Position numbers and translations under genes: made by a program | Notes under the pieces: generated by a model | What the model saw: the letters and a program-made list of their open reading frames with translations, nothing else | Told to the model about the DNA's origin: nothing | Database searches by the model: none | NCBI RefSeq assembly: GCF_963921235.1 | Contig: NC_086097.1 | Coordinates: 107,014,001 to 107,078,000 of the forward strand | Direction of reading: 5' to 3' | From: Mobula hypostoma | Taxonomy: Eukaryota | Length of the DNA stretch: 64,000 bases | Part shown: piece by piece, positions 1 to 64,000 of the stretch | Layout: each line of letters starts with the position of its first letter | Position numbering within the stretch: the stretch's first letter is position 1

Positions 1-351
1 ATTTATAAAATATTGATGAAAATAGATAACCCTGACTGTAAATTGGAGATAACAGATAATCTCACAGAAATTCAATAAAAAATAATAAATGACATCAAGT
101 GATCACAGACAGAAATCTTGCTTAAAGATTTAGGTAATGTAAAACATGGAAGTGAAATTGGGGAGATTACTAATTGCCAATACATCACCAAAATCATACT
201 GTTGCCCAGAAATCACATTCTATTTTATAATACTGTTTATTTCAACACTCATTGATAAAGGTCAAAGAAATTTTTAACAAATTCAAACCCATCTGATGCA
301 ACCTTGTGGAATTTAACCTTACATTAATATAAATTCACTGAATAAACACGT

Positions 352-1262
352 ACAAACAAGACAAAATCTGCGATGCTGGAAGTCCAAGCAACACACACAA
401 AATGCTGGAGGAACTCAGCAGGCCAGGCAGCATCAATGTTTCAGGCCAAAACCCTTCATCAGGACTGGAAAAAAAGGGTGAGAAGTCAGATTAGCAAAGT
501 GCGGGATGGGGAGGAAGAACCACAAGATGATGCCTGAAACTGGGAAGGTGGGAGGGGTGAAGTAGATTGGTGAAAGAGATACAGAGCTGGAGAAGGGGGA
601 ATCTGATAGAAGACAGAGGCCATGGAAGAAAGAAAACAGTGAGGAACACCAAGGGAGGGAGGTGATAGGCAGGTAAGGAGATAAAGTGAGGGGGAAATGG
701 GAATGGGGAATAGTGAAGGGGAACATTACCAGAAGTTTGAGAAATTAATGTTCATCCCATTTGGTTGGAAGCTACCCAGATGGAATATAAGGTGTTGCTC
801 CTCCAACCTGAGTGTGGCCTCATCGCGATAGTAGAAGAAGCCATAGACTGATGTGTCGGAATGGGAATGGAAAGTGGAATTAAAATGGGTGGCCACTGCG
901 AGATCTCACTTTTTCTGGCAGACAGAGCGTATGAGCTCAGCGAAGCGGTCTCCCAACCTGCATCAGGTCTCGCTGACATACAGGGAGCACTGGATACAGT
1001 ACATGCCCCCAACAGACTCACAGGTGAAGTGTTGCCTCACCTGGAAGGACTGTTTGGGGCCCTGAATGGTAGTGAGGGAAGAGGTGTAGGGGCAGGTGTA
1101 GCACTTGTTCCGCTTGCAAGGATAAGTGTCAGGAGGGAGACTAGTGGGGAGAGACGAGTGGACAAGGGAGTCATGAAGGAAGCAATCCTTGCGGAAATCA
1201 GAAAGTGGGGATAGGAGGGAAAGTTGTGCTTGGTGGTGGGATCCTTGCAAGGATAAGTGTCA
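352..1262 (-). mobile_element. Degenerate Penelope-like element (PLE) 3' fragment: GIY-YIG remnant, 3' UTR, damaged hammerhead, tail
   Basis: ORF 963..1250 (YPCKRNKCYTCPY...QSFQVRQHFTCES..YCIQCS LYVSET) matches the 18338..20302 C-terminus; the minus strand at ~437-466 reads agtcctgatgaagggttttggcctgaaacat. Confidence 0.85.
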
Positions 1263-1325
1263 TACTGGAGGTCCCTCCTTATTCCAGGGAAAGGATGGAT
1301 ATTTGAAGATAGTTTACATCTGGGG

Positions 1326-1836
1326 ATCATACAACTGAAGATGACCTGGGAAATGGCAATGAACATGCAACACACAAGATTATAAATTTGATTGTGTTTT
1401 TTTTTAAATGAACATGCATCTGTTTTTAGAATAATGCCAATCCAGATATTTTGGTTTGAGATTCACATTTTTTGGTCTCCACAGTCTACTTTCTTTCAGT
1501 AGTTAGTAGTTGCAGGCATCTTTCCCCTAGTCTAGAAATTAGATTATGAGATGTAAAACGTAACTGTTCCTGAAACCCTAGAGCACTGCAATGCACAACT
1601 GACCTGTTCCAATGCAGGGAGCATGCCAAAATAACCTTGAATATAACCAGTTAGACATGCCTGGATACTTCAGCATAGGGCTGATACTGTGACGGGCTCA
1701 CACCAGATAAATTAATCTGCATCTTACACGACATTGGACTAGTACATTGTCAGTGCTGTAAATTATCATACAATGAAGATGACCTGGGAAATGGCAAAGA
1801 ACATGCAACACTAGATTATAAATTTGATTTTTTTTT
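1326..1836 (+). repeat. Imperfect ~75 bp direct repeat (1326-1405 and 1765-1836)
   Basis: atcatacaa(c)tgaagatgacctgggaaatggcaa(t/a)gaacatgcaacac..agattataaatttgatt occurs twice, ~440 bp apart. Confidence 0.85.
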
Positions 1837-1861
1837 ATTCTGTAATGAAGACCACAGTACT

Positions 1862-2095
1862 TATTTATTTAAGCTCATCACTCTTACTGGAGCATAGGGC
1901 ACAGAAAGCAGATCACCAGAGTCACCTATCTTGGGCCAATCGTTCAAGTTATCCCCAGGTGTAACCCATCTTCGAAGATTCTTTCTTTCCCAGTAATAAG
2001 GACCTTAGAGCTTCTGTTAGCATCTCTGTAGCACTGAGTTTTTACAGGATGGGTTGTTAGCCCAAAACTCCTCTCACTTAAACTGAGGGACTAAC
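1862..2095 (-). mobile_element. Short non-autonomous RTE-related SINE-like element
   Basis: Minus strand has gggctaacaacccatcctgtaaaaac and ends gccctatgctccagtaagagtgatgagctt + A-rich tail; homologous to 51410-51577. Confidence 0.55.
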
Positions 2096-2319
2096 ATCCT
2101 TGAGGGCAGGTTTTCTAGATATAAACTAGTTTGGCAACATAATTAGTCTAAGGATGAAGCAGTTGGTGTAAAGGTAATGCAACACACAGAGACTGAGGAA
2201 GAATATTCTTCCTCACTGCCAAATAGGCCACAATTACAAATAGTTGGATGGGTTAGATGGATCTATTTTAATGCAAGAAGTATCAGATACAAGAGTGATC
2301 AGTACATGGAACAATGACA

Positions 2320-3308
2320 CGTCAGGGATGTGTGCTTATCCCACTGCTCTACTCTCTCTCTATACCTATGACTCCATAGTAAGGTGCAGTTCAAATGCAA
2401 TCTATAAATTTACTGATGACATAACCATTATTGGAAAAATCTCTGATGGTGACAAGAGGGCATATGGGAAGGAGCGAGATATGCCAACTAGTTGAGTGGT
2501 GTCGCAGCAACAACCTTGCATCAGTAAGTACAAAGAGCTAATTGTGGACTTCAGAAAGGGTAAAACATTGGAACACAAAGCAATCATCAGAGGGATCAGA
2601 AGTGGAGAAAGTGAGCAATTTCAGGATCCTTGGTGTCAATATCTCTGAAGATCGAACCTGGTCCCAACATGTCGATGCAGCTATAAAGGCGGCAAAATAG
2701 CAGCTATATTTCCATCAGGAGTTTGAGATGTGGTTTGTCACCTAAAACACTCAAACTTCTACAGATGGAGAGCATTCTGTCTGGCTCTATTATTGTCTGG
2801 TATGTGAGGGGTAGGAGGACGCTACTGCACAGAATCAATTTAAGCTGCAGAGAGTTATAAAATTAGTCTGCTCCATCATGGGTATTAGCCTTCATAGTAT
2901 CCAAGACATCTTCAAGGAGTGGTACCGCAGAAAAGCAGCTTCCACCATCAAGGACCGCGCACCACCCCCGCCCCCCCCCCCACCACCCACCACCCACCAC
3001 CCAAGACATGCCTTCTTCGCACTGTTACCATCAGGAAGGAGGTACAGGAGCCTGAAGGCACATACTGAGTGATTTAGGAACAGTTTCTTCCCCTCTGCCA
3101 TCTGATTTCTAAATGGACATTGAACTCATGAACACCACCTCTGTCTTTGTACTAGTTACCTTTATTTAACTATTTAATGTACATTATATTTAGTTTTATA
3201 GTTTTTTCTATATTTATCATGTATTGCATTGTACTGCTGCTGCAAAGTTAACAAATTTCACAACATATGCCAGTGATATTATACTTAATTCCGATTCTGA
3301 TCCTGATT
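2320..3308 (+). mobile_element. Rex1/Babar-type LINE, degenerate 3' portion
   Basis: Remnants QGCVL.PLLYSLYTYD, YKFTDDITIIG, FALLPSGRRYRSL, FRNSFFPSAI; (GATTCT)n-like tail at ~3290-3308. Confidence 0.8.
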
Positions 3309-4450
3309 GTGACATTGTTGCCATCATGGAGACTTGGCTGCCACAAGGGCAGAGTGGTTGCTGAATGTTCCAGGGTTTAGATGTTTGAAAAGGGACAGAG
3401 AGGGAGGCAAAAGAGGTGCAGAAAGGGAGAATGTCATGGAGGGATCATCTACTGAGTCAATGTGAGTGGAAGTCTGAAATGGGAAGGGAGCAATCACTCT
3501 GATAGGAATATTCTATAGATCCCAGTAGCAAAAGAGACACTGCGAAGCACTGAGATTTTGGAAATCAACAAAAATAGTTGTTGTCATGTGGTCTTCAACT
3601 CCCATCATACTGATTGGCGTCTACTTAGTGCAAAATATGTGGATAGGCTGACTAGAGGACAGGCCATACTGAATCTGGTTCTATGCAATTAACCAGATCA
3701 GGTGACAGACCTCTCAGCAGATGAGCATTTTGGAGAGTGACCACAACTCCCTGACTAGAGCTTTGGACAGGGATAGGAGCAGACAGTATGGATAAGTATT
3801 TAATTGAGGGAAGGTGAATCATGATGCTATTAGGTAGGAACTTGGATTATAAATTGGGAAGAGATGTACTTAGGCAAATGCAGAATAAAAATGTAGAGGT
3901 TATTTAGGGAGCACTTACATGGGTTTTGAATAGGTTTGTTCCACTGAGGCTGGGAAAGGATGGTAGGGTGAAGGAACCCATGGTTGAAAAGAGACATGAA
4001 ACATCTAGTCAAGGGGAAGAAAGAAGGATATTTAAGGTTTAGGAAGCAAGGATCAGCAGGGCTCTGTAGAGCTATAAGGTAGCTAGGAAGGAGTTTAAGA
4101 AGGGATTCAGGAGAGCTAGAAGAGGGCATGAGAAGGCCATGATGAAAAGGATTAGGGAAAACCCCACAGCATTCTACGTGTACGTGAAGAATAGGAGGAT
4201 GACTACAGTGAAGGTAGGAATAATTAGGGACAAAAGAAGAAGCACGTGCCTGATGTCAAAGGAAGTAGAGGAGGTCCTTAATAAATACTTTGCTTCAGTA
4301 TTCATCAGTGAGACCCCAACGAATACGAGAACAGGTTGATATGCTGAAATGTGAGTCCCTGACTCGAGACAGGATATACCCCAGTATTCTATGGGAAGCA
4401 AGAGAAGAAATTGCTGTGCCTTTGGCAATGATCTTTGCATTAGTATTTTG
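3309..4450 (+). mobile_element. Degenerate CR1 LINE ORF2 fragment (APE endonuclease to RT N-terminus)
   Basis: DIVAIMETWL; RIRENPTAFYVYVKNRR; LNKYFASVF; IYPSILWEAREEIAVPLAMIF. Confidence 0.85.
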
Positions 4451-4479
4451 CAGAACTTCATGTGGGAGAACCATATTTC

Positions 4480-4990
4480 CTTCATTAACAAAAATCTCAG
4501 CAGGAGATGTATTTCTTGCAGCAGTTGGTAAAACTCCATCTTCCTCAGAACACACTGGTGCAATTCTACACTGCCATCATAGAGAGTTATTACTGTCTGG
4601 TTTGGTGCAGCAGCCTCTCATAATATACTAGAACTACAAATGAACTGTCAGATCAGCAGAAACTATCATTAGCTGCAATCTACCATCACTGCAGTGCTTG
4701 TCTCTGTCTAGGACAAAGAAGCGGGTAGGATAAACACTATCCACCCTGCAAACTGCCTTTTCCAAAAGCTCCCCCTGGAAAACACGATAGGGCTATTAAT
4801 ACAAATATGTCACGTGACCTTAAACGCTTCCCCCAGGCAGTTAATCTGATCAATAATTCAAGATAACCTCCACCCCTCACCTCATACCCCAATATCTTTT
4901 ACCCTGCACTGCTTGCACTTTAAACCACTTTTTAATAATGCTATATACTTATAAGTATGCTGGTGTTTGTGCATTCTTGCACATTTTATT
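4480..4990 (+). mobile_element. Degenerate Rex1/Babar-type LINE 3' fragment
   Basis: Remnants resembling FY..IIES..TVWFG, HPANCLFQKLP.G, FPQAVNLIN. Confidence 0.5.
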
Positions 4991-5018
4991 TCAGATTCAA
5001 TATACTGTATTCCAGATA

Positions 5019-6395
5019 CAGTGGATTCCAGTTAATTGGGACACATCAGTACATTTTGGCCCACTTAAGCAGCTGCCCCAAATGGCTGAAATTTCATGAA
5101 AAATAGTTAAAAAGGTACAAAAGTAAAGACAAGCTACCATTTAACTGAGAAACAATTTATATATTTAAATGAAATACAGAACAAATGAGAACATCATTGA
5201 AAGTGGGCATGCAGGTACAGCAGGCAGTGAAAAAGGCGAGTGGTATGCTGGCATTTATAGCAAGAGGATTCGAGTACAGGAGCAGGGAGGTACTACTGCA
5301 GTTGTACAAGGCCTTGGTGAGACCACACCTGGAGTATTGTGTGCAGTTTTGGACCCCTAATCTGAGGAAAGACATCCTTACTATAGAGGGAATACAAAGA
5401 AGGTTCACCAGATTGATTCCTGGGATGGCAGGACTTTCATATGATGAAAGACTGGATGAACTAGTCTTATACTCGTTGGAATTTAGAAGATTGAGGGGGG
5501 ATCTGATTGAAACATATAAAAACCTGAAGGGATTGGACAGGCTAGATGCAGGAAGATTGTTCCCGATGTTGGGGAAGTCAAAAACGAGGGGTCACAGTTT
5601 GAGGATAAAGGGGAAGCCTTTTAGGACCGAGATTAGGAAAAACTTCTTCACACAGACAGTGGTGAATCTGTGGAATTCTCTGCCACAGGAAACAGTTGAG
5701 CCCAGTTCACTGGCTATATTTAAGAGGGAGTTAGATATGGCCCTTGTGGCTAAAGGGATCAGGGGGTATGGAGGGAAGGCTGATACAGGGTTCTGAGTTG
5801 GATGATCAGCCATGATCATACTGAATGGCGGTGCAAGATCGAAGGGCCGAATGGCCTACTCCTGCACCTATTTTCTATGTTTCTATTACCAATATTATTA
5901 CAGTACTGTAAAACTGCATTTGTTCCCAATAGTTATTGACCGAGGAATTCATCCAGTGTACACTGCCATGCTCTTTTGATTGAATGTAAATCAACGCAGA
6001 CACCTGGTGCAGGTAATGGACTGCCTTCATCCAATGCTTTCAATGATTGCATCCTCCAAATTTTCATTTTCATTGTAACATTCAAGATCATTGTTGATAC
6101 CTTCAAATTCTTCATAGTTCTAACTTGTAAAAGTGGTGAAATCATTTCATTTTCACTCCCAGCTATTTCTGAAATCTCCAAGCATTAATGCTTCAAACTT
6201 CAATGAACGAAATAGTTCTGAATTGGTCTACTACTTATTTCTCATCAACCATCAGTGACAAGTCACTGCTTTTTGAACAAAAGCACACAACTGTTCACTC
6301 TGAGCATTGCAGTGTCCAACAGCCACAAATGTACACATGACTGATGCTAGTTAGAAACTGTTCAGCAACAGTCTCCTGTCACAATTAAGCAGCAT
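5019..6395 (-). mobile_element. Tigger/pogo-like non-autonomous DNA transposon, interrupted by a CR1
   Basis: TA-CAGTGGATTCCAGTTAATTGGG terminus; minus-strand acidic transposase C-terminal remnant NYEEFEGINNDLECYNENENLEDAIIESI; homologous to 21547-22085. Confidence 0.7.
5193..5886 (+). mobile_element. 5'-truncated CR1 LINE (RT C-terminus + 3' UTR)
   Basis: ORF 5185..5796 LYKALVRPHLEYCVQFW...RRLRGDLIETYK...FFTQ.VVNLWNSLP; ends in (TTTCTATG)n; splits the Tigger-like element. Confidence 0.95.
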
Positions 6396-7258
6396 ATTAT
6401 ATATGTATATTTTAAAAATAATCTTTATTCTTTACAATTGTTGATGCCATTTTCTGTTGCATGTCGTACCCTGAACAACACACCACTGCAGGTTCCTAAT
6501 TCAAGTAAATGTACATATATGGTGAATGAAGTTAGAACATAGAACACAGAATAGTACAGCACAGTACAGGCCCTTCAGCCCACAATGTTGTGCCGACCCT
6601 CAAACCCTGCCTCCCATATAACCGCCCACCTTAAATTCCTCCATACACCTGTCTAGTAGTCTCTTAAATATCACTAGTGTATCTGCCTCCACCACTGACT
6701 CAGGTAGTGCATTCATTCCATGCACCAACCACTCTCTGAGTAAAAAACCTTCCTCTAATATCCCCCTTGAACTTCCCACCCCTTACCTTAAAGCCATGTC
6801 CTAATGTATTGAGCAGTGGTGCCCTGGGGAAGAGGTGCTGGCTGTCCACTCGATCTATTCCTCTTAATATCTTGTATACCTCTATCATGTCTCCTCTTAT
6901 TCTCCTTCTCTCCAGAGAGTAAAGCCCTAGCTCCCTTAATCTCTGATCATAATGCATACTCTCTAAACCAGGCAGCATCCTGGTAAATCTCCTTTGTACC
7001 CTTTCCATTGCTTCCATATCCTTCCTATAGTGAGGTGACCAGAATTGGACACAGTACTCCAAGTGGGGCCTAACCAGAGTTTTATAGAGCTGCATCATTA
7101 CCTCGCAACTCTTAAACTCTATCCCTCGACTTATGAAAGCTAACACTCAATAAGCTTTCTTAACTACCCTATCTACTTGTGAGGTAACTTTCAGGGATCT
7201 GTGGACATATACCCCCAGATCCCTCTACTCCTCCACACTTCTCAGTATCCTGTCATTT

Positions 7259-8176
7259 GTTCCTCCTGCAGCACGTGGGAAATCAGGGATACTTCCAGTG
7301 TCCCTGACGACTATGTGTGCAGGAAATGTGTCCAGCTGCAGCTTCTGGAAGACCGCATTGAGCAGCTGGAGCTGCAATTGGATTCATACTGGAGCATCCG
7401 CAATGCTGAGAAAGTCCTGAATAGCACATTCAGGGAGTTGGCCACACCGCAGGTAAAAGCTACACAGGCAGAAAGGGAATGGGTGGCCACTAAGCAGTGT
7501 AGCAGTAGGCAGGTAGTGCAGGAGTCCCCTGAGGTCATCTCCCTCCTAAACAGATATACTGTTTTGGATACTGTTGGGGAGATGTCTCATCAGGGGTAGG
7601 CAGCAGTAGCCAAGTTCACGGCACCATGGGTGGCCCTGAAGCACAGGAGGGAAGGAAAAGAAGTGGGAGAGCTATAGTGATAGGGGATTCGATTGTAAAG
7701 GGAATAGATAGGCGTTTCTGCAGCTGCAAATGAGACTCCAGGAGGGTATGTTGCCTCCCTGGTGCAAGAGTCAAGGATGTCTCTGAACGGCTGCAGGACA
7801 TTCTGGAGTGGGAGGGTGAACAGCCAGTGGTCGTGGTGCACATAGGTACCAACGATATGGGAAAAAATGGGATGAGGTCCTACAAGGTGAATTCAGGGAG
7901 TTAGGAGTTAAACTAAAAAATAAGACCACAAAGGTAATAATCTCTGGATTACTACCAGTGCCACATGCTAGACAGAGTAGAAATAGGAGGCTATTTCAGA
8001 TGAATACGTGGCTTGAAAAATGGTGCAAGGGGGAGGGATTCAAATTTCTGGGGCATTGGAACCAGTTCTGGAGGAAGTGGGACTGGTACAAACAGGACGG
8101 TCTGCACCTGGGCTGGACTGGAACCAATGTCCTAGGGGGAGCGTTTGCTACTGTTGCTCAGGAGGATTTAAACTAA
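7259..8176 (+). pseudogene. CR1 ORF1 (Cys zinc-binding motif, coiled coil, SGNH/GDSL esterase), disrupted
   Basis: CSSC...CRKC, LLEDRIEQLELQL, IVIGDSIVKG, VVHIGTND, YKQDGLHL. Confidence 0.85.
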
Positions 8177-10417
8177 TGTGGCAGGGTGCTGGGAACAAGT
8201 GCAGAGAGACAGAAGGGTGTAAAATGAGGGTAGAAGCAAAAAGTAGTAAGGTGAAAAGTAAAAGTGGCAGGCTGGCAAATCCAGGGAAAAAATCAAAAAG
8301 GGCCACTTTTCAACATAAATGTATAAAGGCTAAGAGTGTTGTAAAAGCAAGCCTGAAGGCTTGGTGTGTCAATGCAAGGAGCATTCATAACAAGGTGGAT
8401 GAACTGAATGTGCAAATAGTTATTAATGAATATGATATAGTTCAGATCACAGAGACATGGCTCCAGGGTGACCAAGGATGGGAGCTCAACATTCAGGGAT
8501 ATTCAATATTCAGGAGGAATAGACATGAAAGAAAAGGAGGTGGGGTGGCATTGCTGGTTAGAGAGGAGATTAATGCAATAGAAAGGAAGGACATTAGCCG
8601 GGAGGATATGGAATCGATCTGGGTAGAGCTGCATAACACTAAGGGGCAGAAAACGCTGGTGGGAGTTGTGTACAGGCCACCTAACAATAGTACTGAGGTT
8701 GGGGATGGCATTAAACAGGAAATTAGAAATGCTTGCAATAAAGGAACAGAAATTATAATGGGTGACTTCAATCTACATATAGATTGGGTGAACCAAATTG
8801 GTAAGGGTGCTGAGGATGAGGATTTCTTGGAATGTATGCAGGATGGTATTCTGAACCAACATGTCGAGGAACAACTAGAGAGCAGGCTATTCTGGACTGG
8901 GTATTGAGCAATGAGGAAGGGTTAGTTAGCAATCTTGTCGTGCAAGGCCCCTTGGGTAAGAGTGACCATAATATGGTGGAATTCTTCATTAAGGTGGAGA
9001 GTGATATAGTTAATTCAGAAACAAAGGTTCTGAACTTAAAGAAGGGTAACTTTGAAGGTGTGAGATGTGAATTAGCTAAGATAGACTGGCAAATGATACT
9101 TAAAGGGTTGACGGTGGATATGCAATGGCAAGCATTTAAAGATTGCATGGATGAACTGCAACAATTGTTCATCCCAGTTTGGCAAAAGAAAGAACCAGGG
9201 AAGCTAGTGCACCTGTGGCTGACAAGGAAAATTAGGGATAGTATCAATTCCAAAGAAGAAACATACAAATTAGAAAGAAAAAGCAGCACACTTGAGGACT
9301 GGGAGAAATTCAGAGTCCAGCAGAGGAGGACAAAGGGCTTAATTAGGAAAGGGAAAAAAAGATTGAGAGAAAGCTGGCAGGGAACATAAAAACTGACTGT
9401 AAAAGCTTTTATAGATATATGAAAAGAAAAAGATTGGTTAAGACAAATGTAGGTCCCCTACAATCAGAAACAGGTGAATTGATCATGGGGAACAAGGACA
9501 TGGTTGACCAATTGAATAACTACTTTGGTTCTGTCTTCACTAAGGAGGATATAAATAATCTTCCGGAAATAGTAGGGAACAGAGGGTCCAGTGAGATGGA
9601 GGAACTGAGGGAAGTACATGTTAGTAGGGAAGTGGTGTTAGGTAAATTGAAGGGATTGAAGGCAGATAAATCCCCAGGGCCAGATGGTCTGCATCCCAGA
9701 GTGCTTAAGGAAGTAGCCCAAGAAATAGTGGATGCATTAGTGATAATTTTTCAGAATTCTTTAGATTCTGGATTAGTTCCTGAGGATTGGAGGGTGGCTA
9801 ATGTAACCCCGCTTTTTAAAAAAGGAGGGAGAAAGAAACTGGGGAATTATAGACTGGTGAGCCTGACATTGGTGGTGGGGAAAATGCTAGAGTCAGTTAT
9901 CAAAGATGTGATAACAGCACATTTCTACTGCAGTTGTACAAGGCCTTGGTGAGACCACACCTGGAGTATTGTGCGCAGTTTTGGTCCCCTAATCTGAGGA
10001 AAGTCATTCTTACCATAGAGGGGGTACAAAGAAGGTTCACCAGATTAATTCCTGGACTTTCATATGATGAAAGACTGGATCGACTAGGCTTATACTCTCT
10101 GGAATCTAGAAGACTGAGGGGGGATCTGATTGAAACATATAAAATTCTAAAGGGATTGGACAGGCTAGATGCAGGAAGATTGTGCCCGATGTTGGGGAAG
10201 TCCAGAACGAGGGGTCACAGTTTGAGGATAAAGGGGAAGCCTTTTAGGACCGAGATGAGGAAAAACTTCTTCACACAGAGAGTGGTGAATCTGTGGAATT
10301 CTCAGCCATAGGAAACCGTTGAGGCCAGTTCATTGGCTGTATTTAAGAGGGAGTTAGATAAGGCCCTTGTGGCTAAAGGGATCGGGGGTATGGAGAGAAG
10401 GCACGTATAGGGTTCTG
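8176..10417 (+). pseudogene. CR1 ORF2 (APE endonuclease + RT) with frameshifts and RT-core deletion
   Basis: NARSI, ITETWL, GGGVAL, VYRPPN, MGDFN, SDHN, KSPGPDG, NYRLVSLT; jumps at ~9925 directly to LYKALVRPHLEY. Confidence 0.9.
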
Positions 10418-11234
10418 AGGTGGATGATCAGCCATGATCGTAATGAGTGACGGTGCAGGCTCGAAGGGCCAAAAGGCCTACTCCTGCACCTACTTTCTAT
10501 GTTTCTATGTTTCTATTTACTTTGTACCCTGCCTTGGAGTTTGTCCTTCCAAAGTGTACCACCTCACACTTCTCCGGGTTGAACTCCATCTGCCACTTCT
10601 GCATTCAATGTCTCTCTGCAATCTTCGACAATCCTCTCCACTATCCACAACACCACCAACCTTTGTGTCATCTGCAAACTTGCCAACCCACCCCCACATC
10701 CAGGTCGTTAATAAAAATCATGTAAAGTGGAGGTCCCAGAACCAATCCTTGTGGGAAACTACAAGTCACAACCCTCCAATCTGAATGTACTCCTTCCACC
10801 ACGACCCTCTGCTTTCTGCAGGCAAGCCAATTCTGAATCCACCTGGCCAAACTTCACTGGATCCCATGCTTTCTGACTTTCTGAATAAGCCTATCATATG
10901 GAACCTTGTGAAAAGCCTTACTAAAATCCATATAGATCACATCCACTGCACTACCCTCATCTATATGCCTCCTCAAAGAACTCTATCAGGCTTGTTAGAC
11001 ATGATCTGCCCTTCACAAAGCCATGCTGACTGTTCCTGTCAGACCATGATTCTCTAAATGCCCATAGATCCTATCTCTAAGAATCTTTACCAACAGCTTT
11101 CCCACCACAGACGTAAGGCTTACTGGTCTATAATTATCCGGACTATCCCTACTACCTTTTTTGAGCAAGGGGATAACATTCGTCTCCCTCTAATCTTCCA
11201 GTACCATTCCCGTGGACAACGAGGACATAAAGAT

Positions 11235-11459
11235 ACAAACACGAGGAAATCTGCAGATGCTGGAATTTCAAGCAACATACATAAAAGTTGCTGGTGAACG
11301 CAGCAGGCCAGGCAGCATCTCTAGGAAGAGGTACAGTCGACATTTCGGGCCGAGACCCTTCAGCAGGACGAAGGGTCTTGGCCCGAAACGTCGATTGTAC
11401 CTCTTCCAAGAGATGCTGCCTGGCCTCCTGTGTTCACCAGCAACTTTTATGTGTATTGC
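11235..11459. mobile_element. ~225 bp palindromic mini-element of two head-to-head PLE 3' ends with hammerhead remnants
   Basis: Arms are reverse complements around ~11365; 13 bp TSD aggacataaagat at 11222-11234 and 11460-11472; interrupts CR1 ORF2. Confidence 0.92.
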
Positions 11460-12944
11460 AGGACATAAAGATCCCAGCCAGAGGCTCAGCAATCTCTTCC
11501 CTCGCCTCGTGGAGCAGCTTGGGGAATATTCCATCAGGTCCCGGGGACTTACCCGTCCTAATGTATTTTAACAACTCCAACACCTCCTCTCCCTTAATAT
11601 CAACATGCTCCGGAACATCAACCTCACTCATATTGTCCTCACTGTCATCAAATTCCCTCTCATTGGTAAATACTGAAGAGAAGTATTCATTGAGAACCTT
11701 GCTCACTCCAGGCACATCTTCCCACCTTTAAGTCTAATCGGTACTATCTTCACTCCTGTCATCCTTTTGTTCTTCACATAATTGAAGAATGCCTTGGGGT
11801 TTTCCTTTACCCTACTCGCCAAGGCCTTCTTATGCCCCCTTCTTGCTCTCCTCAGCTCCTTCTTAAGCTCCTTTCCTGTTACCCTATATTCCTCAATGGA
11901 CCCATCTGATACTTGCTTCCTAAACCTCATGTATGCTGCCTTCTTCCACCTGACTAGATTCTCCACCTCACTTGTCACCCATGGTTCCTTCACCCTACCA
12001 TTCTTTTTCTTCCTCACCGGGACAAATTTATCCCTAACATCCCGCAAGAGATCTCTAAACATCAACCACATGTCCATAGTACATTTCCCTGCAAAAACAT
12101 CATCCCAATTCACACCCGCAAGTTCTAGCCTTATAGCCTCATAATTTGCCCTTCCCCAATTAAAAATATTCCTGTCCTCTCTGATTCTATCCTTTTCCAT
12201 GATAATGTTCAAGGCCAGGGAGTGGTGGTCACTATCCCCCAGATGCTCACCCACTGAGAGATCTGTAACCTGACCCAGTTCGTTACCTAATACTAGATCT
12301 AGTATGTAACGAACCTAATCGCTCTGTCAACATACTGTGACAGGAATTCCTCCTGGACACACTTAACAAACTCTGCCCCGTCTAAACCCTTGGAACAAGT
12401 CAGGTGCCAATCAATATTAGGAAAGTTCAAGTCACCCATGATAACAACCCTGTTATTTTTTCACCTTTCCAAAATCTGTCTCCCAATCTGCTCCTCAGTA
12501 TCTCTATTACTACCAGGGGGCCCATAGAATACTCTCAGTAGAGTAACTGCTCCCTTCCTGTTCCTGACTTCTACCCATACCGACTCAAAAGAGGATCCTG
12601 CTACATTACCCCTCTCTTTCTGTAGCTGTAATAGTATCCCTGACCAGCAATGCCACTCCTCCTCCCCTTTCCCCCCTCTCTATCCCTTTTAAAGCACTGA
12701 AATCCAGGAATACTGAGAACCCATTCCTGCCCTGGTGCCAGCCAAGTCTCTGTAATGGGCACTACATCATAATTCCATGTATGTATCCAAGCTCTCAGTT
12801 GATGAAGTCCTCACTGGTCAGAAATAGTATCAGATGCTGGAGGGTGGCAAATGTTATTCCTTTGTTCAAAAAAGCTGTAGGGATAATCCGGGGAATTATA
12901 GACCAGCGAACCTTACATCTGTGGTGGGAAAATTATTGGACAGC

Positions 12945-13954
12945 ACCCTTAGGCAATCAGCAATTGCCTCTGATCTGGACCAACATTTACGTGCCGGGCG
13001 GCACCTAATTAATTACCTTGTTTATTTCGGCTTTTTTCTTAAAAATGTGTCGGATGTGTCCCGGCTACTGCTGCATTCTCCACGGCAATGTATCAGTCCT
13101 CAGCCTGGGGGTTGGGGTGGTGGGACACTGGGATGTCATCCCATCCTCATCTCTTTCCATTAGGGCAGGCAGGTCATCTTCTTTTATGTCTGCCTGCCTC
13201 GATGTCGAAGGTCGAGGTTCATCACCTGCTGTGGCTAATGTGGAAGGCTTGAAAAAGGACAGTATGCTTGACTGCTAGCCTCGCGCATTTTTCTATCATA
13301 CAGTTCTTTGTAAGCACTCAGACAATCTTGCAAATATGTCCTAAACCTACGTACCCTTTCAAAATGAAAGTCATACTTTTCTGCAATCATTGTTGTCGAT
13401 TGCAGCGAAAATCTCATGCAGTTGCTTCACGTTCAGTTCCTGGACAACTGCACTTTCGGTCCGTTCGCTACTGCATTCGATTTTGATTGTTATCCTTTCC
13501 TCTTCCAATTGCATCAGCTCTTCATCTATCAGTTCTTGGTCATGGGACGCCAAAACCTCTTCGACATCATCTTCGTCAACTTCCACAAGCCAAACTCACT
13601 TTGTCCTTGCTTCGTTCACCATGATCGAAATGCTTAATTATGTCTAGTTTTACGTTAAGTGTAACACATTTACAAGCTCTTCTAGGTTTTTCCGATACCT
13701 TAGAACTCATCTTGCTAATGGCTGCTCACAGGCATGTGTTTAAGCAATGCCGGCTAGAATGCAGTTCCGAATCCGGGGGAGAAGCGGCTGCTCAGGGCGG
13801 GCGCTGCCTTTTATCACGCGCTGCTTTTTTTCGCGCACTACCTTTTTTCATAACAGTGAAAACAACTTCTGTTAGCAAAAACAGGTAACTAATGTAGGTC
13901 TTTCGTAACAGTGAGGTTTCGTAAAGCGAATGTTCGAAAAGCGGGGGACACCTG
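12945..13954 (-). mobile_element. Tigger-like DNA transposon derivative (one TIR + transposase C-terminus)
   Basis: Minus-strand TA-CAGGTGTCCCCCGCTTTTCG terminus at 13954; ORFs EVDEDDVEEVLASHDQELIDEELMQLEEE and ERVRRF...YKELYDRK. Confidence 0.85.
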
Positions 13955-14365
13955 TACGCCAGACTACAACAGCACCCCCCTTATCAATGGGTTTTATAGT
14001 AAGGTTAGGATTGGTGCGGGGAGAGTGGAGAGCAGAGCATTCAGAAGGAGTGAGGTTGGAATTGGAACAAGATGTGGTGAAGTCGAAATGGTTGATGTCC
14101 TGTTGGCAGTTAGCAATAAAGAGATCCAGAACAGGCAGAAGACCAGAGTGGTGTGTCCATGAAGATGAGGAGGGTTGAAGACAGGAGAAGGGATCATCGG
14201 TGGGGGTGGGAGAGTCCTTGCTGAAGAAGTAGGCTCGAAGATGGAGCCGGCAGACCCTTCTTTCAGTTAGTCCTGACAAACGGTCTCAGCCTGAAATGTC
14301 GACTGTACTTCTTCCTATAGATGCTGCCTGGCCTGCTGCATTCCACCAGCATTTTGTGTGTGCTG
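13955..14365. mobile_element. PLE remnant: minus-strand RT N-terminus joined to a short inverted plus-strand 3' end
   Basis: ORF 13872..14279 RLHLRAYFF...IKPIDKGGAVVVW; ~14255-14365 cagttagtcctgacaaacggtctcagcctgaaatgtcgac...tgtgtgtgctg. Confidence 0.85.
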
Positions 14366-15750
14366 ATGAAGGTAGAGCACAAGGTTCCCCAATGTAGGCT
14401 CATTCAGTAAGCAAGGAGGCAGGGGATTCAGGGAAACTTGACTGCGTGTATTCAGAATTGCCTTCCCCACAGGGATTAGAGTGTATTCTGCCTGGAGGTC
14501 ATCGATCAGTAGTGTCCCACAGTGATCCGTTCTGGGAGCCCTGCTTTGTGATTTTTATAAGTGACTTGGATGAGGAAGTGGAAGGATGGGTTCATAACAT
14601 TGTAGTTGACACAAAGACTGATAGTATTGAGGATACCATAAACAGCTATCATAAGTGACAGCTACCACTACTACGTCAACTCAGGTCTATTGGGCATCGG
14701 GCATGACGATGGAGTCTCCATTCTCCCTCACCCCCATCAGTGTGTTCAGTTCATTTACATTAGCCGCACCACTGTCTTCTAGGAGCGTGCTGTCCATAGT
14801 CTTGGGAGGGCGCCTAGGGTTTATCCTTCCATGCTTGGGCTCCGATATGATGACGAGGCTTGCAGGTAGCTCGGGGTGGTGTAGACAGTGTCCTGCTAGT
14901 TGCAGTCTTCTCCCTTCGATTTTAGTGGTGAGCATTGGTAGGTCGTCATAGAGCTCGACGTTCGTCATGTGCTGTTGCCACCCCGGAGCATTTGTGTATA
15001 GCAACCATCTAGGGACTTTTGCATAGTCTTGGTGAATGTCCATGTCTCGCATTCGTACGTGAGAATGGTCTCTATGACTGCTATGAAGATCCTCTTTTTA
15101 AGCCCTCTGGTCAGATTCGACTTCCAGATTTCCTTCATGTCGTTCATAGCCCTCCATGCCAGTGCCTTCTGTATCTTTATATCCTTCTCTGAACTCATCA
15201 TTCTTGATTCTTGAAGTGACAGCAGTTTATCAATAAGATGCAAAGCTGGGCTGAGAAGTGGCAGATGGAGTTCAATACAGCAAAGTATGAAGTGATACAC
15301 TTTGGAAAGTTAAAATTAATGTCAGAGTAGAGGATCAACGGCAAGATTGTTAGCAATGTGCAGGAACAAATGGATCTTGGGCCAAGTCCAAAGATCTTTC
15401 AAAGTTGCTGTGCAGTGGTTAAAAATTCCTAACACACATTGGCCTTCACTAGTCAGATAAATGAGTTCAAGAGATATGAGGTAATATTACAGCTCTATAA
15501 AACCTGATTAGACCAAACTTGGAAAATTGTGTTCAGTTCTGGTCACCTCATTATTGGAAGGAGCTTTAAAGAGGGTAAAGAGGAGATTTATCAGGATGCT
15601 GCCAGGATTAGAGAGCATGTCTTACGAGGATAGCTTGAGCAAGCAAGGGTGTTTCCCTTTGAAGCAAAAGATGGATGAGGTGACTTGATAGATATGTACA
15701 AGTTGATAAGACATAAAGAGAGAGTCAACAGCCAGCAACCTTTTCTAGGT
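14366..15750 (+). mobile_element. Degenerate CR1 RT fragment interrupted by an RTE element
   Basis: FVIFISDLDEEVEGWV; WAEKWQMEFN; RPNLENCVQFWSPHY. Confidence 0.8.
14663..15213 (-). mobile_element. 5'-truncated RTE/RTEX-clade LINE
   Basis: KDIKIQKALAWRAMN..KEIWKS, ILTYECETWT, RRLQLAGHC; (GTA)n-like tail; 10 bp TSD aagtgacagc at 14653-14662 and 15214-15223. Confidence 0.85.
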
Positions 15751-16499
15751 TAGACCAACTGAATATGACAACACTGCCATAAAAATGAGAGTTCCCAACA
15801 TTCATTCAATGATGTCTCAAGGGTCAAGTCAATCACCAGCAACATTCTGCTGACTAAAACCTACTGTTCTCCCCCAGCTGAGGGATCAGTGTTCCTCTAC
15901 AAATGACATGATAGACATTAATCAGGAACCAAATAATGATGATTAATTGGCCTTTGTATACAATATGGCATAAATTTATTTATAAAATTGGTTTGGAATG
16001 CACCCACGCAATTGGACAATATGATGCCCAGTGACAGAGAAAGGATATGCTATGATTATTTTTTAAATAGATTCTGGTTAATAGACTGTTTTCCTAAACA
16101 TCAGCTTTACATGCAACTCCACCTTTTACCTTTACTGGAAGCTGTTATTGATTCTGCTCTCATTACCCTTACAGGCAATGAAAAGAAACAGAGTTTGGTA
16201 AATTTAAAATGTGTGTGCAAAACAAAGGCTTGCTCAGTTTACAAACAGCACATGAAACAAAGTAAATTTAAATCAAACATTTTAGTTTAAATGAAGCAAA
16301 TGAACAGTGTTTACATTTACAGGCAAGAAAAAAGGTAAGTGGAAAGGCATATTGTGAGAAGGTAGTTCATCAGAGAGATATTGATCAGATAGGTGAATGG
16401 GAAAAATCTTGGTATATTTTAGTAAGTTCATTTGGGGCAAGTAAAACAATAAGTAATTTAGTAGTAAGAATATCTGAAGTCCAATATTTGATTGTCAAG

Positions 16500-17994
16500 G
16501 CAGTTAACTTTAATAAGCACGGCTATGCCAGGGCAGCACACAGTCCCGAAATGCCCATCCTGTACCACTTGATACTGGACAACCAAACATTCAGGAATTG
16601 CCACCGCAGGAGCTCAGCCCCGAGATTTAGGAGCCTAAGCAACAACCGATGTTTCATGGTTGGCATATTTCAGGAGGTGAAGACTGTAGGCGGTGAAAAC
16701 AGCCAGCCAGAGAAAAAGGAGTAAGTAGGTAGTTTGGAAGACCTGGAGAGCATCCAAGTCTCTTGACAGTATTCAGTTTTGAACAGTGCTGAGGGCAAGT
16801 ATCTCTCTGGAGAATCTAGTTAAAGCCAAGTCCATGCACCATGGGTGGCTCAGCTGTGCAGGAAGGAAAAAAAAAGACCAAGAGCGAAATAGTAAGAGGG
16901 GATTCCATAATTAGGAAAATAGTAAAGCTTGTCAATGTGTGAACTCAAATGCACTGTTTGCATTTGCACTGAAGACCTAAGGACACTAAGTATGATATTT
17001 GAGCCCTATCATGGAAACATTGTTTGAAGAAAGAAATCAGCTCAACACTCCTGGTTACAGAGCATTCATATGAAATGTTCATGTAAAAAGGGAAGAGAAT
17101 GTGGGAATATTGGTTCAAAAATCAATCACTGCAGTGAGAAGAGATGATACATTAAAAGGAATCAACACACGAAGAGTTACGTGTTGACATAAACAGCAAA
17201 ATCACAATACTGGAAATGTACTGTCGACCTCCAAACAATTCATGAAAAATGGAACCAAAATATAGGCATATTTCTGAGAACTGAACAAATCCTTGGAAAA
17301 AAATAGTGGGAGATTTCTGTAACTGTGCAGTGCAAAATTATCGAGGGTGTGAGAATGATGAGGAGGGGGGCAGAGAATCCTGAATTGCATTTAGAGAGAG
17401 ATCATTAGCCAATCCGATGGCAAGCCCAACACAAATGGTGGCAGGGAAGGGCAAGTTTGAATTTCATTTTATGGACTGAGGCTGGGCAGGTGCAGGGATA
17501 TCACCGGGAAAATACTTTAAAGGCATTAATCATACATTAGTTAAATTTTGCATAGTTAAGGGCAAGGGCAAAATTAAAATTGGAGTAAGAATTCTAAGTT
17601 TAGACACTAAGGGGAGATTCGGCAAAAGCTTAACAGAACCAGTTGTCAATAAAACAGCCTGAATGCAACATGAGACTCTTCTCATAACAACTTCAAGTAG
17701 TTCAGGTCAAAAGGTGAAGGTGGGATTGCCAAATCTAGAGCCTTCTGGGTGGCAGTGTATAGAGGGTAGGATAGGGCAAAACAGGGAAGCTTATTTCAGA
17801 TACCAAATCTTAATCTGTAGAAGTAAGGAAATTAAGTGGTGAAATTAAAAGAAAGAGGACAAAAAAAGTATTGCTAGTAAAATCAAAGAAAATCCAAACA
17901 CATGTAGAAGAATAATCAAGAATGGAGCCTATTAGTGAAGTATAGGACGTGCGTAAAGTCTTCTGCAGTTGTTTTTACAAGTGTTGAAACTATA
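16500..17994 (+). mobile_element. Highly degenerate CR1 (ORF1 and endonuclease remnants), host of the PLE at 18008
   Basis: Remnants such as gggattccataattagg (GDSII), gaggggggcagagaatcctgaattgc and aaatcaaagaaaatccaaa. Confidence 0.5.
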
Positions 17995-18067
17995 GTGTGA
18001 AATACTATACTCCTGGGCCCTCAGAGGCTCCATCTTCCTCTCACCCCAACCCTCCCCTCTCCACTGA

Positions 18068-20302
18068 AACCACCAGCCTCCCCCCTCTGATCCCAGCTCT
18101 CATCCGTGCCGGGTCTTTACCATCCCCTCCGACCTTCAACTGTCGGAGGCAGAACGCTCTGTTCTCAGTAAGGGCCTCACGTTTGTCCCCCTTCGCCCAC
18201 ACCTCAGCGAGTTCCGTGTTCGCCACGATGCGGAACTTTTCTTCCGCCGTCTCCGTCTCCGAGCCTACTTCTTCGGCAAGGACTCTTCCACCCCCACCGA
18301 TGACCCCTTCTCCCGTCTTCAACCCTCCTCTTCTTCATTGACACCCCGCTCTGGTCTTCTGCCTGCTCTGGATCTCTTTATTGCTAACTGCCGACGGGAC
18401 ATCAACCGTCTCGACTTCACCGCACCTTGTCCCCATTCCAACCTCACTCCTTCGGAACGCTCTGTTCTCCACTCCCTCCGCACTAATCCTAACCTTATTA
18501 TTAAACCCGCTGATAAGGGGGGTGCTGTTGTAGTCTGGCGTACTGACCTCTACCTTGCCGAGGCGCAGCGACAACTCGTGGATACCTCCTCTTATTTACC
18601 CCTCGATCGTGACCCCACTAAGGAGCACAAGGCCATTGTCTCCCACACCATCACCGACTTTATCCGCTCAGAGGATCTCCCATCTACTGCTACCAACCTC
18701 ATAGTTCCCACACCCCGCACTTCCCGTTTCTACCTGCTACCCAAGATCCACAAACCTGCCTGTCCTGGCCGACCTATTGTCTCAGCTTGCTCCTGCCCCA
18801 CCGAACTCGTTTCTGCATACCTCAACACTGTTTTATCACCCCTTGTTCAATCCCTTCCGACCTATGTTCGTGACACTACTCACGCTCTTAAACTTTTCGA
18901 TGATTTTAAGTTCCCTGGCCCCCACCGCTTTATTTTCACCATGGATGTCCAGTCCTTATATACTTCCATCCCCCATCAGGAAGGTCTCAAAGCTCTACGC
19001 TTCTTTTTGGATTCCAGACCTAATCAGTTCCCCTCTACCACCACTCTGCTCCGTCTAGCGGAATTAGTCCTTACTCTTAATAATTTCTCCTTTTGCTCTT
19101 CCCATTTCCTCCAAACTAAAGGTGTAGCTATGGGCACCCGTATGGGTCCTAGCTATGCCTGCCTTTTTGTTGGGTTTGTGGAACAATCTATGTTCCGTGC
19201 CTATTCTGGTATCTGTCCCCCACTTTTCCTTCATTACATCGACGACTGCATTGGCGCTGCTTCCTGCACTCATGCAGAACTCGTTGACTTTATTAACTTT
19301 GCCTCCAACTTTCACCCTGCCCTCAAGTTTACCTGGTCCATTTCCGACACCTCCCTCCCCTTTCTAGATCTTTCTGTCTCTGTCTCTGGAGACAGCTTAT
19401 CCACTGATGTCTACTATAAGCCTACTGACTCTCACAGCTATCTGGACTATTCCTCTTCTCACCCTGTCTCTTGCAAAAACGCCATCCCCTTCTCGCAATT
19501 CCTCCGTCTCCGCCGCATCTGCTCTCAGGATGAGGCTTTTCATTCTAGGACGAGGGAGATGTCTTCCTTTTTTAAAGAAAGGGGCTTCCCTTCCTCCACT
19601 ATCAACTCTGCTCTTAAACGTATCTCCCCCATTTCACATACATCTGCTCTCACTCCATCCTCCCACCACCCCACTAGGAATAGAGTTCCCCTGGCCCTCA
19701 CCTACCACCCCACCAGCCTCCGGGTCCAACATATTATTCTCCGTAACTTCCGCCACCTCCAACGGGATCCCACCACTAAGCACATCTTTCCCTCCCCCCT
19801 TCTCTCTGCATTCCGCAGGGATCGCTCCCTACACAACTCCCTTGTCCATTCGTCCCCCCCATCCCTCCCCACTAATCTCCCTCCTGGCACTTATCCGTGT
19901 AAGCGGAACAAGTGCTACACATGCCCTTACACTTCCTCCCTTACCACCATTCAGGGCCCCAAACAGTCCTTCCAGGTGAGGCATCACTTCACCTGTGAGT
20001 CGACTGGGGTGATATACTGCGTCCGGTGCTCCCGATGTGGCCTTTTATATATTGTTGAGACCCGACGCAGACTGGGAGACCGCTTTGCTGAACATCTATG
20101 CTCTGTCCGCCAGAGAAAGCAGGATCTCCCAGTGGCCACACATTTTAATTCCACATCCCATTCCCATTCTGACATGTCTATCCACGGCCTCCTCTACTGT
20201 AAAGATGAAGCCACACTCAGGTTGGAGGAACAACACCTTATATTCCGTCTGGGTAGCCTCCAACCTGATGGCATGAACATCGACTTCTCTAACTTCCGCT
20301 AG
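18068..20302 (+). CDS. PLE polyprotein: reverse transcriptase, Cys-rich linker, GIY-YIG endonuclease (5'-truncated)
   Basis: Frame of ORF 18338..20302 is open from 18068 (LSKGLTF.P, FFRRLRLRAYF); KPADKGG, FYLLPKIHK, GRPIVS, MDVQSLYTSIP, GVAMGTRMGPSYA, YIDD, LPFLD, CKRNKCYTC, VIYC..C..C..YIVET, HF, LEEQ. Confidence 0.9.
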   Translation, partial: NHQPPPSDPSSHPCRVFTIPSDLQLSEAERSVLSKGLTFVPLRPHLSEFRVRHDAELFFRRLRLRAYFFGKDSSTPTDDPFSRLQPSSSSLTPRSGLLPALDLFIANCRRDINRLDFTAPCPHSNLTPSERSVLHSLRTNPNLIIKPADKGGAVVVWRTDLYLAEAQRQLVDTSSYLPLDRDPTKEHKAIVSHTITDFIRSEDLPSTATNLIVPTPRTSRFYLLPKIHKPACPGRPIVSACSCPTELVSAYLNTVLSPLVQSLPTYVRDTTHALKLFDDFKFPGPHRFIFTMDVQSLYTSIPHQEGLKALRFFLDSRPNQFPSTTTLLRLAELVLTLNNFSFCSSHFLQTKGVAMGTRMGPSYACLFVGFVEQSMFRAYSGICPPLFLHYIDDCIGAASCTHAELVDFINFASNFHPALKFTWSISDTSLPFLDLSVSVSGDSLSTDVYYKPTDSHSYLDYSSSHPVSCKNAIPFSQFLRLRRICSQDEAFHSRTREMSSFFKERGFPSSTINSALKRISPISHTSALTPSSHHPTRNRVPLALTYHPTSLRVQHIILRNFRHLQRDPTTKHIFPSPLLSAFRRDRSLHNSLVHSSPPSLPTNLPPGTYPCKRNKCYTCPYTSSLTTIQGPKQSFQVRHHFTCESTGVIYCVRCSRCGLLYIVETRRRLGDRFAEHLCSVRQRKQDLPVATHFNSTSHSHSDMSIHGLLYCKDEATLRLEEQHLIFRLGSLQPDGMNIDFSNFR

Positions 20303-20595
20303 GCCCCACCTCCCCCTCGTACCCCATCTGTTACTCATTTTTACGCACACATTCTTTCTCTCACTCTCCTTTTTCTCCCTCTGTCCCTCTGAATATACCT
20401 CTTGCCCATCCTCTGGGTCACCCCCCCCTTGTCTTTCTTCCCGGACCTCCTGTCCCATGATCCTCTCGTATCCCCTTTTGCCTATCACCTGTCCAGCTCT
20501 TGGCTCTATCCCTCCCCCTCCTGTCTTCTCCTATCATTTTGCATCTCCCCCTCCCCCTCCAGCTTTCAAATCCCTCACTCACTCTTCCTTCAGTT

Positions 20596-20631
20596 AGTCC
20601 TGACGAAGGGTCTCGGCCTGAAACATCGACT
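20596..20631 (+). ncRNA. Minimal type I hammerhead ribozyme motif (GTC>ATC variant)
   Basis: AGTC CTGACGA AGGGTCTCGGCCT GAAAC ATC GACT; stem I AGTC/GACT. Confidence 0.75.
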
Positions 20632-21546
20632 GCGCCTCTTCCTATAGATGCTGCTTGGCCTGCTGCGTTCACCAGCAACTTTGATGTATGTTGTGTGAAA
20701 TACTAGATGGGAGCAGCACAATTAAAGCATAAATATTGTTTAGGTTTTTAAAAATAGATGATATCAAGAGGAAATCAGATGACAAGAGCACGAAATGAGG
20801 CTATTTGACCCTTTGAGTCTGCACTACTTCTGTGCACGAGTGAATCAATGAGTCTACCTCTCGCAGCCTCTACCAATAGCCCTGTAAATTGTTTTCTTTT
20901 AACTTTTAAATACTTAAGCTGCCTTTTAAATGCTACAGTTTGTTCTTTTAATTATCACAATCCCTGACAGCAATCCAGACTACAATATTCACTGTGCAAA
21001 AATACATTTTTATTCTGTCACTCTTAAGTCTTCTTGCCAATCACTTTCACTCAAGTCCAGTAGTTCATGACCTCTCCACCAACAGGAATAGTCTCTATCT
21101 ACATTACTCTTCATTATGTTAAATGCCTCCATCAATCTCCTCCCAGCAGCCTCTATTCCAAGGAACACAATCCAAAATCTCTAGTCCATTCACAGAACTA
21201 ATCTCTCTCATTCTTGTTACTAACTTGGTAAAGACACTCCAGTTTTGACCAAATAAATACTGTATAAAGATGCATCATGATTTTTCAATGTGCCCCTACA
21301 ACTTTCAACAAGGCATGAAAAGACCCCGAGATCTCTCTGTTCCTGTAACACTTTCAAAATCATAACTCCCTGTTTTAGTTTCATCTCATTCATTCTTCCA
21401 AAATGCTGGTTTCATACATCTTCATATTCAATTTCATTTGCTACCTGTTGCATCTCACTAAATCAATCCATTACACCCTCAAATGTTATATCATCTAAAT
21501 ATTTAAAAATTGCATCCTATACATCAAAGTGCGAATTATTAATATA

Positions 21547-22085
21547 CTAGATTCTGGTTAATTGAGCCATCAGTTAATTGGGACTTATTTGGGGAAAACT
21601 CTGAAAGAACAAAACAGAAGACTGTTAGCAAACAGTTTTTAACTATTGTCCATTGTGTTCATTTGTGTGGCCGCTAGACACTACACTGTGCTTACAGCGA
21701 ACAGTTTTTAAATAGCATGAACTGCATGTGCTTGTATTATGTTATGCATTTGGGCCAACAGACACTGATTCAAAGAGCAGCGATTCATGATAATTTTGTT
21801 TTTTTTTATTTTGAAGGCAGTCCCTTAGCTGAACCAGGTGTCTGTGCTAATTTTCTTCATCTACAGTCAATCAAGTTGATTAATTCCTCCACTGATAACT
21901 ATTAGGAACTAATGCATGGTTTTATAGTACTGAAGTAGTATTGGTAGTGTTCAAATGTGTTCTGCATTTCATTTAAATACACAGTTTGTGTCTCAGTTAA
22001 ACAGTAGTTTGGCTAATTTGGACAGCCGCTTAATTGGGCCAAAATGTACTGGTCCCATTGTTCCCTAATTATCCAGAATCCACTG
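21547..22085 (+). mobile_element. Tigger-like MITE, same family as 5019-6395, opposite orientation
   Basis: Left tagattctggttaattg, right ccctaattatccagaatccactg-TA; 21830-22085 is the reverse complement of parts of 5019-6010. Confidence 0.75.
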
Positions 22086-23050
22086 TATATAGCAAGAAAA
22101 GCAAAAATACTGGTGCCAAATCCTGGAGAGAATTCCACTGTAACCTTCCTTTTTGCCTGACAAATTTTTAATTGAATACAGTTTACATCCTCTGTTTTAA
22201 CAAAGGATATAAATATATTGAAAAAGTTGACAGGAAGTTTACCTCGACCATACCTGGAATGGGGAAAGATAATTATGAGAAAAGATTGGACAGCCTGGGT
22301 TAACTGCTAGAGTTTACAAGAGAAATTATTTAATCGAAACACACAAGATCCTGAAAGGTCTGCATCTACCTTGACAGAATGGATGTGGACAGAACATTTT
22401 CTCTCCTATGGGAATCAAAAACTAGGGTGTCACTGTTTGAAAATAATGGCTTGCCCAATTTGAAAACAAAATGACATGAGCAAATTTCTGTCCGGCTCAT
22501 GACTTTTTTTGAAACTGGCTTCCTAGAGGTCAGTCTTTGAATATTTTACTACAGTGTGAGTTAAAGTAGGATGAAGTTAACTGGGAGTAGGCAGTAATAC
22601 AGAGCTAAGGTTAAACAGATAAGCCATGATCTTATTGAAAGGTGGAGAAGACTTGAAGAGCTATTCTATCTCCACATTCCTATAATACTTAGCCAATTTT
22701 GTCTTTAAGGACTCGATATGAACTTTTTCTAAATAATCTACACTTCTCCAGGTGACAGTTATATTGTTGCTGGGTAATGCTACCAGAACCTCTCCACCAT
22801 TGAGATTAAGCAGACAGGTTTATATGTTTCATATGTTTTAAAGAGCATAACTCTAATTTTTTTCTTATTCAGGTACCATCTGGGAATTGTCAGATTTAAG
22901 AATAATGTCAAGGCCTTCCTAGTAACTTTCCTTTTTCCAAATTCAGTGCATAAAAAACTCGGACACATTCTCCTTTGCTGAAATACTAGCAGCATCTTTT
23001 ATCAGAATATTAAAAGAAGCAAAGAAACAAATCACAGAATTTCATATTTC

Positions 23051-23599
23051 TTTCTTACTTTAATGGCGAAAAGATGTATTTTACAACATTGGAAAGAGCT
23101 TAATGCTCCAACTACCTTTTTTTGGTTCTCTCAGACGATATTATGTTTGAATCTGGAGAAAATTAGAAGTAACCTTTATGATTCTTCATTTAAATTTGAA
23201 CAGACTTGGGGATCTTTTATTCGATATTTTCATTTAATGTAATATGTACCCTTCTTGTTTTTTTTTCACTGTTTTTAATGGAGGTCGGGATTGAGGACGT
23301 GATTTTAAGTTTAACTCTGTTTGGTTTCAAGTTAGCCCATTGCTTTGCTTTGCTTTTAGTTAGTTGCACGGTGGGTTTTTTTGGGGGTTTTTTTTTTCTT
23401 TTTTTCTATTGATATATATAAAATTTAGTATACTATTATGTTATCTTGGTTTCTTATGTTTAAATTACATTGTTTGTAGTATTTTTTTTGGTATTGATAC
23501 CTTCTGTAATTTTATTATATTTTAACATTGTATTAATGTTTATATGGCTTACCTTTTTGTATACTTATTCAATAAAAAGATTTAAAAAGGAAAAAAAAA
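23051..23599 (+). mobile_element. 5'-truncated L1-clade LINE (ORF2 C-terminus, T-rich 3' UTR, poly-A)
   Basis: FLTLMAKRCILQHWKELNAPT..W...LNLEKIR...KFEQTWGSFIRYF*; AATAAA + A tail; 15 bp TSD agaatttcatatttc at 23036-23050 and 23600-23614. Confidence 0.88.
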
Positions 23600-24084
23600 A
23601 GAATTTCATATTTCAACATCCCTGGCTACAGAACTGCTACAAGACAGTTAGAGGATTGCTAAAGTTGAACCATCATTTTAAAAGGAAGGAAAGAATAAAC
23701 TAATTACAAACTAGCTAGTTTAATTTTGATATTGGGCAAATTACTAGAATCAATTATAACCATAATGTAGACATACAGATTAATCAGGAATACTCAGCAT
23801 AGATTTCTTAAGGAAAAATCATAGCTGATTTACTCAAATGAATTTTTTTTTTTTTTTTTTAAAAGAGGAGTGTTGACAGCTTCAAGTAATCTGCATGGAT
23901 TTTAGTACTTCTTTTGACAAGGTCCCACATGACAGGCTGGTCATAGAAGTAAAGATACAAGGATCAAGGGGAAACTAGATCACAAATTAGCTCAGTGGTG
24001 GGAAAGAGAGGATAATAATTGACAACACACATAAAAGTTGCTGGTGAACGCAGCAGGCCAGGCAGCATCTCTAGGAAGAGGTGC

Positions 24085-24120
24085 AGTCGACGTTTCAGGT
24101 CGAGACCCTTCATCAGGACT
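24085..24120 (-). ncRNA. Minimal hammerhead ribozyme, intact core
   Basis: Reverse complement: AGTC CTGATGA AGGGTCTCGACCT GAAAC GTC GACT. Confidence 0.82.
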
Positions 24121-24966
24121 AACTGAAGGAAGAGTGAGTAAGGGATTTGAAAGTTGGAGAGGGAGGGGGAGATCCAAAATGATAGGAGAAGACAGGAGGG
24201 GGAGGGATGGAGCCAAGAACTGGACAGGTGATAGGCAAAAGGGGATACGAGAGGATCATGGGACAGGAGGTCCGGGAAGAAAGACAAGGTGGGGAGAGAC
24301 CCAGAGGATGGGCGAGGGGTATATTCAGAACTACAGAGGGAGAAAAAGGAGAGTGAGAGAAAGAATGTGTGTATAAAAATAAGTAACAGATGGGGTACGA
24401 GGGGGAGGTGGCCTTTTATATATTGGCGAGACCCGACGCAGACTGGGAGACCGCTTTGCTGAACACCTACGCTCTGTCTGCCAGAGAAAGCAAGATCTCC
24501 CAGTGGCCACACATTTTAATTCCACATCCCATTCCCATTCTGACATGTTTATCCACGGCCTCCTCTACTGTGAAGATGAAGCCACACTCAGCTTGGAGGA
24601 ACAACACCTTATATTCCGTCTGGGTAGCCTCCAACCTGATGGCATGAAGATCGACTTCTCTAACTTCCGCTAATGCCCCACCTCCCCCTCGTACCCCATC
24701 TGTTACTTATTTTTATACACACATTCTTTCTCTCACTCTCCTTTTTCTCCCTCTGTAGTTCTGAATATACCCCTTGCCCATCCTCTAGGTCCCCCCGCCC
24801 TTGCCTTTCTTCTCGGACCTCCTATCCCATGATCCTCTCGTATCCCTTTTGCCTATCACCTGTCCAGCTCTCGGCTCCATCCCTCCCCCTCTTGTCTTCT
24901 CCTATCATTTTGGATCTCCCCCTTCCCCTCCAACTTTCAAATCCCTTACTCACTCTTCCTTCAGTT

Positions 24967-25002
24967 AGTCCTGATGAAGGGTCTCGGTCTGAAACGTCGA
25001 CT
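24967..25002 (+). ncRNA. Minimal hammerhead ribozyme, intact core
   Basis: AGTC CTGATGA AGGGTCTCGGTCT GAAAC GTC GACT. Confidence 0.82.
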
Positions 25003-25319
25003 GCACCTCTTCCTAGAGATGCTGTCTGGCCTGCTGCGTTCACCAGCAACTTTTATGTGTGCTGCTTGAATTTCCAGCATCTGCAGAATTCCTGTTGTTT
25101 GCGATAAAAATTGACAAGTGATTTTTCTTGTGAATGGAAGGCTACTCAGTAGTCTTGGGAAATCAAATTTTTTTTGTTCTAAATATTACTGATTTACACT
25201 TTGAAGACAATACAAAATTTGCAATGTGGTTCACAGAGGAGAAAAGCTTTAAACTGCAGGAAATTACAAATGATCTGGTCAGTTGGTCAGAAGAGTGGCA
25301 ACAGGATTTAATTTGGAGA

Positions 25320-25680
25320 GGAACAACGAGAAAAGAGCATGGCCCGAGCAGCAAGGATCCCTGATGATGGATGCCACCCTTCTCCAGCAATGCTTAACAC
25401 AGATGTGCACAATGGCTGGAAGGGGCCTACTCACGATGACTAGGCTGAATCCACCACCCCTTGTAGGATTTTCCATTGAAAGGCATTGGATTTCCCATAC
25501 CAGACCATAATGTAGCCAGTCAGCATACTTTCCACCACACATCTATAGACATTTACCAAGATTTTCAATGACATGCCAAACCTTCGCAGACTGCTGAGGA
25601 ACTAGAAGTACTGTTGGGCTTTCTTCATAGTAATATTTATCTGATGGGTCCATTGCTGACACAACATGCTCATCTAAATA
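25320..25680 (-). mobile_element. Degenerate Rex1/Babar-type LINE fragment
   Basis: ORF 25279..25542 ends RRVASIIRDPCCSGHALFSL, as in the 2878..3072 region. Confidence 0.7.
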
Positions 25681-25684
25681 TGTA

Positions 25685-26630
25685 GATTCATAGAATTGTA
25701 GACCTATGCAGCACAGAAATAGACCCTCCACTACAGTTTGTCTATGCAGACTGTGATCCCTTTCTACACTAATCCCACTAGCTTACATGAGGTTTGTGAC
25801 CTTTTAAATTGTATCAGTCCAAATAACTTTTAAATTTTTTCTTCAATCTGCATCTACTACCTTCTCTAGCAGCTTATTCCAGGTAACCAGATCACATTAT
25901 CTTCTGTGAGAAAATCTTGCCCCTCAAATTGCTCCCCTCTCAACTTTTTAAACTTTTGCCCTCTGGTTCTAGAATCCCCTGCCTTGGCAAGAAAATGTTG
26001 ACTATCTCTGCACTGCATAATCTTATAAACTTCTATAATTTCACTTTTCAGCCTCCTACGCTCCAATGAAAACAAACCAGCCTATCAAAAAACTCTTTAC
26101 AACCGGAGCACTCCATTCCAGGCAGCATCTTTGCAAAGCTCTCCTACACTCTCTCAGTGGCTGCCATATCCTTCCTTACACAATGCTTTAAGTGCAGTCT
26201 AACCAGCTGATGTCCTAATTCAATGCCTAAAACATGGAAGAAAATGTCAAACTCAAATGGGTCAAGGACAGTGGAAGCAGACAGCTCAATTGTCTGTTTC
26301 TGCCATGTGCTTGGAGATTGAAGCTGCCATTTTGTGAAACTTTTATTTCCTCCATTTTGTGAGATGAGGTTGCTTCAATCCCTCTGTTTTAAAGTAACAC
26401 AATGTTGCTTCAGGTAATCTGCTGGACTAGAGGTAATTCTAAATAAGAAGTTTTCATAGAAACATAGAAAACCTACAGCACCACACAGGCCCTTTGGCCC
26501 ACAAAGTTGTGCCGAACATGACCCTACCTTAGAAATTACTAGGCTTACCCATAGCCCTCTATTTTTCTAAGCTCCATGTACCTATCCAAAAGTCTCTTAA
26601 AAGACCCTGTCGTATCTGCCTCCACCACCA
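25685..26630 (-). mobile_element. Old CR1 3' fragments (25685-26220 and 26455-26630)
   Basis: FSLERRRLKSEIIEVYKIM; catagaaacatagaaaacctacagcac tail. Confidence 0.7.
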
Positions 26631-27234
26631 ATTTCCAAATATCACTTGTGAGGTGGTTTTGATCTCCTATGCAAGTTTGTGAATGTTGGGTTCTGTGCTT
26701 GCCTGGAGTGATTTGAGCTGGTTACTGAAGAAAATAAAGAGCCATAAATCACTAATTGTCATTTGCTGGGAAGAGGGCAATAAATAGTTGTTGGCCTGGA
26801 GCAGAGCCAATAAAAAGGTGCTGAATGTCAGACATATGACCTACAGCCAATGACACTGGAACGCAATATTTTAATTGGTAAGGAACGAATATAAAAGTGG
26901 ACACTTCAAGCATGTTATCAGTGATAACTCTCTCAAGACACCCACCATCAGGAGGAAGAACCTCCAAGCCAGGGGCTCGAAGAACGGATCAATCATCTGG
27001 CCAACGGAGATGCCCTATTTCAGTGATATAAATTGGACAAGTTGTCCGAGTGATATTGTTAAACAGAACAGCAGAATTCACGTTCTAAGTTGTTGGCGTG
27101 GGGTCAACATATTCACATTGTCGTTTGTGCAGAGACAATAACATGCAAGCTTTGATTAATTAAAAATAGCATAACCATAAATGAACGATCAACACCTTGG
27201 CCTGTTACCCACATAGGGAGAGGATAGAAATTAC

Positions 27235-27700
27235 TGAAAGTTACAGAAATCGACCTTCATGCTGTCAGTTTGGAGGCTACTCAGACAGATTGCGAGGTGT
27301 TGCTCCTCCAACCTAACAGTAATCCCACTATGGCAGTAGATGAGCCATGGACTGACATGTTGGAATGGGAATCGAAATTAAAATTGTTGGCCAACAAGAA
27401 ATCCTGCTCTTTGCAAACAGAGTGAAGGGTCTCACCAAAGTAGAGGAGGCCACTCCAGGAGCACCAGATACAGTAGATGACCCCGACAGACTTGTAGGTA
27501 TAGCGTTGCCTCACCTGGAAGGACTGTTCGGTGCCATGAATTTTGCTTCTAGTGGATATGAATGGGCAGGTGCAGCACATCTTCTGTTTACAGGGATAAG
27601 TGCCACGAGGGAGATCAGTGGGACAAGATGAATGAACAAATGTATCATGGAGAGAGAAAGATCCCTGCAGAAAGCAGAGGGCATGTCCTTGGTAGCTGGG
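27235..27700 (-). mobile_element. Degenerate PLE GIY-YIG fragment
   Basis: ORF 27281..27580 CCTCP...QSFQVRQRYT..SVGVIYCIWCSWSGLLYFGET. Confidence 0.8.
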
Positions 27701-28499
27701 GTCCTTAATTATGGATGCCAGCTTTTCAAGGTGCCCTCGATGCTGGGGAGGTTAGTGCCCATGTGGCTAGAAAAGACATGAAGATATTGGTCAAGCTCAG
27801 AATAATTGCTTCTCTTGCCTCTTTCAATAACCTTAATAATTCCAAAAGTTTTTTGGAAAGCTGGCAGGACAATCCCATCAAAGTGTTCTTCCTTTTTTAT
27901 TTCTAAGCTTTGCACATATGACCTCGCTGGAGGTTCCCCTACCCGCTATCCGGATATCCTCTCTCAGTAATGTTGTTATTTGCTCCCTAATCAATAGGAT
28001 TTGCTCCCCTCCTATCTTACCTTCATTTCCACCCATTGGCTCTAAAAGCTCTCTGGGCCATTTAAAAAATTCCATTGTTCATCGCCTTTTAACACTAAGG
28101 CAGTTGTAGTTAATTCTGAGGAATTCCTACAAAACATTTATTATTCTTACATCTTTGATTCGATGTCATTCTTTTCTGCAAACAGTGAGGAAGCCTGAAA
28201 TATGCCTGAAAGAAACTGATCCCGTATTGTTCCCAACCACTGCCATCTGGCCCATTTGCGTAGCCTTCTGGGATATCACAAAGTCACAGAATGAAACAGA
28301 GGAAAATATACCATGGAAACAGGCCATTCATCCCACCATTACTATACTATGCACCCACCCATTTTCTATCACTTGGCTCATATAGACACCTGTTACGTTG
28401 GGTCAGTCACGCTGTTCCCACCACTCTCTCTGGCAGTGTGTTCCAGGTACACACACACCACCCTGGGTGAAGACAGCCCCCCTCAGATCCACTCTAAAT

Positions 28500-29625
28500 C
28501 TAGAACATAGAACATAGAATAGTACAGCACAGTACAGGCCCTTCCACCCACAATGTTGTGCCAACCCTCAAACCCTGCCTCCCATATAAGCCCCCACCTT
28601 AGATTCCTCCATATACCTGTCTAGTAGTCTCTTAAACTTCACTAGTGTATCTGCCTCCACCACTGACTCAGGCAGTGCATTCCATGCACCAACCACTCTC
28701 TGAGTAAAAAACCTTCCTCTAATATCCCCCTTGAACTTCCCACCCCTTACTTTAAAGCAATGTCCTCTTGTATTGAGCAGTGGTGCCCTGGGGAAGAGGC
28801 GCTGGCTGTCCACTCGATCTATTCCTCTTATTATCTTGTACACCTCTATCATGTCTCCTCTCATCCTCCTTCTCTCCAAAGAGTAAAGCCCTAGCTCCCT
28901 TAATCTCTGATCATAATGCATACTTTCTAAACCAGGCAGCATCCTGGTAAATCTCCTCTGTACCCTTTCCAATGCTTCCACATCCTTCCTATAGTGAGGT
29001 GACCAGAACTGGACACAGTACTCCAAGTGTGGCCTAACCAGAGTTTTATAGAGCTGCATCATTACATCGCGACTCTTAAACTCTATCCCTCGACTTATGA
29101 AAGCTAACACCCCATAAGCTTTCTTAACTACCCTCTCCACCTGTGAGGCAACTTTCAGGGATCTGTGGACATATACCCCGAGATCCCTCTGCTCCTCCAC
29201 ACTACCAAGTATCCTGCCATTTACTTTGTACTCTGCCTTGGAGTTTGTCCTTCCAAAGTGTACCACCTCACACTTTTCCGGGTTGAACTCCATCTGCCAC
29301 TTCTCAGCCCACTTCTGCATCCTATCAATGTCTCTCTGCAATCTTTGACAATCCTCTACACTATCTACAACACCACCAACCTTTGTGTCGTCTGCAAACT
29401 GGCCAACCCACCCTTCTACCCCCACATCCAGGTTGTTAATAAAAATCACGAAAAGTAGAGGTCCCAGAACAGATCCTTGGGGGACACCACTAGTCATAAT
29501 CCTCCAATCTGAATGTACTCCCTCCACCACCACCCTCTGCCTTCTGCAGGCAAGCCAATTCTGAATCCACCTGGCCAAACTTCCCTGGATCCCATGCCTT
29601 CTAACTTTCTGAATAAGCCTACCAT
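28500..29625 (-). mobile_element. Young 5'-truncated CR1 LINE
   Basis: Uninterrupted RT C-terminal ORF; (TTCTATG)n tail at ~28500-28520; same subfamily as 6534-12797. Confidence 0.95.
28568..29578 (-). CDS. CR1 ORF2 RT C-terminal part (336 aa, 5'-truncated)
   Basis: SGVPQGSVLGPLLF, FADDTK, WQMEFNPEKC, RPHLEYCVQFW, FFTQRVVGAWN. Confidence 0.8.
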   Translation of the reverse strand: MARWIQNWLACRRQRVVVEGVHSDWRIMTSGVPQGSVLGPLLFVIFINNLDVGVEGWVGQFADDTKVGGVVDSVEDCQRLQRDIDRMQKWAEKWQMEFNPEKCEVVHFGRTNSKAEYKVNGRILGSVEEQRDLGVYVHRSLKVASQVERVVKKAYGVLAFISRGIEFKSRDVMMQLYKTLVRPHLEYCVQFWSPHYRKDVEALERVQRRFTRMLPGLESMHYDQRLRELGLYSLERRRMRGDMIEVYKIIRGIDRVDSQRLFPRAPLLNTRGHCFKVRGGKFKGDIRGRFFTQRVVGAWNALPESVVEADTLVKFKRLLDRYMEESKVGAYMGGRV

Positions 29626-30468
29626 CCTTGTCTTTTACTCCAGTCCAATAAAAGATCTAACTGTAGTCTACCCTATATATAGCCTTTCTGTACTTTCACC
29701 ATGTTCCCTCTTAACCTCCTCCAATCAAGGAGAACAGACTTGGTCTCTCCAGTCCTGCCTCAGAACTGAACCAGTCAGTTATGACCACAATCCTGGTGAA
29801 ACAAAAACAGGGTGGGGGTGGGGAGTGGGATGCAAGGCACATAGCTGTGGAAGAGAAGAATAAAGGGACAACAGATACAGACACTTGGAAATGATGGAAT
29901 GGAGGATACAGAAGTGTCTCCTGATACAGAGTCTCAGCCTGAATTCTCAACTACTATTTGCTACCACAGATTCTGCCTGACATGCCTAGCAGTTTGCATG
30001 TAACATACTGGTGAATTACCTCTGCACCCTGTCTGATGTCATCTGTCCTAGACTGTGGTGACCACTAATGCATAAGACCGTAAGACACAGAAGCAGAATT
30101 AGGCAATTCATCCCATTAAGTCTGCTCCGCCATTCCATCATGGCTGATCCCGAATCCCACTCAACACCAATAACCTGCCTTCTCGCCATATCCTTTGATG
30201 CCCTGACCAATCAGGAAATTATCAACTTCCACCTTAAGTATATCCATGGACTTGGCCTCTACCACAGTCTGTGGCAGAGCTTCAAATCTCATATATCAAA
30301 CAAAAACCAAATTCCTTTTTAGTTGGAATCACTGAGAATCAGTAGAATGACCTTTATTATTCCAAATTCTCAAACCAATTAGATCTAGTGTTATTCCCTA
30401 TTTAAAGGTTTACAGACTAGCTTTTCTTTAGTTAGTTTGAAAACTAATTGAATTCCTATTTTTAAGTA

Positions 30469-30627
30469 CAGGTCGACCTTCACTAATCCGGCACCATTGG
30501 AACCTGAGGAGAAGCAGATTAGTGAAAATGCCAAATTACAGAAGGATCACATTAAGCATAATCAGTGCCGGATTATCGAAGGAACCAGATTACTGGTACA
30601 GTAGTCGGATTAGTGAAGGTCGACCTG
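30469..30627. mobile_element. 159 bp Tc1/mariner-Tigger-type MITE
   Basis: Perfect 22 bp TIRs CAGGTCGACCTTCACTAATCCG (30469-30490 and 30606-30627) with TA on both sides. Confidence 0.92.
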
Positions 30628-30859
30628 TATTACCATTAACTTCTGTTCCAGTTCAAGTCAGTACATCTACAAATACAAATTATATATATCTCAACTCTTT
30701 TCACCACAATTCTCCAACATCACAACTTTTAAATAAAGTAAATCTCTTTCAGTAACCTTGCAAAAATAATCAGTTCTTGCAGAAAATCAAATTCAGATCC
30801 TTCAAAAGAAAATAAACTTACACGTCCAACTGTATTAAATCCTCTACATCATTAAACTT

Positions 30860-31385
30860 TTTGTTCCTGTGCTGGTTCTTCAACCTTGGGTGGCTCACCA
30901 TTTTGTTTCTTGGTTCGTTGATCGAAATAGTTGGTCATCCATGGAAAGTCGATTCACAAAACTTATACAAAAAAAAACCTCTTTAGGAGGTATATATCCT
31001 ATGCCTTCCATATTGCTTCCAGAAATTACGGACATTGCTGCTCTGCTGTCATCCCTGCCAGTGTTCTTTTCCAATCAATTCTGGCCAACTCCTCTCTCAT
31101 GCCTCTGCAATTCCCTTTACTCTACCGCAACAGCGATACATCTGACTTTAGCTTCTCCTTCTCAAATTTCACGGTGAATTCTGTCATATTATAATCACTC
31201 CCTCTTAAGGGTTCCTTTACCTTAAGATCTCTAATCAATTGTGGTTCATTGCACAACACCCAATGGAGAATAGCTGATTTCCTAGTGGGCTCAGACATGA
31301 GCTGCTCTAAAAATCCATCTTGGAGACATTCTAGAAATTTCTACCTCTTGGAATCCAGCACCAACCTGATTTTCACAATCTCCCA
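30860..31385 (-). mobile_element. CR1 ORF2 fragment (post-endonuclease region)
   Basis: Reverse complement resembles 8780-9240 (FLEC...PTRKSAIL.WVLCNEP, EPLRGSDYNM.EF). Confidence 0.65.
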
Positions 31386-31595
31386 ATTTACAGAACAGAT
31401 AATTGGATTTTATATACTGTATTTTAAAGCAAATCAAACAGCCAGTGAGGAGGGAGTACCAATTGAGAGATCATTTAGTTAGTGGAATCTTACAAGAAAG
31501 CATTCAAAACTGGCTTCTAACTGAAGCACAAATTACATTTAAATAAGCAGTTGAAATTGCTGTATCAATGAAAACAGCAGAGGGTGATGCAAGTG

Positions 31596-32151
31596 GTCCC
31601 TTAGTGTTGTTGTAGCTGGCAGTGGTAATGGGAACAAGCTCTCCCTACCTATTAAACACTTCCAATGGGGTGCACCTCAAATATCCTCAAACAACCAAGT
31701 ACAGCTCCTGGCCTTCACATGTGGCTTAGCTACTAAGCCCGGCAGAAGCATATCTACTGATAGGAGAGGGGGCAAATGTGGGTTGGTGGCGCCTTAAAAC
31801 CAGTCGCTTTGGGCAGATAGGGCTCATTAGCCATGGTTGGCAGCTCATCTAGGAGGAAAACTCTGATTTCAAAACTGCGCTGCCTTGCGCTATACCTACT
31901 CAACAGGAAGGCTTTGGGAGTAAACCCTGAGGGAAAAATCCTGAGTTACAGTCCCCAGGCAGTCCTGCATGAAGTTCAATACTTACTGGCAAATCCTGCA
32001 ACGCTGCAGGTACCAAACTGTATCGGTTCATCAGATGCACAGACAGGGGGAGCTTGCTACAAGGGCAACAACTTGCTCGCCATATCGTACTGCCCAGGCT
32101 TACAGCAACATCCATGGTTGATCCTGACCAACAGAGGACCCAGTCACGACC
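31596..32151 (+). mobile_element. Non-coding insertion in Gypsy gag, probably RTE/Expander-related
   Basis: ggcagctcatctaggaggaaaactctgatttcaaa resembles an RTE 5' UTR; possible TSD caagtg at 31590-31595 and 32152-32157; gag resumes afterwards. Confidence 0.5.
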
Positions 32152-32240
32152 CAAGTGAGTTGCAGTCAGAAGTGAAAAAGCGCGTGAACAAAATTGCAAC
32201 GTCAAAACAGAAACTGGTCTGGCCTAATAAATTGTGTTTG

Positions 32241-32932
32241 TTAGATAGTCATAGTCATACTTTATTAATCCTGGGGGAAATTGGTTTTCGTTACAGTTGC
32301 TCCATAAATAATAAATAGTAATAGAACCATAAACAGTTAAATAGTAATATGTAAATTATGCCAGTAAATTATGAAATAAGTCCAGGACCAGCCTATTGGC
32401 TCAGGATGTCTGACCCTCCAAGGGAGGAGTTGTAAAGTTTGATGGCCACAGGCAGGAATGACTTCCTATGACGCTCAGTGCTGCATCTCGGTGGAATGAG
32501 TCTCTGGCTGAATGTACTCCTGTGCCCACCCAGTACATTACGTAGTGGATGGGAGACATTGACCAAGATGGCATGCAACTTAGACAGCATCCTCTTTTCA
32601 GACACCACTGTGAGAGAGTCCAGTTCCATCCCCACAACATCACTGGCCTTACGAATGAGTTTGTTGATTCTGTTGGTGTCTGCCACCCTCAGCCTGCTGC
32701 CCCAGCACACAACAGCAAACATGATAGCACTGGCCACCACAGACTCGTAGAACATCCTCAGCATCGTCCGGCAGATGTTAAAGGACCTCAGTCTCCTCAG
32801 GAAATAGAGACAGCTCTGACCCTTCTTGTAGACAGCCTCAGTGTTCTTTGACCAGTCCAGTTTATTATCAATTCGTATCCCCGGAATTTGTAATCCTCCA
32901 CCATGTCCACACTGACCCGGGTACCTTAGCTC
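32241..32932 (-). mobile_element. Young 5'-truncated Rex1/Babar LINE nested in Gypsy
   Basis: ORF 32393..32764 MFYESVVASAIMFAVVCWG...HPL...RKSFLPVAIKLYN; AATAAA + (GACTAT)n tail. Confidence 0.88.
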
Positions 32933-34271
32933 TTACCTTTGTGGCAAGGCCTCACATACACCAGACTAATGCTGGTTTAAAGGCAAAACTACCAGAAAAC
33001 GTAACAAAGTAGGACACATATAAAGAGTATGTTGCGTAGACAAAAATAAATGGACCTCCCAGGGAAAAGAAAAATATAAAAAGTTGCAGTTTCAATAAGA
33101 CAAATATTCTGCATACTGTTGCTGAAGTATCTGGTAATGATAAGAGTGACACAGGACAAGGTAGCCTTAAGATTTGTACTGTGAAAACTTGCAATAGACA
33201 AGCAATATGGCTTATGCCAGAAGAGAACGGCAAATAAATAAAAATGGAATTGGACACTGATTCAGCTGTTTCAGTTATTCCACAAAAATACTTAGCTGAA
33301 GCCTACAGATATCCAACTAAGAACCTATACTGGAGACAAGATCACTCCTGTGGGAATGACATTCATAACAGTGAAATACAACAACCAACAAGCCACATTG
33401 GGCTTGAATGTGGTAAAAATAAGAGGACCAGCATTGTGGGGGTGTGATAGGCTCAGACAACTGCAACATGATTGGCTGAGACAACTGCAACATGATTGGA
33501 GATCCATCCACCATTTGCATGCGACATCCCCCGTAAAAGTGTGTCAACTGAAAGTGAATTAAGAAAGATACTGGAAGATGTTACTGCAGTGTTCAAGAAT
33601 GTCATTGGAAAACGCAAATATACCAAGGGTAAAATAGTGTTAAATGAAAATGCCACACCAAAGTTTTGTAAAGCCTGGCTGGTTCCTTATACCATTTGTG
33701 AAAAAGTAGCCAGTGAATTTGATTGCATGGTGATTCAGAGTACTTCTAAGGTTGAGTAGAGCCCATGAGCAACAGAAATAGTCTTGGCAGCCAAGAAGAA
33801 TGGGTCTGTCAGGACCAGTGCGGTTTTAAGGTCATCATCAACCCAGAACCGGAAGTAGATCAATACCCTCTGCCCAGGATAGAAGATATCTTTGCAAAGT
33901 TCTCTGAAGGTAAACACATCAGCAAAATGGAATTAGCTGAGGCCTATCTACAGATGGAAATGGAAGAAGAGTCCAAAGTGAGTTGCACCATAAACATTCA
34001 CAAAGGGCTTTATCATAATAAACGTATTATTTAGAGTGGTATCTACACCTGAACTCTGGCAGAAAACTATGGACCAGGTGCTGCAAGGCTGCCGAGGCAC
34101 TCAGGGTTACCTAGATGACATCATTGTTACCAGTATAGATGACAAAGAACATCTCCAAAATCTCAAGACACTGTTAAAAAGATTAGAAGATTATGAGCTC
34201 AGAGCACAACCCACCAAGTATGACTTCTTCAGACCAAGCATCACTTACTGTGCTTATACCACTGATGCACA

Positions 34272-34477
34272 GTTGAGGGAGTTAGATAAGGCCCTTGTGG
34301 AGGGAGTTAGATATGGCCCTTGTGGGAGGGAGTTAGATATGGCCTTGTGGCTACGGGGATCAGGGGGTATGCAGGGAAGACTGGTGCAGGGTTCTGAGTT
34401 GGATGATCAGCCATGATCATAATAAATGGTGGTGCAGGCTCGAAGGGCCGAATGGCCTACTCCTGCACCTATTTTCT
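34272..34477 (+). mobile_element. Short CR1 3' end nested in Gypsy RT, with a triplicated 5' junction
   Basis: Matches 5723-5880; TSD atgcaca at 34265-34271 and 34478-34484. Confidence 0.88.
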
Positions 34478-35458
34478 ATGCACAATTGTTGCACAATTGT
34501 GCGGAGGAAATTCAAGCAGTGGCGGATGCCCCAAAACCAAAGGATGGGTCACAGCTGCAGTCCTTTTTAGGATTTGTCAAAACTGGCTACTATGCTCCAC
34601 TCCTTGAACTCATTACTGCATATCAGGAAGAAATGGCAATAGACAAAGCAGTACGAGGTGGCTTTCAAAAAGGTAAAGGAAATAGTGATAGCAGACACTG
34701 TACTCACAGAATTTGATCTACTTCATCTAGTGAAGCTTGCCTGTAATGCCTTGCCTTAAGGTACAGGTGCAAGTCATGTCACGCTATGAGTGAACACCCG
34801 ATAGCTTTTGCATCATGCCTCCTTACCACTGCAGATAAAAATTGTGCATGGATTGACAGAGAGGCCTTGAGTCTGGATTGAGGTGCAGAATGTTCAGCCA
34901 GGGGTACTTGTATGGGAGAAAGTTTACCCTTGTTCTGGTCATCAATGACCCATGTTGATTTTTAATCCACAGAAGAGTGTTCCACTAATAGCAGCAGAAC
35001 GAAGGCAAAAATGCTGATGGATTGTCCCGTTTACTCTTGGGATAGGAAATACCAGAAAAATTTACAAAAGAAGGCACTCCTCCTGATGCATTTGATTTTT
35101 TTTTGGAGGAAGTCTCCCTATTATGGCAGAGATGATCCAAAGGGAAACCAGAGAAGACGAACACTGTCTCATCCAAAACATGGCCACCCAAAGTGGTTGC
35201 AATGTGCAGCAGAAACTCCAGTTTCCCCATGTTTACCAGTGCCAAGATGAACTTGCCCTTGATGGAGCGGGGATTGAGAGTTGTTGTATCTCCAAACTGA
35301 GAACTAACGTGTTGGAAGAGCTACATGTCAGTCATCTAGACGATGTTAAAATAAAAGCGTTGGCTCGAAGCTTTGTCTGGTGGCCTGCAGTAGAGGACCC
35401 AAGATTGAGGAAAAATACATGCACACACCACCCATAAGGGGATGAGAAAAATAAATTC

Positions 35459-35488
35459 ATATATATACACACACACACATACACACAC

Positions 35489-35570
<82 letters not shown>
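35459..35570. repeat. Compound (TA)n/(CA)n/(TA)n/(TG)n/(TA)n microsatellite
   Basis: Read directly from the sequence. Confidence 0.95.
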
Positions 35571-35573
<3 letters not shown>

Positions 35574-36047
35574 TGATTAAGCATTCTTGTTAATTTAAGT
35601 AATTCATGATCGGTTATAGGTATAAATACATGAATTGCAAACATCATCATGCCACCACACGATGTGTGTGTACCTCACTTAAAGTAAACACAAACTGAGA
35701 CTCACATCTCCTGGCTCTCGTTTTCCTTTGGATTAGTTTAATGTTTTGAAGTTACAAAACATAACACCTTTCTGTTTGGTTTCAATTTTTGCCTTAGCTT
35801 GTCTAGAAAATACATGCGATTAAATAAAAGCAAATGTTTAAGCTGACAGAACTGATTTCCAATGAAAATGATACTGTAATTTTGGCTTCTTCATCTTTCT
35901 CACAAGGCTCCAAACTTGTAATATTTATACTTGCAACAATGACAGTATCTTCAAAGCTACACAATGTGACCTGTACTTCAAGAATATTAACAGTTTAATT
36001 TGGATCATTAAGATCAGTATTATATTAAGTTTTAATGATGAAAATGA

Positions 36048-36305
36048 TTTAATACAGACAAGTGTGAGGTATTGCACGTTGGAAGGACAAACCAAGGTAG
36101 AACATACAGGGTTAATGGTAGGGCACTGAGGAGTGCAGTGGAACAGAGGGATCTGGGAATACATATACAAAATTCCCTAAAAGTGGTGTCACAGGTAGAT
36201 AGGGTTGTAAAGAGAGCTTTTGGTACATTGGCCTTTATTAATCAACGTATTGAGTATAAGAGTTGGGATGTTATGGTGAGGTTGTATAAGGCATTGGTGT
36301 GGCCG
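36048..36305 (+). mobile_element. Isolated internal CR1 RT fragment
   Basis: Close match to 40570-40830 (HVGRTNQGRTYRVNG...LYKALV). Confidence 0.85.
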
Positions 36306-36832
36306 ATCAATGTCCCGCTGTAATTTCTGACAGCCCTCCACACGATCCACAACACCTGCTTTGCAGAACTGTGAACACTTTGATCAATTTATTGATACAA
36401 AAGCAAAATATTGCAGATGCTAGAAGGGAAGAAAAGAAGAAAATGCCTCAAAAAGCTTCACATATTAAAGGGAAACAAATAAATGGAACAATTAATCAGT
36501 CTAGAAGCTTGGAGTAGATGGCGTCCCTTAGCCTTCTAGTGATACAGGCTGAAGATAATAGTCCAAGTGGAAGCTGGGAAAAAGAATTAAAGAAATCAGT
36601 ATCCAGAAGTTAGGGATTTTACTTTCCTACCTCAAACAATAGGGTTATCACCAGGTCTATATTCATGATCTAATTTAAATGTAATCTGTCCTGTACAAAA
36701 TCAGTAAAAGGCATTCTATTTCCTTGTGGTTTTCCTTTCCCAGGTACCTGACATGCAAAGATTGAATCCCTGGCAAATTTTTGGTCAGAAGGCATGGAAG
36801 GGTTGCTGGTCTTGAAGAAAGCAATTTTCCCA

Positions 36833-37030
36833 GCCAACACACACGAAATGCTGAAAGAACACAATAGGTCTGTCAGCATCCATGGAAATAAACAGTCAAC
36901 TTTTCAGGTCAAGACCCTTCTTCAGGTCTGGAAAGGAAGTGGGATGATGCCATAATAAAAAAGGTCGAGGAGGGGAAGAAGGATAACTAGGAAGTGATAG
37001 GTGAAACCAGGTGGTGGGAAAGGTAAAAGG
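36833..37030 (-). mobile_element. Degenerate PLE 3' end
   Basis: caacacacacgaaatgctg...ttttcaggtcaagacccttcttcagg (decayed hammerhead on the minus strand). Confidence 0.7.
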
Positions 37031-38300
37031 TAAAGCAGTTGTAGACAAGTGTGTTCGCACAAAATCATTCAGAGTCTTACCCAATCGGAAGCCCTGGATG
37101 AATCATGAGATGTGGAATCTGCAGACGACCATATTTGAGGTATTCAAGTCTGGTGACCAAGAAAACTATGAGAGGTCCAGGTACGATCACCAGAAAGCCA
37201 TCTCATGGGAGAAGTGGCAATTCTTAACTTGAATTCTAAACTTGAACCAATGAAGAATAATCAACAGTAGTGGTAGGGATTGAACACTATCACCTCTTAT
37301 AAAGTTAAATCTCATGATATAGGTGACAGCAAGGCTTCACTTTCAGATGAGCTCAATGTCTTCTTTGCTCACTTTGACAGTCAAAACATGCAGGAACCAT
37401 CACAAACTCTCACAGCCCCCAAAAGTCCTGAGATTTTAGTTTCTGAGGCTGATCCCACAAAAGACATCCAGCACAGATGGGGTATCTGGCCAATTACTAA
37501 AGACCTGTGCTGATCAACTGGATGGAGTGTTCGCTGAGATCCTTAACCTCACACTTCAGCATTCTGAGGTATCCACCTGCTTCAAGCAGGCTTCAATTAT
37601 ACCAGTGCCGAAGAAGAACACAGAACCTTTCTCAATGACTATCATCCAGTAGCATTTACATCCACTGTGATGAAGTGATTTGAGAAGCCAGTGATGAAAC
37701 ATAACAATTCCAGCCTGAGAAGCAACTTGGATCTGCTCCAATTTGCCTGCTGGAGCAACAGGTCCACAGCAGATGCCATCTCAAAGGCTCTTGAGATGGC
37801 ATCTGCTGTGGACCCTGGAACATCTGGTCAGCAAAGGTGCATACATCAGGATGCTCTTTATCAAGTACAGTTCAGCATTCAATACCATCATCCTCTCAAA
37901 ACCAATCCAACACCTTGGTCTCAATGCCTCCTTATGCAATTGGATCCTCAATTTCCTCACTTACAGACCCCAGTTAGTTTAGATTGGCAACAGCATACCC
38001 TCCATAATCTCCATCAGCACAGGTGTACCAAAGGTCTGTGTGATCAACCCTCTATTCTATTCACTTTACACATATGACTGTGTGGCTAAACACAGCTCCA
38101 ATGCCATTTTCAAGTTTATTGACGACACCGCTGTCGCAGGCCAAATCAAAGGTGGTGATGAATCATTACGTAGGAGGAAGATTGTAAATATGTCTGAGTG
38201 ATGCCATAATAACAAACTCTTACTTAATGTCAGAAAGACCAAGCTGATGATTGACTTCAAGAGAAGAAAATCAGAGGTCCTCATTGGAGGATCAGAGATG
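37031..38300 (+). mobile_element. Degenerate Rex1/Babar LINE ORF2 middle
   Basis: [62 protein letters not shown]. Confidence 0.85.
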
Positions 38301-38304
38301 GGGT

Positions 38305-41300
38305 TACACTTGAACTACAGGGGGACCAATATCCTTTCAGGGAGGTTTGTTAGTGCTATTGGGGAGGCTTTAAACTAGATTTGCAGGGGGATGGGAACCA
38401 GAGTGCCAGAGCTGACAGTGTGGCTGGGGTGAAAGTAAATGATGTTAAAAGTTCAAGCAAATCCGCTAATAGAAAGGTTGTGAGTGGTGGTAAAAATCTT
38501 CTGAGGTGTATATATTTCAATGCTAGGAGTATTGCGGGGAAGGCGGATGAGTTGAGGGCGTGGATTGACACGTGGAATTATGACGTTATAGCAATTAGTG
38601 AAACTTGGCTACAGGAGGGGCAGGACTGGCAGCTTAATATTCCAGGGTTCCGATGTTTCAGATGTGATCGAGGCAGAGGAATGAAAGGTGGGGGAGTAGC
38701 ATTGCTTGTTAGGGAAAATATTACAGCAGTGCTCAGACAGATTAGAGGGCTTGTCTACTGAGTCCTTATGGGTGGAGCTGAGAAACAGGAAAGGTATGGC
38801 CACATTAGTGGGATTGTATTACAGACCACCCAATAGTCAACGAGAATTCGAAGAGTAAATCTGCAGAGAGATAGCAGGCAACTGCAGGAAACATAAAGTT
38901 GTGGTGGTAGGGGATTTTAATTTTCCATATATTGATTGGGACTCCCATACTGTTAGGGGCTAAATGGTTTAGAGTTTGTAAAATGTGTTCAGGAAAGTTT
39001 TCTAAATCAATATATAGAGGGACCAACTAGAGGGGATACAATATTGGATCTCCTGTTAGGAAACGAGTTAGGACAAGTGACTGAAGTCTGTGTAGGGGAG
39101 CACTTTGGTTCCAGTGATCATAACACCATTAGTTTCAACTTGATCATGGACAAGGATAGATCTGGTCCTAGGGTTGGGGTTCTTAACTGGAAGAAGGCCA
39201 AATTTGAAGAAATGAGAAAGGATCTAAAAAGCGTGGATTCAGACAGTTTGTTCTCTGGCAAGGATGTGATCGGTAGGTGGGAAGCCTTCAAAGGAGAAAT
39301 TTTGAGAGTGCAGAATTTGTATGTTCCTGTCAGGATTAAAGGCAAAGTGAATAGGAATAAGGAACCTTGGTTCTCAAGGGATATTGCAACTCTGATAAAG
39401 AAGAAGAGGGAGTTGTATGACATGTATAGGAAGCAGGGAGTAAATAAGGTGCTTGAGGAGTATAAGAAGTGCAAGAAAATACTTAAGAAAGAAATCAGGA
39501 GGGCTAAAAGAAGACATGAGGTCGCCTTGGCAGTCAAAGTGAAGGATAATCCAAAGAGCTTTTACAGGTATAGTAAGAGCAAAAGGATTGTAAGGGATAA
39601 AATTGGTCCTTTTGAAGATCAGAGTGGTCGGCTATGTGCGGAAACAAAGGAAATGGGGGAGATCTTAAATAGGTTTTTTGCATCTGTATTTACTAAGGAA
39701 ACTGGCATGAAGTCTATGGAATTAAGGGAAACAAGTAGTGAGATCATGGAAACTGTACAGATCGAAAAGGAGGAGGTCCTTGCTGTCTTGAGGAAAATTA
39801 AAGTAGATAAATCCCCAGGACCTGACAGGATGTTCCCTCGGACCTTGAAGGAGACTAGTGTTGAAATTGCAGGGGCCCTGGCTGAAATATTCAAAATGTC
39901 GCTGTCTACAGGTGAGGTGCCGGAGGATTGGAGAGTGGCTCATGTTGTTCCGTTGTTTAAAAAAGGATCGAAAAGTAATCCGGGAAATTATAGGCCAGTA
40001 AGTTTAACGTCGGTAGTAGGTAAGTTATTTGAGGGAGTACTAAAAGACAGAATCTACAAGCATTTGGATAGACAGGGACTTATTAGGGAGAGTCAACATG
40101 GCTTTGTGCGTGGTAGGTCATGTTTGACCAATCTATTGGAGTTTTTCGAGGAGGTTACCAGGAAAGTGGATGAAGGGAAGGCAGTCAATATTGTCTACAT
40201 GGACTTCAGTAAGGCCTTTGACAAGGTCCCACATGGGAGGTTAGTTAGGAAAATTCAGTCGCTAGGTATCCATGGAGAGGTGGTAAATTGGATTAGACAT
40301 TGGCTCGATGGAAGAAGCCAAAGACTGGTAGTAGAGAATTGCTTCTCTGAGTGGAGGCCTGTGACTAGTGGTGTGCCACAGGGATCAGTGCTGGGTCCAT
40401 TGTTATTTGTCATCTATATCAATGATCTGGATGATAATGTGGTAAATTGGATCAGCAAATTTACTGATGATACAAAGATTGGAGGCATAGTAGAGAGTGA
40501 GGAAAGTTTTCAAAGCCTGCAGAGGGACTTGGACCAGCTGGAAAAATGGTCTGAAAATTGGCAGATGGAGTTTAATACAGACAAGTGTGAGGTATTGCAC
40601 GTTGGAAGGACAAACCAAGGTAGAACATACAGGGTTAATGGTAAGGCGCTGAGGAGTGAAGTGGAACAGTGGGATCTGGGAATACAGATACAAAATTCCC
40701 TAAAAGTGGCGTCACAGGTATATAGGGTTGTAAAGAGAGCTTTTGGTACACTGGCCTTTATTAATCAAAGTATTGAGTATAAGAGTTGGAATGTTATGAT
40801 GAGGTTGTATAAGGCATTGGTGAGGCCAAATCTGGAGTATTGTGTTCAGTTTTGGTCACCAAATTACAGGAAGGATATAAATAAGGTTGAAAGAGTGCAG
40901 AGAAGGTTTACAAGGATGTTGCCAGGACTTGAGAAACTCAGTTGCAGAGAAAGGTTGAATAGGTTAGGACTTTATTCCCTGGAGCGTAGAAGAATGAGGG
41001 GAGATTTGATAGAGGTATATAAAATTATGATGGGTATAGACAGAGTGAATGCAAGCAGGCTTTTTCCACTGAGGGAAGGGGAGGAAAAAAACCAGAGGAC
41101 ATGGGTTAAGGGTGAGAGGGGAAAAGTTTAAAGGGAACATTCGGGGGGGCTTCTTCACACAGAGAGTGGTGGGAGTATGGAATGAGCTGCCAGACGAGGT
41201 GGTAAATGCGGGTTCTTTTTTAACATTTAAGAATAAATTGGACAGGTACATGGATGGGAGGTGTATGGAGGGATACGGTCCGTGTGCAGGTCAGTGGGAC

Positions 41301-41375
41301 TAGGCAGAAAATGGTTCGGCACAGCCAAGAAGGGACAAAAGGCCTGTTTCTGTGCTGTGGTTTCTATGGTATGAT
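38305..41375 (+). mobile_element. CR1 LINE with near-complete ORF2 and 3' UTR
   Basis: Endonuclease (FNARSI, ISETWL, GGGVAL, GDFNFP) then a 695 aa ORF; tttctatg tail. Confidence 0.95.
39044..41131 (+). pseudogene. CR1 ORF2 RT region (695 aa open; frameshifted at both ends; FADD>FTDD)
   Basis: NYRPVSLTS, QHGFVRGRSC, YMDFSKAFDKV, SGVPQGSVLGP, KFTDDTK. Confidence 0.9.
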
Positions 41376-41719
41376 TTCTAAAATCAAATCATAAAAATAA
41401 ATTGAAATAAATCAATTATTTCTGAATTTAAGTCAGTAATTACTCTTAATTATAGTGAGACAACTTTAGACTGAGTCATAGTTTCAACTGTTCATAGTTC
41501 TGATCAAAAATGGCAGAGTTCATAAGAAATAAGAAAAGTAAACATAAGGTAAACAAATCAGGAAAGGATGTACAGAACAGGTGTATTTTCCTCAAAAGAA
41601 GGCTGAAAATTGACTAGCTAAGTTTTCAAAATTATGAATGGCTGCCACTGGAGCCTGTGATTTTGGAGCTACTAAATTTTGTTGTTGTTTTTGGACCAAT
41701 TGAGCAGTCTGGTACTATG

Positions 41720-42695
41720 ATGTCTCCGGCGGAGGGGGGGTTCCTATAGGGTTTCGAGCAAAGTGTTCATCCTGGAGGCTAAGAAGTGAAGATGGGGCAT
41801 GAGCCAATCATTTTGCACCGATCTCGTCGATTTAACTGTTAAGGAAGATTGAAATCATCAAGGCGAGGTGATGTTCAGTGCCCTAGACCAGTGTGTCTGC
41901 ATGCGACGGTGTGTCTCTGTCTTCCCCCCCTCCCCCCACCCCCCGCCAGGCCGGCTGATGGCACAACGGCATCAGCGCTGGACTCCGGAGCGAAGGCTCC
42001 TGAGTTCAAATCCAAGTTGGGCCACCCCCCCGCAAGCGCACTTTTCATCCGTGCTGGGTTGAGCGTCAAGCTAGCCACTCAGCCTCGTTAAAAAAAAAGG
42101 GTTGAGTCAGGAACGTTCATAACATGACCCATTAATCCTAAAGGAGACCAATTCTGACACCATGCGCCAGACAAGACTGGCTGATTGTCTGGTGCAACAC
42201 GCTAAAAGAAAAACCCTCCCTCTCATCCACTGCTCCAGAAGAAGGTCCCTGCATTCAGATAGTCTCCCTCTTGCTCGATGCTTCTGGCGTCCTGGGTCTT
42301 GGACAAGGTTTAATCAACACGGTTTGTGGATTGGACTCCATAGTTTACATTATGGTGTGTTTCTGGTTGCTCCTTTCTTATTGCGATTTTGATCAGTGCA
42401 GCCTGAAGTTAGTGAACCACACAGAGCTGGATCGAACTGACCCGAGTTGAAATAAATATGCCCGGTCTGGTTTGATAATTTGTGGGTTAGCGTTTTAAAT
42501 TCTGCATTTTTTGCTCATTTTTGTGTGAATTGTTCTTCTTACATTTTTGCACGTTGAGGGTTTTAGGTTTTTCTTTGAACAGGTTCCATGATTTTCTTTC
42601 TTTGCTTCATGGCTGTCTGTGGGAAGAAGTATCCCAGGGTTGTATACTACATACATACTTAGATAATAAATGTACTTTGAACTGAATTGAATTTG
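41720..42695 (+). mobile_element. Non-coding LINE-related repeat; similar 3' ends at ~49630-49720 and ~57680-57775
   Basis: Shared 3' end ggttgtata...ac(a)t.gataataaatgtac.ttgaac; family not identified. Confidence 0.4.
41949..42213 (+). mobile_element. tRNA-derived SINE
   Basis: A box TGGCACAACGG (41959-41969), B box GAGTTCAAATCC (42002-42013), tRNA-length head, A-rich end. Confidence 0.7.
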
Positions 42696-42749
42696 ATGGT
42701 GTGATGCAAGGCAAATGTTTCTACTTCCAGAAAAGGACATAACTAAAAG

Positions 42750-44925
42750 AGTGTAAAAGAGAGGCAAGAGTGGATATCGAACCGCTAGAAAACGATGCTG
42801 GAGTGATAGTAATGGGGGAACAACATCAGTCTTCTAAAGAGAAGGCTCTTGGTAAACTGAAAGGTCTAAAGGTAGACAAGTCACCTGGAACAGATAGTGT
42901 ATACCCTAGTTCTGAAAGAGGTGGCTGAAGAGATAGTGGAGGCATTAGTAATCATCTTTTAAGAATGATGAGATTCTGGAATGGTTCTGGAAAACAGGAA
43001 ATTCAGAAATGTCACTCCACTCTTCAAGAAGAGAGAGGGGCAGAAGGAAGGAAATTATAATTATTCTGATCTCGGTGGTTAGGAAGATGTTGGAGTCAAT
43101 TATTAAGGATGAGGTCTCAGAGTACCTGGAGGCACATAGGCTGTAGTCAGCATGGTTTCCTCAAGCAAAAATCTTGCCTGACAAATCTTTTGAAGAAGTA
43201 ACAAGCCAGGATAGACAAAGGAGAATCGGTTGATGTTGTGTACTTAGATTTTCAGAAGGCCTTTGACAAGATTCCACACGAGGTTGCTTAATAAACTATG
43301 AACCCTTGGTATTACAGGAAAGTTTCCAGCATAGATAAAGCAGGAGACAAAGAATGGGAATAAAGTGTGCCTTGGGTCCCGGTGACTCGTGGTGTTCCAC
43401 AGGCGTCTGTATTGGGTTCAATTCTTTTTACGTTATATATCAATGATTTGGATGATGGAATTGATAACTTTGAGGCAAAGTTTACAATCTGAGGTGGAAG
43501 GCCAGGTAGTTTATAGGAAGTAGGATACAGGAAGACTTAGACAGATTAGGAGAATGGGCAAAGAAATGGCAGGTAAAACATAGTGTCAGGAAGTGTATGG
43601 TCATTAACTTTGGTAGAAGAAATGAAAGGGCTGACTATTTTCTGGATGGCGAGAAAAAACAAAAAAACTGAGGTGTAAAGAGACTTGGGAGTCTTTGTGG
43701 ATTCCCTAAAGGTTAATTTGCAATTTGAGTGTATGCTGAGGATGGCAAATATAATGTTAGCATTCATTTCAAGAGGACTAGAATATAAAAACAAGGATGT
43801 AATGTTGATACTTTATAAAGCACTAGCGAGGCTGCACTTGGGAGTACTGGGAGTTAGCTTGAGCCCCTTATCTTAGAAAGGATGTGCTGAAACTAGAGAG
43901 GGTTCAAAAGAGGTTCATTAAAAAGATTCCAGGATTGAATTGCTTGTCCTATGAGGAGCGTTTGATGGCTCTTGGCCTATATTCACTGAAATTCAGAAAG
44001 AGGGGTGATCTCTTTGAAACCTATCAAATCGTGAAAAGCATTGATAGAATGGATATGGAGAGGATGTTTCCAATGGGGAAGAATCTAAGACCAGAGGACA
44101 CAGCTTCAGGAATAAATGGGTGTCCTTTTAGAACAGAGATGAAGAGGAATTTCTTTAGCCAGAGAGCAGTGAATCTGTTGAATTCTTTGCCACTAGCAAA
44201 GGAAACCATAGGACGTGGAAACCATAGAAAGGTTGCAGAGGCGATTTACAAGGATGTTGTCTGAATTGGGGAGTATGCCTTATGAGAATAGGTTGAGTGA
44301 ATTCAGCCTTTCCTTCTTGGAGTGACGGAGGATGAGAAGTGACCTGATAGAGGTGTATAAGATGATGAGAGGCATTGATCGTGTAGATAGTCAGAGGTTT
44401 TTTTTCCAGGGCTGAAATGGCTAGCACGAGAGGGCACAGTTTTAAGGTACTTGGAAGTAGATACAGAGGAGATGTCGGGGCAAGTTTGTTTGTGTATGTT
44501 TTTTTTTAAAAACAGACAGTGGTGAGTGTATGGAATGGGCTGCCGGCAATAGTGGTGGATATAACAGGTCTTGTAACAGACTCCTGGATAGGTGCATGGA
44601 GCTTAGAAAAATAGAGGGCTATGGGTAACCCTATGTAATTTCTAAAGTAAGGACATGTTCGGCACAGCTTTGTGGGCCGTAGGGCCTGTATTGTGCTGTA
44701 GGTTTTCTATGTTTCTAAGCAACTGTGGAGGCCAAGTCTTTATGTATATTTAAGGCAGAGGTTGACAGACTCTTGATTGGTCAGAGCATGCAGGGATACA
44801 GGGAGAAAGTAGGAGGCTGGTGCCAAGGAGAAAGTTGAATCAGCCATAATGAAATGGCAGCGCAGACTCAATGTACCAAATGGCCTAATTCTGCTCCTAT
44901 ATCTTATGACCTTATGGTCTAACTT
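42750..44925 (+). mobile_element. Degenerate CR1 RT with a second CR1 3' end nested at ~44200-44716
   Basis: DKSPG, YLDFQKAFDK, LYKALARLHL; the outer element resumes at gcaactgtggaggccaag after a tttctatgtttcta tail. Confidence 0.85.
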
Positions 44926-46086
44926 GAGAGCATCATTATAAGAAAGCAAGAAATATAAGAGGGAATACAAAAAGAACTTATTTAATGGCTGAAGTGACTG
45001 GTGTGAATGTATTTAAGAAGATGTTGAACAAACATATGAGAAATAAGAGAATAGAGGGTTATGATGATAGCATAATTTCTTGATTTATTTTGTAATTTAT
45101 AGTAATTTTACATCTGCAACCACAAAACAACGAATTTCCCATCATACAGTTCTAAGACATTTGATAATAAACCTGACTCTGTTTCTGATAAATTTGGATA
45201 AAGAACAATGAAGAGGTAGTTCAAGAGGAGCACCACTTAACTCCCTTGGAGTCCAAAGTAGTTCAATTTGCTAAAATTTAGCTGCATCACATTTCACTAG
45301 GGAAGCATCTCTTTAGTTCCTGCACTAGGTTAGTGGAGAAGGTAGCATGAAGACTTATAGGAAAAAGAGAAGGCAAATGATTCTTTTTAAGTACTTCATA
45401 TTATTTTAAAATTTATCAACTGTTTATATGTTTTATTTATTTAAGTAAATATTTTTGCATTTTACTTTAAATACAAGTTAATTTTAATGTATTAATGTCA
45501 GGGGGATTCAAAACTTACAACTTTCTTAGCTAGCAATGCCTGTCCTCACTTTACCTGGATCCAAAGACTATTCAAAGTATTTAGGAGCAAGGTTTAAGAT
45601 GGTGCTGCTGAAGGCAGGCAAGAACTTAGTGGTGGTTCGCAAAGCAAGAGTTACAACTAAATGCTTTCTTAATAATAACACTTTTTCTGTAAAAAAAAAT
45701 ATGGCAAACGATCAAAACAATGAAAAGGCAAGGCTGACTCGAATGTCAAGGCATGAGGGTGAGAGCAAGGTCAAGGCATATTCAAAGAGAAGTAGTCAAG
45801 GTGAGGTTGAGGTATGTTTGAGATGGAGAGAGATTTAGAGCAAGCAGAGCGGAGGAGTTTCGGACCCCTCCACCTAAACCAAGAGCAAAGTCTGATTGAT
45901 CTAAAAGCTGGGTTGATTTGGAAGGGTCAGGTATGAGCCAGAATGATGTGGCAGGATCCATGCCCAGAGTGTATCAATTCAATAGGGCAAACAACAGGAA
46001 TTCTGCAGATGCTGGAAATTCAAGCAACATACATCAAAGTTGCTGGTGAACGCAGCAGGCCAGGCAGCATCTATAGCAAGAGGCGC

Positions 46087-46122
46087 AGTCGACATTTCAG
46101 GCCGAGACCCTTCGTCAGGACT
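46087..46122 (-). ncRNA. Minimal hammerhead motif (GAAAC>GAAAT)
   Basis: Reverse complement: AGTC CTGACGA AGGGTCTCGGCCT GAAAT GTC GACT. Confidence 0.72.
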
Positions 46123-46414
46123 AACTGAAGGAAGAGTGAGTAAGGGATTTGAAAGCTGGAGGGGGAGGGGGAGATGCAAAATGATAGGAGAAGACAGGAG
46201 GGAGAGGGATGGAGCCGAGAGCTGGACAGGTGATAGGCAGAAGGGGATACGAGAGGATCATGGGACAGGAGGTCCGGGAAGAAAGACGGGGGGGGGGGTG
46301 ACCCAGAGGATGGGCAAGAGGTATATTCAGAGGGACAGAGGGAGAAAAAGGAGAGTGAGAGAAAGAATGTGTGCATAAAAGAGTAACAGATGGGGTACGA
46401 GGGGGAGGTGGGGC

Positions 46415-47776
46415 CTAGCGGAAGTTAGAGAAGTCAATGTTCATGCCATCAGGTTGGAGGCTACCCATACGGAATATAAGGTGTTGTTCCTCCAACCTGA
46501 GTGTGGCTTCATCTTTACAGTAGAGGAGGCCGTGGATAGACATGTCAGAATGGGAATGGGATGTGGAATTAAAATGTGTGGCCACTGGGAGATCCTGCTT
46601 TCTCTGGCGGACAGAGCGTAGATGTTCAGCAAAGCGGTCTCCCAGTCTGCGTCGGGTCTCGCCAATATATAAAAGGCCACATCGGGAGCACCAGACGCAG
46701 TATACCACCCCAGTCGACTCACAGGTGAAGTGATGCCTCACCTGGAAGGACTGTTTGGGGCCCTGAATGGTGGTAAGGGAGGAAGTGTAAGGGCATGTGT
46801 AGCACTTGTTCCGCTTACACGGATAAGTGCCAGGAGGGAGATCAGTGGGGAGGGATGGGGGGGACGAATGGACAAGGGAGTTGTGTAGGGAGCGATCCCT
46901 GCGGAATGCAGAGAGAGGGGGGGAGGGAAAGATATGCTTAGTGGTGGGATCCCGTTGGAGGTGGCGGAATTTGCGGAGAATAATATGTTGGACCCGGAGG
47001 CTGGTGGGGTGGTAGGTGAGGACCAGGGGAACCCTATTCCTAGTGGGGTGGTGGGAGGATGGAGTGAGAGCAGATGTACGTGAAATGGGGGAGATGCGTT
47101 TAAGAGCAGAGTTGATAGTGGAGGAAGGGAAGCCCCTTTCTTTAAAAAATGAAGACATCTCCCTCGTCCTAGAATGAAAAGCCTCATCCTGACAGCAGAT
47201 GCGGCGGAGACGGAGGAATTGCGAGAAGGGGATGGCGTTTTTGCAAGAGACAGGGTGAGAAGAGGAATAGTCCAGATAGTTGTGAGAGTCAGTAGGCTTA
47301 TAGTAGACATCAGTGGATAAGCTGTCTCCAGAGACAGAGACAGAAAGATCTAGAAAGGGGAGGGAGGTGTCAGAAATGGACCAGGTAAACTTGAGGGCAG
47401 GGTGAAAGTTGGAGGCAAAGTTAATAAAGTCAACGAGTTCTGCATGCGTGCAGGAAGCAGCGCCAATGCAGTCGTCGATGTAGCGAAGGAAAAGTGGGGG
47501 ACAGATACCAGAATAGGCACGGAACATAGATTGTTCCACAAACCCAACAAAAAGGCAGGCATAGCTAGGACCCATACGGGTGCCCATAACTACACCTTTA
47601 GTTTGGAGGAAATGGGAGGAGCAAAAGGAGAAATTATTAAGAGTAAGGACTAATTCTGCTAGACGGAGCAGAGTGGTGGTAGAGGGGAACTGATTAGGTC
47701 TGGAATCCAAAAAGAAGCGTAGAGCTTTGAGACCTTCCTGATGGGGGATGGAAGTATATAAGGACTGGACATCCAT
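46415..47776 (-). CDS. PLE RT core + GIY-YIG endonuclease (453 aa, 5'-truncated)
   Basis: MDVQSLYTSIP, RYIDD, CKRNKCYTC, VVYC...YIGET. Confidence 0.8.
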   Translation of the reverse strand: MDVQSLYTSIPHQEGLKALRFFLDSRPNQFPSTTTLLRLAELVLTLNNFSFCSSHFLQTKGVVMGTRMGPSYACLFVGFVEQSMFRAYSGICPPLFLRYIDDCIGAASCTHAELVDFINFASNFHPALKFTWSISDTSLPFLDLSVSVSGDSLSTDVYYKPTDSHNYLDYSSSHPVSCKNAIPFSQFLRLRRICCQDEAFHSRTREMSSFFKERGFPSSTINSALKRISPISRTSALTPSSHHPTRNRVPLVLTYHPTSLRVQHIILRKFRHLQRDPTTKHIFPSPPLSAFRRDRSLHNSLVHSSPPSLPTDLPPGTYPCKRNKCYTCPYTSSLTTIQGPKQSFQVRHHFTCESTGVVYCVWCSRCGLLYIGETRRRLGDRFAEHLRSVRQRKQDLPVATHFNSTSHSHSDMSIHGLLYCKDEATLRLEEQHLIFRMGSLQPDGMNIDFSNFR

Positions 47777-48079
47777 GGTGAAAATAAAGCGGTGTGGGCC
47801 AGGGAACTTAAAATTATCGGAAAGTTTAAGAGCGTGAGAAGTGTCACGAACATAGGTTGGAAGGGATTGGCGTGAGAAGTGTCACGAACATAGGTCGGAA
47901 GGAATTGGCGTGAGAAGTGTCACGAACATAGGTATTCCTCTTCTCACCCTGTCCATAGCTATCTGGACTATTCCTCTTCTCACCCTGTCTCTTGCAAAAA
48001 CGCCATCCCCTTCTCGCAATTCCTCCGTCTCCGCCGCATCTGCTCTCAGGATGAGGCTTTTCATTCTAGGACGAGGGAG

Positions 48080-48823
48080 ATGTCTTCCTTTTTTAAAGAA
48101 AGGGGCTTCCCTTCCTCCACTATCAACTCTGCTCTTAAATGTATCTCCCCCATTTCACATACATCTGCTCTCACTCCATCCTCCCACCACCCCACTAGGA
48201 ATAGAGTTCCCCTGGCCCTCACCTACCACCCCACCAGCCTCCGGGTCCAACATATTATTCTCCGTAACTTCCGCCACCTCCAACGGGATCCCACCACTAA
48301 GCACATCTTTCCCTCCCCCCTTCTCTCTGCATTCCGCAGGGATCGCTCCCTACACAACTCCCTTGTCCATTCATCCCCCCCATCCCTCCCCACTAATCTC
48401 CCTCCTGGCACTTATCCGTGTAAGCGGAACAAGTGCTACACATGCCCTTACACTTCCTCCCTTACCACCATTCAGGGCCCCAAACAGTCCTTCCAGGTGA
48501 GGCATCACTTCACCTGTGAGTCGACTGGGGTGGTATACTGCGTCCGGTGCTCCCGATGTGGCCTTTTATATATTGGTGAGACCCGACGCAGACTGGGAGA
48601 CCGCTTTGCTGAACATCTACGCTCTGTCCGCCAGAGAAAGCAGGATCTCCCAGTGGCCACACATTTTAATTCCACATCCCATTCCCATTCTGACATGTCT
48701 ATCCACGGCCTCCTCTACTGTAAAGATGAAGCCACACTCAGGTTGAAGGAACAACACCTTATATTCCGTATGGGTAGCCTCCAACCTGATGGCATGAACA
48801 TTGACTTCTCTAACTTCCGCTAG
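48080..48823 (+). CDS. PLE C-terminal fragment (linker + GIY-YIG)
   Basis: ERGFP, CKRNKCYTC, VVYCVRCSRCGLLYIGETRRRL..RF.EH. Confidence 0.7.
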   Translation: MSSFFKERGFPSSTINSALKCISPISHTSALTPSSHHPTRNRVPLALTYHPTSLRVQHIILRNFRHLQRDPTTKHIFPSPLLSAFRRDRSLHNSLVHSSPPSLPTNLPPGTYPCKRNKCYTCPYTSSLTTIQGPKQSFQVRHHFTCESTGVVYCVRCSRCGLLYIGETRRRLGDRFAEHLRSVRQRKQDLPVATHFNSTSHSHSDMSIHGLLYCKDEATLRLKEQHLIFRMGSLQPDGMNIDFSNFR

Positions 48824-49115
48824 GCCCCACCTCCCCCTCGTACCCCATCTGTTACTCTTTTATGCACACATTCTTTCTCTCACTCTCCTTTTTCTCCCTC
48901 TGTCCCTCTGAATATACCTCTTGCCCATCCTCTGGGTCACCCACCCCCCCTTCTTTCTTCCCGGACCTCCTGTCCCATGATCCTCTCGTATCCCCTTCTG
49001 CCTATCACCTGTCCAGCTCTCGGCTCCATCCCTCCCCCTCCTGTCTTCTCCTATCATTTTGGATCTCCCCCTCCCCCTCCAGCTTTCAAATCCCTTACTC
49101 ACTCTTCCTTCAGTT

Positions 49116-49151
49116 AGTCCTGACGAAGGGTCTCGGCCTGAAACGTCGACT
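49116..49151 (+). ncRNA. Minimal type I hammerhead ribozyme, consensus core
   Basis: AGTC CTGACGA AGGGTCTCGGCCT GAAAC GTC^GACT; predicted cleavage after C49147. Confidence 0.85.
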
Positions 49152-51409
49152 GCGCCTCTTCCTATAGATGCTGCCTGGCCTGCTGCGTTCACCAGCAACT
49201 TTGATGTATGTCAATTCAATAGGGTTCGGGTCCTAGAGCAAGGAACAACCTGAAATCTGGACAATTTAAACGCAGGGCCAGATAGATTGAAAAGGCACGG
49301 TGTCAGGACCAGAGGCAAGAGAATCAGGCCAGGCCAGTTCTGCTCCCTGCTCCACAATGTTTGCTCCACTCTTTGCTGCACTGAGGCAGAGGCTAATAAT
49401 CTGTTCCAACTGCTCCAGGCTTCATGTTTTTGAGCTCCATAATATCTGTGTGATGAACTGAGACTGAGGCTGAGGCTGTGGGCCTGCTCCGGCTGCTCCA
49501 GGCTTTGTGTCTATGGACGCACTTTCATTCTGAATGCCATTTACTTACCTCAATTGTGTGCATGATCTGTTTCTCTCTCTCTCTCCCTGTGTGCACATTG
49601 CATGTTTATTGGATTTTTTAATGGGTTTTTTTGGGGTTTCTTGTTTTGTGGCTGTAAGGAGACGAATCTCAAGGTTATATAATGTACAAGTACTTCGATA
49701 ATAAATGTACATTGAACTTTGCTGCTGTTGTTGGATGAGGCATGTGGATGACTTTATGGCCATGGGCAGACCAGCACAGGCAATTCTAGGTGGGGAACTA
49801 CGCCAGTATAATTTGGCCTTTTATTGTGAAAGCCAAGCATAATAATATTTGTCAATCTGTCAGGAGAACATTGCATAATTTAGTAGAAGGTAAAGTCATT
49901 TAGGACAGTTTTGCTTTGGGAATGGTCCATTAACTGCTATTTTGCATTTGTATAACGTAGCAGCACCACAATTCCATAAAAACTTCTACTCTTTCACTTC
50001 ATTCACCAAAAACTTTACAACATAGACTTCAAAGTATTGCCCAGAGTGTAGTTGAAGTAATTGCATACCTTAAAAAAAACACAATCGGTTCAAAAGAACA
50101 AAATGGGATTAATTAGATAGCTTTTTCCAGAGCTGGAAAGAGCACAATGGACCATATGCTGCATGATACTCCATGATTGCCATTAAATATGCTAATGTTT
50201 TGATTTTAAATTGATCAGATTGAACAGTATTTTCGAAGACACTTTTAGTTTTGTCCCAGAGGTACGAGTAATATTGGCAAGATACACTTATTACCCAACC
50301 CCCAACTGCCCTCAGGTGGTGATGACGGGCATTATCCTTGAACCACTGCTGTCTGATTAGCCATCTTTAAAAAGCCACAACACAGAAAATGACCATTCAC
50401 AACAAAATTAGTTACTTGTATATTAACTTCTATACTTGCATTGGTTACTTTAACTGTGATCGGAGTTAATTTTGTGTTTATCCTTGGAATCGTCCAGAAA
50501 GATGTGCTATCAGTATAATATGGTTTGCCAACAGCATCTAAGCAATGAACATTCTCATATTATTTGACATATGGTGCTTTTGACCATGTTTTGTGTTTGC
50601 CATTCGCACCTCCCTCACTCCTTCTGCTAAATTCTCTTCATGGAAACAAACCAATTAATTTTGTGCAGTCTTCATGTTAGGCTCAAGCCCTGAAAAGAAT
50701 AGACACACTGCTCGTGGGGCACCTAGAGAGACAGTATAAAGAAAATACATCATTTTAAATTCAAGCCCAATAGTTTACTTATCTCAATAAAGACAGGAAG
50801 CTCCTTTCATATAATATTTCAAGTGCACTGGCATTCAATCTATTGCCATTTATTCTTCCAGTGTGATACTACAGGCAATGTGGGCAGCTGCAAAACAGAA
50901 GCTGCAGCAGGAGGCAAGATGTAGACTTATGGCATAAATCCAAAAATTCAATTCATACTCCATGCAAAACAACTCTGAAGGATTACTGCAAATGATTGTA
51001 AAGTGACTGCTGACCCACTTAAAAACAGCTTCCCCCCCCCATTTCTTCTCTCTGTGGACCCAGAATACACGAAAAATTTACATGTCCATTTTATTAATAG
51101 TTCAAGCAGCCATCCTGTTCACAGTAAAAATAGTCCAAAAGTCAATCTTTTCTTTATTACAGTTCAAAAAATGGAAGTTCTAGTACTGGTTTTGGTTTCA
51201 AGTGATCAGGTTTATTTTTCTTGAAATTACTTATAATGTTTTATGTGACCTGAATTGAATCTGTGGCACATCAGGTACTCCGATCCTAGGATTGATACTT
51301 AAAGCAGTTAGCTTACTGTTATATCATTGACCTGGTGTAGGAGACGGAAAAAATAAAATCAAATAGCATCTGAAATAATTATTTATAACTTATTAGAAAA
51401 AGTAAACTC

Positions 51410-51577
51410 CACCATGGACGGTGTGAGTTGAGCATAGGGATAGCAACCCCATCCATAAAAACCCAGCACTACAAAAAGGTCAAAACCTGAAAGACTGGCC
51501 CAGGACAGAGGACTCAGGTGAGCTGCTGTCAACTGCCTATGCCCCAGTAGGGGTGATGGGCTAAGAAGAAAGAAGAA
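51410..51577 (+). mobile_element. Short RTE-related SINE-like element
   Basis: gggatagcaaccccatccataaaaac ... gcctatgccccagtaggggtgatgggct(aag)n. Confidence 0.55.
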
Positions 51578-52473
51578 TTAGAAAGTGGAACATTTGACTT
51601 CCAAATCTGCCTTTATATTTTGTAGTTCATCTATATTTTCCCTGTTTGAAAGCATTAGTTACAATACTGTCAATGCATAGTACATAACAAAATTGACAAA
51701 CAGTATTACAATTAGAGCATTAATTGTCAAATGCAATATATAATAGGACACCACAACAAATAATCTTTTCAGATTCCAGGTTTAATTTCTAATGCATTAG
51801 GACAGAGTTGATTTCATGAAGGACATCAGTTTTAATTGGTCTCTCTACTCTAAAGTAATGCAGTGGAAAATGACTACTGTAGAGATGTGTTCAACATGCT
51901 TTGCTGAATATGGCTTAGACAAATGCAAAAACAGACAAGACTTGTTAGAGGTTACCTATACTCAAATACTCTCCCAGCACATACTCAAGGTACAGGACAA
52001 AGATATAGGCTAGTTGGATAATGCATATTTTGCAATTTTTTTCTAAGTCCCTGGAGGTAGTGCAGAAAATGGGGCAGGTCACTGAAGAATCCCAGCCAAA
52101 GTTAAGGTAGTAATTTTAATATTAACTGTTGGTTTTGACATTATAGACTAAATAATAACCAAGCCACACACGCAGTATATTTAGGCATTGCACACTATCA
52201 AACCTACACACTGCCTTTGATCTCAAACTGTATTCAGAAATCAATCATTTTTCCACATGTCATCTGTAAACTTTGGGTGTAGCTGTGTGTTGTGGGCCCA
52301 TGTCCATTGAGAATTGAAATATTGCTTGATATCCCTTCTTTGGAGCTTTAACAGCTGTTGGGCTGGTGACTTCCACTTCATCAATCTGAGCTGCATTTGA
52401 ATTCAAACCCAGGTCTCAGACTTGAACATATAGTTATTTAACATACAATACTTTCTAGTTCCTTCGATACCTT

Positions 52474-52686
52474 GTAACACCCACAAAATGCTGGAGGAAC
52501 TCAGCAGGCCAGGCAGCACCTATGGAAAAAACTATCTGACGTTTCAGAGTGTCCTGCCGAAGGGTTTTGGCCCAAAATGTTAACTGTACTTTTTTCCCAT
52601 AGATGCTGCCTGGCCTGCTGAGTTCCTCCAGCATTTTGTTTGTGTTGCTTGGATTTCCAGCATCTGCAGATTTTCTCTTGTTTGTG
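52474..52686. mobile_element. Palindromic mini-PLE (different subfamily)
   Basis: Inverted arms around ~52548; TSD cctt(c/g)gatacctt at 52461-52473 and 52687-52699. Confidence 0.85.
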
Positions 52687-53329
52687 CCTTGGATACCTTT
52701 AGTTGAATTAGTGAATCGTACAATTGTTTCAAATAAAATTGTAGAAAATAAACATGGATCAAACATGCAATAAATTATAATTAAACAATGGAAATATCTA
52801 GCTCAAAGCAAAACACATGCCAAAGCACCTTGTATATTGTTCACAATGTAGTGACAAATGTTAACAAAAATCATAGAATATATCAGACACAACAGCACAA
52901 AAATTACAACAAATTATAGTAATAGTACCAATAGGGAGATATTTATCTCTAACTACATAATGATTTAGATCTTGAAATAGTATGATGGCAAATTTATCAA
53001 TACTCACTGTCCTATACACACACTTAACCATCGTGCTTCAAAGATTGTTCCAATCTCCAAAGCAGGCAAGCAAATAACTTGAATTCCCATGAATTTATGA
53101 TACTTAAATTTGCACTACAAACAATTTCCATTACAAAAGATGCTGGAATCTGGAGGGAGCCTATCACAATATGGAATGAATAAAAAGGATGTGTTTAATG
53201 TCAGATTAATGTTGATGATTGACATGGACGCGGTGGTCTGAAAGGTTTGTTTATAGTCACAGAGTCATACAATTGGCCCTCTAGCCCAACTCATCCATGT
53301 CAAACAAGTTTTCGTAATGAGCTAGTCCT

Positions 53330-55770
53330 ACTAGGTGTAACAATAACAGGGTTTTTGTGGTGGGAGATTTTAATTTCCCAAATATCGATTGGCATGTCCC
53401 TGGAGCGAGGGGTTTAGATGGGGTGGAGTTTGTTAGGTGTGTTCAGGAAACAATATGTAGATAAGCCAACAAGAGGGGAGGCTGTACTTGCTCTGGTATT
53501 GGGAAATGAACCTGGTCAGGTGTCAAATCTCTCAGTGGGAGAGCATTTTGGAGACAGTGATCACAATTCTATCTCTTTTACCACAGCATCAGAGAGGGAT
53601 AGGAACAGACAAGTTAGGAAAACATTTAATTGGAGTAAGGGGAAATATGAGGCTATCATGCAGGAACTTGGAAGCATACATTGGAAACAGAAGTTTTCAG
53701 GGAAATGTACAGAAGAAATGTGGTAAATGTTCAGGGGATATTTGCATGGAGTTCTGCATAGGTACATTCCAATGAGACAGAGAAAGGATGATAGGGTACA
53801 GGAACCGTGGTGTACAAAAGCTGTTGTAAATCTAGTCAAGAAAAGAAGAGCTTACGGAAGGTTCAAAAAGCTAGGTAATAATAGAGAACTAGAAAATTAT
53901 AAGGCTAGCAGGAAGGAGCTCAAGGAAGAAATTAGGAGAACCAGAAGGGGCCATGAGAAGGCCTTGGCAAACAGGATTAAGGAAAATCCCAAGGCATTCT
54001 ACAAGTATGTGAAGAGCAAGAGGATACGACATGAGCTAATAGAACCAATCAAGCGTGACTATGGAAAAGTGTGTATGGAACCAGAAGAGATAGCGAAGGT
54101 ACTTAATGAGTACTTTGCTTCAGTATTTACTACAGGAAAGGATCTTGGCGATTGTAAGGATGACTTACAGTGGACTGAAAAGCTTGAACATGTAGATATT
54201 AAGAAAGGATGTGCAGGAGCTTTTGGAAAGCATCAAGTTAGATAAGTCACCAGGACCAGACCAGATGTACCCCATGCTACTGTGGGAGGCGAGGGAGGAG
54301 ATTGCTGAGCCTCTGGAGATGATCTTTGCATCATCGATGGGGATGGGAGAGGTTCTGGAGGATTGGAAGGTTGCAGATGTTGTTCCATTATTCAAGAAAG
54401 GGAGTAGAGATAGCCCAGGAAATTATAGACCAGTGAGTCTTACGTCAATGGTTGGTAAGTTGATGGAGAAGATCCTGACAGGCAGGATTTATGAACATTT
54501 GGGAAATAGTCAGCCTGGCTTTGTCAAAGACAGGTCATGCTTTACTAGCCTGAATGAATTTTTTGAGGATGTGACTAAACATATTGATGATGGTAGAGCA
54601 GTAGATGTAGTGTATATGGATTTCAGCAAAGCATTTGACAAGGCACCCCATGCAAGGTTTATTGGGAAAGTAAGGAGGCATGGGATCGAAGGGGAAATTG
54701 CTTTGTGGATCCAGAACTGGCTTGTCCACAGAAGGCAAAGAGTGGTTGTAGACGGGTCATATTCTGCATGGAGGTCGGTCACCAGTGGTGTGCCTCAGGG
54801 ATCTGTTCTGGGACCTGGATGAAGAAGTGGAGGGATGGGTTAGTAAATTTGCTGATGACACAAAGGTTGGAGATGCTGTGGATAGTGTGGTGGGCTGTCA
54901 GAGGTTACAGCAGGACATTGACAGAATGCAAGACGGGCTGAGAAGTGGCAGATGGAGTTCAACCCAGATAAGTGTGAGGTGGTTCATTTTGGTAGGTCAA
55001 ATATGATGACAGAATATAGTTTTAATGGTAAGACTCTTGGCAGTGTGGAGGATCAGAGGGATCTTGGGGTCTGAATCCATAGGACACTCAAGGCTACCGC
55101 GCAGGTTGACTCTGTGGTGAAGAAAGCACATGGTGCATTGGCCTTCGTCAACCGTGGGGTTGAGTTTAGGAGCTGAGAGGTAATGTTGCAGCTATATAGG
55201 ACCCTGGTCAGACCCCATTTGGAGTACTGTGCTCAGTTTTGGTCGCCTCACTATGGGAAGGATGTGGAAACCATAGAAAGGGTGCAGAGGAGATTTACAA
55301 GGATGTTGCCTGGATTGGGGAGCATGCCTTATGAGAATAGGTTGAGTGAACTCGGCCTTTTCTTTGGAGCAACAGAGGATGGGAGGTGACCTGATAGGGG
55401 TGTATAAGATAATGAGAAGCATTGATCGTGTGGATAGTCAGAGGCCTTTTCCCAGGGCTGAAATGGCTAGTACGAGAGGGTACAGTTTTAAGGTGCTTGG
55501 AACAGGTACAGAGGAGATATGAAGGGTAAGTTTTGTTTTGTTGTTTTTTTTAAACGCACAGAGTGGTGAGTGCATGGAATAGGCGGCTGGCAACGGTGGT
55601 GGAGGCAGATACGATAGGGTCTTTTAAGAGACTCCTAGACAGGTATATGGAGCTCAGAAAAATACAGGGCTATGGGTAACCCTAGGTGATACCTCAGGTA
55701 AGGACATATTCAGCACAGCTTTGTGGGCTGAAGGGCCTGTATTGTGCTGTAGGTTTTCTTTGTTTCTATG
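53330..55770 (+). mobile_element. CR1 LINE ORF2 (endonuclease end through 3' UTR), multiple frameshifts
   Basis: ORFs 53418..53726, 53727..54245, 54211..54822, 54785..55006 (KFADDTK) and 55183..55389. Confidence 0.93.
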
Positions 55771-56818
55771 TTACTTGCCTATATTTGGCTCATATCCCTC
55801 TAGGTCTTTCCTATCCAGTAACCCTGACCAAATATCTTTTAAACGTGGTAATTATACCTGCACCCGTAACTTCCTCTGGAAGCTCATTCAATATATCCAG
55901 TACCGTCTGTATGAGAAGCTTGCCCCTCGTCCCCTTTAAATCTTTCCCCTCACTCTAAACCATACACCTTTTTCACCCCCTTGTCTACCTGTGTGACCAC
56001 TTCCAGAGAACTATGTGCTAGTCTCTCTAGAGTTCTCTGATCTAGAACACATCCCAGGGCTGCTGTGCAAGTGTTGCTCTGGTTTATCTTTCCACAATTT
56101 TCACATTTGTTAAATTTAAATTCTATCTGTCATCCCCTAGCCCACTTTCCCAGTTGACCCAAATCTACTGTAACATTGGAGAGCCTTTGTCACTATCACT
56201 ATGGACACTATCAATTTTCGTGTCATTTGCAAACTTACAACTGATATGCACCTACATTTTCATTTAAGTATGATAATATAAAAATATTTATCATGAATTT
56301 ATTATTAAATGTAATAACTGAAGTCCCAGCACCAATCCCTGTCATACAGCACTGGCCACATACCTCCAATGTGACAAGTAACTCCCCATTACCATCTTCT
56401 GACTCCTGCAACCAAGTTAATTTTGTGTCCGATGTGTTATATCACTTCACAAATCTCTATGTTCAGTCAAAGCAAGTACTTCCTCTGTCACTCCATCCAG
56501 TATTGATAGGATCACCTAATACTTGAAGATAGTTGCCAATTGATACCTCATAACTTTACGTAAGATTTGGAACTTTCTAGACTTGCTACTTTTGCAACAA
56601 TCTGAAGGGTCTGGTATACTGTTGTTGAAAGTCTGCTTTGGCTTCAAATTTCTGTACCAACCTGTTGCTCTTAATAGACTGATTAGTAGGCTTGTTGTTT
56701 AGATTCTTAATACTTGAGGACACAGTAATCAACCCAATAGAACCCCATCAGCGGTCTTAAAAATTATTCATTTATTCTTACTCTGTTTTTGCTCATTAGT
56801 CAATCCACAATTCTTGCT

Positions 56819-57046
56819 CAAACACGAGGAATTCTGCAGAAGCTGGAAATTCAAGCAACACACATCAAAGTTGCAGGTGAACGCAGCAGGCCAGGCAGCA
56901 TCTCCAGGAAGAGGTACAGTCGATGTTTCGGGCCAAGACCCTTCGCAGAGTCCTGACGAAGGGTCTCAGCCCGAAACATCCACTGTACCTCTTTGTAGAG
57001 ATGCTGCCTGGCCTGTTGCTTTCACCAGCAACTTTGATGTGTGTTG
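56819..57046. mobile_element. Palindromic mini-PLE (~228 bp)
   Basis: Inverted arms around ~56947; plus-strand hammerhead motif 56949-56984; 14 bp TSD ccacaattcttgct at 56805-56818 and 57047-57060. Confidence 0.92.
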
Positions 57047-60000
57047 CCACAATTCTTGCTAGTACTTTTTCCCAAAACAATACGTTTTCAAATGCTGAAT
57101 GGAATGGAACTAAAGATGGTGCCAGAGGTAGACTTCTCCTAGCCCATCAGCGAAAGTTAAATTCTTCCTCTTCTAATGTCTCTACTTTCATTTTCAAGGT
57201 GGCTGGGGCTCCAAAGTCTGTGATCTACAGTAGCACTTAAACTATGGTTCTGCACCGCGGTGCTTTCCCATTCTTGGTGCTCACTGATCAATGTGCAGCC
57301 TGAAGTTGGGCGCCTTTGGGTTGCAGCTTTATGTGGCTCAGTGGACACAAATTCTTTCCAGCGTTGCAAAATGAAGGTGGTACATTGGGACAGCTTTTTG
57401 CCTCTCTTACTGTAGAAGGAATGATATGTCTCTGCTTTCTGAGAAGAGAGAGCTTGAGGGATGTCAAATTGTTGGAATGAACAGTTTGTTTTGATGGACT
57501 GTGGACTATGGTCTCCCCTTGGGGACTTTACTGTTGCTTGCATCATGGGTGGTGGGTGTGCTGATGCTATCTGCTAGATTAAGTTGAGGGGGGGTGGGAG
57601 GGTTGATGCTGCTTGCATGTGGGAGGGGGGCCAGGGGCTTTGGGGTTCTTACATTTTTTTCTGTCATTCATTCTTTGGGATTTTTCTTCTGTTTCAAGAA
57701 TATCTGCAGAGAGTAAGAGTTTCATGTTGTATATCATATGCATTCTCTGATATTAAAACAGAACCATTGAACATTTTAAGGCACCTTAGGGAACTCAAAG
57801 TACATTGCTTCCAAGAGATGTGTCAATGAACTCTGATAACCTCATTAAATCATTTCTTTTTCACAAAACCACATGACTCTATTTGTATTAGCAATGCACT
57901 GACAGAACACAAATATTACTGCTGTTGCTCTATGGGAGAACCACAATTTCATGCTCCTTGGCCTGATTAATCGAAGAAAGCGAATGGAACAGTTTACTTA
58001 ACTGGTAGAATACTACATATTCATTTGAATGCATCTCCAAAGTCACAACAGCAGGAGCAGTTGCACTGTAGCACTGAGAAAGTTCTGTTTGGTCTGCAAT
58101 GCAAGTTAAGCAGCAAGTTGAAAAGTGGTAGGTCATATAGCTATCAACAAGTAAAAGTACGCAGATGAGGGAATTCTGAAATCAAAATATAATACATTGA
58201 CAATGCTTAGCAGGTTATGCATCTTCTACAGAGAGAGGAACAAAATTCCTATTTCAGTTAAATGACCTTTCATTGGATTTTTCTTTGGAGTTGGAGCTAT
58301 ACAGTTCCTCTGGCAAGCCTATCAAAAGGCCAGACATTTCACTGTACACACCCTTTAGCCTTACTCTATAGGGTATTCCATCAAGTTCCTGAGTCCATTA
58401 CAGCAGAATCTCATGTTATTCTATACAGAGTGCAGACCATTCATTTCCAGTGATCCTTCATGTCCCCCTCCAAAGTACATAGAATGTCTACAGCTAATTC
58501 CATCTTTGTAGGCAAAAGCTGTAGCTACAGAGAGTGGTATAAAATTACACCAGCTGCACCTTGTAAATGAGATGAGATTGTGGAATGTGGTAAGTGCAAG
58601 ACACATATTCAGTGATGGAAACTCCATTCTCCCAAACACACCCTTGCAATTGGAATAAGCTCATCCATTATCAGTCAGGTACTGCAGTGTTTGAGTGCTT
58701 CCTCGTTTTGCAAGAAAGGAAGGTGTGGCAAATTTCCAACCATGCATTTGGATGACCGATCTCCCACGTGAATAGTCAGTAGCCTGTATAGCATTGAAGT
58801 GTGAGTCTGAGGCTTACAGCAGATATGTCTATGAGGAGAAACAGGAGTAAAATTAATATTAGTTATCTATCCTGATTGACAGAAATTGCAGGCAGGCAAG
58901 TGAAAATGGTACTGTGAAGAACTGAGCGCAGACTATGATGTGTAATGCGGTTATTAGAAAATGACATTCAAAAACACAGACAGAAAACTTCATTCTGCAT
59001 GTGAGGTCACTAAGGCACTGTAGTTAAGTAGTTAAGGACCCCCAAAAGAAGCCGGACATCTTTCCTCCTCTCCACCAAGCCCCAAGTATAGCACAGAAAA
59101 ATGTGGGTTCTGTGTATTTCTATGTGATTATATTATTGAATATCTCGCAAATTAACTCCAGTTGCTTATAGCAGCAAATATGCACTTCTTTTTAAGAGAT
59201 ATATCCAGGCTTCTATCGTGAACTATTACTGCCCATCACACAGTAGACCTCTGGCAAAGCAGCAAAACAATGAAAAGTATGTTTAGTACTGATTTCACTC
59301 AGAATTAATTGAGTGTTGCCTATTTCAGAAAATAAAACAAGCTCAGATTGATTATGGATTGGGTTACCAGTTCCCATTTTCTGAGGGAATCCAGTTTAAG
59401 CCTCTATTTATGCTACAGGTCTTGGTTTGTTTCTCATGTGCCAAATGAAAAGCATCCACCAGATTTTATTCATACACTATCTATAGTTTAGAAGATAGGA
59501 AAACCACAAAAAAGCACTCAGCTCAGAAGATCCCGACAAAACGTTTATTTTTTTAAAATTCTCTTTCCACTAGTCCAGTATATGTCTCAGTTTTGCAAAG
59601 ATCAATGCATATTTTAACCTCAGACTGTTGTTAACAAATACAGAACTGTTGCCAGTTGTTCTCAAAATGAAAATTCCAATAACGGGAATGTTCATTCTGA
59701 TCACATCAGACTGCACTACCCTTCTCTCAAAGGGTGCCCCAACAAGTCACCCTGTTGTCTAGATAAAAATAATATTCTCTGAAGTAAACACGAGAGACTG
59801 CAAATGCTGGAACCTGGAGCAACATACAATCTGCTGGAAGATCTCAACAGGTCAGAGCTACTACGGAAGAATAGAATTGTTGTCATTTGGATCAAAACTC
59901 TACATCAGGACTGAGTGGAGAGGAGAAATGGATGGAATAAAGAGGAGAAGGAGAGTAGTCAATGAAGGAAAATATTCTACCAAGTTCAGACATATAAGGC

Positions 60001-60282
60001 ACCTGAAGAAAGCTAGCTTTATCAAATTAAGAGAAATATCAAATAAAAGTTGAATACTTTCTCATGAGATTTTAATGTTTTTTTAAAGTCAACCCATTGA
60101 ACCCTTTTCAAAATCATTGGTTAACTCTTGAATTTTTTTTTGAGTGCTACAGAAATGTTTTATAAGAACATCTCCACAAAAACAAAATAAATTTTTAAAT
60201 CAGAAGTATGTGAACTGTTATGCAAAGGTTAGTCAGAGCAACAAGCCAGTCTAATTTCAACCTACAAATCAGGCAGATAATG

Positions 60283-60880
60283 AACACAACAGATTCTGTA
60301 GATGCTGGAAATCCAGAGCAAGACACCCAAATTGATGGAAGAACTCGGCAGGTCAGGCAACATCTATGGAAATGAATAAACAGTTGGCATTTTGGCTGAG
60401 ACCTTCCACCAGGACTGGAAAGGAAGGGGAAAGATGCCAGAATATAAGGTGGAAGAGAGGGGGAGGAGGACAAGCTAGAAGGTGATACATGAAGCCAGGT
60501 GGGTGGGGGAGAGGGAAATGAAGCAAGAAGCTGTGATAGGTGGGAAAGGAAAATGGCTGGAGATAGAAGAGAATGGGCCATGGAGAAATGGAAGGAGGAA
60601 GGACACCAGTGGTTGGTGGTAGGCAGGTGAGGAGAAGAGGTAAGAGGCCAGGATGAGGAATAGAAGAGGGAAGCGGGAGGTGGAAAGAATTACCAGAGGG
60701 AGAAATCAATATTCATGCCTTCAGGTCAGAGGTTATCTAGATGGAATGAGGTGTTGCTCCTCCAACCTGAAAGCGATTTCATTATGGCAAAAAAGGAGCC
60801 CATGTCGAATAGGAATGGGGAAAGGAATTAAAACGGCCAACCTCTGGGAAATTCTGCCTTTTGCAAATGGAGTGGAGATA
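60283..60880 (-). mobile_element. Old PLE 3' fragment with tail (smaller remnants at ~58150-58290, ~59785-59960, ~61000-61140)
   Basis: ORF 60733..60969 HGLLFCHNEIAFRLEEQHLI; aacacaacagattctgtagatgctggaaatcc terminus. Confidence 0.75.
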
Positions 60881-62044
60881 ATGAAGCAACAGAAAGCTCC
60901 AAAGAACGAAAAATACAAAAAGGCTGCTGGCATGTTGAGCTGCATCTGAAATGGGATAGGAATTGTCACTGTTTCAGGTTAAAACAGTGACATTCTTTGA
61001 AATAGGGTCTGATACACTGCTTCATTCGGAAAGGTTTGCAACCCCCCCCCCCACAGATATTGTTCGACCCAGACAGAGTTCTCCCAGCAGTTTGCATTTT
61101 TATGCCTGTTTCCAGCACTCTGCAGTGTCTTCCATCTCAGCTCTCATGAGATCTTGAGCACAAGGTTCAAGAAACAGTAAGTGCAGACTTTAATTTAATT
61201 CAAATGATAGTCCATCTACCCAATGACCTCAGGAATTAGGCAGTCAGATAAATAATGAGCATGATTTCATGCCTACTTATAAGACCTACTGAAAATGGAA
61301 GTAACTTAAGGATAGTTGCAGTCCCTGCTTTCAATACTGTTTGACAGCACGGAAAAATCAAGATACTAAAGATTAGAGGATCCAGAACAGAAGTATGGAA
61401 TCCGAGGGCATACAAGTCATGATGAACTTTTGTAAAACACTAGTATGGCCGCAAATGGAACATCATATCTAGTTTTGAGCTTTCAAAGATACGTACAGAC
61501 TTTAGAAAGTTCTGAAGAGATTTAATAAAATGATTCTAGGGATAAAAGACTTCTACTACATGGATAAATTGGTGAAGCCAGGGTTGCTGCAAGGGAGTCC
61601 AAAAGAGGTATTAAACATGGTGAAGGGTATAGAATATATGGTGAGGTATGGAGAAATGAACTGGGAGTGAAACTAGCTGGAGCATCAGTATTGACAGAAA
61701 AATTCTGTGATTTTCTCATTGAATCTCTAAAATAGAACAGATGAGAGCAATTACAATAGATCTGAAATAAAATCTGGGTGGCAAAAACAATGAACATGAA
61801 ACTAGTGGTGTTCACTGATGTCCTCAGGGGGAAAAAATTGCCTTCCTCACTGATTTGTAACTCCTAACCCCCACTAATACGGCTGAATCTCAGCTACCAT
61901 CATAAACAGCCCTCAACTCACAAATCTGGAAAAGGATGCTGCTTACACAATAGTAATAAAAGTAAAGAGACCACTAGTACCAACCTGGACATCAGAAACA
62001 GCAAAGTCATATCACCTCTGCAGAGTTCTCTTCACCTGATGTTA

Positions 62045-62298
62045 ATGCACTGCAGTGTCATAGGGGCTAACATGACTAACATACACGGGGCGCCAGAGGT
62101 TGGAGTTCAGTTCTGACATCATCTGTATATCCTCCCAATAGAAACCCCGGGTGCTCCGGTTTCCTCCCACAGACCAAAGACGTTCCAGTTAGTAGGTTAA
62201 TTGGTTATTATAATTGTCCCGTGACTAGGGTTAAATCAGGGACTGCTGGGCAGTGTGGTTCAAAGGGCCAGAAAAGCAAATCTCAATAAATAAATAAA
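62045..62298 (+). mobile_element. V-SINE (HE1-like)
   Basis: V-domain-like core ccgggtgctccggtttcctcccaca..caaagacgt...gtaggttaattgg; (AATA)n tail. Confidence 0.7.
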
Positions 62299-63619
62299 AG
62301 TAGGAGAGCTATCACACTGTCACTATCAATCTGACTGAATCCCTTTAATAGAACCTTCCATACCAGTGTATGTCCAAGACTCCCCCATCGCCATCTATGA
62401 TACACCCTTCAGCAAGGCATGCCTGCATGTAGTCATAAAGGAATGGGTTTTAATGTCCTCAATATTGCCTCCAGATCCCATTAAGTCTCATGGCATTGTA
62501 TCAAAAACAAGCAAAGGAATAGCTTAATTGCATCACTCTAATTTATCTAATGAGTCAATATTCATTATATGCTAAAAAAAATACTTGTAAGGGCACAGAA
62601 TGTACTCCAATTTGGTGGACATTTGGAGAAGATATTACCAACTTATTTAGCCAGTTTGTTACTAATTGGGTCAACATGATGAGAGATCAAACTCATAGGG
62701 AAGTTGTATTCAAACTCATCAATTTACCTAACATACATGAATTTGACCACAATGGCTGCCCTAGGGTTCTCACCATCACAGAAGTTAAATTTTAGCTGAT
62801 CCAATAATTCTACCTGGTGTCTGGAAATGACTGAATTATCCAAAGCATAGTCTCCAACAATATTCCAGCATTAATGTTAATGGAAAGAGTTTACCATGGC
62901 CATCACATCAGACCAATGTGGAAAATGGTTGCATACACCCTGCAAAAAAAAAGAAAATCATTCACACCACTTAGCAATGAGGCAGCAGAGGAATGAAAAG
63001 TAACAAAAACTGTGAGATCAAATGTCACACAGCAATTGCTGGGTGTGCCTGAGCCACTAAACTTCAGACCTATAGCTTTGGTACAAACATGAACAAAAAC
63101 CTGAATTGCGAATGTGAGGTGAAAGTGATACTCCGACATCAGGGCACCATTTGACAAAATGGTACTAGGGAGCCAGCATATAATTGAAGTTAATGCAAAT
63201 CAAAGAAAAATATTCACTGACTGGAGTCATTGTTGCCAGAGAGATAGGACATGATTGACATGAAACATCATTGCAAGAGTTCCTCAGTGGAGTGTCTTAC
63301 ACAGAACTATTTTAGTCTACTTCACAGTCTTCAACTCAAGGTTTCATCTCAAAACAAAGCCTTAATTTCCATTCATAATTAAATATACATTGCAAGACCG
63401 CAACAACCTAGAACCAATAAGCAGCCAGTAGCATGCAGAGTTAAAAACTATCAAATGGTATGAAAGACAAAGAGAATTTGGACTGCCTATGCAGTTCCTT
63501 AAAAGAAAGTATGAGAGATCAGAGATGGCATGCTTGCCTTTATTAGTTTCAGTATTGAGTATATGAAGAAGGAAGTTATACTCCAATTGTGCACAGCAAT
63601 AGTTTGAATGTTGTACATG

Positions 63620-63835
63620 AAAATTTTTAAAAACTATAGACAGTGGAAATCTGAAATAAAAACAGAAAATCTGGAAATACTCAGCTGGTCAGGCATCAGT
63701 GGAAAAATAAAAGGAGTTAATGCTTCATATCCAAGACTCTTTGTTAGGACAGAAGGGTCTTAGACCTGAAATGTTAGCTTCTCTTTCCACAAATGATGTC
63801 CAACTTGCTGAGCAATTCCAGCACTTTCTGTTCTT
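63620..63835. mobile_element. Old, decayed palindromic mini-PLE
   Basis: acagaaaatctggaaatactcagc ... aagactctttgttaggac|agaagggtcttagacctgaaatgtta ... gctgagcaattccagcactttctgt. Confidence 0.6.
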
Positions 63836-64000
63836 GAACACTGTAGTTCCAGCCAACATATTAGATACAAGAAAAATATGATAGCAGTGAATAAGGTGTA
63901 CAGAGACCTATGAAGAGGTTACCAGCACCAGAGAAATTCAGCTATGAACAAAGATCAAATCTGCTTGGGTTGTTTACTCTGGAATGAAAAAAAGGATAAA

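Follow-up and report, generated by a model that had tools for sequence, protein, structure and literature searches.

Penelope-like elements (PLEs) are known to leave inverted, 5'-truncated copies with a tail on one side only (PMC8557442, PMC3846280), and the origin of their inverted ends and of the one-sided tail is called undefined in PMC8557442. For the anole element PAc, cutting of both target strands has been shown in vitro, and reverse transcription in vitro starts at two internal sites, which correspond to both ends of the tail (PMC11167929); in the accessible main text of that paper, inverted joins, a stop at helix I and the pairing of a long with a short start are not treated. Minimal hammerhead ribozymes are thought to work as same-strand dimers, and in Schistosoma pairs of them on opposite strands lie 100 to 700 bp apart (PMC4209133). 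A literature search, with most subscription papers and Repbase reports outside its reach, returned no description of a minimal hairpin class or of a helix I stop, and the accessible part of PMC5753468 holds nothing on minimal hairpins.

In the window considered here, namely the whole 64-kb stretch of DNA that was analysed, we examined four palindromic insertions of 213 to 228 bp (E1 to E4, hereafter minis), which, judging from their letters, are the short end of the known two-armed PLE pattern, also represented at 1.1 kb and 3.2 kb, and not MITEs. Hairpins of this kind risk being annotated as MITEs or as ribozyme genes, and host transcripts that contain them gain the potential to form long double-stranded RNA. 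A very abundant mini with its starts, stop and junction in one short read makes models based on two cDNAs, on the snap-back of one cDNA and on replication countable from an assembly.

The parent element and its longer copies

The longer copies of the family that are needed for the comparison are as follows.

18008..20694, plus strand: P20, the longest parent copy, a single arm running to the tail-less terminus, with an exact 13-bp TSD
24024..25102, unstranded: P24, long and short layout with arms of ~390 and ~690 bp and a 14-bp TSD with one mismatch
45988..49210, unstranded: P46, long and short layout with arms of ~1880 and ~1260 bp, an exact 14-bp TSD, and RT and GIY-YIG coding sequence

The 744-aa frame of P20 comprises RT, a CX4CXXC linker and a GIY-YIG-type endonuclease, and the parent thus has the order of an EN+ Penelope-like element, with RT followed by a C-terminal GIY-YIG endonuclease. 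In the copies at 18068 and 45988-49211, the Pfam matches to RVT_1 (E = 3e-05) and to GIY-YIG (E = 3e-04 to 6e-04) all lie below the curated cut-offs of Pfam. The CX4CXXC linker falls within the CX2-5CXXC pattern that precedes the endonuclease in Neptune/Nematis-type elements (PMC8557442), and on this motif the parent is classified as a Neptune-type PLE, an assignment in which the linker does not separate Neptune from Nematis. A Poseidon-type parent, which had been our first guess, was dropped on the same linker.

The junction of P24 lies on a 4-nt match (GTGG). The junction of P46 (47870-47954) contains a ~27-nt piece from the RT region of the element itself three times in tandem, together with a duplicated ~21-nt piece, and these repeats resemble the templated insertions left by end-joining.

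The family is very abundant in the contigs of two organisms, with 294,738 contigs of run X1 matching one long arm (four of 24 runs compared). One piece of the element occurs within a protein attributed to a ray, which fits a cartilaginous-fish host, and pattern scans for the family gave 0 matches in viral, metagenome and prokaryote collections. Translations of the element terminus, in either orientation, are also included in the predicted host proteins P0002, P0003 and P0005, where the module has been pulled into gene models.

Some further remnants were observed in the window. The one at 13954-14366 consists of a tail-less arm of 112 bp fused to 300 bp from the 5' part of the ORF in inverted orientation; no TSD was found at this place, and its left side adjoins, at a TA, what we take to be the end of a DNA transposon. 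Very old arm remnants occur at 60923-61128 (maybe a fifth two-armed mini; E = 0.63 and 0.002), at 29919-29996, beginning at the hammerhead start (E = 6e-08), and at 58164-58273 (E = 0.019). All counts given here omit the weak profile matches at 60923-61128 and 58164-58273, as well as the 27230-27679 fragment, which has no 3' end.

Anatomy of the four minimal insertions

The minis and their parts were located as follows.

11222..11234, plus strand: left TSD of E1, 13 bp, an exact match to 11460-11472; a LINE homologue is contiguous across the empty site
11235..11271, minus strand: tail of E1, ~37 bp, confined to the long arm; the outer end of this tail is read as the downstream RT start site described in PMC11167929
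11272..11369, minus strand: core of the E1 long arm, from the PLE terminus through the hammerhead to the G of GTCCTG (5' end of helix I)
Between 11339 and 11338, long arm (minus strand): predicted hammerhead cut site of E1
11367-11369: GAC at the centre of E1, readable on both arms as a 3-nt inverted match
11370..11459, plus strand: short arm of E1, spanning helix II up to the terminus without tail
11460..11472, plus strand: right TSD of E1, exact 13-bp repeat
11235-11459: whole E1, 225 bp
52461..52699, unstranded: E2 including its TSDs (52461-52473 and 52687-52699, 13 bp with one mismatch)
52474-52686: E2 insert, 213 bp, with the short arm at 52474-52547 (minus strand), three extra bases and the long arm at 52551-52686 (plus strand)
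56805..57060, unstranded: E3 including its TSDs (56805-56818 and 57047-57060, 14 bp, exact)
56819-57046: E3 insert, 228 bp, with the long arm at 56819-56945 (minus strand), three centre bases and the short arm at 56949-57046 (plus strand)
~63629-63838 (approximate), unstranded: E4, with the long arm to 63750 (minus strand), starting GTCCT, and the short arm from 63751 (plus strand)

The original prediction, made from the letters of this DNA, had named palindromic insertions at 11235, 52474, 56819 and ~63620, and all four are present; it had also given three of them a TSD of their own, of 13 to 14 bp, as we find for E1, E2 and E3. In a chance control, the best score among 150 random site pairs was 9, compared with 13 for E1, 10 for E2 and 14 for E3; the search range of the control was narrower than that used for the elements, so that E2 lies only marginally above it. 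For E4, the oldest and decayed mini, no TSD above chance was found. E1 sits inside a LINE, whose homologue at ~54320 is contiguous after deletion of one TSD copy, and E1 is therefore a clean insertion.

The arms had been taken for PLE 3' ends and, in fact, they match the 3' termini of the longer RT/GIY-YIG copies of the window. The long arm of E2 starts with GTCCTG, the short arm of E3 with AGTCCTGA; E2 belongs to an older subfamily, in common with the copy at 352-1244. Where at least two subfamilies had been named, the arms fall into three groups (E1/E3, E2 and E4). The layout known for inverted PLE insertions, with an inverted 5'-truncated copy, a one-sided tail of 30 to 40 bp and one TSD, is found in E1, E2, E3, P24 and P46, and E4 presents the same layout without the TSD. 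TSD lengths are 13, 13 and 14 bp in the minis and 13, 14 and 14 bp in the longer copies, with 10 bp in one old copy. Thus, the view of the minis as a reproducible minimal product of Penelope-type retrotransposition agrees with arms that are PLE 3' ends and with a TSD that matches that of the parent. The termini, the TSDs, the homology of the arms and the letters of the junctions are direct observations.

The palindromes are asymmetric, since the ~37-bp tail is present on one arm, whereas the other arm ends at a constant terminus further in, and the true termini of the minis are therefore not inverted repeats. E1 folds into one hairpin of -169.5 kcal/mol (z = -22), and 0 of 200 shuffles were as stable. 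Of the predicted hairpin with hammerhead parts on both strands, the hairpin is borne out by this fold, but no arm (0 of 8) retains an intact minimal hammerhead, defined by the core CUGANGA, an extra base, helix II, GAAA, a palindromic ACGU, C17 and helix I, as against three of nine other arms. The core pattern CTGAYGA-N3-30-GAAAC occurs six times in the window versus 0.46 expected, and an Rfam search of the window gave no hammerhead match at E<=1. Separately, a (TA)/(CA) microsatellite at 35451-35575 yields spurious sub-threshold miRNA matches in Rfam. Since the two motifs of a mini lie on opposite strands, they cannot form the cis dimer described in PMC4209133, and the finished mini, as modelled, should have no ribozyme activity, its motif being trapped in a long hairpin.

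Position at which the arms stop

All eight mini arms start between positions 553 and 578 of the 688-position profile, whereas the other copies start at 559, 549, 541, 468, 263 or much further up. The long arms of E1, E2 and E4 share their first base, the G of GTCCTGA, which marks the 5' end of helix I; in E3 it is the short arm, not the long one, that starts at the helix I site, one base earlier (AGTCC). Two other stubs start 10 to 15 nt upstream of helix I, one at 14254 and one in protein P0005 (by back-translation). As far as the sequence goes, this clustering suggests a preferred stop of cDNA synthesis, and the position of the centres at the start of the ribozyme motif may mark where the copied RNA begins.

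With regard to what could set this position, a junction at the ribozyme cut site is ruled out, since 8 of 8 arms extend beyond the predicted site, by 10 to 32 nt, and it follows that no linear RNA ending at this site after cleavage served as the template. Annealing strength alone is likewise ruled out: self-annealing of the helix I site (GTC with GAC) is weak, ~-4 kcal/mol, and stronger palindromes nearer the terminus (-8.6 and -10) are unused. Stalling of the RT before the ribozyme fold was rejected as well, since it would be expected to end the arms on the 3' side of the fold. The letters at the helix I site also resemble an initiator consensus, which would place the 5' end of the RNA at this point.

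The helix I site is also preceded by a pyrimidine run and AG, an acceptor-like signal that is unspecific, the whole 300 nt upstream being pyrimidine-rich. The 5' end of helix I is also where the Penelope intron of D. virilis ends (PMC4209133), the distance to the start site being 46 nt plus 75 nt (PMC2377424). The centres of the minis hold at most three extra bases, not an upstream exon, and neither a clean splice joint entering at 46122, where helix I has its 5' end in P46, nor one from the donor-like site described below to the acceptor-like helix I site was found among the 15 contig joints listed out of 1630. The donor-like sequence, CAG|GTGAGG at 46741 (minus strand), lies in the endonuclease region, has matching places in the copies at 18008 and 352, and is kept in two subfamilies, ~620 nt upstream of the helix I site. 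Loose contig ends pile up at 46122 (452 in run X1, 319 in X5 and 46 in X17), but, since the consensus of these ends corresponds to the diverged upstream sequence of other subfamilies, they were discounted as evidence of a stop. The depth step at the same position is confounded by these subfamilies, and contig depth cannot rank the parts of the element.

We regard it as unlikely that there is no preferred stop, in which case the minis would be the short tail of a smooth truncation distribution, enriched through the loss of long palindromes, and the junction would be set by short inverted matches alone. Longer versions do occur in the window, and the junctions of E1 and P24 lie on 3- to 4-nt matches; furthermore, with a mean arm of ~150 nt the clustering is not significant (P = 0.04-0.22). 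However, a smooth decrease predicts more arms below 85 nt than the single one found among eight, a profile search of the window gave no two-armed copy shorter than the minis, and the unused palindromes mentioned above speak against it as well. In simulations, P for four of six junctions within 26 nt was 0.001-0.043, and P for five of 13 end-bearing insertions was 0.003-0.22, depending on the assumed length distribution and null; the test is post hoc, on four minis that the original prediction had picked for their likeness, in a window chosen for its minis. Without a stop peak, the minis would be ordinary truncated copies.

A proposed route through two target-primed cDNAs

In our judgement, the minis are probably dead-on-arrival products of an autonomous Neptune-type PLE, made anew at each site. 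As the TSDs suggest, the endonuclease of the element would nick both target strands 13 to 14 nt apart, and each nick would prime a cDNA on the element RNA, one starting at the far end of the tail and the other ~37 nt upstream, thus giving the long and the short arm. As their sequence shows, both cDNAs passed the hammerhead cut site, so that the template was uncut or re-joined there. Host end-joining would then link the cDNA ends, either through a 3- to 4-nt inverted match or with a few added bases. Further synthesis by the same route would lead to the 1.1-kb and 3.2-kb two-armed insertions, and the end product would be a mini folded into a tight hairpin, its hammerhead parts divided between the two strands, for which neither self-cleavage nor replication is expected. 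What we infer in this scheme is that the two starts are coordinated, that synthesis stops and why, and by which route the ends are joined, and the mechanism of PAc would be transferred by analogy to the present Neptune-type element.

The pairing of the termini is informative in this respect. Each of the six two-armed insertions combines a long and a short terminus (E4, being decayed, is less sure), and the seven one-ended copies comprise three long, three short and one unclear, those ending alone at the tail-less terminus being P20, P36 and P14. Since the one-ended copies use either terminus, both are independent starts, as described in PMC11167929; by our arithmetic, a free choice between termini used equally often would yield six mixed pairs with a probability of 1 in 64.

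It is possible to hypothesize, although we hold this only tentatively and would not call it probable, that the minis are genomic 'strong-stop' products: on a single RNA, a dimer of the PLE protein would prime the two target strands, each at a different tail boundary, and both cDNAs would run to the 5' end of the RNA at helix I. If this were true, each mini would record two start sites, the position of the RNA 5' end and the fact that the ribozyme was uncut, and counting minis across the genome would read out the in vivo origin of inverted pLTRs and of the one-sided tail.

The main mechanistic rival to two target-primed cDNAs remains a snap-back, in which one cDNA from the tail end stops near helix I, folds back and copies itself, the short arm arising when the endonuclease resolves the hairpin at the tail boundary. 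The centre of E1 (GTC-NN-GAC) is precisely the sequence expected from a 3' end that folds back, so that it is reproduced equally well by this route, and the centre of E4 is one base off. Self-priming has been proposed for palindromes at inverted Penelope junctions (PMC3846280), the tail has been ascribed to endonuclease resolution (PMC8557442), and a snap-back would explain both the long and short pairing in 6 of 6 insertions and the alleles common to both arms. On the other hand, E1 and P24 are the copies whose junctions lie on inverted matches of 3 to 4 nt, whereas the centres of E2 and E3 have none that could prime a fold-back, and the hairpin required at E1 is only 3 bp. Moreover, the tail-less terminus ends P20, P36 and P14 on its own and corresponds to an RT start in vitro for PAc (PMC11167929). 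On balance, we consider snap-back rather unlikely as the general origin of the minis.

De novo formation and replication

Returning to formation anew at each site, the original prediction that the centres differ is confirmed in all six pairwise comparisons of the four minis, none of which is identical. In the arm tree, which is short and poorly resolved (two of 14 branches starred), E1 and E3 group with the young long copies and E2 with the copy at 352, E4 being apart. Taken together, the lack of identical centres and the distribution of the arms over three subfamily groups favour de novo formation over a replicating family. E1 and E3 are the closest pair (198 of 222 aligned bases identical); at alignment column 105, both arms of E1 have T, as P24 does, and both arms of E3 have G, as in P46 and P20, which points to different source RNAs. 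For the same two minis, an alignment as descendants of one ancestral junction is possible as well, given a 6-bp deletion and a 1-bp indel. Searches of junction-spanning translations against proteins gave 0 matches in one case, four matches in another, none of them across the inverted junction, and one match in a further search.

The suggestion that the minis could form a non-autonomous class with its own mobility, which would imply that at least some of them are transcribed and copied whole by the protein of the parent, appears improbable to us. It would account for the uniform size (213 to 228 bp) and the frequency of four in 64 kb, for the centres of E1 and E4, which are one base apart, and for the GCAG adjoining the centre in both E1 and E3; furthermore, pLTR sequences can mobilise cargo in trans (PMC3846280), and tandem non-autonomous PLE derivatives have been described (bioRxiv 10.64898/2026.07.22.740005). 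However, no two centres are identical, the arms of E1 and E4 are only 51 to 59% identical, and the three subfamily groups lie among the long parental copies, within the low resolution of the tree. The different parental alleles of E1 and E3 and the occurrence of the same layout with longer arms also argue against mobility of their own. In addition, the RNA of a mini would be a hairpin of -169 kcal/mol that hides the inner start site, and PAc needs RNA beyond the tail, namely the first 172 nt of its ORF (PMC11167929), for activity, which RNA the minis do not contain.

A MITE moved by a cut-and-paste DNA transposase is barely credible, even though the minis are short, palindromic, TSD-flanked and without coding capacity: neither inverted repeats at the true ends nor the TSD and termini of a DNA transposase superfamily are present, the tail is at one end only, and the arms are PLE termini. 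The TSDs of DNA transposon superfamilies measure 2 to 11 bp, and the 13 to 14 bp of the minis are longer and equal to those of the retroelement. Thus, the features that the original prediction had named as speaking against itself, namely arms unrelated to PLEs or a cut-and-paste pattern of TSD and termini, were looked for and are absent.

As a separate observation, protein P0001 seemingly contains head-to-tail short-arm units ending at helix I, with a spacer of ~6 residues, and one contig joint of run X5 leaves the element at 46122 and re-enters the tail at 46012; both could possibly derive from retrozyme-like tandems of the same module.

Comparison with known systems

In L1 twin priming, two target nicks each prime a cDNA and the cDNAs are joined, which results in an inversion inside one TSD, as in the model proposed for the minis. 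The second primer of L1 is placed at a variable internal site; different from this, the two starts of the minis are both fixed, ~37 nt apart, so that both arms copy the same sequence.

The non-LTR retrozymes (Li et al. 2026, bioRxiv 10.64898/2026.07.22.740005) are similar to the minis in being short, non-coding, hammerhead-bearing derivatives of PLE pLTRs. However, they are head-to-tail tandems with complete type I hammerheads on one strand, whereas the minis are single head-to-head units with broken motifs and do not belong to this class. The hammerheads themselves resemble the minimal motif of metazoan PLEs (Cervera and De la Pena 2014, PMC4209133), with a short helix I, an extra base before helix II and a loopless palindromic helix III; unlike the opposite-strand pairs reported there, the motifs of the minis abut or overlap at the centre, one of them is always incomplete, and 0 of 8 arms are intact today.

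With PAc (Frangieh et al. 2024, PMC11167929), the minis share two RT starts that bracket the tail, with both target strands cut and extended, and ribozyme cleavage is not needed by PAc, which matches the mini arms running past the cut site. The clade is different, PAc being a Poseidon element and the linker found here of the Neptune type, and the start site of PAc is described as AC-rich, while the present starts are GU-rich on the sense strand.

Finally, the inverted insertions of EN+ PLEs (Arkhipova et al. 2013, PMC3846280; Craig et al. 2021, PMC8557442) present the same head-to-head truncated copy with a one-sided tail of 30 to 40 bp, one TSD around the whole unit and palindromes at the inverted junction. 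The examples given there enclose an ORF or cargo, whereas the minis enclose nothing between their arms, whose inner ends cluster at the 5' end of the hammerhead.
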